NCBI GenBank assembly: GCA_973895155.1 | Contig: OZ316897.1 | Span: 5,841,327 to 5,905,326, forward strand | Length of the DNA stretch: 64,000 bases | Source of the DNA: Marsupella aquatica | Lineage: Eukaryota > Plantae > Marchantiophyta | Direction: 5' to 3' | In this document: positions 1 to 64,000 of the stretch, in pieces | Numbering within the stretch: the first letter of the stretch is position 1 | How the letters are laid out: each line of letters starts with the position of its first letter | Position numbers and translations under genes: made by a program | The notes under the pieces: generated by a model | Seen by the model: the letters and a program-made list of their open reading frames with translations, nothing else | Databases searched by the model: none | What the model was told of the DNA's origin: nothing

Positions 1-581
1 TTTTGAATTAGTGGTCGGCTCCCCTTCCTGCCTTGGCTCTAGATCGTGTATGTCCATCTCATCCACCTCTTGCTCCTGAGAGTTAGGCCGCTGTGCTCTC
101 TCGGCTTCTAATAGGGCCTCAATTTGTTCTGCCCTCGTAATCGGCTTGTATGCCGATCCCTTGGTATTTAATTCCTTGCCGATGATCGATGGCGTTGTGG
201 ACCCCGTCGGCTCTGCCACAACGCCTGCAGAAAATCCACTATCCCTGCTACTGCTCCCCACTTAGCCGTTTCATCCAATTGGTCTACATCCTTTACTTCC
301 TCCGGAATTGCAGCTAAAAAGGTGGATTCTATTGTAAAGCAGTCCTCGACCTCCTCGTCTTCTTCTTCCAAGTCACCTTCCATTGGTTCTTGCCATAATC
401 CGCTCGGGGGTACCTCTGGTCCAAAGACACCTTCTTCGGTTAGGTTAGTGAGGCATTCTAACCAACGTACTTCATCGGCTGACTCCAGTCCACTGTCGTA
501 CCCATCTACTTCCCTTATGCTTTTCCTACGGTCATCCTTAGTGTCCCAGGATACCGTGATAGAGGGGGTCCCGAAAGTGAA

Positions 582-3161
582 CTACTTTTTACCCCAATCT
601 TCTATTACCTCGGCTAGGTACAGCCATGGCCTACCAATCAATAGCCAGAATGACGTAGGATTTACCGGCTTCATTACTACATAGTTAATGCTAAAGAAGA
701 TACCTCCTATCTCTGTCTTGATGCCGGTTAACACTCCCGTCGGAATGACCTGATATCCATTGGCCATGTTCAACACTCTTCCAGTCATCTCCGGTGTTAG
801 ACCCCACCCTTTTGCTGTTGAATCAATCATAATACATACCCCTGATCCTCCATCGATGGGTACCCGTAGTAATAATTCTCCTTGAATCATTAATGGTAAT
901 GCTGGGGCTCCTTGATCTTCTTCTATCATTAGTACGTCGGATCTGGTTGCTACCTTGGGTAATCTCGGCTTGCCGAGAATAGCCTTCCTTAATTGCTTCC
1001 GGAAGTACGGGCTATTTTTCAATAGTTGACCTACTATTGCCGAGACTCTAGATTCTAGTACATCTTTAGCCAGGTCATAGGGAACAATCGGCTTCTCTTC
1101 TGGTGGTGTTTCCGTCTTGGATTCGGCCAGTTTTGCCACGCTAGTCTCCACAGCTGTTGGGTCTTCCGAAGCAAACAATGCTTTTGCTCGTTTTACATCC
1201 TTGGCAATGGCTTCGGTATTCTCCAGGGTTTCTAATTCTCTTAGTTGTTCCTTAACACTAGCCGTAACAGAGGGGTAGAACAACTTAGGATGATCTCGAT
1301 TGAAGTCGCTATCTTGTGAAGGATTGGTTTCACTGGTGGGCTCATGGCTCACCTGTATTGCCGGAGCCCTCCCTTCTCCTTCTGTTGATGTTGACGAAGA
1401 GTCGATCCTTTCCTCCGTAACCTTCCCTTTATTTTTGGCCAGCCCATCCCACCTTTCCTTCCTTCTGGTAGATCGAGTAGAGACCCGGTAGCAATCATGA
1501 TCTAAATCCTCCTCTGAGAAGGTTGATAGGGCTTCGGCCTCATCATCAGATGGTACGAACTCTGCCTCGGCATCCTCTTGCCATCCTAGTTCGATGTGGT
1601 TGATTTGAACTCCTCCGGGGGTAGTACCTGGCGGTAAGATCTTGATCGGCAAAAGCTTATGATTTGCGGCCAGGCCTGCCAACCAAGTAGGACATTGCCC
1701 TAGCATATGACCTTCCTGTCGGCATCCCATACATAGCTGAGCTGGTTGTCCATCACCCTGTTTGCGTGCATTTGGGCATTCTCTAGCAAAATGGCCAGGT
1801 TGACCACAATTATAGCACGCCGCAAATCTTTGCACATTTGGCCTAGGAGGTACTGACGGGTTCTGAATAATCCGAGGATACATCTCTCCTGGATTGTTCC
1901 TTAACCCTGACCACAGAGATGCAGGTCTGTTGGATAGGTCTCGTGCTCCAGTCTCACTGATGCCGAAAACACTATCAGCGGCATCTCCCAAAAAGTACTC
2001 TACTTCTCCCTGACATGGTCTGATCTCGGCCACATGCCGAACATGATTAGTATTAAGCTTAGGACACGCATCTTTATGGTGTCCGGTTTTATAACATAAG
2101 GCACACCATACAGAGCTATCCTCGTGTACTACCTTCTTCTTTGGTTTTACCTCTGCAATGATAGCCTTAAGTTGCTCGGTAAGGGCTACGATGTTATCTG
2201 GTGGCTTAGCCTCCATCTTGACTTTCGTCTTCCCTCTCCTTCTGCCCTTCCTTTTCCTAGTTTTTTCTTCTTCAGAACTAGAAGATGACTCACTCTTGCT
2301 ACTTCCACTATCCGAGCTTGACTTATCACTTCTAGACTTCTTGGAATGTTTCTTCTTCTTATCTTTTTTCTTATGGGGTGATCCCTCCTCTGATGAGGAA
2401 CTCTCAGACTTAAGCTGTTTCTTCCGGCTTGTGATATCTGCATTAATGTATAATTGAATATCCTTAATTGCTTCGGCTAAAGTCTCCGGGTTCTCCTTCC
2501 TAATTGCAAAACTCATCTTCTGTGGCAAAGCATTCACCAACCATTGAAGTTGCATACCTTCAGATGCATTGTTCTTTGTACGTCTTACCAGTTTCTGAAA
2601 GCGTTGCAAGAACTTCCTGAAGGATTTGTTCTCTTTGAACCGAAGTTGTCCCAACTTCAGCACTGCTAGTTCTGAAGTTCCAATGGGTCGAAACTCCTTA
2701 ACAAAGAGTGTTTTGAAGATATCCCAGATGGCTTGATCTTCCACATCTAATGCTCTGTACCAAGGCCTAGCCTCACCCTTGAACAGGCCGGGAAGAATCT
2801 GCATCTTGATGGCCGATTCTCCATTTGCTGCAGCGGTTCCCTCGAAATCATCCAACCATTCGTCCGGATCCTCATCTCCTCTCCCATGAAATGCCTTGTA
2901 ATGTATGCGCGACCGCTGGCTCAATCTGGTCCCTGGCCTCTCGTCTGGCCGTGCCTCTGGTTCCCCCATGTCGGTTGGAGACTCACTTCTCCTTACCGAC
3001 TCTTCTTCTGGTATGTCTTCTTCGACGCCACTTCCAGTTTTGGAGCTACCAGCTCTTTTTGCCCCTCTCAGTCGCTGTGTATCATGCCACCCGGCGAGCT
3101 GCTGCAGTCGAGCTCTCTCCCGTTGAATCACTCTTTCTTCCCTCGGCGTAAGGTCAGTCAT
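582..3161 (-). pseudogene. gag-pol: Gag-protease portion of family A polyprotein
   Basis: Retrotransposon gag (FHGRGDEDPDEWL…EARPWY), CX2CX4HX4C knuckles (CALCYKTGHHKDAC, CYNCGQPGHFAREC, CMGCRQEGHMLGQC), protease IDGGSG…LLIGRPWL. The TAG at 582 is premature: the frame continues FTFGTPSITVSW, matching ELRIGEPTVRVSW in family B. Confidence 0.9.
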
Positions 3162-3208
3162 TACCTACGCTTCCGTTCTAACTTCATATCTCACGGCTTA
3201 AGAAATGC

Positions 3209-3226
3209 CCCCTCCATCTAGCGCCA
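3209..3226 (-). promoter_or_regulatory. Primer-binding site, tRNA-Asn type
   Basis: TGGCGCTAGATGGAGGGG, 4 nt from the LTR end. Complementary, with one mismatch, to the plant tRNA-Asn 3' end as I recall it (CCCCTCCTTCTAGCGCCA). Confidence 0.85.
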
Positions 3227-3230
3227 AAAA

Positions 3231-6194
3231 TGTGGTGCGTCCCATGGCTCCCTAAACCCAAGAAACCCCCCAGCTCAAGCCGATTCCCGCAGGTTTCGTG
3301 CTTGGCGAGGCCGTTTCCGCGGCTTAGCGGCATGGGACGCTGCTAACCTTCTACTACTACTATTAACATTTTACACACATATACTGGACAGATCCTTCAT
3401 CGGGTCATGAGATACGTAGCCGGCCTAATATAGGCCTTCCCCTGTCTTCCCCTGTCTTCTTGTTAGGTATGTTTGGATTCCGCCGCCGGAATGATCCCCA
3501 ATAGGCTTGGTTAAGCCGCTAAGACCTCTCTCAGCTCGACACATCCAACTCTCACTCCCCTGCTTACTTTCCTTCCTTCTGTTGATGTGGGCACTCTTCA
3601 CACAAGTTAATGCGACACACAAATAGCAAAATGACTCATTCTGACTGAGTCATACCATGCACTTGCCATACAAACAGTACATCTCATACACAAGTTCTGC
3701 GAACTAAGCCGTGAGGCCAACTCTATTCAGCTCTTAGGCATGAGGAAACATGAATATACACAAGGGTCACTGTATGACTAACCGAGAGCTTCTCGTACTA
3801 CTTGATCCCAGCCCGGCTGGTGCAAACTAAAAACTTGCTAAAGAAGAGGCCCTGAGCTCCCCGCTGCCCAGGTACTTATCCTGGTAGTGGATCCGCCATT
3901 CTTTGCATCGTAAGCCTAATCTACTTAACAGTAATCTACTTGCCCGAATCTACCTATGTACAGCAAGGCAGGAGCACAAGTGTTGCTCCTACCAGTGGGA
4001 CCGCAATCCCACTAAGCTAAGTGTCAGGGCCGCTCCTGGTTCTGATCCTAATCCTAAACGTGGAGATCCGCGCCCGCCCTGCCCACTCACGCCTCCTCCC
4101 TCCACGTCCACCCTCCCTAAAAGGAACGGCGCCCTTGCACCGTCACGACACCGGTGGTGGATCCTCAATGGACGCCCCCAACACTTCCTCCTCAGCCACT
4201 GCCGTTGGCCCGCCTACTGACAGATTACCTGCCCTTGACCGAGTCAACTCTCCATCGGCCTGACTGGGTCCACCTTCGGCTTCAGCCTCGACACCGGCCT
4301 CGGCAATACCCACGGCTTCGGCCTCAGCCACTCCCACGGCTTCGGCCTCCCCTTCCCCTAGGGTAGTTGGATCCCTAGCCGTGACCCTGTCTAGGGTCGG
4401 TGCTGGGTCTACCTCCTTGATCACCACGGCCTGTGAAGTCGTATTACTCCTTGACCCTGAAGGTTTCCGCTTCTTCTTCGTTGGTGGCTCGGCAGCTGGT
4501 CCCTTCCCCTTCCCACTTACTTCCGGCACTGGTGCAGGTGGCACGGCTTGTCCTTTGGCAAATACCACCCCTGGTAACTGGTTTTTCCCAACGGGAGATG
4601 GACCTGCTGCAGCTAAGCATTTAAATACTGCGGCTTGTTTCTTCAGCCGCTCTGTTTGGTTGTCGGCCCGCCGCTGTAGGTTCTCCATCTTCCTCGTGAT
4701 TTCCTCCAACTCCTCTTGGGTTTCATCCAGGTCCTTACGTGCCCCCTCCAGCTCGTTTTTGGCCTCCTCCTGCTCCCTGTGGGCTTCCTCCAATTCCTTC
4801 TTCAAGGTAGCCCTCTCCTCCTGGGTTGCTCTTAGCTCCTTGTCGAGCTCTGCAATGATGACAGACTCCATCTGGTTCATCTTGGCGTAAGTCTGTTCGA
4901 GCATCTCGTCCTTCTCCCTTAGGTCGGCCTTGAAGCTAGCCGTCAGGGACGCAAGCTCCTGCTGCAGCGCCATAATCCCTTGATAGGATTTCCCTAACTC
5001 GGCCTCCTTCTGCTCAAGGGCTCCGCGGATTTTCTCGAGCTCCCCCTTCAACGCCCATTCCTTTCTTTGGGTCTCCGCCATGGCCCGGCTGTTGGCTGTT
5101 ATGTGGGCCTCCTCTGTATTCTTCAGCTCTTGCTTCCACTTCTCCCTCTCTTTGATCGTGTCGGCCAACTCTTCCTGCGTCTGAGTCAGTTTATCCTTGA
5201 TATTCTGATTATCAGCCTGCGCGGTGTCCAACTGCCCCTGCATGATGTTCAGCTCATGTCGTTTAATCCGCAGTTCATCTTGGGCTTTCTTGGCCGCCCT
5301 TAGATCTTCAATCTCGGCTTCCATCCTCCTAAGCCGCCGAATGACCTCGTCCTTCTTGCTTCTCTCTAAAGCCACCGCTTCTTCTGCTCAGCTGGCTTCT
5401 TTGGTGCCGCCGACCTCGTTCTTTTTGCCGGGGTGGCTTCATCGTTGACGGCTCCCTTCCTCTTCATCTCTGCTGCCGTGGAGGTTTCTCCTAGCACCGT
5501 TGCCTGGGTCCACCTTTCCGTGCTACCCTTTAATTCCTAGTGTATGTCGTTGCAGTTCTTGATGGCCTCTCGGATGCCGACGACGCTGTCTTTGCAGAAC
5601 AGAAGATCGTCGAGTTGATTGGAAGTAGGCGTCCACAGGAACTCGTCCTTGATGAGTTCGCCTCCTAAGAAAGCCGTCTTCTGCAGCTCCCACAATCGAG
5701 CGAGCTCCTGCCGTTCTCGAGCTGCCCTTTCTGACTCCTCGTCCTCGTAAGTCTTGATGTACTCAGTTGCCCGTTCGAACAGGCATCCCCAGAAATGTGC
5801 CGCTTGATTGACGTTGCTCATACCCTCCTTAGGTCGATCGTCGGTATCTACTCTCTCCCCGAGTGCTTGCCTAAGCAGCTGACAGTAGTTGGCCTCCCGT
5901 AGTCGTCTGCCTAGTTCGTGCTCGCAAATGAGCCACCATCTCCTGCAAGCGCTCCTTACCCCTCTCCTCTGCCGGTCCTTCTTCCCGTTGATCCTTCCTA
6001 GCCGCCGACGCTTAACGCGCCCTAACCCTAATCGGGTTTTCACCCTCAGCCTTACCTCCGGCCTCTGCCCGGGTTCCATGGTTGCCCCTAATTGTTTATA
6101 TTTTCCTTGTTTTGTCCCTATACTAAGGTGTTCCTAGGGTGCCTTCCTGCTTTACCCACTTAACCGGCCGAGTGATTCCTGTCTAGGCATCACA
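3231..6194 (-). repeat. 5' LTR of family A (~2.96 kb), contains ORFs
   Basis: Termini form an inverted repeat with 7/8 identity (TGTGATGC…GCACCACA). One end abuts the PBS, the other abuts the interrupted pol of family B. Confidence 0.8.
4143..6079 (-). pseudogene. LTR-encoded accessory ORF(s) of family A: 180 aa (5537-6079) plus 410 aa coiled-coil (4143-5375)
   Basis: Two consecutive same-strand ORFs in different frames, separated by ~160 nt of coding-like sequence. Long heptad E/K/Q/L-rich region followed by PPTKKKRK (NLS-like). Confidence 0.65.
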
Positions 6195-9100
6195 ACGTGG
6201 AACAACTCCTCATCCGGAAAAATATCATCAATTGGCTGATCGACTGGTACGCCGTCCAGTCGTGAAAAGAAATCGGCATTGAGGTGTACCCTTCCTGGCC
6301 GAACCCGAACTTCGTAATTAAATTCCTGGAGAAGTAGCACCCACCGGGCTATCCGTCCTGTCACATCCGCTTTGTTGACCATGTACTTCAGGCTATCATG
6401 ATCCGTGTGGAAAATGACCTTGTAGCCTAGCAGATAGTGTCGGAACTTTTTACACGAGTAGATTATTCCCAAAGCTTCTCAATCAGTGGGGGAATAATTC
6501 TTTTCGGCTGCAAATAGTTGACGGCTAGCGAAATAGATGGGGTGATCACGTCCATCCTCATCTAGCTGACTAAGTACGGATCCGATACAGAACCCTGACA
6601 CATCGACATACACGTGGAACTCCTTATTCCAGTCTGGGGTGACCATGATAGGCGCGGTGGTGAGTCGTTTACGGAGTTCCTCAAAAGCAATCCGTCTTCG
6701 GGGTGTCTCCTCGACCGCTGCGTCCTTCTTCATCATCTCAGTTAAGGGCAACGCAATTTTAGCAAAGTCTTTAATGAACCGGCGGTAATACCCTACGCAG
6801 CCCAAGAAGGATCGTACTGCTTTTTGATCCAAGGGGAACACCACCGCCATCCAGGCCGCAACTTTCTCTTGGTCCACCTCAATGCCCCGTTTGGACACAC
6901 GATGCACGAGTAACACCCCCTCCTCTACCCCGAAGAAGCATTTGGCGGGATGTAGTTTGAGGTTAACATCTCGGCATCGTTGCAACGTTCGTCGTAGGTG
7001 TTCGGGGTGCATGGCAACGGTTCCGAAGATGGCAAAGTCATCGATAAATATCTCCAAAAATTCCCGTAGGAAATCGTGGAAGATATTCATCATAAGGCGC
7101 TGAAACATAGCCGGGGCGTTACACAGACCAAAAGGCATCCTCCGAAATGCGAACGTTCCCCACTCCGTAGTGAAAGTTGTTTTGAGCTGATCCGCGAGAC
7201 GAATCCAGATTTGGTTATAACCTGAATACCCGTCAAGAAATGTATAGATTTCATTTCGGGCCACCATATCTAGAACCATATCCGTGAATGGTAATGGGTA
7301 ATGGTCTTTTTGGGTTGCGTCATTCAGCTTACGGTAGTCCTGACAGATACGAATCTTAGGTTTTCCATCCGTACCTCCCTTCTTTGGTACAATGACAATG
7401 GGAGAGACCCAGTCGCTGGCCATTACCGGGTAAATGATATCGGCGGCGAGGAGACGATCAATTTCCTCCTTCACTAAGATGGAGTACCTCGGATTCATGC
7501 GACGTTGTCGCTGTCGTACCGCATGGGCTCCTAGGTTCAGATCGATTGTGTGTTCTCCCAACTAGGGGGAGACGCCTGTTAAATCATGATGACTCCATGC
7601 AAACACATCTTCATATTCCTTGAGCAAAGCTTGGATGGCTTTTTCAGCCTTCCCCGTCAAAGCGTGGCCCAGGTTAAAAGATTTGTCCATCCCAATAGTG
7701 TACTTCCGGTAGTGCTCCTTCCTGATGACTTCAACCTGGTTTCGCAGACTCGGGTCCAGGCTCGCGTCAAGCTCAGCTAACCGAACCCCTCCGTACATGG
7801 GTGGGACCGGGATTGGTCTCGGGATGGGGTTTACTTCCTCCAATTGCGGAATGGACGGATCCCATGAGACTCGCTTTTTATGTCTCGGTCTCGAGTTTTC
7901 GGCCTCAGGCGGTTGTTGGGCTGGTTCATGGTTACAAGGCTCTGAAATGGAAGGAGTAGCCTTGGCTCCCTGCTTGGCTGGAGCCGTGTCCTCCATCTCG
8001 ACGAGTTGTTCGTGCGTTTCCTCATCCCCGACAGTAGATGTACTTGGGGTGGACTCAATGGCAGCCCTCGGGTAATTTAGGAGATGTGTTTCTCGGGTTG
8101 CTTCAACTCCGAAGACATCTTCCTCGGATAGGGACGAGATGAGTTCGATCATATTGAGTTCCTCTTCCTCCGAGGTCTCCGAATCATATTCCTCGGGTCC
8201 TTGTGGGGTTTCTCCCTGATAATCGTCCATTGCCCAGGATACCCGTACGGTGGGTTCCCCGATCCGTAGCTCCTTCTTTCCCCAATCCGTGACTACATGG
8301 CCACCGTACAGCCACGGCCTGCCCAGAAGAACCGGATAAGAGGAGGGACGAACCGGCCTCATGACTAAGAAGTTGAGATAGAACTCTACCCCTCCCACCA
8401 GAGTGAGCACTCGTGTGAGCGTGCCTAATGGGAGGACCCTTGCCCCGTTTGCTAATCTGATAGCTCGGGCCCTGGGTTGATACGTGAGGTATCCTAACTT
8501 GACTGACGTTTCTTCAGTCATGATGTTGACTCCCGCTCCTCCGTCTACAAGAACCATCTTGATGGTACAGTTATTAATTTCGATCGAGATGTCCGGCGCT
8601 CCAAGGTCCTCGCATATCATGTTGCAGTCCGCACTCCCAACTCGGGGTAGTCTTCTCCTTTGGCGACCCATGAGCAACTCCCTCAGTTGTCGTCTGTACT
8701 GTGGGTTGTTCTGCAGCAGTTGCCCCACCGTCGCTGTAACCGGGCAACTCTTCACGTCCTCCTTAATATCATAGTCCTCCTTTGTTTCTTTCGTTGGCTG
8801 CTGCTTGGCTTCCTCTTGTTTATCTTGCTTTTCTTGCTCCTGACGTCGGGCTGTCTCGGCTGCTTTGATGTCCTTATCGATTGCCTTCTGGTATTCCCGA
8901 GCTTCGTAAGCCTCCAGCTATTTCTTTACCAATTCTTCGATGCGGGGGAAAAACAGCTTCGGGTCGTCCCGTCGGTAGTCATCGTCCTTTTCCGGGGGTA
9001 TATTTATCGCTGGCTGCACCGGAGTAGTATCTTGCTTTTTCCTCCATTTCTCCTCCGTCTTTTCTTCCTTCCGTTCGGCCCTTGTCGACACTCGGTAGCA

Positions 9101-10828
9101 CTCGGCCTCATCCAATGGATTAGGGTGTTCCGCCACGTCCACCAGATTCACCCACTCGGTGTTGTCATCTTGCCATTCTACAGCAATCATTTGGACGACT
9201 GCATCGCTCGTGACTGGTCCAGCCTGGGCCGGTCTAGCCGCACTCGTTCGAGCAGCGATTACCAACGGACAGTTGGCCGTGGAATGAGCCTCCGTTTTGC
9301 AAACTTGACATAGTGGGGTGCCTCGGCCATCTCCCTGACGTCTTGGTTCGGTGCATTCCCTCGCAAAGTGTCCTGGCTTTTCACAGTTGTAACAAACCGG
9401 GGACTGCCAAATCCCTGGCTTAGGAGGGATGCTCGGGTTACTGATAACCTGGAAACTCCGGCCATTACTTGGGTAGGGGTACGCAGTTCTACTCGCTAAA
9501 TTACGCGGACCAACCGTTGAAATCTGGTACACGGAATCAGGAGGGTCCTCAAAGAAATACTCCGTGGACTCCGATTCGGGGCCCGGGTTGTCAACATCAT
9601 CCAGCTCTACTTGGTGAACTCGGTTCTTCCACCTTGGGCATTCCTGCACCACATGGCCGGATTGGAAGCACTTTGAACACCACGCATGGGCTCGAATCTC
9701 AGATGGCTTCTTCTTCTCCACCGGCTTCTCCGCAAGATGTATTGACAGTGCTTTGAGTCGATCCGTGATTTCGTTCAGCTTGTCTGCTTCGGCAGCCTTT
9801 GGATCTGGTATCGTTCTTCGCGCCCGGGGTTTAATCTTCCCCTCCTTCTTCACTCGTCTCTTCTTCTTTTTGCTCCGGCTTTCGCTCTCCAAGTCACTTC
9901 CTGATGAACTGGAGGTAGAGGATCCGATGCTTGAAGCTGAATCCGAACTGGATTCCGTCTCGGAGCTGGACGAGGTCGAACGATGTTTCTTCTTCTTCTT
10001 CCGTTTCTTCTTCCTCTCGTCGTCCGATTCGGAGTCACTGTCACTGAAGGTTTCGTACTTACCCTTCCTGCGGCGTGCTCGCTAGCTCCGCCGGGAGTTA
10101 TAGGTGGACTCCCGGTAAGTTTCGGCGCACGCTATGGCCGCCTGCATTGAAATTGGATTATTCTGGCGTACCCAGAATTGCATATTCATGGGCAAACCAT
10201 GAAGGAACCATGTAAGCTGGAGCGCGTCTCCTGGCCTGGGCCGGATCTTGGCCGCAAGTTTCTGAAACTTCTAAATGAACTTCCGCAGGGACTCTTTTTT
10301 TCCCATGCGAAGCTGGCCAATCTTTAATAGAGAACGCTGTTCTGATCCAATGGCATGAAACTCCTGCAGCAATGCAGCTTGGAATTGTGCCCAGGTAGTC
10401 CCGGGTGGTAACGAGTTGTACCATGGACGAGCTTCTCCCCGCATTACTCCCGGGAGGACGGTTAGCTTAATGGCGTCTTCCCCATTAGCTTTAGCAGTGG
10501 CTTCAAACTCATCCAACCATTCATCCGGATCATCCCCATGACGCCCTTTGAAAGGTCGATAATGAAATCGCGATCGTTGCGATATTTGTGGAGGCGCCTG
10601 AGCAGCGCGGGCCACCGGTGGAGCGGCTGCCATAGGTGGTGGTGGTGGTGGTGGTGGAACCGCAGCAGGGCCGGTCGAACCGGACCCCAAAGATCCCGAG
10701 GGTATGTTCATACGTCGAGACGATTGCGAGTCCTCCGAGCCCGATGAGTCGGAGCTTGTTGTGGTTGCACTTTCTCGTTCGCTGGTCAATCTCCTCAAGT
10801 AAGCTGCTTGAGAATGAGTGACGGGCAT
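6195..10828 (-). pseudogene. gag-pol: gag-pol polyprotein of family B with five in-frame stops
   Basis: ORFs starting at 10828, 9892, 8755, 7561 and 6472 are all in one frame. Motifs: 3 CCHC knuckles, protease LVDGGAG, RT (LDGYSGYNQ, MPFGLCNAP, FIDD), RNase H (VDVSGFCIGSVLSQ, TDHDSL, NADFFSR). Confidence 0.93.
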
Positions 10829-10921
10829 TTACTCATATAAATGCAATGGTTAGTACTACGTCCTGATGTATCCTGCCTAGGTGAATACGCACATGTCTCC
10901 CCTCTACGATATGTAGAGTGC

Positions 10922-10939
10922 CCCCTCCATCTAGCGCCA
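10922..10939 (-). promoter_or_regulatory. Primer-binding site, tRNA-Asn type
   Basis: TGGCGCTAGATGGAGGGG, identical to the family A PBS, ~95 nt upstream of the gag ATG. Confidence 0.85.
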
Positions 10940-11852
10940 AAACAAAGGCTATGTCACATCGTAGGCTTCGGCCTTAACTCAGACTTCAGCTTAGACGGGC
11001 ACATCCCTCGTAAATCTGAGGGTTCGGGCAGGAAGGGAAGCACGTAATGCACCTTATTCTCGTAAACTAGCGCTAAGTGCGCATACTGCTAAATACGGAC
11101 ACCTCCTAGGTATGGTTTGTGTTCCACCGCCGGAACGTACCTTAGTCGATAGCAGGATCGACCCCGGCTTAAGGGCTTCTAAGCCTTCGTGCTGTCCGCC
11201 TTCGATCCGGATTCGATGATACAGGTCCTCAACCCGTGCTCGCAACCACTTACCCGCAGGCTGCACCCTGTGCACGTCTCGGGTAGTGCGTTCGGCCCGG
11301 CGCTGCCACCCATATACGAGAAACCCACACACATATGCGCACACATGCATACAATCTCGATTTACACGAAGGAAAAATGATGGGAAAGGATTTTACTACA
11401 AAGGGAACATATGCGTACACTTAGTTGACACGACAGCCCTGGAATGCACAGGTTCAAGGCCAAGGGTGCACACTACAACGGAGCCCGGCTCTGCACTCGC
11501 CCGGTGAGCTTAGTCCTACCCCCTCCCCTTGGTACTCTGTCATTCCCAGAGGTCGGGACTCCCCGCATGTCCCGCGGATGTCCGACTCTGAAACTAAAAA
11601 CCCCCCCCCTTGCCTCTACCGAGGGGTGCACTAAATACTAAGAGCCGAGGAACGGGGCGTCCTCCCGCCGAAGATCCGCTGACCAAGGTCCTAACTAAGC
11701 TGACAGTCAGGCCGGAAAATGGCTGTGTCTTATTAGAAGATCCTAATCTACGCAGGCTGGACAGCAGGGCAGCGCTGCTGTACCTAAGGCAGGTGCCTGT
11801 CCCAAGAGCCTGACTAAGCCAATCCTAATCCTAATCTATTCCTACTCCGCCG

Positions 11853-14501
11853 CTAATGCCTGGCACGCTTGCCAGAGCCGCCCGAATGGGAACGGCCATC
11901 CCGCTGCCTTCGAAGCCTGTCATTGTCCGCTTTGAGGAGCTGGACCTGGTCCAGCAGAGATTCGTTCTCTCGCCTCGCCGCGTCCGTCTCCTCTGCTGCC
12001 TCCTGACATGCCTCCTCCAGCTGCTGGGCGTCACTCGTCAGTTTACTCGCCAGCTGGTCCTGCTTCTCGGCCTCGGTTTGGAGCCGCGCCATCTCAGCCT
12101 GCAGCGTGGCTATCTCCGTCGCGTCCCGCTGGGCTCGCTCCTGGGCCTCCTCCAGGTCTTTCTGCCAGGTGACAGCTTGTTTCTTCAAACTGTCAATCTG
12201 GTTCCGGAGTCGTGTAATCTCGGCCTCGTTCCCAGCTTTGGCCTGTTCGGCTAGGGCGGTAAGAGCGTACGCCTTTGCTAACAACTCATCAGCGGCTGCA
12301 ACCTTGGGTCGTAGTTGCAGAAGCTCAGCCTCTTGAGCCGCCACTTCGTTCTTTAGGTACACGGACTCCACCCGGTACCGCTCTATCCTCTGAAGGGCCT
12401 CCGACTGGGCCCGACCTGCCTTTACGGCGGCAACCAACTCCTGATTGAAGAAACAGGCTACCTTCCGGGCCATGAACTCCCCGGTATCCCGGGCAATTTG
12501 ATGAGAGAAATCTCCCAGAAGCCCGTTCAGAAACGTACCCTGTACGAAGAGTTCCGGGTGGTCCAAGTTGTGCCTGTCCGGATTTGGGCACGGGCAGACA
12601 TCAACACGCGCAGGGGCCGGGGCAGTGACGTCCAGCCCTGGGGACATAACGTTGGAAGGGGCTGGAGTGTCCTCCTGCAGCGATGTCCGGTTCTCCGGAA
12701 TTGCCACCGGCGGGTCCTTGGGAGACCCGGGTTCGGGTAAGACCTCTGTCGTACCAACTTCTGTACTTAGCCCGGCTAGTTGGGTCGCATCAACGGTTGC
12801 AACGACCAACCCCTTCGGCGCCTCCTCGGTTACGATTACAGCTATTTGTGGAGGTGGGGTGGGTGAAGCTGGCGTGTCCACTGGACTTCGGGCCTCGGGT
12901 TGGGGCCGTCTCTCCAATGCCGGAAAAACCCACCTAGCTGGGACCAGCTTTGTAACGTTGATGTGGGGAAGGGTTCGTCGATCAAACCGGGCGTACCACT
13001 CAAGAATGATTTCGATGTGGCTAGCGAAATACGCTTTCCCGCCAATGTACAGCGTCTTCCTTCGCCGCTCCATCTCTTCATGGAATTTCTTAGCGAAGTA
13101 CGACGCCCATTTCCTAGGTCGATAGTTCTCGACCTGGATGACCTGGGCGGCGGAGATCTCCCCCCGGGGTTCCATCATGTGGAGAGCGTACCTCTGGAAC
13201 TCCAGCCGCTCAGCTATCTCGGGCATGAGGCAGGTCCTCATCACGAACCCGTTGTCCACTGATCCCTCTGAGGGAAAACTTGAAGATTGGTACTTGGCCC
13301 CCTTGCCCCCGGGAGCCCGTGATTCGACTCGATGGTCACCTTCGGGTAACCCGAAGATCATCTTGAGCCGTTCTTCTGTGAGGGACATATTCCTTCCCCG
13401 CAGCCGAGTCTGTTGACGTACGTCGTCATAATTCTTGACGAATTCTGTCATGTCCTCCCCGTAGTACCTGCAAGTGTTCCAGGGGAGAGAGGCGAGGTGC
13501 TCAAATCCCTGAGTCTTCAGGTACACCGCATGCTTGGGATGGAGGATGTTGCTGTGAACGTTTTCCCCCATGCGATGCATCGTTACCTTGGCTACGGCTA
13601 CCGTGGCCAACGGTAACCCGGATGCACTGGCGGATTCCTTCCTCTTCTTTCCCCGTGACTGACTCGGGGAAGGTGATACTTCCCCATCCTCCCGATCGGG
13701 CCTGGGGAGTGCCACTGCGGTTGGTAACGGGCCCGGGGCGGCCATGGTCACCATGTTGTCTGCTGGGGCCGCTCCTGGGGTCAGAGCAGGGGGTGGGGAC
13801 GATATAGTGTCGGCCCCCCGAGCGCTTGTTCCTCTGGGCCGCCTGGTCAAGGGTGGGGTAGCCTCGTCGTCATCGCTAAGATCCACAGCGTTGATGACGG
13901 AGCGTACCTGTGCTGGCTGGGTGATAGGTGGTGGGGTTTGGCTAGGCCGCGGCTGAGGCTGAAGCTGAAGCTGAGGTTGCATGGGCACGGGCACGGGTAC
14001 GGGTACGGGTACGGGTCCGGCTGAGTTGGTCATGTTGGTTGATGGCCGAGTTCCCATGAAGCTCTGTAGGTGCTGGTAGAAGTTCTCCGAAGCAAGTGCG
14101 GATGCCCTTGTCGAACGGTTGGTACTGGACTCGCCGTTAATGATAGCCCGAACCTGGGCAGGGATGTGGTCGAAGTGATGTCGCTGTAGGTCGATTGTAC
14201 CCGGGATATTGAAGACCTCGTCCGGAAGCCGAAGCAATGCTTCCCAGAACCCGATATATTTGTCTCCGTTGAAGAAGTACCCAGATACCTCAGCTGGTCG
14301 GTAAAGCTCGCTCTGAGACGGGTAGTCAAAGTTAAGGACGTAGTGGTGTCGTCCTGCTAGGCGGATGGCTCTCTCGTATTCGCGTTCGATCTCGTATCGG
14401 CGCGGGTTGGCGTGTTTCAATGAATCGGCCAAGTGCCTTCCGGTAGATAGGAACTGCGTCCAGAATCGAATGGCCGAGCTGGAGAGGATCGTGTGCGACA
14501 T
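11853..14501 (-). CDS. Intact 882-aa LTR-encoded protein (globular N-terminus, Pro-rich linker, central PMD/Athila-accessory-like domain, C-terminal coiled coil)
   Basis: Uninterrupted 2.65-kb ORF with ATG and an upstream TATA. The homologue at 60792-63422 differs mostly at synonymous sites. Motif EFVKNYD…LRGRNMSLTEERLKMIFGLPEG; NLS-like RGKKRK. Confidence 0.85.
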   Translation of the reverse strand: MSHTILSSSAIRFWTQFLSTGRHLADSLKHANPRRYEIEREYERAIRLAGRHHYVLNFDYPSQSELYRPAEVSGYFFNGDKYIGFWEALLRLPDEVFNIPGTIDLQRHHFDHIPAQVRAIINGESSTNRSTRASALASENFYQHLQSFMGTRPSTNMTNSAGPVPVPVPVPVPMQPQLQLQPQPRPSQTPPPITQPAQVRSVINAVDLSDDDEATPPLTRRPRGTSARGADTISSPPPALTPGAAPADNMVTMAAPGPLPTAVALPRPDREDGEVSPSPSQSRGKKRKESASASGLPLATVAVAKVTMHRMGENVHSNILHPKHAVYLKTQGFEHLASLPWNTCRYYGEDMTEFVKNYDDVRQQTRLRGRNMSLTEERLKMIFGLPEGDHRVESRAPGGKGAKYQSSSFPSEGSVDNGFVMRTCLMPEIAERLEFQRYALHMMEPRGEISAAQVIQVENYRPRKWASYFAKKFHEEMERRRKTLYIGGKAYFASHIEIILEWYARFDRRTLPHINVTKLVPARWVFPALERRPQPEARSPVDTPASPTPPPQIAVIVTEEAPKGLVVATVDATQLAGLSTEVGTTEVLPEPGSPKDPPVAIPENRTSLQEDTPAPSNVMSPGLDVTAPAPARVDVCPCPNPDRHNLDHPELFVQGTFLNGLLGDFSHQIARDTGEFMARKVACFFNQELVAAVKAGRAQSEALQRIERYRVESVYLKNEVAAQEAELLQLRPKVAAADELLAKAYALTALAEQAKAGNEAEITRLRNQIDSLKKQAVTWQKDLEEAQERAQRDATEIATLQAEMARLQTEAEKQDQLASKLTSDAQQLEEACQEAAEETDAARRENESLLDQVQLLKADNDRLRRQRDGRSHSGGSGKRARH

Positions 14502-14602
14502 TCAGAGGAGATAGTAGTGGCGACCTAGAGAGAATGAGAGAGCTGGGGTCGAAGCTGGCGCGCGGACTGATGGACTGGTGCACTACAAAGGGTTGGCTCC
14601 CC

Positions 14603-14609
14603 TTTTATA
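14603..14609 (-). promoter_or_regulatory. TATA box of family B LTR
   Basis: GTATAAAAGGGG ~100 nt upstream of the ORF ATG, conserved in copy 2 (60686 TATAAAAAGGGG). Confidence 0.7.
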
Positions 14610-15847
14610 CTTTGAGGGCTTGTCGATCCCCGACGTCTCCTCGATGCCCATAGGTTGAACCGCTCACGCTTGTGGTGTACCGGCCACTCCGCCGGTTTGA
14701 GTCAGCGTGCGTCAGTGGCCGCTTCCTTAAGTTTGTTATACGGACCCGAGGGAGGGGCCCCTCCACGCTCGTAACCCGGGTGTGCGAATAGCGACCCGCC
14801 GCCAGCCCGAACCTGAAGTCCCCCTTATTGCCTAATGATGTCCTACCCCTATTGATTACCTAAATACTGTCGTTATGCTAATAATAGCGGCCTAAGACCC
14901 ACCTAATGCGCGTGCCGAGCGCAGTTAGACTGAATCACTCATTAACCGCCGTACCGGCGGCGTCACAGTACTGCTTTTCAATTCTTGTCTCTGTTCAATG
15001 TTGTCCTTATGGAATGCGCTCTCAGTCTTTGAATGGTTGCATTCGATCCTCTGTTTTGTTCGTGCCTTTCCTCCTCTCTCGATCGTTTTATGCCCCCTTC
15101 CTCTATAATTTTCATTATCTACTATCCTTATCAGAATTTGTTTCGTTTCTTCTCAGATTTAAAGGTCGTTTCCAGAGGGGTTTCTTCACCTTCAATCCTT
15201 ATTGTTTCTCGCCTCAATCCTTAATACTTTCGATTCTCTTTGTCAGCGCCTTACCAATGTTCACTGCCAGTGCTTTCTCTCACACCGACTCTTTCTCGAT
15301 TCTTGCTTAATCATTTTCTCTCGCTCTCTCTCGTGCCTCCTTAAGTGATCTTCAATGTCCTTATGAGATCGGTCCGTCATGGTTCGGCATAGGTAGTCCA
15401 TGGCTTCCGCAATGACATTTGGAGGAATCACAAACGTCCTTGTTAAACCTAAAATTAGAAATGTGATCGAGAAGTTCTCATCCATAGCTTCTTGGGAGGG
15501 GCAGTTATGTCAAATCTATAAACACTCAATGAAAATCTGGCCTTTCTCTCAAAGAAAAAATTGCTCGTGGAGAGCTACGTGCTGATAACGTGTTGTGGGA
15601 GAAATGAGACAAAGAGTTGGTTCCATCTTTACTCTTGGTAGAATATGTACATGTGGCTATGGCCTAAGTAGTTAGGGTAGTTACATAGGTAGTTATCCCA
15701 AAGGTAGACTTAACTCAAGTATGAGTTACAACAGTATGTAGGTTTTCTTTGTTGTTAGTCATTGTCTTGTATTTTTGGACTGAGACAATCTCAGTCCAAA
15801 GTTCAAATTTGGTTTTCTTCTAAGAGTTGTATTTGTTGCACTTGCAG

Positions 15848-16485
15848 AATCGAGACCTTGTCCCATCAAGCGGAAGTTGTTGATTTTGGATCTTAACAAA
15901 ATACTTTGGGATTCTCTTGAATTCCAAAGCAAGGGCAAATCTAGAAACATTGTGACCCCAAATGGAGTGCATTGGGATAGATCAAATGGAACTAGTCGCA
16001 TGTATACAGAGAGGCCAGGGCTCCATGAGTTTCTAAAGTTGGTTTTTGACCGGTTTGACGTTGCAATTTGGACATGTGCTGGGATGCCGCGGACAGTGAA
16101 AATGTTGAACATGATGTTCACTGTTGAGGAGCGGTTGAAACTGAAGTTTGTATTCACACAGGTGGAAGCCTTTGACACAGTCATTCAAAGGCGTGACATT
16201 ACAAATGGAAAGGCAAATGTGCTATTGAAGGATTTTCGGGTGGTATGGAGTGCATTTGGAAATCTATATGATGAAACCAACACACTCCTTGTGGATGACT
16301 CCCCCTTGAAGGCCTTTGCCAACCCAGACATGACCGGACTATTTCCAGTGCCCTACACGCATGCCAATCGTGGAGACAATTTTCTTCTAACAATTCTTTG
16401 GCCATGTCTTGAGAAACTGTCACATGCAAGTGATATTCGTTGTTATCTTCTCCTAAACTCTCCAAAGTGGTCTCTATTGCACATT
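15848..16485 (+). pseudogene. FCP1/NIF-family HAD phosphatase-like ORF, 5' part
   Basis: KLLILDLNKIL, ERPGLHEFLKLVFDRFDVAIWT, LLKDFRVVW, YDETNTLLVDDSPLKAFANP. Preceded by an acceptor-like ttgcag. Confidence 0.8.
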
Positions 16486-16753
16486 TCTGGGAAAATAATT
16501 TTTATAATAAAAGGGTGAGACCGCGAAAACCCCACGGCCGGGGGAAAGCAAGCAGCCCCCTAGATATATCAGCACAACTCCCACAGGGAGGCCAGCAGGC
16601 AAAAGCAAAGGCCGGAGTCACAATAAACAACAAAAAGGGGAGACTGAAGCAATGGGCCCAGAACGTGAGTGACCCACACATCATGTCAACTTGTAGAGTT
16701 CTAGAGCCAATGAGCGAGGTAACCCATTCACCCTTTTCCAATAGCTATCACTC

Positions 16754-19501
16754 CTAGACCAGCAATGCAGCCACCGAAGTGACTCTGCCAGTACTCCTAG
16801 CAAACCAGTGTCGTCGTTCTATAGCTATGAGATCCCTAGCCTTAGCCAGTCTGATGCGCCGCCCACCAATGGGGAGGCACCAGCCCACAGCCCGCAAGTG
16901 CGTCTCAGTTTCCGAGAGGACCAGCCCAAAATCAAATACTCTGGTCCGCTTTTTCTCAAAAATCTGCTCATTTTGTCCCATCCATAGAGCCCACAGCATT
17001 TGATACTGCAGGAAAAAGCAGGCAGATTGAGTGTGTGTTCTAGAGTCAGCAGCAACAAGGAGTTCCAGGCTACCCCAACCCCTGCCAAACAGTTGTCTCA
17101 AGGAGCTAGACTCTCCAATTCCCCAACAGAGCATGGCGTGGGCACAGCCAAAGAAAAGGTGGGGGATGTTTTCAATTCTCCCAGGGCAAACATGGCATAT
17201 ACCTGAGCCTGCACCAATCTTAGCAGCCCAAGATCCCACAAAGAGACCACCCACTATCAAGCGCCAAATGAATGTTTTTGCTTTGGAAGACAAATCAGAG
17301 CTCCAAATTCGAGTCCAGACAGCTTTCCATTCTATTTCCGATCGCCTGCATCTCCAAATTCGATTCCATCTCTCAAAGTCAGTGCTTTTGTCCCTCAAGA
17401 ATTCGTAAGCTTGCTGGTTGTTAATTTGAAAGGACTTTGAGAAAGCCCGAGTGTCAGCCCAGCGCCACTGCCTAGCACCTGGTTCCAGGTCCAGCCAGCT
17501 GGAGTGACCACGATGGATGACAACCAACAGGAGTGCGCACTGTGACTTACATTCTTTAGAGACACCTCTAAGATAATGCCAGCAACATGAAAGGTCGATC
17601 CATTCCCCTAAGCCCCCAGACCAGCAGTCAGCTATTTTCCTGATTCCTAGTTGCCCTAAGGTCATTGTGGCCTTCTCCAAATCAGTGACCGGCCAGGAGT
17701 GAGTACCAGCAAGACATCGAATTGAGTCCTGAATGCTCCATCTGCCAGGTATACCATCCACACCGGGCACAAAGGAGAGGCCACGCCTTAAGGCCTCCCA
17801 GGCCTTCCACAGGCCCCAAGTATAAGGCATTCCTTCGCTAGCCCGTGGTGAGCACATCAGTAACTTATCCTGGAAAGTGTAATTGTTCCGACATATCACC
17901 TTATAAAGCCTCCAGCCCATGAGATCAAGGTTAGCCTGCAGCAGTAGCGACCATTCAGCTTCATCCAGAGCCTTCATGAACCATTGGGTAAGTAGAGCCT
18001 CAGAGTGAGTGCGGAAGTCTTTGAAACCCAGTCCGCCATCTGTTTTAGGCCGGGCCATCTTCGACCAGGCCACCAGAGGAATCTTCTTGTTCCCCTCATA
18101 ATTATAGCCCCACAGAAAGTCCCTGCACAGCGCCACCAATTTTTTTGCCAGCCCAGCAGATGATCTCAAGTGCATCACATGGTAGATAGGGATGGCCAAC
18201 AGAACCTGTTTAATCAGCAGAGTCCTTCCTGTGAATGAGATCATTTTGTTAGCCCAGGAAGCCAATCTCTTAGCGATCTTGTCTAAACAGAATTTGTGAA
18301 TTTGATCCGCCCCAAGCTCTAGTCCGAATGGCGCCCCAAGATAGATCTGCAGCTCTCCTGCTTTGCTGATCCTGCATTCAGTTTTGCTTAGCCATTCTGG
18401 AATGCACTCAAGCGCGAACGGTATGATAATCGATTTTTGGAGATTCAGTCTAGCACTAGATGCGCACTCATAGCAGGCCAGCGCTACTCTAGCCTCAGAG
18501 AAAGCAGTCTCACATGTAGGGATAAACATTCCAACATCGTCTACAAAGAGTCTGAAGCAGATAGTACATTGTTCGCTGATCTTGATTCCCGGCACTCTTC
18601 CTTCTTTGATCTCTGAATCTAAGAACGTCATCAGCGGTTGGGTGGACAGCACAAAGAGTAAGGGAGAGAGGGGGCAGCCCTGCCTCACCCCCCGACGCAA
18701 CACAATTGCCTCTGAGATAAGCCCATTCACAGCCACCCGTGAAGAAGCCGCCGAGAGCAGAGCTTGAACTAGTTGAATGGTCCAGCTACTGAACCCCAGG
18801 AGAAGCATTGTTTCCCACAAGTAATCATGATTTACCCTGTCAAAAGCTTTTTTGAAGTCTAGCTTCAGAAAGAGAGTTGGACGTCTTGTCTTCCGAGCCC
18901 ATTCGCCAGTGAGCCATGCTACCGAAATGTTCTCTAAGATGTGTCGGCCAGGGATGAACCCAATTTGCTGCTTGTTAATCAACTTAGGAATGACCAATTG
19001 CATCCGGGCAGCCAGAAGCTTGGCAATCAATTTATAAATCGTGTTTAGCATGGTCAGTGGTCTCCAGTCTTTCAAGAATCTTTTGTCCTCTTTCTTGGGT
19101 ATCAGCTTGATAATGCCCAGCTTGATGCCTGCCGCTAGCTTGCCTGTTAACCAGTAGTCTTGTATCATCTCCAGCAGATCCGTGTGAATATAATCCCAGC
19201 CTACTCTAAAGACCTCTGCTGTAAGTCCGTCTGGTCCTGGAGTCTTATCAAGTGGGAGAGACCAAAGTCTGTCTTTAACCTCCTTTTCCGATGGGATTTC
19301 TTCCATCATGCGAATCTCAGCTGCAGTAAGAGAGTGCCTTGTTTTCTCCAGCAACCGCTTCCGAGCAGCCAAACAGTCCTGGTGTTCCAAGTAAGAGAGT
19401 GGCTTAGGGGAGTATAGATTGTTACAGTGCTTTTCCACTTCTCTCATTATCAGCGTCGGGTCCACTATGGTTGAGTCATCCTCCCTCTGCAAGAAGGACA
19501 T
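16754..19501 (-). CDS. LINE ORF2 reverse transcriptase / zf-RVT segment (915 aa; upstream part disrupted)
   Basis: KTPGPDG, WRPLTMLN, KLDFKKAFDRV, GVRQGCPLSPLLF, FVDD, YLGAP, GGLGF, CHVC…HLFFGC. Confidence 0.9.
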   Translation of the reverse strand: MSFLQREDDSTIVDPTLIMREVEKHCNNLYSPKPLSYLEHQDCLAARKRLLEKTRHSLTAAEIRMMEEIPSEKEVKDRLWSLPLDKTPGPDGLTAEVFRVGWDYIHTDLLEMIQDYWLTGKLAAGIKLGIIKLIPKKEDKRFLKDWRPLTMLNTIYKLIAKLLAARMQLVIPKLINKQQIGFIPGRHILENISVAWLTGEWARKTRRPTLFLKLDFKKAFDRVNHDYLWETMLLLGFSSWTIQLVQALLSAASSRVAVNGLISEAIVLRRGVRQGCPLSPLLFVLSTQPLMTFLDSEIKEGRVPGIKISEQCTICFRLFVDDVGMFIPTCETAFSEARVALACYECASSARLNLQKSIIIPFALECIPEWLSKTECRISKAGELQIYLGAPFGLELGADQIHKFCLDKIAKRLASWANKMISFTGRTLLIKQVLLAIPIYHVMHLRSSAGLAKKLVALCRDFLWGYNYEGNKKIPLVAWSKMARPKTDGGLGFKDFRTHSEALLTQWFMKALDEAEWSLLLQANLDLMGWRLYKVICRNNYTFQDKLLMCSPRASEGMPYTWGLWKAWEALRRGLSFVPGVDGIPGRWSIQDSIRCLAGTHSWPVTDLEKATMTLGQLGIRKIADCWSGGLGEWIDLSCCWHYLRGVSKECKSQCALLLVVIHRGHSSWLDLEPGARQWRWADTRAFSKSFQINNQQAYEFLRDKSTDFERWNRIWRCRRSEIEWKAVWTRIWSSDLSSKAKTFIWRLIVGGLFVGSWAAKIGAGSGICHVCPGRIENIPHLFFGCAHAMLCWGIGESSSLRQLFGRGWGSLELLVAADSRTHTQSACFFLQYQMLWALWMGQNEQIFEKKRTRVFDFGLVLSETETHLRAVGWCLPIGGRRIRLAKARDLIAIERRHWFARSTGRVTSVAALLV

Positions 19502-20197
19502 CTTCTCCCGATCTCATTTGGCTTTAATCGTTGCAAAATAGAATTTAGTGCTTTCTTCCCCTTCTCCAAGCCATTTAATTCGTGCCAGTCTTCTGCCTAG
19601 CATCGCTTCCTCCATTTCAGCCAGGTGAAGCTGATCTTCCGCCAGGACGTACTCCGTCACTGTTTCCTCAGAGTTGAATTCTTCTAACGTTTCCTTCATA
19701 TTCCGTAGTTGGGCTCTTAAGAAGTTCATTTCTTCTTCCTTCTTCTTTGGTAGCGCCTGTATTTCCTTGTAAGCCTTCCGTAGTGAGCTGCAAGCAATGG
19801 CAAATTTTGCGTGTGGATCTCTAGCATTATCCTTTCCGGTCCTCCAGGCTGCTTCTAGCTTCTCTCTGTTTTCCTCTTTTCTCAGTACAGTGGGGTCAGC
19901 CTTAAAGAGGTGAACCCGGTCCAGCCCTCCGCACTCCCTAGCCTCCTAGAGTCAAAGTTCCAATAGGATAGGGTCATGATCAGAAAGCGTGGACCCACCA
20001 TCGTGCATTAGGCAGACCGGACCACAGACCCACCAGCCTCCATCATTAACGTAGAAGCGATCCAGCCTTGATTGCATCAGCTCCTCTCCTCTCCATCTCC
20101 TCCATGTGAATAGAGAGCCAGACTTTAGCCCTCCAATCTTCAATGCATCCACCAAATCAAACCTGGTTGTCAGGAAGCGCCAGAATTCTGATTCCAG

Positions 20198-20492
20198 ACT
20201 CAAGGGTCTCACTATATGGGGATCTCCCCATCGCCTGCGACGTTTATAGGCCTCGGACCCCCTAAAATGTAAGAAAAAATGTATTTTTAAACCCCTATAA
20301 AGTTGGAATATTCTTGGAATATTCTAAAAATTGGATTAAAAAGACCCTAATGTTCTTATAAGTCTCAAAATTGAATTTAAAAGACTCTATTGTTCTTCTA
20401 CAAAAATTCTTAAGTCTTCCCTTAGAACCAATAAAATGACCCTATCCTTCGTCGCACGTGATATGCCATTTTTGTGGAAGTGAAACCCCCGA
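20198..20492. mobile_element. MITE (hAT-like) inside LINE endonuclease
   Basis: GATTCCAG is repeated at 20190-20197 and 20493-20500. Imperfect TIRs TCAAGGGTCTCACT / AGTGAAACCCCCGA. Removing the insert restores LIRGLES-EFW. Confidence 0.65.
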
Positions 20493-20829
20493 GATTCCAG
20501 CCCCCTAATAAGCGAAGATCCACCCGTTGAAATCCCCGCATATAATCCAATGCGCCTGAGGTAGAGCCACTTTGAGTTCATGCCATACCGCCGCCCGAGA
20601 TCTGGCTGAGTTAGGTGCATAAATGCTGGCAATTCCAATTGGCCCTTTCTTATGTTCTAGAATTACCCATACAGCTCTTCCTAAGTCTAGAATTCCCTGA
20701 TTCAGCACCTTCCACTTCGGATGAATGGCGATATTATTTTGCAGTTCATCATGCATCAATGCCTCGTCCTGCCAAACCGAATCCAACCACCCAACCAAAC
20801 ATACATAGCCTACAGGTATTTTCCTTGGA

Positions 20830-21370
20830 AATGTTTTTTCATGATTTTATTAGATAGTGACCACGAAAACCCCGTGGCAAGGAAGAATAGAAAGAGTGAT
20901 CCCATAACACACAATCAACCACCCCACCTGGAGTGCGGCAACAACAACATGTGATGAAAGCCCAGAGACCAGGCTGTCAATCTCAAACATAGGGATCTCA
21001 AGACCAGCGAACCCCATTAGTCAGAGAAAGTCCTATCGAGATGTAATCCAGATCTGTCGGCTATTCAACCAAACTATTCTTTCCTGTATAAGTATCTCCT
21101 TCACTCGTAGCAATCGTGTATGTCATCTACTCGGGGGCACACACAGGCCCACCGCAGATGCATGGTCAGCAGCTTCTGAGAGAATAAAGCGAAGATCAAA
21201 TGTCCTAAAGCCATTGGCCTGAAAGATGTGCGCATTCCTACACTGCCATAAGGACCATAGAATCTGATAGAACATAAATAGCGTCGCAATTGTGCCAGGG
21301 TCTTCCTTAGCAGTGAGAAGCAACAGCTCAAGTATCCTATCCGCATAATCAGTAAAGGTACCTGAGAAAC
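20830..21370 (-). mobile_element. 5'-truncated LINE 3' fragment
   Basis: YQILWSLWQCRNAHIF…FDLRFILSE matches the ORF2 C-terminus of the adjacent LINE. AATAAA and an A-tail lie near 20835-20850. Confidence 0.75.
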
Positions 21371-21378
21371 ACTACATT

Positions 21379-21777
21379 AAGAGAGACAAGGCAAAAAATG
21401 AGATTACTTATGATCAACTTAGTAAGAGATGTGCAGCAAAAATTTGGAAGTCACAGTATAGGCATAGTGTGCTGGACCTCAATAGCAATGAGATTCCTTG
21501 GGCTGTGAAGCACCGTATATGTAGCTTACGTCCTGAGGTGGAACTTGACGATGCACTTGTCACCTCACTTGCTAGATCATTTGTAGGACGGGAATATTCA
21601 GGTCTGTATAGAGAAAATCCCAGACACTTTTTGCGGGAGATTATAGCAGTTAGGAACAACACCACCAAATTTCATCTTCCTGAAGATAAAGGGAGTTGCA
21701 ACCGTGACATTAGGGTAGATAGTAAAGGAGACAAGGGCATGTGCTCAAATAAATATTGTAAGGAACACTTTGTTTAG
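21379..21777 (+). pseudogene. Probable 3' part of the HAD-like ORF
   Basis: Open frame KRDKAKNEITYDQLSK…HFV* joins in frame to …WSLLHI through a shared ACATT. Confidence 0.55.
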
Positions 21778-22037
21778 AGATCTGACTCATGTTAAGCCCA
21801 TTAGATAGTAAAAATGGGTGCCAACCCTGGATATTCATTGTAAGTTTGGACACAATTGTATATAATTATTTTCACACATTATCAATCAATGGTCCTTGCT
21901 TGGGCTTCTTTGTGCGGAAATGTTTTTACAAGTATGATCTCTATCCCATGGTTCTTTGTGAACTAATAAGTAATATAATACTATTATAATTAATAGAATA
22001 GAATATATTAATATAATACTAATAAGATTTGGCTTAT

Positions 22038-22116
22038 AAAGTGTACATTTAGGTATCAAAAAGTGTACATTTGGGTTTCTTAAAGTGTACATTTGGGGAC
22101 ATAAAAGTGTACATTT
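22038..22116. repeat. Short tandem repeat (~21-22 bp x4, AAAGTGTACATTT core)
   Basis: Four visible units. Confidence 0.8.
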
Positions 22117-22169
22117 CAGGACTGATTTGTGAACAAAAGAAAATACACTTTTAATGAATAGGCTGATAA

Positions 22170-25100
22170 CCACTTAATTCTTGCCAGCCGTCTGCCTTTG
22201 TGTGCCTCTTCTAATTCAGCCGCATGTAGTAAATCTTCCATGATCTCTATATATTCCTTTAGTTCATTTCCTGAGCATTCTTCCATAATTGCCACCTTTA
22301 GCACTCTATTGATTTTGTAGTAGCAACATCTCTTCCTCACTCTTCTTTGGTGGAGCCTACCTCTCCCTATATACCCTTCTCAGGTTACAACTAGCCTTGT
22401 CAAATGCCAAAATTGGATCAACACATTCCCCTTTTCCTTTGTTCCATGCTACTTTCAGTGCCTCGACTGTGCCTTCAATCAATACAAGTGCCGGATTAGC
22501 TTTAAAAAGTGTAATCTGAGTTTGAGGGTTGTCCCCCACTCTATTCCTGGTCAAACGCAGGCACACCACCACAAGGTCATGGTCAGAAAGAGCTGACCCA
22601 CCATCATGTTCCAAATCCATCAGCTGATCAATCCACTCTCCATTATCACTAAAATAGAACTTGTCTAGCCGGGATTGCACCATTCTGCCGTTTCTATTCC
22701 TGCGCCAGGTAAAGCTTGCCCCATTTGCCGCTCCCTTAAAGATTACTGCATCTACTAAGTTAAATCTGACCTTGAAGAATCGCCAGAACTCAGCCTCTCA
22801 ACCTTTAATTAAAAGGGATTCCCCTGTAGAGTCCTCCCTCCTCTCCGTCATATTGAAGTCACCACAAACAATCCAGTTTGCCTGAGGCAGTATCTGCTTT
22901 AGCTCGTTCCATAGTATTGCTCTCCTTCTAGGCAAATTAGGTGCATACACACTTACTAGTCCAAAATTACATTCTCCATGCATCACTAATGCCCATACAG
23001 CATGCCCGAGATCCACCACTCCCGACGCTATCAATTTTACAGCCAGATGGGGTATGGCACGCGTGACAGTAAACAGAAAATAGGTTTATTGGTACCAACA
23101 AAATTTTTCCTGTTATCAACAAAAAGTTACTGTTACCAGGAAAAATAACCATGTCAAAATATTTTCTAAAAAATCTCATTTTCCAAAAAAATTTAAGTTA
23201 CTACATTTTTTGGCTAGCTTTGGGGGCTAGCAAATAAAATAAAATTTTGAAAAAGAAAACCTTTTTTTTTCCAAAAACAATTTCAAAAACAATTACCACT
23301 CATTTTCTTGTTACCAGTTTCTGTTTTCTGTTACTGTTTGCTGTTTCCTGTCGTTTGTAAATACCCCGCCGGATGTAAGAGTAGAGATGTACCTCCGCGT
23401 CCCTCCTCAGGGGCCAAGGTGACACACCAATACAGAGGCATTATTGCTTGCATAGCGACGTCCAGTCTAAACTGGTCCGCTTTAATTTCTTGTATTGCCA
23501 AAATATCCATCCTTTCCTTTTGAGATTCTATCCAATTCTTAACAACATTCTTCCTATTGGGCTCACATAGCCCACAAACATTCCAAGAGGCTATCTTCAA
23601 CATTCCTCCCATGTTGTGTCAACCTCCTCCTGATTCCCCCCGTGCTTACAGCTGGTTCTGGCCACCAGAGGAAGTACCCGACCCTACACTCTCACTCCTT
23701 TGGCTCTTGGGTGTTTCAGTTACAATACCCCCAATCTCCTCCATCTGGAGATCCACACCAGGTGAAGAGGTAAGCACCAAATCTCCCCCCACAACCAATG
23801 CTCGGTGGAGTGGCAATATCAATTGTAAACCTCACCTTCTCCTCCCCGAGTGTAATCTTCAAGTCATTCCATGCAGTAGGTACAGACAAATGTGAGAACT
23901 TGAGGGAGCGTGTTTTTTTGCCTCTTGAGGTGCTCGATCTTTCTTAGCCACTGGTGGTGTCCTCTTGTCTAGCTTCCTTGCTCTCTCCTTCCCTTTGCCG
24001 GAGACATACTCATCATACTCAAACATATCCACGTCCGTGTCCCCATGGTCTGAATACGCCTCAGGTTCCGCCCCATCCCCATCATTGTGAGATTCAATCA
24101 AAGCAGCTATCATCGATGCAACCTTCCCGACAGGTGCAAAGCTCCAGCGCCAGCATCTAGAATGCTAGGCAACAGCTCCTCAGTTGCTGGTTGTTCCGTT
24201 GTCAACACCCTGCAAAGGGCAGGTCGCCGCTCAGCACCCCTATCCCTCAGGGTGGCAATGGTTGAATTTTCAGCATTCCCCTTCCCACTTTGTCAAATGT
24301 CAGTTGGATCAGAAGTTGCTTCTTCTCGCATCAGAGATTTGACAACAAGTAAGTCAGCATTTACTGTGTTGGTCATCCCTAGGGGCAGTGCTTCCCACTC
24401 CCATTCTAACCCGTAGATTCAAGGCTAGTTGCCTCCTCAACACCTCCTCCGGATCTCCCTCGACTACCTCATGCAATTATTCAAGAGTATCGTTTGCAGC
24501 CTCCCCCTTGTTCTCCTGGCCAGCTTCTGCCGCTACGTCTCTTCCTTCCCAACATTCCCAAGCAAGGTGCCCCTTCTTATTACACTTAAAATAGTGAAAA
24601 GGAATGTTCTTGAATAGAATTGGTAACTGCCAAATTATAATATTCTCACAAAGTTTGATTCTTGCACTCTGTGGCACCTCCCGCTCCGTATCCCACAGAA
24701 TGCAAGCCCTATCACATGGATAGGTATAATTGTCACCTTGAATGTAATGCAGTAGCTTACCCAATGATTCCGCGATCTTAATGCGACATCCTTCTAAGAC
24801 CAGCACACAAAACGGGAGCTCTATCCACACTGGTAGCTTAGTAAATTTTGCAGACCTGATATCAAAAGAAGGATCCCAAGGAAAAGTAAATACTAATTTC
24901 CATTCCAAAAACCAGGGGGCGGCCGCTAGAGCCAAATCCTGGTGGTCCGCATTTTTTAATACCACCATATATTAAAAGGTTTCCCTATGAATTTCACTTG
25001 CAATACTCGCCAATTGTGCTCCTCTACCATCCATTCCTCCACCCAAACCCTGAACGTTGGCAGCATAGGGGTCCAATCGGTAAAGTAACAGAGCATTGCA

Positions 25101-25570
25101 CAATTATACAATTGCTTAACATTGCCCGCTGCCTCCTCAAGACTCCAGTCAACCATTGTGTACAGCTTAGAGCTCTAGTCTCCCTTAGTGTTATCTGCAA
25201 TATCTTTTAATATATTGATGCATTTGTCCGACACTTCTTCCCTCTCCGGTCCTTCCCCATCCTTCATTGTTTCTCCTCTTGCCCCAAGCCTTCTTTGTGT
25301 TTAGTGGCAAGCAATCCTTGCTTAATCTCCCTGCTTATCGTCTCCACAGTTGCCAAATCTTTGCTTGCACCTCTCTGTCGCGTCCCTTGGCCTTTCACTG
25401 CTCACAGACAAGAGCCCCACCCACCCGATTCTCCCAATCCACTGTTGCAATGCTCTTACTGGACTTCCAACCAGCCCTTACCCTATCTATTCCTTGCCCA
25501 ATTCAAACTCTCCCGTTTTAGCTTAATCTTAACTTGCTTGCCTCTGTGCTTCCTTCTCTTCTCATCTTAA
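22170..25570 (-). mobile_element. Degenerate L1-clade LINE (ORF1 plus ORF2 endonuclease)
   Basis: ORF1 DUF4283/zinc-knuckle-like (FPWDPSFD, PVWIELPF, FKNIPF…CNKKGHLAWEC). ORF2 start SWNVCGL, IQEIK, CGDFN, SRLDKFY, SDHD. Confidence 0.88.
23049..23367. mobile_element. MITE inside LINE endonuclease
   Basis: TIRs GGGGTAT…GACAG.AAACAG at both ends. Flanks GCCAGAT / GCCGGAT form a TSD with one mismatch. Removing the insert restores LLHPA-VKLIA. Confidence 0.75.
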
Positions 25571-26715
25571 TCCCTAATCCCATCCTCCCCGCTGACGCCC
25601 CTACAGTTTAACCGTCCGTTTTCCCTCTTTGCTTCTCTTGTTACACTGATACCAGAAACAATGGTTTTGCCGTCTAATCCAATTTACTCTCAATCCCTAA
25701 TTCACCTTCACGATCCGTGTGCATCTGCTCCTTACTCAAACACTTAGTTTACACTCTCATTCAAAAGAGCTTCCCCAAGTCAATCTATAGATTCTAGTGA
25801 CCAGCCTCACCCAAGACGATGACCCAGCAAGGCACATCCCCCATCCGATCGTCCGCTGCACCCCTAGCTCCTCAGTCCTCCTCAGTCCTCCTTAGTCCCG
25901 CATCACCACAAAGACTCAATCTTAGTGGCAATGTACTTAAAATATGTTCCTTTTCTTGTGTTCAATATTCAGTCGACGTCATGGCACGGCTTAGTGATAA
26001 AGATCGTAGTCTCCCTAAGTAACGGTTGAATCAAGTCCTAGTTATGTATTGTTGCCTTGGTGACTTTTAGACATTGTGGTTTCTTCTCAATCAATTGGTT
26101 TCAATTTGAGGTTTTGCTTGTTCACATGTATCAAAGACCTTTTGCTTTTGATGGAGAATCATGTTGAAATCTCCAATGTGCGAGATGATGGGGATGTGCT
26201 GGATGTGGGTGATGTGCGGGATTGGGTAACACGACACGCACAAAGTGTCCTATTCCAAAAGATAATTTGGTCTCCACTCTTTGACTCATTTGACCTCATT
26301 CGAGACAAGGCCTGATTCTATACTCATAGAAATGACGGACTTTGCAAATTGCCTACATCTTCCTTTGGATGAAGCAATCAGTCCGGGTGAGAGGAACATA
26401 CCTTGATAGCATGATTTGTCGATGCCACCATTTGTGGAGAGGTCCGCCATTCATCGACCAGTACCAATGGAGGTCCCATTGCCGTTTCATTGTCGTCTGC
26501 AAGAGATGTTTGGAGCTGTCAACTTTCAGGATACTAATGTCCCTAAAGTCAATTTTCAGAGACCACTTCTCATCAAAGGCCAATGCAAGCTTATGTGAAC
26601 TTTTGATTGGATGATCTCCATCAGGATCCTGATTGGTAGGAGGCTAGGGATTGACAATGAGTGTCACTCATCCAACTAGGCAGTGAAAGAGTCAAGACCA
26701 ACCAAATCTCAAAGG

Positions 26716-26957
26716 CTTTTTGGAAACAACTTTTAAGTAATTTGTCACTAAAGATGTTCTAATTCAGAATAATGCCATTGTTTTTTCTGTATTTATAAAA
26801 ATGTCACGATTTTGTATACGGATGACAACTTTACCAAGGTAACCAGGGAACTATATACGGAAACCATGACATTTTTGTAAATACAAAAAAAATAGTGGCA
26901 ATATTGTAAATTCAAACATCTTTAGTGGCAATGTACGTAAAAGATGTTTTTGGAAAA
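26716..26957. repeat. Foldback / long inverted repeat (~105-bp arms)
   Basis: Left arm …tttgtcactaaagatgtt…tgtatttataaaaatgtcacg pairs with right arm catgacatttttgtaaataca…aacatctttagtggcaa. Confidence 0.8.
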
Positions 26958-27749
26958 CTATAGGGTTTGGAGTATTAGCATCTGTTGCTAGTTAGAATTT
27001 TGGGGTTACGTGAATGCAACTATATCAGTGCTAAGTGTTAGAGTAATTTTGATGTCACTTTTTCCACTATTGATTTTGTGTGATGAGATTCACACATATC
27101 TATAACTTTGGGCTCATCTGAATGTATTTTCTGAGCTCCTTTTGGGTTGACTCGTGTCTCAAAATTTTTGAGTTATCCGCATTGTCTAAAGATTTCACAC
27201 TGCGGGACTATTTGTGCATATTGAGTGAAAATGTCACATGTATCAATTCATATTGTATGCTTTCCCGTAGGTAAGTCAGACCCTGCTTCTTGGATTAGAG
27301 TTTGGACTACATGGAATCTGCTCACAACTATTTATATACCGCTGAAGCATTACATTACTTAGGTTTGTCTGCTTTTGAGAGGAGTTTTGAGTGTCTCCAT
27401 ACATAAAGTGGACATTATTGTTTGCAAGGATGGGGATCTTTTGAAAGACCCTCTATAAATATCCTTCATAGGTACTCATGATATGGTTTATCTCTGTGTA
27501 ACATCACTTGGCGCTAGTATTTGCCTTCATAGAAGTGTGAATATGTTGTAGGAAATTGCCTAAATTGTATCACAAAAAACAGGAAATGCTTCAATGGTAA
27601 TAGGAAATATTGTCTAGTGTGCAGTACAAAAAATCAATCTGAAGCATGCAGTGCTAAATTAGTGCAACTATGCTTATGAAAGAAGCATCATAAAATTGGA
27701 TCTTTTGACTTTGTTTCATCATGGGTGGATCAAATGGATGTAGACATAC

Positions 27750-30700
27750 GGGAAGCGAAAGAGGTAGGAGTTGCAACGGAACCATGCTGACGACCCTATA
27801 GGAGCAGATTTGCAGAGGTTTCTAGCAAGAGACAGGAAAAAAATCAGCGTATGAGCAGGAATCACATCATGGAAATGGATGAATCCACCCCAAGCTATGA
27901 AGATGGCTCTCAATACCCAAGAGCGCAACAGAACAGGGTCCTCCTAGCAATGGATTCTTTGTGAACAAAAACCACAGTGCGGCCATAGAGGAGAGCTCCG
28001 ATGCATGTATTGAGATATTGTGGAAAATTGCGCTCAATTCTACTGAGCACTGGCCTAACACTTTGCACACCAGAATCAAATGGTCAGTAGAAGAAGCAGC
28101 TCTCACAGTCAAAGAACTTTACAATTGCACAATGATGTGCTATTTCACTAATTGACCTCCGCTCTTACCAGCTTTCAAAGATTGGGTTGAGGCTGTTTTC
28201 ATTGGGGACATGGAAGGGCCCATTTCCCAGATTAAGTTTGTGGGAAAAAAATTCTACATGATCACTTTCGACCTCCCAAAACACAGAGTTGCTGCTTTGG
28301 ATCTGGCGCCTTTTTTCATGGACCAAAAATTTGTTTTCACTTTTCCATGGGACCCATCTTTTGACGTCAGAAGTGACTCTTACACCAGATTGCCGGTGTG
28401 GACTGAGATCCCCTTTCGCGCACTAGTACTTGAAGGATGCAGGAAGCAAATCGCAAAATCTTTTGGAAAGGTGCTTAATTACATTCAAGAAGACGACCGC
28501 AGTTCTTTTCCTCATGACCGTGCTTGCATTCTTTGGGACACCAGCCACAAGGTTCCTCAATGTGTTGGAGTGGATATTTAGGAGGGAATCACGATTTGGC
28601 AGCCGGTTATTTTCAAAAATATTCCCTACCCTAAACCCTAAAACTATCTTATCACCGGAGGGGAACCCTAAACCCTAAAACTAAAGCACGCATTGTTTCT
28701 CCTCGATTTTAGAGCAAGTGGTCCGCCAAGAAGGACTACTGCAATTCCAACTGAGGGAGCTCAGCAAGGCAGTCCAAGCCTTATCACTAGGGCGCTGGGG
28801 GGCATAGTCCTGTTCCGGCGGCTTTTGTTGAGAGGAGGCTCATCAAGAATTCAATAGATCCCAATGTAGACGCAGTTCTGAGCTTGCCCATGCAAGCCGT
28901 CGCCCCGCAGTTGCAGCCGTCGCCCCGCAGTTGCAGATAGTTCAGGCTCTGGACCGGAGAACTCTAAACAAGCTCAACTAGGCCGCCAATGCTGAAGCGA
29001 ACAACAATGTTCCAGTTTTAAAGGAGGATGAGTGGCCCCCTCTTGGTATTTCTAGGGACTTATATAACACGCTGAAGGTCTGATGAACGATGTAGCTGTC
29101 CCCATGGTCTCTACTTGTCATCCAGCATGAAGACAAGACTCACGTTTTCCGACTTGCGCACGAGAACTAACAACCCTAGAAGAATATGAGGCAACACGGG
29201 AGGACAATGAAGAAGATGAGCAACAGTACTTTTAGGGTGATTCCGATGTTGAAATGTCGGAATATGAGGCATATATCTCTAAAAGCCAACTAAAGTGGGA
29301 AAGGGCTAGGAAACTTGAGCTTAGAATCCCACCGTCCTAGCAGAAAAACAAGAAACATGATGCCAAAAAGAGCAGATCTATTCAATTCACGGATGTTGTT
29401 ACCAACATTGCCAGCCCCTCGTCTCGCGCTCGTCACTCCCTGGAGGATTACTCTGGCACCCCGGATTGTACCCGGATGAGAGATGCAGACACCATTGGGA
29501 TGCAACGGGTGGTAGGGAGTTCCCCTCCGGTGATAAGATCATCACCTGGAAGCTCGTTCTCTGCTTCTCTGCACTAACTATCTTTAGTACACTGGTGCGG
29601 GAGGAAGACTAAGCAACAAAATGAATCCGTTTCTTTCTCTAGCATCATGGAATGGGTGTGGACTTTGTGAACCAAACAGGAAGAATATAATAAAAAACTA
29701 GATCACGTCTCTCAAAATGTAGTTGCTGGTGCTTGCAATTCAAGAGGTACAGCAGACACTTTCAGGTTGAACATTGCTCTACGCTCCATCTTACCAAACT
29801 ATCAGTTTATTCTGTCGGCGCCCGACGATGGAAGGGGGGGAACTGCTTTACTTCTGCACCCATCTCTCAACATTTTGGAGTCAGGAATCATGGATAAGGG
29901 AAGGGCAGTATGGGCTTGTGTGACCCGTCCGGATGGTAATTTTGGGATCGTCAGCATCTATGCTCCCAATTGCACGAGGGAGCGCACTATACTTTGGGAT
30001 GAATTGAAAGTGGCCTTACCACAGGATAACTGGATTGCCTGTGGCGACTTTAACATGACCGAGCGAATTGAGTACTCTTCTGGTTCTTCCCCACTGATTT
30101 GGGGTTGGGAATCCAAATTTTGGAGATTTTTGAAATTAAGATTTGATTTGGAGGATACAATTAATTTCAGTCAAAAGATTGTAGGCTGGCTTTTACATGG
30201 CGGAGGATAATCAGCGGGAAGCTTGTTCAATCTCGGTTAGACAGGTTTTATTTTAGTGAGAAAGGTTGGTGGACTGGTGGGGTGTCTTAGTTAAAGCATG
30301 ATGGTGGATCTGCCCTCTGCCCCTCTCAGATCATGACCCATGCATTGTCCATTTTAGGCTGTCTAGAGCGAAGACGGAGGACCTGCTCCATCGTTCTTCA
30401 TATTTCAAAGCCAATTCCTACCTACTTAAAAAGGCTAATTTTGTGGAAAAGCTCCAGATTGCATGGGAGGACAAGGCAGATGATCCTGCAAACCCGCACC
30501 TCTCCTTTCATTTTGCTACCCAACGTCTGCGCAAGGCCAACCAAGGCCAACCTTTAAACAGGGAAGAGGAAGTAAGGATTCTTAGAGATAAATTATGATC
30601 TTTGAAATTAAACTTAATAGGAAACTACTCTGCCATAAATCTGAAAGACTTGCCACTACAGAAGAGTACGTCAGGGGCGCAACAGGCATGCCGTCTTTCA

Positions 30701-30750
30701 CGAATTAAATGGCTCGGACAGGGGGATGAGCCTTCAAAGTTTTATTTACA
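27750..30750 (+). mobile_element. Degenerate L1-clade LINE (ORF1 plus EN), related to the 22170-25570 copy
   Basis: FVFTFPWDPSFD…LPVWTEIPF…DRACILWD and GRGGTALLLHP, SIYAPN, CGDFNMTE. Confidence 0.85.
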
Positions 30751-31480
30751 CTCTAATTAGATATAACGAATGAGTAACTTCCTCCTTGTTTCTGGTTTCT
30801 TGGCCCTCATCAATGTGCTTGAGGGCTGTTGTTCCTTAGGGGCCCCTGTTGTAGGGTTTTCTTGTTCTTCCGTTGTCTTGGCCCTTTTGCTTTTGCTCGG
30901 GTCCCTGCCCTGTCCGGGCTCTTTGTTTGCCTGTTGGCCCCCACTTCCCGTGGGTTTTTGCGGGTTTTTTTGGAAAAATAAAATAAATAAATAATAAAAA
31001 ATGACAATTAAGTAAAAAGCTTGTGTCTGGTTTCTCTCCAACCCAAACAAGTTATATTCACACTTGTTAATGAGGTGCCTTAGAGATGTCGTTTCTAATA
31101 GATATCCATTTCTCTATAATTTCAATTCTACTTGATGTCCACAAAAAAATCCCTTGCTGCCCCCATTTTGACCTTTGTGTCATTTCTTGATCCCTTTTTG
31201 TTGCTCAATTTTGTCCTTTGCCCCCATTCTCCCTTGTTGCGTGATAGCATCCTTGCCCTTCGTGACCATTCCCCCTAATTTACCCAATGGTATTGTTTAA
31301 AGTGATAGCATCATTGCAATTGGCAACCTAACAGGAACAAAGCATTGGGTTTAGGGCCCTGGGAGAGAATTGAAAGCCCAATTGCTCTTAACTCAAATCT
31401 AGATGATGACTGAACATGAAAGAAGGAAGTATTCGGAAAGTAGAGTTGATGGGGAGGAAACTTGGCAGAGAGTTCAAGAG

Positions 31481-31825
31481 TGTTAGGATTTACTCTTAGG
31501 TCTAGAGTTACGAATGTACCGTAGTTAAGACTAACCTTAGTCGTAGACTTGGTTAGGTTAGTCATGTTGTGCACACTCTATAACCAAGCGGTGTTTGCTT
31601 GGAGAGGTGGAACTCAGACTCATTGTTACGGAGCCAGTTGAGAGATAGGGAGAGCTTGTGCTGTGGATGCTTGGTATGGCCGGTCGGCCTAGAGTGCAGT
31701 AAAGCTCTTGTGTGTTCCCGTGGACGTAGCCTCATGTGGAGGTGAACCACGTATCTCTCTGTGTCGACTATTGTGCTTTGGATGGTTCATGGGCTTGCCG
31801 TTGCGATCGTCGTCTATGCTCAACA
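31481..31825 (+). repeat. Copia 5' LTR
   Basis: Direct repeat of 39544-39888, with about 5 transitions by manual comparison. Confidence 0.95.
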
Positions 31826-31827
31826 AT

Positions 31828-31839
31828 TGGTATCAGAGC
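31828..31839 (+). promoter_or_regulatory. PBS, tRNA-iMet
   Basis: TGGTATCAGAGC 2 nt after the LTR. Confidence 0.95.
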
Positions 31840-33208
31840 ATGCCTAGGAGGTGACATGTGTTCGTGACAGGATTTCGTGACGGTTTTTTCCAGTGTTAAG
31901 TGTCGGTGGATTTCCCGGAGTTTCGTCGCATGGAACTTGGAGTTTATGGGCTCAACGGATAGATCGGGGCAAGAGCTTTCTAACGGTGTGAAGAAATCGT
32001 TGAACGGAGCTCATGGTGCAGAGAGATCTAAGTTTTTGTCGTTCTGGATTTTGTGAAGAAAGTTGGCAACATTCGTGTTCGACGGTTTTTTGGAGGAGGG
32101 ACCAGAGTTTGTTTTCTCGACGGTTTGAGCTCTACGGCGAAGGAGGCATCGCATGCTGTAGCTTTGCTTGTAGATCGGGATGAGCTGTTTGTTTTGGTAG
32201 CTGATTTGTTACCAAGTGTGTACCGTGTGCGACGGAACGAGCAAAAGAAGTATTCTGATTTTCTGACCGGCTATGGAGTCCTCTTTTGCCTGATCGGGGT
32301 TTCTTGTCGTGGCAATCAACTCAGAGGGAGAAGCGTCAAGTGTTTTGACTCAACGGAGAGATTGAGGCAAGACGATTGTTTTGAGTCCGGGATTGGCTCT
32401 TTGATACGAAGAGGAAGGCTAAGCAAAATCAATTACCTTGTTGGAATTGGTGACGGCACCAAGTGCAATTCATCAACATTCGTTGTTGACAAGGTACCAT
32501 TTTTTCTCTTTGAAAAACTGATTCGAAATTGGCTATGGCAATTGAGAGAAATCTGTCATCTTTACCAATTGTTTTCTCCCTCGTTCTTTCCTCGTTTTGG
32601 GTGCTTCTTATATCGATCTTCACCGCCTCGGAGTCTACTTTCCAAATCTGAAATCAGATCTTGATTTTGTCAAAACCCGAGTGAGGTATCTTGCGTTTGG
32701 TGTTGAGGGGTACATTCTGCCATGTGTATTTTCTACGCGCGCGACCAGATTTCGACGACGAAGGGTGGTAGGGGGTTTTGGGGGTTCGAGGACATGTGTC
32801 AGCCCCTCGATTGTTCTTCCAAAATTCCCACAGGGCCTGTACAAGGGTCATAGAATATTCCAAAAAACCAGAGAGCTATTTTTTGACCGTCCGCCGAACG
32901 ATAACTTTTTTGGTTCTTTTTCGGCGAGGTCGTAGCCATTGAAGTTGGCAACGCGGCGCACCGATCACATTGCAATTCCGACGACGGGTTGTACTTGCTA
33001 TTTTGGTTATTCCCTGAGGTGGTCAAAACGGGGGAGTTTCCCAAGGTTTTACCTACCTCGACCAAAATTTGAATAACTTTTCCGTCAAATTTTGATTTTG
33101 ATTTCGGTTTTCAGTACTGGACTCCTAGCTTCGTGGGCTACGCGGCGGTGTTGAGTTTCGAGTTTTTTGAGAAGTTGTGAAAAATGACATTTTTTGTGAT
33201 TTTCTCAT

Positions 33209-36200
33209 ATGAGTGATTCGGAGGAGTTTTTCGAAGATGTGGAACTTGAAGCACGAGGATCACCACGGCGGTTTGAGGGGCAGAGAGAGGAGCAAGAGGA
33301 AGAGCACGTGACACCGATACCATCACCGGTGCGGCGTGTGGTGGAGGAAGCAGTACTACTATCGGAGCTCACGGTAGTGCCAAAGAAGAAGATGGGGACT
33401 TTCAAGCTTGGGGGACCCAAGTATGAAGTGACAAAGTATGATGGGCGCTCTGACTACTTGCTATGGGAGAAGCAGGTGAAGGGAGTGCTCTATGCGTCAG
33501 GGATGGGCCAACTACTGAGCCCTCGTGAAGACGATGTTGATGAGAAACAATGAGACCGCATGCAGGAGCAGGGAGTGTGGTGTGTTACACTCTATCTTAT
33601 GCCTCCCATCATCAAGCAGTTAGGTGCACATAAGGATTGCATGTCCTTGTTTGCAGAATTGCAGAGCAAGTATCACCGCTAGGAGTTGTCGAACCGACTC
33701 TACAGTTCCTACAAACTGATGAGTTTCAGGATGAAGGAATCCGGTACGAAGTTGCAAGACCATGTGGATGCTTTCAACGACATGGTCGTTGACTTGGAAA
33801 ACCTTGGGGAGACTTTGAATGATGAGACGAAGGCTCTGTAGCTTCTTAGTTCATTGCCTCCATCTTACCAGTCCCTATCACAAGTGTTGTTGCATCGTGA
33901 TAGGGATACCATTTTATACAATGACGTGGTAAGTTCTCTGCTTAGTGATGATCTTCAACAGAAGATGCACATCACGTCACAGCCTTCATCATCTGGTGCT
34001 GCCCTCAATGTTAACCGTGGGAGGAGTATGCAGCGACCAACTGGGGACCGTAGAACCCAGTTTAGATCTAAATCCAGATCTAAGTCCAGGGGTAAATCCC
34101 CTCAGAGGAGGCAGGTGACATGTTGGAAGTGCAACCAAGTTGGACACTTCAAGTGAGACTGTAAGGGAAAGGCAGCAGAAACTTTATCGGCAAATGTGGC
34201 TAGGGCTGATGGAGAAGCTGATTTACTCAATGATGAGTATGTTTTATGAAGCCGGGGGTATGCCCTGTGCACGTCATCTAGGAGAGCAGATGATGTGTGG
34301 ATTCTTGATTGTGCTTGCTCTTTTCATATTTGTTACATTCGTGAGTTTTTCAGTTCTTACTCTATTTCAAACGGTTCAGTTCTGATGGGAAATGATCACT
34401 CCTGTCAAATTGAAGGAATTGGGTCTGTGAAGATTCAAATGTTTGATGGCACTGTGCGCACAGTGTCCGGAGGCAGGTATGTACTTGGCATGCGTAAGAA
34501 TCTGATTTCACTCGGTGTGTTGGATTCAAATGGTCATCAATGGAGCGTTATTGATGGTGAACTTCAAGTCAGGTCGGGAGAGACATTGATTTTGAAGGGG
34601 AGCAGACAAAAGAATTTGTATATATTACAGGGCAATACTGTATGTGGAGAGGCCAATGTAACCAAGTCTCACGAGGAGATGACTCAACTGTGGCATTCAC
34701 GGCTAGGCCACATGAGTGAGAAGGGTTTGGCTATCTTACGAAAAAATGGCTCATTTCTGATTTGCAATCTTGTAAATTAGAGTTCTGTGAGCATTTTATT
34801 CTTGGAAAGCAGCATCGTCGTGCTTTTGGTGTTGGAACTCATTGTTCCAAAGCGGTTCTTGAGTACATACATAGTGACGTGTGGGGTCCATTCCCGACTC
34901 CCTCACACTCTGGAAAGTTGTACTATGTATCATTTATTGACGATTACTCAAGATTTGTGTGGATTTATTTCATGACGCATAAGTCTGATGTCATGTCCAT
35001 TTTTAAGAAGTGGAAGGCCCAGGTGGAGAATCAGACTGGAAACACGGTCAAGTGTTTGGATACAAGGGGTGAAGAGTCTGAGGTCAAACAACGGCGGGGA
35101 GTACACTTCAATGGAATTTGAAGAGTACTGTTCAGAATAGGGGATAACTTGTCATCTCACCACAATTTATACTCCGCAGCAGAATGGTGTCGTTGAGAGG
35201 CTCAATCGGACACTATTGGAGCCGTCACAGAGTATGTTGAGCCAATCAGGTTTACCACACGAATTTTGGGCAGAAGCTGTCAATACCATAGCTTATTTGG
35301 TAAATCTTTCTCCTTCTAGTGCTATCAATTTCAAAACGCCGTTTGAGATGCGCTATAAGCGGCAAGTAGACTATCATGGCTTGGTAGTTTTTGGAAGTGA
35401 TGCATATGCTCTCACACCGAAGCAGAATAGGACCAAGTTGGATCCTACCTCCAAGAAATGTGTTTTTCTTGGGTACCAGAGTGGTGTGAAAGCCTATAGC
35501 CTATGGGATCCTATTGTCTGTAAGCTCGTTGTCAGTAGGGATGTTTCCTTCAATGAATCCAGATTATTGAAGGAGGGGGAGAATACTCAGGTCTCCCGTA
35601 CTGACAAAGGAAAATCTCCTATTCCAGATCTCATTGAGGGGGAGATTGGTTATGAGGTGCATGACCGGAGAGAAGGAGTTGCTCCAATTATGGAGCTGGT
35701 TCCTGTGCCAGAGGAACCAGAGGAGTTTGTTGATGCTGGTGAGCAGCAAGTGGATGCTGCTGAGCTTCAAATTGTACCAGCACACGTAGATCAACCGGAG
35801 TCATCGGCTAGAAGAGCATCTGGTCGCACTGTACGCGCTCCACCAAGGTATGGACAATGGGTTGATTCATCTCTGTTGCAAGAGGAGGATTTTGTTACTG
35901 ATGATGAGGGTGATGCGTTGATTTTGGAAGAAGGTGAACCTTCTTCATTTCATGAAGCAAGTGCTTCAAAAGAGAAGCAGGAGTGGACTGCAACAATGCA
36001 AACGGAGATGCAGTCACTGAAGGACAACAAAACTTGGGAGCTTGTCAAGCTGCCTAAGGGACAGCAAGTGGTGGACAGCAAGTGGATAAACAAGCTGAAG
36101 GATCAGTCCACAGGAGGTGGATCGAAGGTCTACAAGGCTAGGTTGGTAGCCAAGGGATTCACACAGGAAAAAGGTGTGGATTACAATGAGGTCTTCTCAC

Positions 36201-39200
36201 CAGTTGCTAAGTACTCAACAATACGGCTATTGTGTGTGCTTGTTGTTATGTTTGGTCTGCTGCTAGATCAGATGGATGTTGTCACAGCTTTCCTCTATGG
36301 CACCTTGGAAGAGGTGATCTTCATGAGACAGCCGCTAGGTTTTGTGAAGAAAGGGCAAGAGGATTTGGTTTGCAGATTGCTGAGATCCTTGTACGGGTTG
36401 AAGCAGTCACCAAGACAGTGGAATAAGCGGTTTGATGATTGGATTCATGCACAAGGCTTTCACAGGAGTGTGTTTGACCCATGTGTGTATCTTAAACCGG
36501 TGAAGAATGCTATCTTTGGGTTCATTGTTTTAGTACTTTATGTGGATGACATGCTAATTGCAGCCAAGGATAGGTCTGAGATTGTTAAGCTCAAGGCACT
36601 GCTTAGTGCAGAGTTTAAGATGAAGGACTTAGGGCCAGCTAAGAGGATTTTGGGTATGGAGATCACTAGGGACTTGGAGGCTGGCAAACTATGGTTGATG
36701 CATAGCAGTTATGCGAGGAAGGTAATTGCAAGGTTCAACATGGGGAATAGCAAGCCAGTAAGTACCCCATTGGCTCCACACTTCAAGTTATCATCAGCGT
36801 TCTGTCCTACGGATGACACAGAGAAGGGGTTGATGTCAAAGGTTTCGTATGACAAGGCAGTGGGGAGTCTCATGTATTTGATGACTTGCACTAGACCTGA
36901 TCTTGCCATGGCTATGTGTAAGTAGTGGGTAATTCCAAAAGCATGAAGAAACTGAAAATTTTTAAATTTTGTACGGTGTTTAGACTGCAATTATTGCTAA
37001 CTGTAATTGAAATAGCATTCAAAGTTACTAAGTTCCTAAGTTACAAGTAAACTCAGTTTACGAGTTTACTAGTTCACTGCTTTACGAGTTATGCCTTAAG
37101 AGTTGGCGATCCTGTGATCGTGACATCTTACGACTAGTTCAACGGGACTCCACAACGGATGAAGAGCTCACCTTGAAAGGGAAGGAATGCAAGACATAGG
37201 CGCTCATTACTGACTTATCTTCCACCTTACCTCTCAAACTCTGCCCAGCTTCAACCGATATTTCAGAGATGTCAGATGGAGACTTCGACCCTTCTATTCC
37301 AGGATGATGAATAGTGATGAGTTCCTGTTTCATTATTCCCAAGTGTATGCTGCTACCTGCAACAACTATGATGTGATCGGGATGTACAGAGAAGCTCTTC
37401 GTATAGATTCATGTTATTTGATGAAGAGAATGCCTTTGATGTACCCTGAGAGACAACTGAGATGCCTACCATACTCCAGAGGATCCCCACGCCAAGCTGA
37501 ACTGATGGAGGTTACTCAGAACCAAATTGTTACCCTTGTGGAGTTGCTGGAACCAGACGACATCCGACAGCAAGCTTGAAGAAGTCTTTAAGTGTTCTTA
37601 GTTAGTTTTTAGAGTAGTGCATCTTATCTGATTTTTAGAAATGTGTTCAAGAACTTTGGAAACTGTCATACTTCTTTAGTGTATAGTCTGTACCTAGGAA
37701 AACCTCCCGGCAAAATCTCAGAGTTTTCTGACTTATAGTTAAGAAGTTAAAAATAGTTGAATTCATCAAGTCTTTACTTTATCGCGATTACGAGTTACGA
37801 CTTAGCTTTTACTAGTTACGAGTTCATACTTAGCCATTTTTCCGGCTTTTCACTTACTGAATCGCCATTTTAAAATTTTGAGGGGTATGAAGAGGCATGT
37901 CTCTTTGACCCTGTGACCTCTCACTCAGTAGATTTTGACTATAAGATAGCTCTACCACTAGTGTAGATGATGGTAAAGTTTAGCAATTTTTGCCTTTCCT
38001 TGGTGTTCTGCCAGTTGATCATGAATGTTTAAGAGTTCGAGATCAAGTTTGACACTAGGAGAAGACTTTCCTCCTTCTTGTGGTTTAATCCTTTGTATAA
38101 ATCATGGGAAGTAAAATTCCAGTTGTGTAAATCTTATGAGATCTGATGACAGATTCCTCTTGGTGACTCATTGCAATCTCCTGAGTTCTTGGAGTTAACT
38201 CACTGAGTTTAAGTTTTATTTGAAATTGATGGATTTTCTTTCATGTTGCTTAGTACCATCTAAATGTTGAAGTAGCTACCTTTTAGATCTTATCTAAGTA
38301 CCACTTAGAAAGAAAGGATAAGACATGTTGACGGCATTTTAAAAGGTACTCTAGTAAACATTTTTAGATCTGAAAAACAATATGGATTTGAATCCTTAAG
38401 TCTTTTCATTTTGACTTATGTCTAAGGAGTAACCTTGGTCTATTCCAGACTCCCTTAGCATACTTTAAGATATTTTTCCTTGTGTTTTGTTAATCATTTC
38501 CTTTTCATTAATTTATGGTTACATGATGCTGAGTTGTCATTAAAAAACACTCACCGCTGTGGAGCGATCTTCAAAATACCTTATTAAAGTAATCAACTCT
38601 GATTACTATGTGTTAAAGAGAGTTCTTAAACTCTCATTTGTATTTTTATGTATCAAATCAACCCCATCTTGTTCTTTACGGGAACGAATACCGAGTTTGA
38701 AGATCTATAAATGTGTTTTTAGTTCTTCATAGCAAACTACACTATGGGCAAGGTGAGCAGGTACATGTCGAATCCAGGGAAGGTACACTGGGAAGCAGTG
38801 AAGTGGATTATTCGGTATTTGAAGGGTACCGTGGATCATGGTCTATTGTTTGATGCACATGCTGATAATGCTAGATCATTGATGGGCTATGTAGACGCTG
38901 ACTATGCACAGGATCTAGATCGGAGGAGGTCAACAACAGGTTATGTGTTCACACTTGGAGGTGGATGCATAAGTTGGAGGTCTACTTTGCATAAGTGTAT
39001 TGCTCAGTCTACTACAGAAGCAGAGTATGTTGCAGCAGCGGAAGCAACAAAGGAAGCGATTTGGTTGGATAGACTTATCACTGAGATGAGATTGCCACAG
39101 GGGAATGTGAAGCTCCATTGTGATAGTCAGAGTGCACTCCACCTTGCTGTGAACCAGGTGATGGACAGTAGAGTGAAGCACATCGACGTTAGGTACCATT

Positions 39201-39350
39201 TTATCAGGTAGACTGTGTCTGATAATATGTTTGAGCTAGTCAAGATTGACGGTAAACTCAACCCGGCTGACGCTTTTACCAAAGTGATTCCTTTGGAGAG
39301 TTTTTCTAGACACCGTGATGCGTTGCAGGTTTTGCAATTGCCTCGCAAGT
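33209..39350 (+). pseudogene. gag-pol: Copia gag-pol with stops/frameshifts and a solo-LTR insertion
   Basis: CWKCNQVGH, WILDCACSFH, WHSRLGH, HSDVWGP, FIDDYSR, YKARLVAKGF, QMDVVTAFLYG, LYVDDMLI, GYVDADYA, KHIDVRYHF. Confidence 0.95.
36917..38741. mobile_element. Solo LTR (1825 bp) of an unrelated family inserted in Copia RT
   Basis: TGTAAGT…AACTACA with a perfect 5-bp TSD CTATG. Removing it restores DLAMAM-GKVSRYM. Confidence 0.88.
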
Positions 39351-39530
39351 AGGGTTACTTAACATTTGTGTAGATACTGAGATATGCTCTTGCTCATTCC
39401 TTGTATAGGCTACGGCTTAGTTTTGGTCTACTCTCGTATAAAGAGGGAAAAACCGGTTTGGTTTTTCTTTCCAAAACTTTCCGCTGAGCAGTCATATTGG
39501 TAGCAGTCTTTACCCTCCCCTAGACCAGAG

Positions 39531-39543
39531 TCAAGGGGGAGAT
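39531..39543 (+). promoter_or_regulatory. Copia polypurine tract
   Basis: TCAAGGGGGAGAT immediately before the 3' LTR. Confidence 0.9.
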
Positions 39544-39888
39544 TGTTAGGATTTACTCTTAGGTCTAGAGTTACGAATGTACCATAGTTAAGACTAACCT
39601 TAGTCGCAGACTTGGTTAGGTTAGTCATGCTGTGCACACTCTATAACCAAGCGGTGTTTGCTTGGAGAGGTGGAACTCAGGCTCATTGTTACGGAGCCAG
39701 TTGAGAGATAGGGAGAGCTTGTGCTGTGGATGCTTGGTATGGCCGGTCGGCCTAGAGTGCAGTAAAGCTCTTGTGTGTTCCCGTGGACGTAGCCTCATGT
39801 GGAGGTGAACCACGTATCTCTCTGTGTCGACTATTGTGCTTTGGATGGTTCATGGGCTTGCCATTGCGATCGTCGTCTATGCTCAACA
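39544..39888 (+). repeat. Copia 3' LTR
   Basis: Direct repeat of 31481-31825. Confidence 0.95.
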
Positions 39889-42639
39889 AAGAAGTGGGGC
39901 AACAACGACAAGGCTCGCATGAAGAATGGCGGTGGAATGTACGGTAATAGGAAGGGTAATAGTAAACTTACAAGTCAATATCAGAGAATTATTACTAAAT
40001 ACATTAGAGATAGACAGGGCAATGAAAGTAGAGAAGATTTGAAGTCTGAAACTTTTTGGTGGCTGATTAGAGGTGCTTGGCCTAACTAGGTTTTGTGTTA
40101 GTCTTTGGCCTGGGGGTGTCCGGGGTGGCTTTCATCCCTGGCGGCGGTGTTTTGGGTTCCAGCCCTTGGTGTTCCAGGTTTTGTGGAAAAAAAAGGAAAA
40201 ATAAAAAGTTGAAAAATAAAAGGCAAAAAGCATTGGGTTTAGGATACCATCAAATAGTCCACAATGAGGTTTTTTTTCACCTGCCACTACTAACATACAG
40301 TGGTGGACCTTGCCACCCAGCGCTCTCACCAATCCCAACACCCACGCCTAAGTGCCCCTGGTGCCCAAACGTCTCCATGGAAAACCTCAAGCAAACAACC
40401 TAGTGCCCCTTGCATGCCCCGGGGCCCCTCCCATACGAAGCTGCACTTGCTCTCTAACACGATTGCTACTCAATGGTCCTCATTGTTTGCACAAGCAACC
40501 AAGCGTCTCGGTAAGTAACCCTTCAGGATCTAGATCTTCCAAGTCTAGCATCATAACTCAAGCTCAACAGACATTGGTAAGTAGGTCAGCGATAGGTCCT
40601 CTCAATGTCATAAGCCGGAACCGACACCCACTGTTCATCCAAAATAACTCCTTCCTTGGGCGCAGCCCGGATTCCTCCTTGTACCTATCCATCACCAACT
40701 GACCGCCCTGCCCCCAGGACATGCTCATGGCCCAAATAACATAGCTTGTCCTAAAGCTTGTCCCATCACGCCGGGACCAAAATGACCCTAACTCTAGCAA
40801 TCGACTCTCGGTTCTTGCCCAACTGATGGTCTAGGGGCCAAGTGCCCTTGGAACTCAACCTCCACGCCTACTTGGCCTTGCCTCCCCAATGCAAGCTCCC
40901 TTGAGAGACTGAACGCAGCTTGGCTACTATTTCGGTAGGATTTGGCAAGCAAACGAGATATCCCCCGCAAACCCCAAGAACCTATGGCATCCTCAGACCT
41001 AGATGAGCTCAGGAGGACGTAGCTCTCCTTGAGAGCTTTCCAACGCACCCAAAAAGTCCTCCAATGGACTTCCCGTTGGGAAGTTATTGTCATTATTTTC
41101 CGTTTGACATTTTCTCTTAGTGTTGTGACCGTCGCGGCTCACGACTTCGGCTCGCCCTTAGGCCCTAGATAGACACCACTCCCCTCATATATGCTTCTGG
41201 AGACCTTCCACCCCAAGACCAACTTTGGTCCCCAAATTTTGGCCCCCCACCTGGACCCAAACCCGCATATTTGGGCGTGCCACCAACTGGCAATGCCCAT
41301 AACTTTCTAGTTAGGCGTCCGCAAGCGGTGTGTCTTAGCTTGTTGTGATCAAGCCAAACAAGTGCTCATGCCTAGGCCCTCAGATCTCATGGTTGCTTGG
41401 GGCCCTAGATTGGCCAAACACGTATCGGGCCATAACTCGCACCCCAAGCGTCCTTTGCCCATGGAGTCAACTCCATTGGCCTTGGGCCAAAAGGAGCTCT
41501 CACTCAAACCCTCAGAACTCAAAGTCTGTCCGGGGGTCCAGACAGTTGACCTTGGGCCCGACCCTTTTTCCTTTGACCAAACCAACCCTCATCTAGTCTA
41601 AGTCTTTAGTGTGTGTCACCAGCTTACGTCCCATTGCCCACAAGTCTCCCCATGCTAAGTCCTCCCCGGATGGCCTATCTGGGCTTGGACCATAAGGGAG
41701 CTCGGCGTCGGAGTCAGTGACGTCGGAGCTAAGTGTTAAGGTAGTCGAGTTCCACGACTCATACCCTATCCCGCCACAAATTGGCCTTTGTTTGTTTACA
41801 AACTCAAGAAAAAGCGGAAACCAATCCTAGCTCTTCATTAAAAATTTGTTTTTCTAGCACCGTCAGATCCATTCATGCCCCTTTTAATCTCAATTGCCTC
41901 TACCTGAGTTTCTTGTAGCCTGCCCAAACCTAAATTTGATTTAAATGATAACTGAAACAATTAAATATTAAAATAATTGGATAATAGTTTTAAATTAAAA
42001 AATATATATATAGTTTTTCTATCACTCGGTTGTGCTTGGATTCTATGATGTAGTGATCGTTATCTCATTTCTCCAATTTTTGTGTGCAACGCACGGGTTA
42101 TTGAATATCACGACAGTAATTTTACCTTGCCTTTACATGTTTTTTTCATTTCGCCATTTTTTTTCACATTGACATCTTTATCTCATCACAACCATTCTTT
42201 CTCACCCTCAATATCTTTTTCTTTCCTTGATATCTTTTTTCACCTAACGTCAAACTTTTCCTCACCTCAACATCTTACCTTTTTCTAATTTTGATATTTT
42301 TATCTCACCACAATATCTTTTCCTCACCCTCAACATCTTTTCTCTTTTGAGTACTTTTCCTTAATCATCTTTTTCTCATTTCAACATTTTTTTGTTCATC
42401 TTGATTTCTTTATCTCACATTGACTTCTTCATCTCACATTGACTTCTTCATCTCACATAGGCATATATTTTACTCACCTCAATATCTTTTCCTTGCCTTT
42501 ACAAGTCTCAAGATCTTTTGTGTAAAGCACAAGTATCAGGACTATTTATTTAGATTATAAGAAGTTGACAACGAAATTCGTTTCCTTCATTTAAGTTAAT
42601 TAAGAACGGGAGAGGTTGTATAGGACCGTACAGTATAAT

Positions 42640-42743
42640 CGATAGGTGTTCGATTCGTTGTGGTAAACTCTGGTCGCCCATCTCCAGCCTACTCGATAGG
42701 TGCTCGATTCGTTGTGGTAAACTCTGGTTGCCCCTCTCCAGCC
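42640..42743. repeat. ~54-bp tandem duplication upstream of UBP24
   Basis: cgataggtgYtcgattcgttgtggtaaactctggtYgccc…ctccagcc twice. Confidence 0.85.
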
Positions 42744-43110
42744 CTAATCTGTAGAGTTATGCTTCGACCCATCTGCCAAGGCAAACAAAACCTTATGCTC
42801 TGGCTACGACCAATTACGGAGGGTGGACGAGGGAGTAGGACACCCAAACGGAACAGGTTCGGAAGGTAAAGAGGGAAAACGATGAAGGGGACGAACGACT
42901 GAGAGATGAAATCTTTGACACACAGTCGGACGGACGGACGGACGGGCGGCCAGCAAGCGAGGAACCTTGCAGCAGAATTCGGATTCGAAGGGTTCGAGAG
43001 AAGTGTGTTATTGTTTACCTCTGTTCGAAGTTTCGCTGTAGGTTTGAAGAATTTGTGAGGGAATCTACCTGTCGTTTCATCATCCTCGGCATGGCGTCGT
43101 ATCATCAAAT

Positions 43111-46100
43111 ATGACGGACCCCGTATGTTTCTCTCTGCTTCCCATCATGCCTGCCTGTTCTTCTCTCCCTCTGCGGCTTTGGACTCTTTTCTCGTGCTTT
43201 AGAAATCCTGGGGCTCTGAAATTTATCCATTTACAAAGTTTGGTTGTCTCCTCTGGTGTGGTTGGCAGTTGAGTGCTGGTAGATCTGTGGGATTTGTCTC
43301 ATATTTCTTGTGTGCTCCCCAAGTTGGTAGACCTAATTCTATGGTATGGGGGGTTTTCATGCTGTGTGTTCTGATCTCGTTACATGGATTGGTGTTTGTG
43401 GTGAATTTCGAAAGAGATGTGCTATTTTGGTACATGTGTGGTGAATTGGTGGCTACCAACTGTGGGGTCAAGGTCTTGGGGGTGGCGGAGCTATGTTTCT
43501 TCATATTATGGTATTTGGTCCTGTCTTGAGCGTAGGGAACGGTCTGTCCTGTAACGTAGTATCGGGGGTTCTCCATAGATCCCTTGATCCCTTGATCCCT
43601 TGATCGGTTTTGGTAATTGCCGATTCCAGTTGTTGTGTCGCGGATTCTAGTGCTTCTTTGTTCACCTCGGGACGGTGTTCCTCTTTTCAGTATGGCGATT
43701 TCCTTCGCATCAAACTCATTCTGCAGGGGGTTTCACAGGTTTTTTTATTTGGATCGTTTACTGAAGATGAGGCAACGTCGTATCAGTCCTCTACTGTGGG
43801 TCCTTCTATCGGGAAGAAAACTCAACCCCTGGCCAAAGTTGTGAAACAGAACGGCTTACCCGATACAAGACCTGTCTCTTCAGTCGTAAAACAAAATGGA
43901 CAGCTCGCACCCTCAAAAGGCAGCAATAACTCGAACGGTCGGTTTATATCAAATGGAAAGGCGGCACAAAATGCCGTCGATGTACTTGGGAAGGCTCTGG
44001 GGCAAAGTTTGAAAAAGCAGTCTGCGAGGCCTGGAGTTGCAGTGCCTGTCGGATTGCAGGCTGTAGTAAAGTCTTCTGTGCGAGGAGGCAGTTCCACAAA
44101 TTCTATTGTCTCTCCGACGTCGAAATTAAGCCAAGTATCAAATGGAGGAGGTTTACAGAGTGAGAGTAATCACACTGCCATTTTAACTCCTAAGGCCTCA
44201 GCCCCGGGAGAAAATGGAGGCGTCCAAAGTCCCGTGAAGGCTTCTGGTGACATGGGTAGCAACTTCGCGAATCATACCTTAGGTGCACGTAAGAAGGTGG
44301 AAGTTCCGGCAGAGTATGGGGATCAAGCCGATTGGTTGGTCATCAACGTCCTTGATGTCTCGGCTGAGAAAAATGTCCACGATTTTGGAGAATCTTCGAG
44401 GAACCCTGGACTCTTGAACTCCGTCAAGGGTAGTCCTGTGGAATCAGCGTTAGCACTGGTCGGGACTGTGGGCTCCGACGGAATATCAGAAACGATCGTT
44501 TCAGGCGCATCAGCCGATTACCAGTTAGGGGCCCGGCCTTCCAAACTCGTTCCAAAATCATGGGCGGCGTTAGTTGGAGTGCCAGAAGAACCGAGGGCTG
44601 CCCGCAAACAGTCTAGTGTGGTGAAAGGGAAAGGCAGAGAGTCTGCTGGCCAGTTGGGGTCGAATAAGTCACAGGTTACGGAGGTAGTTGTTGCCACCGT
44701 CACTGATTTAAGTGGGCAGGCATGGTTGAAGAGTCTCAATGAAGCAGAGGCTTCTGGTAGAAGGTTGCAGCCGAGGGGCCTGATTAATACGGGGAATTCT
44801 TGCTTTCTAAACTCTACCGTTCAGGCTATGCTGTCATGCTCAGCCTTTATACACTTGCTACAAGTGCTGAAAGCCCGAAACATGCCACAGGTAATTATTA
44901 TTTCTTTTTTGCATTACTACTCCTCCAAATACTCCTTTCCTTGAACCTTACTCTCATTTTCTTATCTTCTCCATTCCCCCATCGCCCCCCTGGGCGGTGA
45001 AAGCCTTCGTTAGGATCTTTGAAACCTCGTCATATTCTTTTGCGAGTAGAAGAATTTTTATGACACAATATTTGCTCTAGCATTTCTATTATGGTGTTGG
45101 TCTGGGTTCAACATGGACGATAATCAGTCTGATCAGCTTCCAAATAGACCTGAAGGTCATGCGTTGGCTTAAATAGCGCACGGACTCCAGAATCATGATT
45201 GAGGCTCTTGCTGTTTTTTGTTCGTTTCAGGTTGGTTATCCTACCCTCCGTGCTTTTCTGGATTTTTCTGGAGAGTTTGAACCATCTCCATTTCGAAATT
45301 TGACGAGAACTCGACGAGATGGAGATCTGAAATCCCCTCCTTCAATGACAGAGGTTGGGAAACCTTTTGCTCCAGCCATGTTTGATCCGATACTTCACAG
45401 CTTCACTCCTGATCAGCCCCCTCGTGGGACAGGTCGAAACAGGTATTGCCAAAGACCTCTGAAACAGGTCCTACCACTAAATAAGGAATTAACGTACCTG
45501 TAACGGAAAGGGCACTTCGTGACATCTGAGGGCAGTTGTCTTTCCCTGAAGTGATGGAGAAAACCTTCCTTACGGATAGTTCCAATTTGGAGGTCTGGTC
45601 CTTGCCTAATTTCATCATGCGCTTACCTAGATTCATTGGGTATGCAGACAAGAAGATGCACAGGAGTTTCTCAGTTTTGTTATAGATCGAATGCATGAAG
45701 AGCTTTTGCGTTTGCAAGGCAAAGACTCTCCCGGTGCACAGTCAGTATGTTTGGTTACATCTAGCGAGGATGATGATTGGGAGATGGTGGGGCCAAAGAA
45801 CCGCTCAGCTGTGACTCGTACTCACACATTTAGTGAGTCTGCAATAACAGACATCTTCGGAGGCCAATTGCGAAGTGTTGTGAAAACAAAAGGTATAGTG
45901 AGACTGGGTTATGTTCGCAAGACTATATTTTTTGAAGAATGGCGGCACAAATTATAATGCAGTTGGGAGATCGCAATTGCTTACTGTTTTGTCGTTTTAT
46001 GTTTTCTTGGTCTTGACGTAGTCATCATAGAGCGAGGGGAGGGGAAGTAGCATATTTTTTAAGTATACCAGCGTGATCCAGCTCATTTGCTAGGTGTATG

Positions 46101-47261
46101 AACTGTCAGATATGCACTTAATCCTTTGTCAGGGAGTCTGAAACCCGGCATCTGCTGAGTTCCATAGGCCGCTATTGGTCTTAGTTTTTGTTGGCCTCTG
46201 TTTGAGTACGAGAGTGTAATCGATAACATCGGTTATTTGACATTGTTTTAATCATTATGGGGTGTAGGCAACAAACTGTCACTGTCAGGTGTATTTTAGT
46301 ACGTAAGTGTAATCGAGAATATGGGGTACTTGACATTTGTTGTCATGATTGTGGGGGTGTAGGCAACAAAGCTTCTGCAACAGTCCAGCCATTTTTGGTT
46401 CTGCATCTGGATATTGTCCCGGAGGTTGTACATTCAGTTGAAGATGCATTGAGGTTTTTCGCTGCCCCTGAGTCACTTGAGGGTTATAAACCATCAACTG
46501 CAAAGGTTGGTCTTCTTCCGGCCTGGTCCCTCGGAACCTTGAATATCTCTTGGGGTGACTAATATTCAGGAGAATTATTAGAGTGCTTTCCATTACTTTG
46601 CTTTCCAGCTTTTAAACTTGATGGAAGTTTAGTTGTACACTGCTGCTGTCGGTTTCATCGTGTTTGACCCCGTGATGACAGGTAGGCGAGGTAGTGAGTG
46701 CTAGTAAATCTGTTAAGATACAGACTTTGCCAAGGGTGTTGATTTTACATTTAATGCGCTTTAGCTATGGTAGTGGCGGCTCAAGCAAACTTCACAAGCC
46801 TGTTCAGTTCCCATTGGAACTCAATTTAGGCCGCGAATTGCTTGCATCAACAACGGGCTCTGGAAATGAGGTACGTCGGACCTGCCAATCAGCCCAATGA
46901 GGCCTTCGAGTTTCTGGGTACATTGTAAGAGCAGCAATAAACTAAAAGGGTAAGATAAGGCTAGGATGAAGTGGAGTCAGTGCTTTATGTCTAGGTAGTA
47001 TATGACTTTCAGTGTGGCAGATCTGGATGGCACTCATCTGTGGGATTGCTTTGTGGGTAAATGCAGATCCGGAAATATGAACTAGTTGCAACCTTGTCAC
47101 ACCATGGGAAGGATCCAGCAGTTGGGCACTACACGGCTGATTCAAAACAAGCATCTGGACAATGGTTTCGCTTTGATGATGGAGTGGTCACCGGAGTTGG
47201 TGTTACTCGCGTGTTACAGGAGCAAGCCTATGTTCTATTCTACAGGCGCGCAAGGCTCTGA
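43111..47261 (+). CDS. UBP24: Ubiquitin carboxyl-terminal hydrolase (USP10/UBP24-like). Predicted exons 43111-43122, 43739-44890, 45231-45442, 45648-45892, 46363-46505, 46682-46870, 47067-47261
   Basis: N-terminal [11 protein letters not shown], Cys box [32 protein letters not shown], His box [14 protein letters not shown]…FDDG…AYVLFY. GT-AG introns that keep the frame. Confidence 0.92.
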
Positions 47262-48687
47262 GCAGAGTTGTTTTGACCTATTTTATTAGAAATGTGGAGG
47301 AAGGGAGTGGCCTCTGTTGAATGCGAAGCAGATTCTCTCCCCTGTACAAATGAGTGGGCCCACAAGGATATCTTTCACATTTTATGAAAAGAAGAGGGAA
47401 TTAGTCTGGAACTCCTCTAAACGTTCCTTCTAGATCTATTCATGGAATATACTAAGTTGGACACAGGCGTAGTTCATGTGCTCATTTGAGGTTTTGGCAG
47501 CGAGGATTGTGCTCTGATATCTAGAGCAATGTCCCTGAGTAATACAACTCCGTAAAGTCAATTGTTTGAAACTGAGCAGAGCCGAGGTCTGAGGGAAGAT
47601 ATTTTAACAAAGCTGCTCAATTCACCAGCCATGTTCTTTAAGAACTGTTTTGCTTAAACTAGAGTGATCCGAGTGTGTTAGTTTTGTTTGTGATGCAGTA
47701 ACTTTGATCCGAGTAAGTTTTTTGGACTTGTTTCAATGAACACCTGGAAGTCCGTACTTCAACTAGCATAGTAACTATTCGCCAGACTTCAATGAGTCTT
47801 TCACTGACGGTCGTGCTTGTCGTATTCCTTGAATTGAACGTGGCCGGCCAGAGTATATTTTGAAGGCTTTAACGATGTTGCCAACTTATTTTCTGTCGTC
47901 CACTGTCGATAGTGTCCTGCGTTTTCCGAGGTGGAGGAAACACGATGTGTACTAATGAACACACGTACAGGAAGACTACACAACTAGTAGCAGACTGGCC
48001 TAAAATGGGCAATGGGCACGGTCAACCTGATGGGCGAGATCTGTCAAGATAATGGTATTCACCAATCAACCGTCTTCCACGACCAAACGACAAGTAGGGC
48101 GAGATCTTCAACGTCAATCCGATTCTTGATGAGGTTGGGAACCTCCAAGATTCAGGCATCGATCATGAGAGATTGCAACTAAAATGCCAAAATTGATCGA
48201 GGTATCATCGCCCATGTCATCGACAAAGTCTTGAACTATTTCTAACGTGCTATCTGCTCCGGCAGCCCGACACGCTTGTCCCTTGCCAGAGGAAATGAAT
48301 GCGAAACCTTTCGTCACGTATGGGGAGTTGAGTTTGTTCCGATGTTTTCACCCTGGCAGCTAAAGACCCATTTCTGGAAAGGGTGCAATAGGCATGCCTT
48401 CAACTTATACTCTCTTTTTTTTGCGTTGAAGAGTGCTATCATTCAAAATACAAGATATCCACCCAAAATTATTACTTCTTGGATGGGGAACGATTTGGAA
48501 AAGATTTTAGACCCAAGCTTTGTATTTTAATATATCAGATATCTTCAAGCAGTTCTGTTCGTGTCGAAAATGCATCGGATTAAAGATACTGGCAAAAAGC
48601 TGTTACGAGTACAAGAGAAGATGCTTAAATGAAAATCTTTTGCGACACAGTGGAAGATGCTTAAAGCAATGTGCATTTCAATCCCCA

Positions 48688-48903
48688 GCCTGACAGTGCT
48701 TCAGGCTAGGTTCTGCTCCTACGTGTGACATGGGTACTCCTCCAAACCATCTTGGGCCTAGGCCTGACAGGACTTCTGACTAGGTCCCGCACCTACCTGT
48801 GACATAGGGACTCCAAACCATCTTGGGCCCTGGCCTGACAGTACTTCTACCTAGGTTCTGCCCCTACATTTGGTGACATGGGGACTCCAAACCAACTTGG
48901 GCA
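48688..48903. repeat. Tandem repeat ~70 bp x3
   Basis: gcctgacag…ctagg…gtgacatRgg…ctccaaacca.cttggg repeated three times. Confidence 0.8.
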
Positions 48904-49447
48904 GGTTCAATGTCTTATGGGCCTCAAACTTCAAGGAGATGCAAATATCGTCTGCAAGTGGTGCAGGATGTAAGAGTTACTTCAAGAAAATGCAATATTG
49001 TCTACAAGCAGTGTGGTTGAAACCAAAGCCTGGATGGACTTGAAGGTTGTCTCCCATCATCCCCATGGACAGAAATGCAAATATAGTCTGCGAGTGGTGT
49101 AGGATGTCAGAGTCACTTCAAGAAAATGCAAATATTGTCCAAACAACCCTAAACTTCTATTAAAAATATGCAAAGATAACCTGTAAGATAGAAGTGTAAA
49201 GAACAACATCCTAGCATATCTCTGTGTATTTGTCCAGTCCATCCAAATTTGGCTTGTCCATGGGGGCTTCATGGACAAAGTATCAGTACGTCTGGGCTTT
49301 AAGTTCAGTGTGGCTTGTTCAAAAGCAGATTCCCTTCAAAAATAAATAAAACTCAGTATGCATTTCAACCTGTTCTATCATGTGTATTAAAAAGTATCCT
49401 CATGATGCAATGGTGAGAATTTATTCAATGCAGTTTAAGAACAAAGA

Positions 49448-49826
49448 TGTTAAGAAAACCGTCACGAAACAACCACGAGCATAACCAACAAGCATGCACA
49501 CACCGACACCAAGAGATACGTGGTTCACCTTTGTCAAGACTACGTCCACGAGAACACACAAGAGCTTTGCTAAGCTTTGGCCATCATGTCCACACAAAGC
49601 CTCCTCGCACAAGCTCTCCTCCTAGCACCTCACTAGCTCCCTCAACAATGAGCATGAGTCTGAGTCTCCAAGAAGAGCTCTCCCTATCCCCTCTATATGC
49701 TAGATGCAATAGTCGTGGCTAATCACCATTAACACCGTAATGGCGGTTTAACCTAAGTAAGAAGAGGTTAACCCAAGACTAGGGTTAACCGTAACACAAG
49801 ATGATAAATTAAAGTGAATTTCAACA
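49448..49826 (-). mobile_element. Solo Copia-type LTR related to the 31481 family
   Basis: TGTT…AACA. Shares GATACGTGGTTCACCT and CTACGTCCACG.GAACACACAAGAGCTTT with the reverse complement of the Copia LTR. TSD is not clean. Confidence 0.7.
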
Positions 49827-50195
49827 AAGTTAGCTAGTTATTCAAGAAAATTTTACACTAAAAATGTATTTGGGAAAGAACAAAAAAGCATTGTTTTCTG
49901 TTGGATGGACAAGGGGGCTCGTTTTGTTAATCTGCCACTTTGATGGCATCATTTTGGCCTTCAACCATTGTAGTGGATTGCCGTTAATAGAGTCATCTGA
50001 GCTCATGTTGATGTGACAATTCAAAGAGATCAATTAATCTTCCTCTAAATGTTGCAAAGAGAAACCAAATCTCGACAATCTCCATGGCAATATTTGCACA
50101 ACATCTAATGAGGATCATCAATTTTTTGACACACCTTACAATCTCCACGGCAATACTTGCACAACATCTGATACACCTTTGACACATCTTGGGAA

Positions 50196-50660
50196 TATAC
50201 TATGTTACCATTGCCACTTCATAAACTAGGGATTGGTAGACTTCTCCAAAACCGTCGTCATACATATGTAAAACATATCCGAGTTACCCCAGTTTATCAT
50301 TTTTAATGCTCATTTATTCGCATTAACTTTTATGGTCTCCGAGCTTATACTATGTTACCATTACCACTTCATTGTGCTACCATAAACTAGGGATTGGTAG
50401 ACTTCTCAAGCTCCAAACAATGCTGTCAGCATCAAACTCGTCGTCATACATATGTGAAGCATATTCGGGTAACCCCAGCTTATAATTTTTTTATTCCTCA
50501 TTTATTTGCATTGACTTTTATGGTCCGGAGCTTATACTATGTGTTACCATTACCACTTCATTGTGCTACCATAAATTAGGGATTGGTAGACTTCTCCAGC
50601 TCCAAAACAGTGTTGTCCACATGGAACTCGCCGTCATACAAATGTGAAACATAGCCGAGT
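50196..50660. repeat. Tandem repeat ~150-190 bp, ~2.7 copies
   Basis: tatactatg(tg)ttaccatt…ataaaYtagggattggtagacttctc…cgtcataca repeated. Confidence 0.8.
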
Positions 50661-51330
50661 TGAATTGTCAACAAGTAAAACATGGAACGTACATATGTGA
50701 GACATATTGAGTTGGATTGTCAACAACTAAAACATGGAACCGCTTAACAACTAAAATATGGAACGCTTTGACCTATGATAGGTTATAGACAAGGGCGACC
50801 TTCTCAGTACTACTAGGCCTGCTGTCTATGTGGACGGTTGTCTTCAGATAACATCTATCAATCCCACTGATTGAATTCCCGAGAGCTGAGACACAATACT
50901 CCGGATTTATCTTTCATTGGTGTGTTTGTTGTTGCTACAACTTGGCATCGCCTGTCTCGGAGTGATCAACGACGGACCCGAGATTAATAGCTATCACTCC
51001 ACTAACAGGGTACCAAAGGTATTATACAAGAGAGTAAACTACAGGGGCATACTCTAACCTACAGCAAGAATTCAATGAACCTATTGACAAAAGTTTCTTG
51101 TCTCTACTATACAAGCAACATTTAACTACGGGAAAAAAAACGGCGAAAGGAATCAAAATCACAAATAAGTTGACACATTGCAGCTCCTCGAGAGGTTGTG
51201 CTAATGGAGGAATGTATCTGCCAAAGATATCTGGCTCCATGTGCTCATTCAAGAATTTTAACTGCAGGTCGGCAAATAATACCATATCAGGGCTAGTCTT
51301 TACTTAACGACGTCATTGACGCCATGCAAC

Positions 51331-53135
51331 TCAAAGAATATCTGAAAAATCGGACATCAAGTTCTCAGTGGTGATCTCTCGCGGCGGCCGCTTCAGCTCG
51401 TCCACCCAATCATAATTGTCGCCGTCATATTTGTCAAAGTTGTCGTCCTCCTGTTTATCAAAGTCTTGGTTGCCCACAGCGATCTGGTGGTGCTCCACAC
51501 CGAAAGAAAAATCTTTGGTATCATACACCTTGGCTCGGCGGGTGGATGGCAAACTGCTATGTCCATTCGATTGCAATCGTTCAGCGTCAAGGTTGTCTGC
51601 CGTGGACTGACGGACTGCTTGACGATGCCTGATAGCAAGAAACTTTGCTCTTTCAAATTCCGTACTAGCCTCCTTGTTATCAGGCTTCACATCGAAAACG
51701 GTCAAGACTAATAAACTTAGAGTCCATAACATACAATTAAGCAGAATTACTTTGCTACAATGAGAAATGTATAGCAAATTATCAACACAGGCAAATACAT
51801 AGTGCAGCCGGCGTCCTCCGAGCCCTGTTTTTTTTCAACGTACCCAGAAGCCAAAAAAGGACTTCGCATTAAACGATTCAAAAGTAATTTCTGTAACCGA
51901 TCAATCTATCTCCGCGCATTCATTACAAACAACTCTCAAACTCAAAAGGGTAGGCTAAAGGATATACCTCCAGCCACAAGGCTGTTTGCGCGCTCTCGAC
52001 TGCAAGAAAAGGCTCTCCGTAATTTAGTTGTGCCCTAGCAAGAGTTACCCATGCCTGCAGACGAAATCGCTCTTGCCATTCAGTAGAAAGACACCAACAA
52101 CTTCGAAAAAATTCCAGTTTGCTGTTGGGCAATTGAAAGACCAAACAATTAACAGCACCAATCATGTGACAATGTTAACACCAGCCTACCTCTGCCCAAG
52201 TCGGCTGCAACTCCGTGGCACCTGCAGCAGTAATATGGGTCTGTCAGCAGCACCACTCAAACCTTCGCTAGGGAGGCCGGAAATGACGCCCTTCTCAAGA
52301 AAACTTTACCACCATCGTGCTGCATTAGACCAGGTCAGGAACCACGTAAAGCAATGAGACTGGATTGATAGAATGAGAGCGTCAGGAACACACTTGTAGC
52401 AGCCTGCACAGCGCTCCAGGACCTTCCGATTTCAAGTAAAACCTGTGCCTTTTGCTCGTGTAAAATTGCCTTCATCGGCGTCAAATGTATCGCTGCCTCC
52501 CACTTTCCGAGTGCCTCTCCAAACCTTCCTTCCTGCGGTCACCACACACCGTGACCTAAACCTCTCAGTAACCTTCACTTTGACTTATTCTCTCGGTACG
52601 GCACACATATGAGTCGCCTGACTGACAGCGTATAGCCTACACGCCTCCTAGGTCATCCAGAGGCTCGGTATAAGGACCACCAAAACCAAAATTCTAAGGG
52701 AGAACTACAATCCATCGTCGTTTTTCACTAATTGCGTCCAAACTTCTCAGGCATTCAAAATTCAAAACCTAACAGCGTCTGTAAGGCAACAAAATGCGCA
52801 CGACAGACCTCTGCCAGAGAATTCCCCTCGTTGAGTAGTCGTTCAGACTGCTGCCAATGCTCCAAGTCATCCCTGGAGCCCACATATTGACACTGGCGCC
52901 CAGAGGTCTCTCTGGGCTTCTCTCTTTCAATTTCCATGGTATGACGCTCATCGACAACAACTGAAGATACAGGCATAGCGTTGGCCGCATCCACCTGGTC
53001 GTAGTCGGCCAATTGGAATGGAAGGCTCTTTGCAGGCAGAAGCGGACGAGTCTTCTTCTTGCTTTGCGGTTTCCACACCATCTGCATACGAATTCCCGGC
53101 TGGACATTATTCTTCTCCGTCACCATCGGGTCCAT
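51331..53135 (-). CDS. TTC33: Tetratricopeptide-repeat protein, TTC33-like. Predicted exons ~53135-52809, 52532-52394, 52221-52189, 52054-51969, 51684-51331
   Basis: MQMVWK…KKKTR, EGNSLAE|EGRFGEALGKWEAAIHLTP…HEQKAQVLLEIG…AVQAAT|ATELQPTWAE|AWVTLARAQLNYGEP with GT-AG junctions. The true start could be the downstream ATG near 53090. Confidence 0.82.
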
Positions 53136-55599
53136 TCTTTCGTTCCGTTCGCTCGTTACCTCACGCGACGAGCTTACAACAGCGTTCGGCTCGCAAAACC
53201 TAGGAGGAAGTCCAGCTTAGAGATTTGCCTGTGTCAAACTCAGTCAAACTCGGGCTCGAGGCCCAAGATTTACAATAATAATCTGCATCTTTATGGATAT
53301 CACTAGCTCAATGCCCGGGCCTTGGATCGAAGATGTCCAAAAAGATTGTTGATTGTTGAGGTAAAAAAAAGATGTAAACGAGAAAAAAAAAAGATCAAGA
53401 AAAGAAAAAATGTAGAGATGAACAAAAGATGTAGATGACAAAAGATGTGAAGGTGAACAATAGATGTTAAGGAAAGGAAAAGATGTCCACGAAAAGAAAA
53501 CATGTCTAGGAGAGAAAACATGTCCAATTGAGAAATAGATGTCCAAGTGAGGAAAAAACATGTGAAGGAGTGAAAAGTCATCAAGATGAGAAAAACATGT
53601 CAACATGAGACAAAGACTTCAAGGTGAAAGAAGAAGTTATATATGGAGGCAAAGATGATGAACACCAAAATATGTAAGATACTTAAATACAAATATGAGA
53701 ACATGTTGAAGAGATTGATACCCACACTCATGCAAACTTTATTCACTCTCAATAAAGACCCTCATCATATACAACATTTTTGGTCAATCTTGCATGACCC
53801 TCCTCAGAAGTAAAACTTTTAATATATACTTGTAAGAGATGTTGCTATTGAGAAAGGGCTAGGCAAGCCCTAAGGTGAGAGCTAGGGCATGAGTAATAAA
53901 GAGACATGGCAAGTCAAGTAGTGTGTTGTGCAACAGATAAACCAAACAAGCCCCATAATGGCTTCTCACTCCCATTGGTCTGATAATCTTCTCCCTTAGT
54001 GTGGAGAGGGCAGCAAAACAAAGGCAAGATGAGGGGGGGAAGGACATGAAAGGAATTCAAGAGAGAAATTTAATAGGATAATCAATAACTTGAGAGGTGG
54101 ATCCAATCCTGAAGAGAGACTGGCAAGTCTCAAGGGGGGCCAGGTAAATAATCGCCCTGCACCCTTCTAAAAAGAGAGAAAACTATCGATAAATGACAAA
54201 TTATTTCTTGGTGCTTGTTCCCTCTCCTTAGGGTTCTTCCAATAATGATTGAGTGGAGGTTGTACCTTGGATCGCTTTATACATGTAGTCATATATGTCC
54301 ATTAAATTGTATGTAGATATCATAGATTTTGCTTATTCATGTTATATACACAGTTCATAGGTTGCCTCAACTTTAGATGATCTCACAGTTCCCAAAAAAG
54401 CTAGAATAAAATGTAAAGGTTGGCATGAGTTCCCACCAAAATCTAGATTGTAAGCAGATGATGACTTCTTTGGAGGGATTGTATATTATAGATGTAGATT
54501 AAAGTTATCCCCAATGTGCATGCCTAAGGGAGACTGGTAGTGAACTTTAGTGCAAATTAATGGGTGAGTTAACCTAAATGAAACCTTTGAGTACTAGAGG
54601 GAGTGAAACCAGTTTTTTGTCCCTTCCAACAGTGTCAGGCCCTTCTCACTGCGGGTTAGAGCCAGGCCCAATGTTCTGCTCTTTTCCTGCCCAGGCCCGA
54701 CGTTTTACTCTTTCCCTGTCAGGCCCGTTTTCACTGCATCATTGCCCAAGCCCTCCATAGCTTTGAGCTGCTGAGCACTGCCCAGCTTCCTTGCCTCCAT
54801 TGCTCCATCCTTGCCTCCATCGCTGCTGCTCAGGCCCGACATTGCTGCAAGCTCAGGCCCTCCGGCCTCTTGAGCTGCTGAGAATAACCTGCGGGTTGCT
54901 TTGCTGCTTTGCTGCGAGCGGTTTCCCAGATCAAGCTGCCACTAAGGTTTCCAGCAAAAACAAACTAGAGACAGTTGATTATGTCCACCTAGCATATCTA
55001 GGTGCAACTTATAATGTGTATTTTGAGATTTATAGCACTAAGATGGGTCAGAAAGGAAGGAAGGTCAGTCAACTTATCCCAGGCAAGTGTGGACTGATTT
55101 GTATGCCTTTTACAAAGCTGAGTATCCACATTCAAAATTTGCACCAGAGTCACTAAAGGACCGTCTTTGAGATACACTGAAGGATATACAAACTGGCACC
55201 TCCAATTGGTATAAGTGAGAAGGTTTCGATGCAAAGTGCTACTCTCTTGAAAAAAATCATGAAGACTGACCGGCATGCATCAAGGAATCTACTAGGAACC
55301 AGGAAGATTTTGATGACAGGGAACACTCAACTAATGTTTTGCCTCCCTTGGCTACTCCAATTGGTTCTGGTGGTACTGAATGTGTGAACCCAGGGAGCCC
55401 ACACACCCCTGCAAAAAATAGAGAACACACCTCTGCTACTCCAACAATAGTCAAGGGGAAGGCCACAAAAACAAGGAGTCTGAATTCACAAGCTTCTTCT
55501 CTAGCATCCTTGGCTTGCGAAATGAAGGAGGGCAGGAAAAAAAGAGAATTGTTACTGGATGCAAAGTTGGTCACGCAAGCTATAGTAGATTTTTTTAAT

Positions 55600-57000
55600 T
55601 TTTAATTTTGGATGGAACGAGATGGAGCCCATGAAACTTTATTACCATGAACCAAAACATAACAAACCGCCTGGAGGGGGAAGGCAGCAGAAAAAAACGA
55701 ATTAAGGGGGCTGAGAGGGGGAGCGCACCCATATAGAAAGGGGAGAGGGCAAAACAGTCCTGTCTGCCTGGGGAAAGGGAGGCAGGGAGAGGGGACTGAT
55801 TGCCCTGTAGATGAAAAACCTAAAGTGACCATTGGAGTCGCAAAAGTGCATATACTAACTGGATAGATCCTTGGCTGCACAAAACCGGAGACGACCCTAG
55901 AACCTGTTCCAAAGATGGCCAAGACCATACCCTGCTGGTCACCAAATCCATACTCTACTAGTCCCCAAAACACTCTACATGAATGCCGCCACTACATCAA
56001 GGTCTGTCGCGACTAGACAGAGAGTTGCTGCAATCTCCCCACATAGCCAACAGACTTGCCAAAGCCGGAACAAAGCAAGGAGGAATAATCATGTGTCAAA
56101 GAAGGTAACCCTGGTGCGCGATGATGAGCAAATCGGCATAATCAAATCGTCAAATACACCTTTCAGCCAAAACCCCGCACTTGCCTGCAAATCATGATAA
56201 GGCTGCCAGAACGCTCCCGCAGCAATGCTAGATCATAGTCAAAAGAGACGCTACGAATCCTCCAACAAAAGCCATAAACCTAGGACCATCCCCACAGTGT
56301 GATGGGGACACCGGGAATCTGCCAATCAACGTCAGCAACCGAAAACCTGCTCAAAAGATGAGGGGAACACCAGGATGATCTCATCATATGTCTGAAACCA
56401 AAATCCTTCCCAACTGCTTGGATGGAGAGTAACCGGAGTTCAAATCCCAAACCAAAATCTGAACCTGATGCCTCAGGCCTCAACGAACCGAGGGTCCCAA
56501 GAAAAGGACAGAGGTCTATATCCTCACCGCTCACATGGGGTTTCCCAGCCTCAGCCGAGAGTATAAATTAACCAGATAATTCAGTAGGCCTGACTAGAAG
56601 GGGGAACCTGATAATCTGATGTGCTCCATCCACAAGAAAGATTCATCGCGAGGAAAATGGCGCAGTTCTCCATATCTCATAGATCCATCATCTCCAACTT
56701 CCCACAAACGATAGGACGGCCAGCAAGGTAAAAGTGGCAACCATCCCCAGAACAGATCCTGAGAAGAAACCAGTCTATATGCTACAAGGAAGAACCCTAG
56801 AGAACGCACTAGGAAACACTATCTGGAGGAGCAATCATCAGAACTAATTAGGATGATGCAACCTCCCAGACTCCGGGAGGAGAGCCTGAGAGACAATAAT
56901 TATTCTAAATTCTACTTGTGTGCAACTATGAATGATAACAGGCTTTCGAGCCTGTGCGGAGAAAAGAGCCGGAGCCACGTGCCAACAGAAGAAGAGCCTA
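55600..57000 (-). mobile_element. Highly degenerate LINE 3' remnant
   Basis: A-tail near 55590-55610 and W-rich ORF2 C-terminal-like fragments. Boundaries are approximate. Confidence 0.45.
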
Positions 57001-57129
57001 AGCCATATTCAAATCAATATGAGAGAGTCAACCCGAAGAGGGGAAAACCCCATACTCCCCAGTACCCATAAGGTTGAACCAGAATGAGAGAGAAGACCCG
57101 CAGAGTGGAAAGCCCCGAACTCCATAGAA

Positions 57130-60100
57130 CCCAAATATTATGAAAACTACAGATAGGTGCTTACGCCAAAGCTAGAGAAGAGGTGGCTCGACACCATAGA
57201 GATCTATAAGGATGCAAAAAGAAACTGATGTTCCAAAACACTGGCAACGAGACAACAGAAGTGAGTGGAAATAAGAACCGTAGAGAGCAGAGATCTGGAT
57301 CAGCTCACACAAACATGTGCTGATAGGAGTTGGGAAACATGATACGTAGAATGCGGGACTATGGACCACAAAGGAGGAAAAGCCTAGAGAAGACTAGATA
57401 TAGATATTTTGTTGAGCTGGAGAGCCAGGTGGGGAGGGACGAAGGAGTGAAACATAGGAGGGGGCTGCCCCAAGATCAGATGAGAGAGGAACAAAGTATG
57501 ATAGAAGAGGTGGGAGACCATCCAAGGAGGAGAGAGGTCCAACTAAAAATGTTATCTCCGGGAGCAGAGAGCAAGGGGGCAAGAGATGTATTTTGCTGCA
57601 TAGTGTAGCCTCTGTTTCTTCTTATCAGAGGAGGAGCAAAGAGCGACCGATCAAAGGTGAAAAACGGCAGAGGAGGCAGCAACAAAGGGGGAGAAAACCA
57701 CAGTCTGGCCTTGAAACAAGCGAAGATTCCGGTTTTTCCAGATAGACCATAGGGTTTTGTATATTACAAATAATCTAGCAGATAAACAAGGAGAACGGCC
57801 AAGAGCCAGGTCAAGAGTGTTGAGGAAGGAAGTTCCTCCTGGAAGGTGAGACAATGCTGGGACCCGCTCATAGAACCATGCGGTACGGTTCCAAGCTGCT
57901 GTAGAATTAGAGCAGGAGAAAAGTAGGTGTCGGCTATCTTCAATGTGATTTGTGCAAAAAAGGTAGAGGCCATCTCCTTGCCCACATTGGAGAGCTCTCC
58001 TGCCTGTAAAAAGACCTGCAACAATAACCCTCCAGATAAATATTTTCCCTCTATGGGATAAGTCAGAACGCCAGATCCTTCGCTATCTTCTCTGCCATAC
58101 AACCAAAGAATCAGATGCTTCCCACCGAGAGTTAAGTGATGCATAATCACAGGCAGAGTCATCTAGAAAGGAGTATGCTGAAGAGCTACTCAATTGACAA
58201 GGGACCCGAAGAGATTTAATTCCCTGCCAGAACCATTGCGATGCATTGAAAGAGTAAGAGAGAGAGGGTGAAGGACCATTTTGAAGTATCTGAATAGTGA
58301 TCCCGAGAAGATCCCGGTACATGGGGCTCAATCCACGGAATCTGGTGATTTGTATCGAATAGTCAACCCAACCATTAGAGATCCAATCCCAAAGGTCATG
58401 TGCATAGCGGATATTGAGACGTTTGCAGGCCAATGTAATGAATGGAAGAGAGGTGAGTGGGAAGCCATTAAAATGGAAGATCAACATTCAGAGGTCCTCT
58501 ATATTCCACCTAGCCGGAAGGGCAGTGGGACCCGCACTCCACAGAAGCTTACCCCAAATCTTGACCCAGGCCGACCATATACTTGTTGTGTAACTCATGC
58601 CACGAAAAGCTGATGGGAAGGAGAACAAGAATCGGTCCATAATTGAGTAGCTTGAGTTCCTCAAATTAATTGAATCTTTCCATGCTGCAAGCCGTAGGTT
58701 CTCGGAGAAAAGGATGGCCCACTCAGAGAGGCTTGGAGCCTATTATTCTTAAAGCCAAGGCCTCCATCTTGCTTCTTTCCGCTCATACGATCCCAAGAGA
58801 CCAGGGGGGTCTTCCTTCCACCATCCTTGTTGAATCCCCATAGGAAGTCCTTACATATTTTTTGTATCTTATCTGATAGACTCCCAGCCAATTGGCCTCA
58901 TTCACAATTGGAGGACCCAAAAGGAACGTCACACTCAAAAATGACCATAGTTTATTATGTTTTAGGATATCATTTGTAGGGTGTAATGAGATGATATAGA
59001 AAATTTGATGTACTATACTTAATAAACATCCTGTAGGTTGGTAACATTCATTAAACTATCTAGCATTTGAGACTTTGAAGCTTTCCTTATATGTCCTTCA
59101 AAGATTGATAAAAGGACTTGTCACGCAACGGGTCACATCCTTTCAGGACTCAGAAGGACTCTAAAAAATGCATTTTAGACAATGAAATTTTACCAAAGCA
59201 TGAATACCAATAGAATAATCTTATATTTCAAAACTCAAATATTGACACACACTAAACCTTTATGTACAGGACAAAAATAATCAGTAATTTTGGCTTATTT
59301 AGGGCCATCAATAATAGGATCCCTTAAAACAGTTGAAAACTTGATTTATCTACATGGTGAGGTAGGTAACACCATGTAAAATAGTCTTGTGAAAAAATTA
59401 GACTTATATGTCTTGAGATAAAATCATGATGGTGCTTTTTCCATGTTACAAAAGTCATTTTTCACTAAAAAAACATGTTTTTGAGTCCTGAAAGTGGTTC
59501 CTGCGAGGTACACCCAATTGTGAATGAGGCCAATTGGGTGTACATCATGTGATATACGGTCATGGATAGGAGGACCTGCTTTATCAGAAGGACTCTACCT
59601 GTGAAAGAGAAGCTCTTATCAGACCAACTAGCCAGACGACAGTTGAGTTTTTTTAGGCAAAAATCCTGAAACTGAAGTTTAGTCAGATTGTGTCCGATAA
59701 GAGCACCCAGATAGCTAGTCGATTGACCCTATGGAATAATAATACAATTAGAGTTTTCGAGCCATGTTGGGAGGAATTCCAAGCAATAGGGAATGATCTC
59801 CGTTTTCTCCAAATTTAGGCAAGCTCCTGCAGCCAATTCATATTGATCCATTATGGTTTGAATTTCCAGAAAGCATGATTCCCTAGCTGGGGTAAGAATC
59901 CCTAGGTCGTCTGCAAAGAAATGGTGAAATAATGTGAGCTGATCATTAATTTTTATACCGTGTACTTAATTCTCCCTCCCGCAGTGCTGCATCAAATACA
60001 TCCATAAGAGGCTGAGTTGAAAGTGCATAGATTAGCGGGGCGAGAGGACAGCCTTGGCAAACACCACACATGAGCAGAATCGGTTCAGTAAACTGTCCGT

Positions 60101-60318
60101 TTACATGTACCTTGGCTGAGGCATTGTACATGAGACCCATAATGATCATGATGTGCTGGGCACTCAGGCCCGAAGTCAACAACGTGTCCCTTATGTATCT
60201 GTGGTCTACCCTATCAAAGGCTTTAGAGAAATCCATGTTTATAAAGAGAGCCGGTACATTGTTAGTAGTGAGCCAATCAGATGCTAGCCATGTTATCAAA
60301 ACGATGTCCAGAATTTGT
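57130..60318 (-). mobile_element. Degenerate L1-clade LINE ORF2 (RT to C-terminus)
   Basis: MDFSKAFDRV, GVCQGCPLAPLIY, FADD, CKDFLWG…LVSWD…DGGLGF, YKTLWSIWKNRN. Interrupted at 60318 by the family B LTR. Confidence 0.88.
58894..59531. mobile_element. Non-autonomous DNA transposon with 4-bp AATT TSD (Sola1-like)
   Basis: Perfect 18-bp TIR GGCCTCATTCACAATTGG and duplicated AATT. Removing it restores MYTQL-AGSL. Confidence 0.8.
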
Positions 60319-63300
60319 TGTGACGCTGCCGGTACGGTGGGTAATGAGTGATTTGGCCTAACAATGCTTAGCACGTGCATTAGGGGTATCTTAGGCCATA
60401 ATTACTAGCATAACGATAGTATTTAGGTAGCCATTATGAGTAGGAAATCATTAGTCAATAAGGGGCGTTCGTGTTTGGGCTGGCGGCGGGTCGCCATTCG
60501 CACGCCCGGGTTGCGAGCATGTAATGGGCCCTCACCTTTCCCCCTCGGGTCCGTATAACAAACTTTGGGAGGCGGCCACTGACACGAGCAGACCCGGACT
60601 GGCGGAGTGGCCGGTACACTGCAAGCGTGAAAGGCTCGGCCTATAAGCGACAAGGAGGCGTCGGGCGATCGATGAGCTTTCAGGGTATAAAAAGGGGGCC
60701 GATCCGTTGTAGTGCACCAGTTCTTCAGTCCACGAGCCAGCTTCGACCCCAATTCTCTCGCTTATCCTTAGTCGCCTTCTATCTCCTCTGAATGTCGCAC
60801 ACACTCCTTTCCAGTTCGGCCATACAATTCTGGACGCAGTTCCTGTCTATCGGAGGGCACTTGGCCGACTCATTGAAACACGCCAACCCGCATCGATACA
60901 AAATCGAACGCGAATACGAGAGAGCCATCCGCCTGCAGGCCGCCACCACTATCTCCTTAACTTTGATTACCCGTCCCAGAGCAAGCTTTACCAAACCCGA
61001 AGAGATATCAGGGTACTTCTTCGATGGAGGCAAATATATCGGCTTCTGGGAGGCACTGCTTTGGCTTCCGGACGAGGTCTTCAATATCCCGGGCATGATT
61101 GAGTTACAATGGCACCACTTTGACCACATCCCCGCTCAGGTCCGGGACATCATCAACAGCGAGTCCAGCACTACCCAGTCTACAAGGGCGTCTACACTTG
61201 CTTCAGAAAACCTCTACTGGCACCTACAGAATTTCATGGCAACCGTACCATCGACCACCGGTGCCAGCCCAGCCGTGCCCGCACCAGCACCAGCTCAGGC
61301 TCAGGCTCAGGCTCAGCCTAGCCAAACCCTGCCACCAGTCACCCCGCCCATACAGGTGAGATCCATCGTCAACGCCGTAGATCTCAGCGATGACGAAGAG
61401 GCTACGTTACCCCTGTTCAGGCGACCCAGAGGAGCGAGCACTCAGGGAGTTGGGACTACATCGCCCCCTCCCAGGCCCAGACTCGAGTAGCAACTCCAGC
61501 GGATAACACGGTGACCGTAGCCGCCCCGGCCCCAATACTAACGGCGATAGCACTACCTACCCGATCAAGAAGATGGGGAGGTGTCACCCTTCCCGAGCCA
61601 GTCTCGAGGAAAGAAGAGGAAGGAACCCGTAGCCGTATCCGAGTTACCCATGGCCACGGTAGCCGCAGCCAAGGTGACAATGCACCGCATGGGGGAGAAC
61701 GTGCATAAGAACATCCTCCACCCCAAACATGCAGTGTACTTGAAGACTCAGGGGTTCGAGCACCTCGCCTCTCTACCCTGGAACACCTGCAGGTACTACG
61801 GGGAGGACATGACGGAGTTCGTCAAGAATTATGACGATGTCTGTCAGCATACTCGGGTGCGGGGGAGGAATATGTCCATCATAGAAGAGCGGCTCAGGAT
61901 GATCTTCGGGCTACCCAAGGGTGATCACCGGGTTGAATCACTGGCTCCCGGAGCCAAAGGAGCCAAGTACCAATCCTCGAGTTTTCCCTCCGAGGGGTCA
62001 ATGGACAACGGGTTCGTGATGAGGACCTGCCTCATCCCCAAAATAGCCAAGCGGCTGGAGTTCCAGAGGTACGCCCTCCACATGATGGAACCCCGGGGTG
62101 AGATCTCCGCTGCCCAGGTTATCCAGGTCGAGAACTATCGACCTAGGAAGTGGGCGTCGTACTTTGCTAAGAAGTTCCATGAAGAGATGGAGCGGTGAAG
62201 GAAGGCGCTATACATCGGCGGGAAGACATATTTCATGAGCCACATCGAGATCATTCTTGAGTGGTACACCCGGTTTGATCGACGAACCTTTCCTTGGGTC
62301 AACGTAACTAAGTTGGTCCCAGCTAGGTGGGTCTTCTTGGCCCTGGACAGACGGCCTCAACCCAAGGCCCAAAGTCTGGCGGCCACGCAAGCCTCACCCA
62401 CCCCACCTCCACAAGTAGCCGTAGCTGTAGCCGTGGCCAAAGTGGTACTAGACGAGGCAGTAATCGCGACCTTAGACACAATCAACCAGGCTGGGCCGAG
62501 AGCAGAAGTCAAAGCGGTAGAAGACTTGGCTGGGCCCAAGGGTCCAGAAGACCCACTGGTGGCTATTCCGGAGGACAGGACGATGATGGAGGAAGACACT
62601 CCAGCCCCTTCCAACCCTACATCCCCGGGGCTGAATGTCACTACCCCGGCCCCCGCACGAGTTAACGTCTGCCCGTGCCCAAATCCGGACAGGCACAAAC
62701 TGGACCACCCAAAACTCTTCGTACCGGGTACATTTATGAACAGGCTTTTGGGAGATTTCTCCCAACAGATTGCCCGGGATACCGGGGAGTTCATGGCTCG
62801 GAAGGTAGCCTACTTCTTCAATCAGGAGTTGGTTACCGCAATAAAGGCAGGTTGGGCCGAGTCGGAGGCCTCTCAGAGGATAGAGCGGTACCGGGTTGAG
62901 TCCGTGTACCTAAAGGATGAAGTTGCGGCTCAAGAGGCTGAGCTTTTGCAACTACAACCCAAGGTTGCAGCCGTCGATGAGTTGTTAGCAAATGCGCACG
63001 CCCTTATTGCCCTAGCCGAACAGACCAAAGCTGGGAAGGAGGCCAAGATTGCACGGCTCCGGACCCAGGTTGACAGTTTGAAGAACCAAACTGTCATCTG
63101 GCAGAAAGACCTGGAGGAGGCCGAAGAGCGGGCCCAACATGACACTGCGGAGATAGCCACCCTGCAGGCCGAGGTAGCGCGGCTTCAAACCAAAGCCGAG
63201 AAGTAGAGCCAGATGGTGGACAAGCTGACGAGCAACGCCCAGCAGCTAGAAGAGGCATGCCAGGAGGCAGTTGAGGAGACGGACGTGGTGAAGCGAGAGA

Positions 63301-64000
63301 ACGAATCTCTGCTAGACCAAGTCCAACTCCTCAAGACGGACAACGACAGACTTCATAGGCAACGGGATGGTCGCTCCCACTCGGACGGCTCTGGCATTAG
63401 CGGAGGGTTAGGCTTAGAATAGAACTAGGAGTAGCTAAAACATGCTGTTAGGACAAGCGCCGGCCAGAAGATAGCGGCGCTGACACATTAGCTAGCCTGT
63501 GTAGAATAGGTTAGACTAATAGGACAAGCCATAATCAGCTTAGCAAGGATATAAGTTAGCGTAGATTTGGGCACGAGGCCAGGCTGGTCCTCAGCCCTTA
63601 GTATTTAGCAGCCCCCCGATAGAGGCAAGGGGGGGGGATTTTAGACTCAGAAGTTGGCCATTCGCGGTACGTGTGGGGAGTCCCGGACTCGGTGAAGTAC
63701 CGGAGTGCCAAGGGGAGGGTATATGACTAAGCTTGTTGGGCAAGTGCGGAGCCGAGCTTGGTTGTAGTGTATACTCCTCGGCCTTGGGCCCGTTCTTTCA
63801 CGAGGTGTCGGGTCAACCAATCGTAAGTGTATGATCATAAATGAATGAAATCCTTTTCCCTCAATTGCTTCGTGTAAATCGAGATTTATGTTTATGTGTA
63901 AATGCATGTATGAGTCTCGTGTGCAAGTATCAATGTCAGGCCGAACACGTTATGCCAAGCATGCACGGGGTGCAGGTTACGGATACGGGGTTGCGAGCCG
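60319..64000 (+). mobile_element. Second copy of family B giant LTR (runs off window end)
   Basis: Begins TGTGACGCTGCCGGTACGG, like 14967 on the - strand. Colinear homology through TATA, ORF and 3' region. Confidence 0.9.
60792..63422 (+). pseudogene. Disrupted copy of the 882-aa LTR-encoded protein
   Basis: ORFs 60792-61490, 61581-62198, 62235-63206 and 63213-63422 align with the 882-aa protein, with frameshifts and CGA>TGA / CAG>TAG stops. Confidence 0.9.

Follow-up and report, generated by a model that had tools for sequence, protein, structure and literature searches.

The window, a 64,000-nucleotide stretch of the genome of the liverwort Marsupella aquatica, contains parts of two related retrotransposon families, A and B (Table 1). 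Of the internal protein domains, family A shows only gag and protease within it, with Pfam matches to Retrotrans_gag (E 2.8e-10) and zf-CCHC (E 1.3e-8). As the first-pass annotation had recognized, its gag is homologous to that of family B, which BLAST aligned at 51% over 107 aa and 34% over 326 aa; the proteases aligned at 41% over 223 aa. Family B has the order protease-RT-RNase H with no integrase ahead of RT, so that a Copia order is excluded; its integrase is outside the window. From gag to the cut, family B showed no additional RNase H (aRH), the 3′ part of the element being absent here. An Rfam scan over positions 2900-15500 gave 0 matches.

Table 1. Features of the family A and family B elements in the window
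Feature	Positions	Strand	Basis or remarks
Family A gag-protease frame	582..3164	minus	860 codons
Primer-binding site, family A	3209..3226	minus	TGG at 3226, 4 nt past CA end
Putative 5′ LTR of family A	3231..6194	minus, read 6194->3231	2964 bp; TG...CA ends, primer site, no internal repeat, single depth plateau
Non-coding 3′ part of family A LTR	3231..4142	minus	912 bp; contains TTAGGATTAGGAT at 4057-4045
ORF2	4143..5387	minus	414 codons stop to stop, 393 from first Met
Basic low-complexity linker, ORF1 frame	5369..5536	minus	Translation; frame break near 5380
N-terminal domain common to family B LTR gene and liverwort relatives	5519..5821	minus	Profile match; spans ORF1 stop
ORF1	5537..6079	minus	180 codons from ATG 6079; likely true start Met 5821
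5′ terminus TGTGATGC of family A LTR	6187..6194	minus	Located at break in family B pol
Family B gag-protease-RT-RNase H, stop-broken, host of A insertion	6195..10828	minus	Pfam gag, zf-CCHC, aspartyl protease (sub-threshold), RVT_1, RT_RNaseH
Family B 5′ LTR, about 4.0 kb	10940..14967 (3′ end uncertain, 10940-10952)	minus	Primer site TGG at 10939; depth plateau
Family B LTR gene, 882 aa, intact	11853..14501	minus	N-terminal domain, linker, VANC-like central domain (about residues 300-525), coiled coil
Second family B LTR copy	60319..64000	plus	79% identical; gene broken; extends past window end

The segment between family A gag and family B pol starts with TGTGATGC and ends with GCACCACA, and its TG...CA termini, noted in the first-pass annotation, are inverted matches at 7 of 8 positions. 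When the inverted 3′ end was searched for, TGTGATGC was the only match of at least 7/8 within 3231-9652, and three such matches occurred within 3231-16000. The CA end is directly followed by TTTT and then by the primer site, which is identical over 24 nt to that of family B, as had been reported, and which we take to be of the tRNA-Asn type; a literature search brought up nothing that bears on this label. This is the arrangement used to delimit LTRs in the available text of PMC6317226, with a TGG-starting primer site 0-5 nt downstream of the LTR, then gag. At its other end the segment interrupts family B pol, again as first annotated; the cut lies just past the end of the RNase H profile. Six contigs of sequencing run X1 match family B pol from 6195 on and then carry other letters in place of family A, one contig of run X6 departs from the window sequence at 6195, and uninterrupted copies of family B pol were seen among the contigs. 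Neither an internal repeat within 3231-6194 nor a second LTR copy at 6194 was found. Four TG..CA sub-segments had 4-bp flank repeats; none of them ended near 4150 and none had repeats of 5-6 bp.

Contig depth in four runs (X1, X2, X3, and X6) formed a single plateau across the segment. The part containing the ORFs had 2.9, 3.3, 3.3, and 8.4 times the depth of gag, and both parts of the segment lay at 2.4-9.9 times gag depth in all four runs, i.e., at least the twofold abundance of an LTR, by a rough measure because contig depth is not copy number. Relative to the non-coding 3′ part, the ORF part reached 1.21, 0.77, 0.70, and 0.85, being at only 0.70-0.77 in X2 and X3. The first-pass annotation had named an LTR confined to 3231-4150 as the case that would speak against its reading. 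There was no depth step at 4150, and no joint removing the ORFs occurred among the 15 best-supported of 159 joints, each at depth 448 or less; single contigs link 3231 and 6194 to unrelated LTR positions, as expected of insertion ends. Taken together, the inverted ends, the primer site 4 nt beyond them, the coincidence of the 5′ end with the break in family B pol, the lack of an internal repeat, and an ORF-part depth well above that of gag argue that positions 3231-6194 very probably represent the entire 5′ LTR, of approximately 3 kb, of a probable Ty3/Gypsy element. The family A element is likely nested in the pol gene of the related family B element.

The family A LTR contains two sense ORFs, which had been listed as 180 and 410 aa (Table 1). 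ORF2 is longer than any ORF in 500 shuffles (maximum 319). Its residues 2-260 contain heptad-like stretches predicted by a rough script to form a coiled coil, and its low-complexity tail carries KKKRK at residue 304 (4478-4464), in agreement with the long coiled coil and KKKRK described initially. For ORF2, Pfam returned nothing but coiled-coil matches below threshold. In ORF1, the match to the N-terminal domain starts at Met 5821; the Arg-rich 86 codons ahead of that residue have no counterpart among the aligned relatives and are likely incidental. The ORF1 stop at position 5538 is replaced by another letter in 96, 98, 100, and 100% of the depth in X1, X2, X3, and X6, respectively. Other copies differ at position 5380, as seen from the loose ends that 5 X1 contigs and 14 X2 contigs have there; the median length of these ends was 12-16 letters, and one X3 contig had 46 unaligned letters. 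The stop missing from 96-100% of contig depth, the loose ends at the frame break, and a domain match that crosses the stop give us good confidence that ORF1 and ORF2 are pieces of one broken accessory gene. An Atlas search with ORF1 yielded nothing at 0.9. Word searches for relatives of ORF2 among proteins of 227-725 aa, of ORF1 among those of 315-2000 aa, and of the N-terminal alignment among those of 794-2265 aa only found none, all three being weak negatives.

Family B carries a gene in the same position. The two family B LTR copies are independent, as they start at the same TGTGACGC in unrelated flanks; in the first, no CA lies 5 nt or less from the primer site. Between them, the LTR gene has a dN/dS of 0.24 over 842 codons and of 0.11 in residues 311-530, showing that it is under purifying selection. 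The TTAGGATTAGGAT motif previously noted after both LTR genes is indeed present (around 4056 and 11833), but it is near chance and we rejected it as evidence, a common 12-mer having occurred in 56 of 1000 dinucleotide shuffles of the two regions. The second family B copy has only a degenerate version of it. The named relatives all come from one liverwort, and 13 of the fetched proteins that were looked up are unnamed products of Calypogeia fissa. Among 57 fetched proteins examined, 12 bear the N-terminal domain, and 7 of these have the central domain as well. A search of viral contigs with the family B RT gave two pattern matches and no relative, and the primer-site pattern was found at 14 loci in metagenome contigs, 0/14 being related by tblastn, blastn, or profile.

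The structure of the family B LTR protein was modeled with a pLDDT of 88.5. With Foldseek, its central domain matched VANC21 at E 0.019, which is above the firm threshold of 0.001, with a probability of 0.99 and a TMq of 0.53. VIA aligned the two over 210 residues (Z 7.9, rmsd 4.5; next Z 2.4), a Z in the range that VIA itself calls common. VANC21 ranked first in both searches, which used one model. Identity is 9-11%. Atlas placed Transposase_32, ATHILA, DUF1985, and PMD clusters at 0.81-0.82, below 0.9, and among the proteins scanned, Pfam gave no match to ATHILA, PMD, Transposase_32, or DUF1985. Against viral structures, nothing was found for the central domain at E <= 0.001 (best 0.022, TMq 0.31). 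The fold predicted for the central domain resembles that of VANC21, an anti-silencing protein. The N-terminal domain (model pLDDT 85.3) had no Foldseek match in the PDB (best E 3.1) and no Pfam match.

A profile of the central domain found nothing in the family A copy on either side of the break near 5380. We think it probable that this absence is a property of family A rather than of this copy alone. Family A might instead normally carry a VANC-like domain that this copy lost by deletion near 5380, from a real LTR of about 3.6 kb. Other copies differ at 5380, and the basic linker of family A lies just before the break as the basic patch of family B lies just before its central domain, but no remnant of the domain was found on either flank of the break, and such a loss seems rather unlikely. 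Such a deletion would affect only the step concerning domain absence in family A, not the claims on the LTR or on homology.

Both LTR genes lie before the primer sites of their elements. The sole canonical TATA[AT]A of the family B LTR, at 14609, is upstream of the ORF, some 108 nt from the start codon, and is kept in both family B copies; that of the family A LTR, at 6100, is also upstream of the ORF, and family A has no TATA at a B-like distance from Met 5821. On balance we favor an origin in which an Athila/Tat-type extra ORF was taken into the U3 of the LTR with its own promoter. The ORF would originally have been located between pol and the 3′ LTR, and a shift of the plus-strand priming site to a position upstream of it would have brought ORF and promoter into U3. 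Each LTR, even a solo one, would then form a promoter-ORF-poly(A) cassette, with the start of the genomic RNA falling within the conserved 0.9 kb that follow the ORF. If the gene lay in R or U5 instead, the sole promoter would be upstream of the ORF, genomic RNA would begin with the accessory ORF, the primer site would have moved behind a 5′ extra ORF, and minus-strand strong-stop DNA would measure about 3 kb. The position of the single canonical TATA[AT]A that either LTR contains fits this arrangement, as do the extra ORFs upstream of gag-pol that the accessible part of PMC3485330 describes in Retrosat2, RIRE3, and RIRE8. However, it would place gag behind an ORF of 650-880 codons and would presumably require transcription to cross the poly(A) region of the 5′ LTR itself, and the constant 0.9-kb tail after the stop resembles an ordinary LTR body. 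We consider a location in R or U5 unlikely.

BLAST detected no similarity between the family A and family B LTR proteins, and the first-pass annotation had seen none beyond coiled coil and basic patch. This no longer holds, since the N-terminal domain of family B was found in ORF1 by profiles from which family A had been left out. From Met 5821 on, ORF1 matched it with an hhalign probability of 88.4% (E 3e-6), the best of 40 shuffles reaching 3.1%. A value of 98.7% was discarded as circular because the alignment included a family A row. Among 1278 tiles of the window, the family A region scored E 0.0034 and was the only non-B match under E 2; as a single target it gave E 5.5e-7 over model positions 4-99 of 120. 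The match is remote, with 16-18% identity, and profiles of sub-groups gave 4.2 and 9.8 bits where true members score 21-40. The distance from stop to primer site is nearly equal, 916 nt in family A and 913 nt in family B. The non-coding 3′ parts of the LTRs had no significant DNA alignment (score 39; best of 200 shuffles, 40). The profile matches and the equal spacing make it highly likely that the two LTR genes are homologous through their N-terminal domains. Were the genes unrelated cargo exchanged into giant coding LTRs, the N-terminal likeness would be a chance resemblance of two helical regions. The negative BLAST result, the low profile score, the word searches without a family A relative, and the lack of a central domain in family A, with its longer coil and long tail, would all fit that view. 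Such a resemblance is nevertheless very improbable for a match that has a single small gap, runs from the very first residues of the two proteins onward, and scores 15.8 bits against a maximum of 7.8 in 2000 shuffles. Inheritance with fast divergence and domain loss appears to fit better than exchange. Of the initial proposal of coding giant LTRs, the LTR behavior and a layout common to two related families stand, whereas the different ORF and the exchanged cargo are not supported, given a common N-terminal domain at the same position; the lineage-level trait is proposed from two families within a single genome. Also very improbable is a composite of a short LTR (3231-4150) and a separate element or internal extra-ORF region (4151-6194): the partner LTR lies outside the window and the ORF part has 0.70-0.85 of the 3′-part depth in three of four runs, but its depth is about 3-8 times that of gag, the inverted end matches at 6194, where no second LTR copy follows, no TG..CA sub-segment with a flank repeat ends near 4150, and this layout recurs in both family B insertions.

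The full reading, that the family A segment is an entire 5′ LTR inserted in family B pol and containing a broken accessory gene likely akin to that of family B, seems to us reasonably likely as a whole. For the function of the family B protein, the dN/dS of 0.24 and the predicted fold suggest, with about even chances, a nuclear protein that would form coiled-coil oligomers, bind element DNA with its VANC/PMD-like domain, and counter host silencing. If family A has no central domain, its protein would act via the N-terminal domain and the coil and would serve as partner or scaffold, not as a reader of DNA. More speculatively, and we hold this to be doubtful, an OTA clade of the liverwort lineage may have moved a VANC/PMD-like anti-silencing gene into the LTR, making solo LTRs anti-silencing cassettes, with family A having shed the DNA-binding domain to become a co-factor of, or a parasite on, B-type proteins. 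In that event the gene would be carried twice per element, and any solo LTR left behind by recombination would continue on its own as a self-contained cassette against silencing.

Plant LTRs are regarded as non-coding. In the two related families described here, the LTR appears to contain an entire accessory gene, which in one family is under purifying selection and has a predicted VANC21-like fold. Long LTRs, extra ORFs, PMD-like domains, and nesting are already known; the placement is the new part. If this is true, solo LTRs could keep making protein, and such genes may account for the clusters of unnamed "genes" that appear in annotations of liverworts. The function of OTA extra ORFs is called speculative in the available text of PMC6317226; the idea that retrotransposon extra ORFs are anti-silencing becomes testable, and VANC/PMD-like transposon proteins are suggested far outside dicot MuDRs.

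The closest known elements belong to the OTA superclade. We assume that the family B RT resembles that of Athila. According to the accessible portions of PMC6317226, PMC10508981, and PMC1142308, Athila and the aRH-less Tat elements (Z1/Z2) carry extra ORFs and, like family B, have the Ty3 order protease-RT-RNase H. OTA elements are also described with very long LTRs, reaching about 5 kb, with a primer site no more than 5 nt from the LTR end, and with extra ORFs that evolve fast, as do the genes of families A and B; theirs have ATHILA, PMD, or Transposase_28 domains, to which those of A and B have no Pfam match. In Athila, the extra ORF is reported to follow pol and in many cases to contain the ATHILA domain PF03078. 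In families A and B it lies inside the LTR, the Atlas lead to ATHILA reaches 0.82 only, and the sequence beyond pol is outside the window. Ogre and the chromovirus (Tekay/Del) Retrosat2 likewise have long LTRs (1.9-6.5 kb and over 3 kb, respectively), and with RIRE3 and RIRE8 they share an extra ORF that lies ahead of gag-pol and whose evolution is faster than that of pol, as described in the available parts of PMC6431247 and PMC3485330. The Ogre ORFs are placed in the internal region (PMC6431247, available part), and ORF0 is described upstream of gag-pol separately from the LTR; the ORFs of families A and B precede the primer site, unlike an Ogre-type 5′ extra ORF.

Among proteins, the nearest known counterparts are VANC21/DUF1985 and plant mobile domain proteins of the MAIN type (PDB 9LNJ and 9LNK; available text of PMC13547354, bioRxiv 10.1101/2024.09.27.615353, and PMC5735166), and the family B central domain is predicted to have the VANC21 fold. 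VANC and the Athila domain have been modeled as coiled-coil oligomers (PMC13547354, accessible part), and in family B the central domain is also followed by a coiled coil. The sources, as far as accessible, describe VANC as encoded by dicot MuDR DNA transposons, whereas the genes of families A and B lie in retrotransposon LTRs, not in VANDAL/MuDR elements. Family A further differs in that a VANC-like domain was not found in this copy. Among retroviruses, MMTV sag and HIV nef are ORFs in or overlapping U3, of a few hundred codons or less. They are unrelated in sequence to the genes of families A and B and shorter, but like these genes, in their presumed U3 location, they are coding sequences duplicated with the LTR in each round of reverse transcription.

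The left quarter of the window holds two related Ty3/Gypsy elements on its minus strand, one nested in the other (see the table). The gag, protease, RT and RNase H region of the outer element, family B, is interrupted by stops and gives way to the inner element, family A, between 6195 and 6194, directly past where the RNase H profile ends, with TGTGATGC as the first letters of family A. Over 24 bases, the family A primer site is identical to that of family B, and 3′ of it lies an 860-codon gag-protease frame homologous to that of family B. An in-frame stop follows the family A protease at 582-584, after which the frame stays open for another 137 codons, with no Pfam match there.

Elements and genes in the window
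Feature	Position	Strand	Description
Family B element	start 14967	-	~4 kb, then primer site at 10939, gag, protease, RT, RNase H
Family B LTR ORF	14501-11853	-	intact, 882 codons
Family A segment	6194 (TGTGATGC) to 3231 (GCACCACA)	-	2964 bp, then TTTT and primer site
Second family B copy (B2)	start 60319	+	same TGTGACGC as first copy (B1), unrelated flank; 79% identical
Ty1/Copia element	31477-39839	+	300-nt direct repeats 98% identical; RVT_2, SH3, pre-integrase domains
Plant L1-type LINE	16754-20323	-	RVT_1, zf-RVT; ORF2 broken by stops
LINE fragments	57651-60401	-	RVT_1 59949-60401, zf-RVT 57654-58082
NIF (FCP1/SCP-like) phosphatase frame	15784-16518	+	single exon, 244 codons, E 2.4e-16
Host ubiquitin C-terminal hydrolase gene, large exon	43604-44944	+	UCH at 3′ end

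The first-pass annotation took the whole family A segment for a giant coding LTR, an architecture supported by five lines of sequence evidence that agree: the ends, the primer site, the insertion point, the lack of an internal repeat and the depth. The inverted termini match at 7/8 positions, 6194 being the sole inverted match to the 3′ end of at least 7/8 within 3231-9652 and one of 3 within 3231-16000. The primer site begins 4 nt past the segment end, inside the 0-5 nt range given in PMC6317226. Six contigs of run X1 match B pol starting at 6195, with different letters in place of family A, showing that B copies without the insertion exist; one contig of run X6 diverges from the window at 6195. 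No repeat was found within 3231-6194, so no second, shorter LTR is present at 6194.

If the LTR were short and the ORF internal, the ORF part should have a depth near that of gag. In the four runs compared (X1, X2, X3 and X6, of 16 listed), the ORF part stood well above gag, with ratios of 2.9, 3.3, 3.3 and 8.4, and its ratios to the 3′ non-coding part were 1.21, 0.77, 0.70 and 0.85; depth summed over contigs does not measure copy number, and both sets of ratios thus support the LTR without proving it. At least half of the sampled words were present in six runs bearing four organism labels, and the run richest in them may come from the same source as the window. The best-supported 15 of 159 joints, none of which removes the ORFs, reached a depth of at most 448, against a plateau near 300,000-790,000 in X1 and X2.

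Both ORFs of the segment (ORF1, 5537..6079; ORF2, 4143..5387), the KKKRK and the TTAGGATTAGGAT motif were found where the first pass had placed them; TTAGGATTAGGAT is near chance and does not hold up as a meaningful shared feature. Nearly all contig depth lacks the stop that ends ORF1: 96% in X1, 98% in X2 and 100% in both X3 and X6. Near 5380, where the frame changes, 5 X1 contigs and 14 X2 contigs have loose ends, indicating that other copies differ at that site. Together with a domain match that runs across the stop, these observations suggest that ORF1 and ORF2 are likely a single gene of ~560-650 codons, depending on the choice of start, twice broken in this copy.

BLAST gave no link between the LTR genes of the two families, and word searches gave no relatives of the family A gene. 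With the B protein as query, full HMMER searching yielded 42 relatives at E <= 0.001, mostly over residues 305-525; the species names of 8 of the 20 looked up, and of 5 further cluster members, were all that of the liverwort Calypogeia fissa. Going by these named relatives, the host is likely a liverwort or another non-seed plant. We searched with a profile of the N-terminal domain built from these relatives (120 residues, 12 sequences, family A row left out). ORF1 ranked third of 1270 six-frame pieces, behind the two B copies (E 0.012), and scored 11.8 bits, against at most 6.4 for 1000 shuffles. With stops read as X, the family A tile reached E 0.0034 in a set of 1278; the best unrelated tile after it had E 2.4. 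As a single target, family A matched model positions 4-99 of 120 (E 5.5e-7; 15.8 bits, 2000 shuffles at most 7.8), and hhalign aligned residues 1 to 100 at 88.4% (E 2.8e-6; 40 shuffles at most 3.1%). The match begins at Met 5821 and crosses the ORF1 stop. It starts 373 nt into the LTR in A and 466 in B, and the stop-to-primer distances are 912+4 nt and 913, respectively. N-terminal identity is 16-18%. Sub-group profiles gave A 4.2 and 9.8 bits versus 21-40 for other members, making it an outlier, and the B central-domain profile had no match in family A. The proposal of a different, exchanged ORF in each family is therefore not supported, given the match to an A-free profile, the like position in the LTR and the near-equal stop-to-primer distances; the two genes read as descendants of one ancestor that have diverged, probably with loss of a domain, and not as the outcome of exchange.

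Selection has maintained the B gene: between B1 and B2, dN/dS is 0.24 (dS 0.49) across 842 codons, the first 860 less 18 that were dropped for gaps or stops. The ratio falls to 0.14 for residues 1-150 and to 0.11 for 311-530. A TATA box ~108 nt upstream of the gene start is conserved between the copies. The best PDB match of the modelled central domain (pLDDT 88.5) in Foldseek was VANC21 bound to DNA (E 0.019, probability 0.99, TMq 0.53; next E 1.6), which also topped a VIA search of 48,161 chains (Z 7.9, 210 residues, rmsd 4.5; next Z 2.4). Both searches used one model and both scores lie under the tools' firm thresholds; in the model, the match covers the whole domain and stands far clear of the others. 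Atlas gave, as a lead only (0.81-0.82), Transposase_32, ATHILA, DUF1985 and PMD clusters; Pfam matched none of these among the proteins scanned.

VANC proteins are described as sequence-specific anti-silencing factors (PMC5735166), structurally like MAIN/PMD and, with the Athila domain, modelled as coiled-coil oligomers (PMC13547354; bioRxiv 10.1101/2024.09.27.615353). Taken with the predicted VANC21-like fold, this makes the B protein likely to be a nuclear DNA-binding accessory factor; that its function is anti-silencing is our best guess, at roughly even chances. In the family A product, only the N-terminal domain, a basic linker and a long coil (predicted) can be made out, besides the KKKRK tail. 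The N-terminal domain, modelled in its B version (pLDDT 85.3), had no PDB match. For the family A gene, we infer a role from kinship with the B gene alone.

In reverse transcription, all sequence from the 5′ terminus up to the primer site is duplicated to both ends of an element. An ORF inside the LTR would thus be present twice per element and would also be carried by solo LTRs. The simplest origin would be the uptake of a 3′ extra ORF into U3 together with its own promoter, leaving a constant 0.9-kb tail with the genomic promoter, R and U5; in OTA elements, the extra ORF is located downstream of the polyprotein, as PMC6317226 describes. Alternatively, the ORF may be located in R/U5 instead of U3.

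Single contigs connect LTR ends (joints at 6194, 3231, 14964 and 11159) to sites within other A or B LTRs, pointing to frequent insertion of the families into each other's LTRs. The CA closest to the primer site of the B1 LTR lies 12 nt away, with none inside 5 nt (10940-10952), and the ends of this LTR are only weakly inverted. At 10938, length differs among contigs. GTATTTAG occurs 3 times in the non-coding B1 LTR (14967-14502, 11852-10950), with 2 of these conserved in B2 (60319-64000), and is absent from both LTR ORFs and from family A; it is a candidate binding motif. The B2 start coincides with the edge of the RT in the LINE fragments, and the phosphatase frame sits between the family B LTR and a LINE. 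The Ty1/Copia element looks full-length and recent. Calypogeia fissa has N-terminal and central-domain proteins that are split (CAM6101869-70, CAM6101879-80), with neighbouring accessions on one contig in mirrored order; they are likely element copies annotated as genes. The primer-site 18-mer recurs behind similar upstream sequence in several metagenome contigs, with no gag or LTR gene; these loci may belong to a tRNA-derived repeat in a different organism.

A narrow phrase search of the literature returned no ORF within a plant LTR among the matches listed. Retroviral U3 ORFs are a precedent for a coding LTR. OTA elements are already known to have long LTRs, to carry extra ORFs with PMD or ATHILA domains and to nest (PMC6317226, PMC6431247, PMC3485330 and PMC1142308). 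Families A and B may belong to either of two groups known in liverworts: Athila, reported in one liverwort genome (PMC12885004), and the aRH-less Tat Z1/Z2, reported in Marchantia (PMC10508981).

Follow-up and report, generated by a model that had tools for sequence, protein, structure and literature searches.

Can an LTR of a plant Ty3/Gypsy retrotransposon carry a complete gene and, if so, what would its product do for the element? The question is raised by a 4-kb unit lying directly before the PBS of a liverwort element, within the window (the whole stretch of 64,000 nt analysed here). A sequence-only reading had proposed that the unit is such an LTR, and the features that it listed (ORF, TG terminus, TATA box, GT-rich tract, CA terminus, PBS and gag) were all recovered where it had placed them. 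The features of this family, hereafter family A, are the following:

10952..14967, minus strand: family A unit, TG...CA, 4,016 nt, likely 5' LTR, with the outer end set by diverse flanks and empty sites
14604..14609, minus strand: TATA box, the sole TATA[AT]A that unit A has on this strand, retained in copy C
11853..14501, minus strand: intact ORF of 882 aa, with no break in frame
14097..14501, minus strand: N-terminal helical domain, aa 1-135, kept in liverwort homologs
12954..13619, minus strand: central domain, aa 295-516, with a predicted VANC21/PMD-like DNA-binding fold (structural model)
11856..12341, minus strand: C-terminal coiled coil, aa 721-882, with sub-threshold coiled-coil Pfam matches only
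11320..11400, minus strand: hexamer resembling a poly(A) signal (11397), then U-/GU-rich tracts (sequence motifs)
10921..10939, minus strand: PBS, 12 nt past the CA at 10952
6195..10828, minus strand: gag-PR-RT-RH in a single frame, with 5 stops, interrupted ahead of the integrase by element B
60319..64000, plus strand: second copy (C) of unit A, at 79% identity, in a LINE RT, cut by the window end

The outer end of the unit is marked by public contigs, which exit it at 14967 in all four runs (23, 24, 14, and 6 contigs). The loose letters beyond this position agree at just 0.39-0.49, indicating unlike flanks, the summed depth in X1 drops from 90,876 to 1,239 across 12 nt, and contigs representing empty-site alleles were present in X1, X3, and X4. 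Copy C, whose 3,759 collinear nt are 79% identical to unit A, begins at the same base and breaks a LINE RT frame, as had been pointed out in the sequence-only reading; its gene is disrupted by stops and frameshifts. On inspection of the sequence, unit A runs from a TG at 14967 to a CA at 10952 and has a terminal inverted repeat with 5 of 6 bases complementary. The spacer between CA and PBS measures 12 nt, so that the 3' end of the unit is placed only to about 12 nt, and a similar spacer (19 nt) was found in the relative L001. Behind the PBS (10939 on) follows the ATG of gag, at 10828. The PBS is presumably of the tRNA-Asn type in this family and in family B described below; no tRNA genes were found in the 64,000-nt window.

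Within A's pol a second element is nested, which had gone unmentioned in the first reading and comprises:

3231..6194, minus strand: family B unit, TG...CA, 2,964 nt, likely the 5' LTR of B, nested in A's pol
4143..5821, minus strand: LTR gene of family B, N-domain plus coiled coil, with a stop and a frameshift here
3208..3226, minus strand: PBS of family B, 4 nt past the CA
582..3161, minus strand: gag-protease ORF of family B, 859 aa, the element continuing beyond the window

Judged from its sequence, family B is a divergent second family with the same layout and PBS and a weakly related gene. Indeed, 21 nt of the PBS are identical between both families, they share a tail motif (score 34, reached by none of 100 nulls), and the N-domain of B matched that of A at E 0.009, the sole match outside family A above threshold among 1,270 segments; the B gene is without the central domain. 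The B unit has a terminal inverted repeat with 6 of 7 bases complementary and one canonical TATA, at 6100. Its start coincides exactly with the cut point in A's pol, and six X2 contigs, among the joints listed, continue past 6195 elsewhere. Among the 15 of 178 joints listed, at least one X1 contig joins the CA end of B (3231) to a place other than a PBS, as would be expected of a 3' or solo LTR end.

In the public contigs, depth steps were found at both ends of unit A, and the depth of the gene resembles that of the LTR tail, unlike that of gag-pol. The median summed depth of the gene was 6.1 (X1), 4.9 (X2), and 5.5 (X3) times that of gag-pol, ratios that do not equal copy number and from which X5 was excluded owing to its thin, spiky cover. 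No head-to-tail repeat was found within unit A (score 22 against a null mean of 20) or within unit B (19 against 21), and short LTRs concealed at the unit's ends were rejected. A tandem element upstream of A was also considered and rejected, the X1 flank depth being about 1,000 against 30,000-70,000 for gag-pol. Neither the window, in which no copy has both of its ends, nor the public contigs, whose loose letters at 14967 are too mixed to reveal a polypurine tract, yielded a 3' copy, a polypurine-tract junction or a pair of TSDs. Scans for the long locus gave none in viral contigs or prokaryote genomes and one 4-kb contig in metagenomes, and the accession spacing of the Calypogeia homologs revealed no clear LTR pair. 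The LTR status is therefore inferred, and the depth profile, the repeat-free unit and the like layout of family B support it well: the 4-kb unit is very probably an LTR, and the whole of it, because reverse transcription copies the stretch from outer end to PBS entire to both ends. With the same high probability, each element would carry two copies of the gene and each solo LTR one. These findings also run against the two arrangements that the sequence-only reading had opposed to its own proposal, a short repeated end with the gene in the internal region and an independent element beside a PBS.

The element behind this unit shows the Ty3/Gypsy order, with GAG, PR, RT, and RH in the window and INT past RH in the relative P0067 (74% identical). 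Neither aRH nor a chromodomain appears in the Pfam list of full-length P0067 or in the window, and no aRH, the domain used to recognise Tat elements (TatI-III, Ogre, Retand), was found in P0067 or between PR, RT, and RH of A. In a quick tree of RT comprising 91 rows (90 of 123 hits being long enough) and no labelled reference clades, A grouped with Calypogeia RTs (SH-aLRT 81, and 97 for a clade of 8 rows), apart from angiosperm hits. The RT thus appears to group with liverwort elements of Athila-like or "Tat-zero" type, and element A may be described as an Athila-like Ty3/Gypsy element whose exact clade depends on REXdb references. Its gag-pol frame of 1,544 codons is interrupted by 5 stops and the LTR gene by none, an excess that is not significant (rough Poisson ~0.06).

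Comparison of the family A gene with copy C gave a dN/dS of 0.258 across 860 codons, with values of 0.135 for aa 1-130 and 0.128 for the central domain, which indicates that the 882-aa ORF is under purifying selection. The protein consists of the N-domain, a proline-rich linker bearing a basic patch (aa 285), the central domain, a further linker, and the coiled coil. Homologs occur as unnamed proteins in one liverwort proteome; when searched by shared words, the 882-aa protein had no match at E 0.001, and no frame longer than 115 aa was present in the 1,550 nt before the CA of L001. No relatives carrying the gene in the internal region were found, which leaves the move of the gene into the LTR, as proposed in the sequence-only reading, no more than a possibility. 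A search for fusion proteins of 1,587-4,530 aa, which gives weak evidence, found none. For the modelled N-domain (pLDDT 75), generic helical bundles were the only matches (best Z 5.7). An env-like protein was rejected, as the product is without a transmembrane segment (peak hydropathy 1.13 over 19 residues, below membrane-spanning strength) and the gene precedes the PBS instead of following pol.

Units A, B, and C each have one canonical TATA, located upstream of the gene, and because of this position the gene probably lies in a giant R region, not in U3 as MMTV sag does. RNA would start behind the TATA at 14609 and end mostly at ~11350, yielding a 3.2-kb mRNA whose 3' end likely corresponds to the motifs at 11320..11400, while read-through would yield genomic RNA with an R of ~3.2 kb; this transcription scheme as a whole is given somewhat better than even chances. 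Less probable, though it deserves weighing, is a real gene placed in the U3 of the LTR under its own promoter, with genomic RNA arising from a second promoter that lacks a TATA and lies within the final 900 nt, and with a short R, as for MMTV sag. Such an arrangement would require neither a strong-stop DNA of 3.6 kb nor a long ORF before gag, and the non-coding tail 3' of the gene (900 nt in A, 912 nt in B) is in keeping with it, but the position of the only canonical TATA in all three units speaks against it, as do the poly(A)-like and GU-rich signals with which the tail opens.

A pointer to the function of the gene came from the model of the central domain (pLDDT 88). VIA-align matched it to VANC21 with Z 8.3, rmsd 4.1, and 205 aligned residues, the next match among 48,161 chains reaching Z 2.5; unmatched models typically peak at Z 7-8, near this value, and the VANC21 match nonetheless stands alone. 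Foldseek also ranked VANC21 first (probability 0.96, TM 0.52), with an E of 0.039, above 0.001, and 8-9% identity. Atlas returned DUF1985, Transposase_32, and ATHILA clusters, among others, at 0.81-0.82, scores that count only as leads below 0.9. Sequence profiles gave no link of the central domain to VANC21 or Transposase_32, none of 46 alignment members exceeded the cut-off for Pfam DUF1985, PMD or Transposase_32 (one reached E 0.059 with Transposase_32), and no match at E 0.001 was found in a viral fold library. The central domain is predicted to have the fold of the VANC/DUF1985/PMD superfamily, and this modelled VANC21/PMD-like fold of an LTR-gene product is new here, the sequence-only reading having proposed no function for the gene.

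VANC21 is described as binding a DNA motif and demethylating its own family (PMC5735166), VANC and MAIN/PMD are reported to have a common fold (PMC13547354; 10.1101/2024.09.27.615353), and PMD-C proteins are reported to oppose Polycomb at the loci that they target (10.1101/2024.09.27.615353). The LTR gene likely encodes a nuclear DNA-binding protein that would oligomerise via its coiled coil. That this protein would act in trans on LTR promoters, as an anti-silencing factor or activator specific to its family and supplied additionally by solo LTRs, is given a little less than an even chance. The CpG observed/expected ratio was higher in A (0.86-1.02) than in LINEs, the Copia interior and flanks (0.42-0.62), a weak proxy for lost methylation that is confounded by age; no tandem array of VANC-like motifs was found in the LTR, where the commonest 8-mers occur three times in 1,366 nt. 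Since the family B gene is without the central domain, anti-silencing cannot directly explain that gene, and the retention of only N-domain and coiled coil in B favours a protein that binds DNA or chromatin for some other purpose, such as integration steering, packaging, nuclear import or self-restraint. The fold is common to host MAIN/MAIL proteins, whose loss releases silencing, PMD-fold proteins can also promote silencing (PMC5418596), and both families insert into repeats, their own relatives included. This explanation nevertheless appears less probable, as VANC21 is the only structural match with a known transposon role and PMD-C proteins act against Polycomb. We therefore lean, with fair but not strong confidence, towards a selected 882-aa gene in a likely LTR whose protein likely binds the DNA of its family and would counter silencing. 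Very unlikely is a unit that just happens to lie beside a PBS, be it a non-autonomous element in its own right or a short LTR with an internal or nested gene: the unit is deeper than gag-pol, as an independent repeat would be, its 3' copy was not seen and its 12-nt CA-PBS gap is above the usual, but an identical 21-nt PBS lies just past the end of two unrelated units, the cut in A's pol coincides exactly with the start of B, without any further LTR in between, neither unit has terminal direct repeats, and the spacer of L001 is similar.

An LTR gene countering silencing would resemble VANC21 of VANDAL21, a Mutator-like DNA transposon of Arabidopsis (PDB 9LNJ, 9LNK), in its predicted central fold and in being transposon-encoded, and VANC21 is described with a predicted coiled coil for self-assembly (PMC13547354); it differs in sequence (8-9% identity), in its location within the likely LTR of a retrotransposon and in the absence of tandem motif arrays. 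Extra ORFs of the OTA lineage, reported with plant mobile domain in Ogre (57%), Transposase_28 in Retand (23%), and ORF-1 in Athila (16%) (PMC6317226; PMC11963269), likewise are accessory genes of non-chromoviruses with a PMD-superfamily-like domain and a coiled coil. However, they are internal, mostly between pol and the 3' LTR (PMC7264820), whereas the family A gene precedes the PBS and has no Pfam match above cut-off. Rice Retrosat2, RIRE3, and RIRE8 are described with ~3-kb LTRs, an extra ORF before gag and numerous solo LTRs (PMC3485330), but belong to another lineage, encode an unrelated protein and, at least in that account, have their ORF0 treated apart from the LTR. MMTV sag and primate lentivirus nef are given as long ORFs within an LTR (PMC2664473); this part of the likeness drawn in the sequence-only reading stands, but sag and nef lie in U3 (the 5' portion of the LTR), upstream of the promoter, in LTRs of at most ~1.3 kb, in contrast with 882 aa downstream of the only canonical TATA of a plant retrotransposon. 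As in the Athila clade, where the PBS is Asp in 72% and Asn in 12%, gag-pol forms a single frame without aRH and the PBS presumably fits one of these two tRNAs. Liverwort "Tat Z2" elements lacking aRH have also been described (PMC13468544). A point of difference is that the RT of family A falls in a bryophyte-type clade separate from angiosperm hits.

In its fullest form, which we put forward as tentative and rather unlikely to hold in every part, the proposal is that a liverwort Athila-like LTR is a complete anti-silencing gene, encoding a DNA-binding protein of VANC/PMD fold in a 3-kb R, and that solo LTRs, otherwise dead ends, would outnumber full elements and provide a trans-acting factor by which the entire family stays unsilenced. 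Solo-LTR formation is seen as a way in which the host disarms retrotransposons; in the present case an entire gene, promoter included, would survive it. There is also a risk for annotation, in that solo copies may be called host genes and the elements would escape LTR finders set to short length limits. To our knowledge, proof of anti-silencing proteins exists solely for DNA transposons (VANC). What PMD-like accessory ORFs do for Gypsy elements has long been asked, a question that the predicted VANC-like fold now makes testable, and the presence of such a fold in a liverwort retrotransposon would date the link between fold and transposon to before flowering plants.

Family A, a Ty3/Gypsy element on the minus strand, opens with a 4,016-nt block (unit A, 10952..14967) in which an unbroken 882-aa gene lies ahead of the primer-binding site (PBS). 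The landmarks named for this block in the sequence-only reading are all present, and so is its second copy (copy C, 60319..64000, plus strand), which starts at 60319, where a LINE RT frame is interrupted, and shows 79% identity to unit A across 3,759 nt. Gag, protease, RT and RNase H of the element share one frame (1,544 codons with 5 stops). The PBS is presumably of the tRNA-Asn type; the window holds no tRNA gene for comparison.

Features of the window (position, strand, description)
14967, minus: TG end of unit A, upstream of the ORF
14609, minus: TATA box, upstream of the 882-aa ORF
14501-11853, minus: 882-aa ORF, unbroken (ORF reading)
10952, minus: CA end of unit A, downstream of the ORF after a 900-nt non-coding tail
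from 10939, minus: PBS of A, 12-nt spacer after CA
10828, minus: start of gag of A, downstream of the PBS
6194 (TG) to 3231 (CA), minus: unit B, 2,964 nt, opening where the pol of A stops
from 5821, minus: gene of unit B, broken by a stop and a frameshift in this copy
4 nt after CA 3231, minus: PBS of B, 21 nt identical to that of A
3161, minus: second gag (B), behind the PBS of B
11145-11110 and about 3500-3465, minus: 29-nt motif, self-complementary over a short stretch
15784-16515, plus: NIF/FCP1-like phosphatase frame (PF03031, E 2e-16) between element A and a LINE; the frame could be either a host gene or a retrocopy
16754-19501, minus: LINE ORF2 fragment, 915 aa, RT and zf-RVT (Pfam)
31477-39889, plus: Copia element, 350-nt LTRs 98% identical (sequence comparison)
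44252-44944, plus: ubiquitin C-terminal hydrolase domain, initial part (Pfam), probably a host gene exon
49504-49659, minus: LTR fragment related to the Copia LTRs (sequence comparison)

Six public sequencing runs, none recorded as RNA, contained the window stretch or part of it, and contigs were mapped at 14870-15040 in 4 of them (at most 4 samples from 3 studies, one possibly the source of the window itself). At position 14967, 23, 24, 14 and 6 contigs of these runs depart into flanks agreeing only 0.39-0.49, and summed depth in run X1 falls from 90,876 to 1,239. Contigs on the flank from 14968 go on with other letters in X1, X3 and X4, and these are empty sites. The outer end proposed at 14967 is thus real. 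The flank is low-copy, which rules out A as the rear member of a tandem arrangement. Summed depth does not give copy number, so only the steps at both unit ends and the failure of the gene to track gag-pol were used: across 2800-15600, median depth relative to gag-pol was 6.1x (X1), 4.9x (X2) and 5.5x (X3) for the gene, and 3.5x, 3.0x and 7.6x, respectively, for the last 850 nt of the unit, with X5 excluded for its thin, spiky cover. No joint skipping the gene was found among the 15 joints listed of 178, and the head and tail of unit A have no common repeat (score 22 vs a null mean of 20). Unit A behaves as a single block. Because LTR replication copies the stretch between outer end and PBS to both element ends, unit A is very probably the 5' LTR. 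Of the claimed 4-kb LTR with an internal gene, the outer end, the PBS and the one-block behavior stand, and a 3' copy was not seen, scans of sequence collections giving no long locus.

The pol of A ends at 6195, directly behind RNase H, where the second family (B) is inserted. Six X2 contigs follow this pol to 6195 and then leave for different sequence (agreement 0.88), the pattern expected of copies lacking the insertion, and in one X1 contig the CA end (3231) abuts a location that is not a PBS. Units A and B show no DNA match in self-BLAST; the 29-nt tail motif, a candidate cis signal, is the only DNA common to them, at a score reached by 0 of 100 nulls. A profile of six N-domains (aa 1-135), built without B, matched the gene of B at E 0.009, and nothing else outside family A cleared the threshold in the 1,270 segments; the gene of B has a coiled coil and lacks the central domain. 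The layout of A is repeated in B. Single contigs also connect ends of units A and B (joints 6194, 3231 and 14964) with positions inside further A and B copies, suggesting that the two families often nest in each other's LTRs. The related element L001, on a 4-kb metagenome contig, has a gag 86% identical to that of P0067, a full-length relative of A at 74% identity. No frame above 115 aa occurs in the 1,550 nt preceding the CA of L001, which counts against a lineage-wide trait. At L001:1544-1585, a 19-nt spacer after CA resembles A's spacer, and the PBS, presumably of the Asp type, is unlike that of A. A short ORF between PBS and gag (L001:1995-2240, plus strand) codes for an Elf1 transcription elongation factor with a zinc ribbon (PF05129, E 4e-28), apparently a host gene captured in the leader.

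The RT-RH region of A shows 69-74% identity with polyproteins from Calypogeia and metagenomes, against 57-60% for Riccia and 41-51% for angiosperm matches, and in a quick RT tree (91 rows; 33 of 123 matches omitted as too short) A clusters with the Calypogeia rows, separate from the angiosperm ones. This grouping, together with the absence of aRH and chromodomain from P0067, fits Athila or Tat Z2, a liverwort group lacking aRH; a liverwort is also the probable host. Codon comparison of the genes of A and C (860 of 882 codons; dS 0.475, dN 0.123, ratio 0.258) indicates that the gene is under selection, with ratios of 0.135 in the N-domain, 0.128 in the central domain (aa 295-516) and 0.31-0.42 elsewhere. 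Copy C has decayed since then: it carries 2 stops, and 5 of its 7 indels shift the frame.

Pfam gave only sub-threshold coiled-coil matches for the 882-aa protein. The protein carries a basic patch at aa 285 but lacks a membrane segment. HMMER, run as a full scan on aa 295-530, retrieved 43 relatives; among the 16 clusters checked, nine were named, all from the liverwort Calypogeia fissa, one was only 'hypothetical' and six were unnamed. Several relatives keep the order N-domain, central domain, coiled coil (the last at aa 721-882 in A). The AlphaFold model of the central domain (46 sequences, pLDDT 88.5) had DNA-bound VANC21 as its top match among 48,161 solved chains (Z 8.3, rmsd 4.1, 205 aligned; runner-up Z 2.5), and Foldseek also ranked VANC21 first (probability 0.96, TM 0.52, E 0.039). 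DUF1985, Transposase_32 and ATHILA clusters among Atlas feature matches (0.81-0.85) are leads only; sequence profiles gave no bridge from the central domain to these families or VANC21. No clear fold match was found for the N-domain. The model makes a VANC-like DNA-binding fold probable for the central domain. VANC combines DNA binding with demethylation (PMC5735166) and is linked by fold to MAIN (PMC13547354; 10.1101/2024.09.27.615353).

Most likely, RNA would start just behind the TATA box at 14609 and end mostly after a poly(A)-like signal at 11397, yielding a 3.2-kb mRNA from any LTR, and read-through from 5' LTRs would give the genomic RNA; a rival scheme places a second promoter in the tail of unit A. 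With start and end as in the read-through scheme, the gene would lie inside R, unlike MMTV sag and nef. The protein would likely bind family DNA through its VANC-like domain and oligomerize through the coiled coil; that it counters silencing is a tentative suggestion, somewhat short of even odds. Because PRC2 represses some bryophyte transposons (10.1101/2022.10.24.513474) and PMD-C proteins act against Polycomb (10.1101/2024.09.27.615353), Polycomb is a candidate target alongside DNA methylation. CpG observed/expected is 0.86-1.02 in family A vs 0.42-0.43 in neighboring LINEs, a weaker depletion confounded by age.

PMC7264820 places the additional ORFs of plant LTR elements in the internal region, in agreement with the sequence-only reading, whereas the gene of A precedes the PBS. 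Other sources describe non-chromovirus LTRs reaching ~5 kb and PMD encoded by 57% of Ogre elements (PMC6317226), as well as Gypsy-encoded PMD-A clades in angiosperms (PMC5418596); the consulted parts of PMC13468544, PMC12885004, PMC9985172, PMC11963269, PMC3485330 and PMC2664473 contain no gene inside a plant LTR. The earlier reading knew of no such plant architecture, and none surfaced in our literature search, to which subscription papers, the per-element tables of PMC6317226 and preprint supplements, outside its scope, may add with regard to novelty. The architecture is real and unusual, and the function of the gene, which is very probably LTR-borne, is open to testing.
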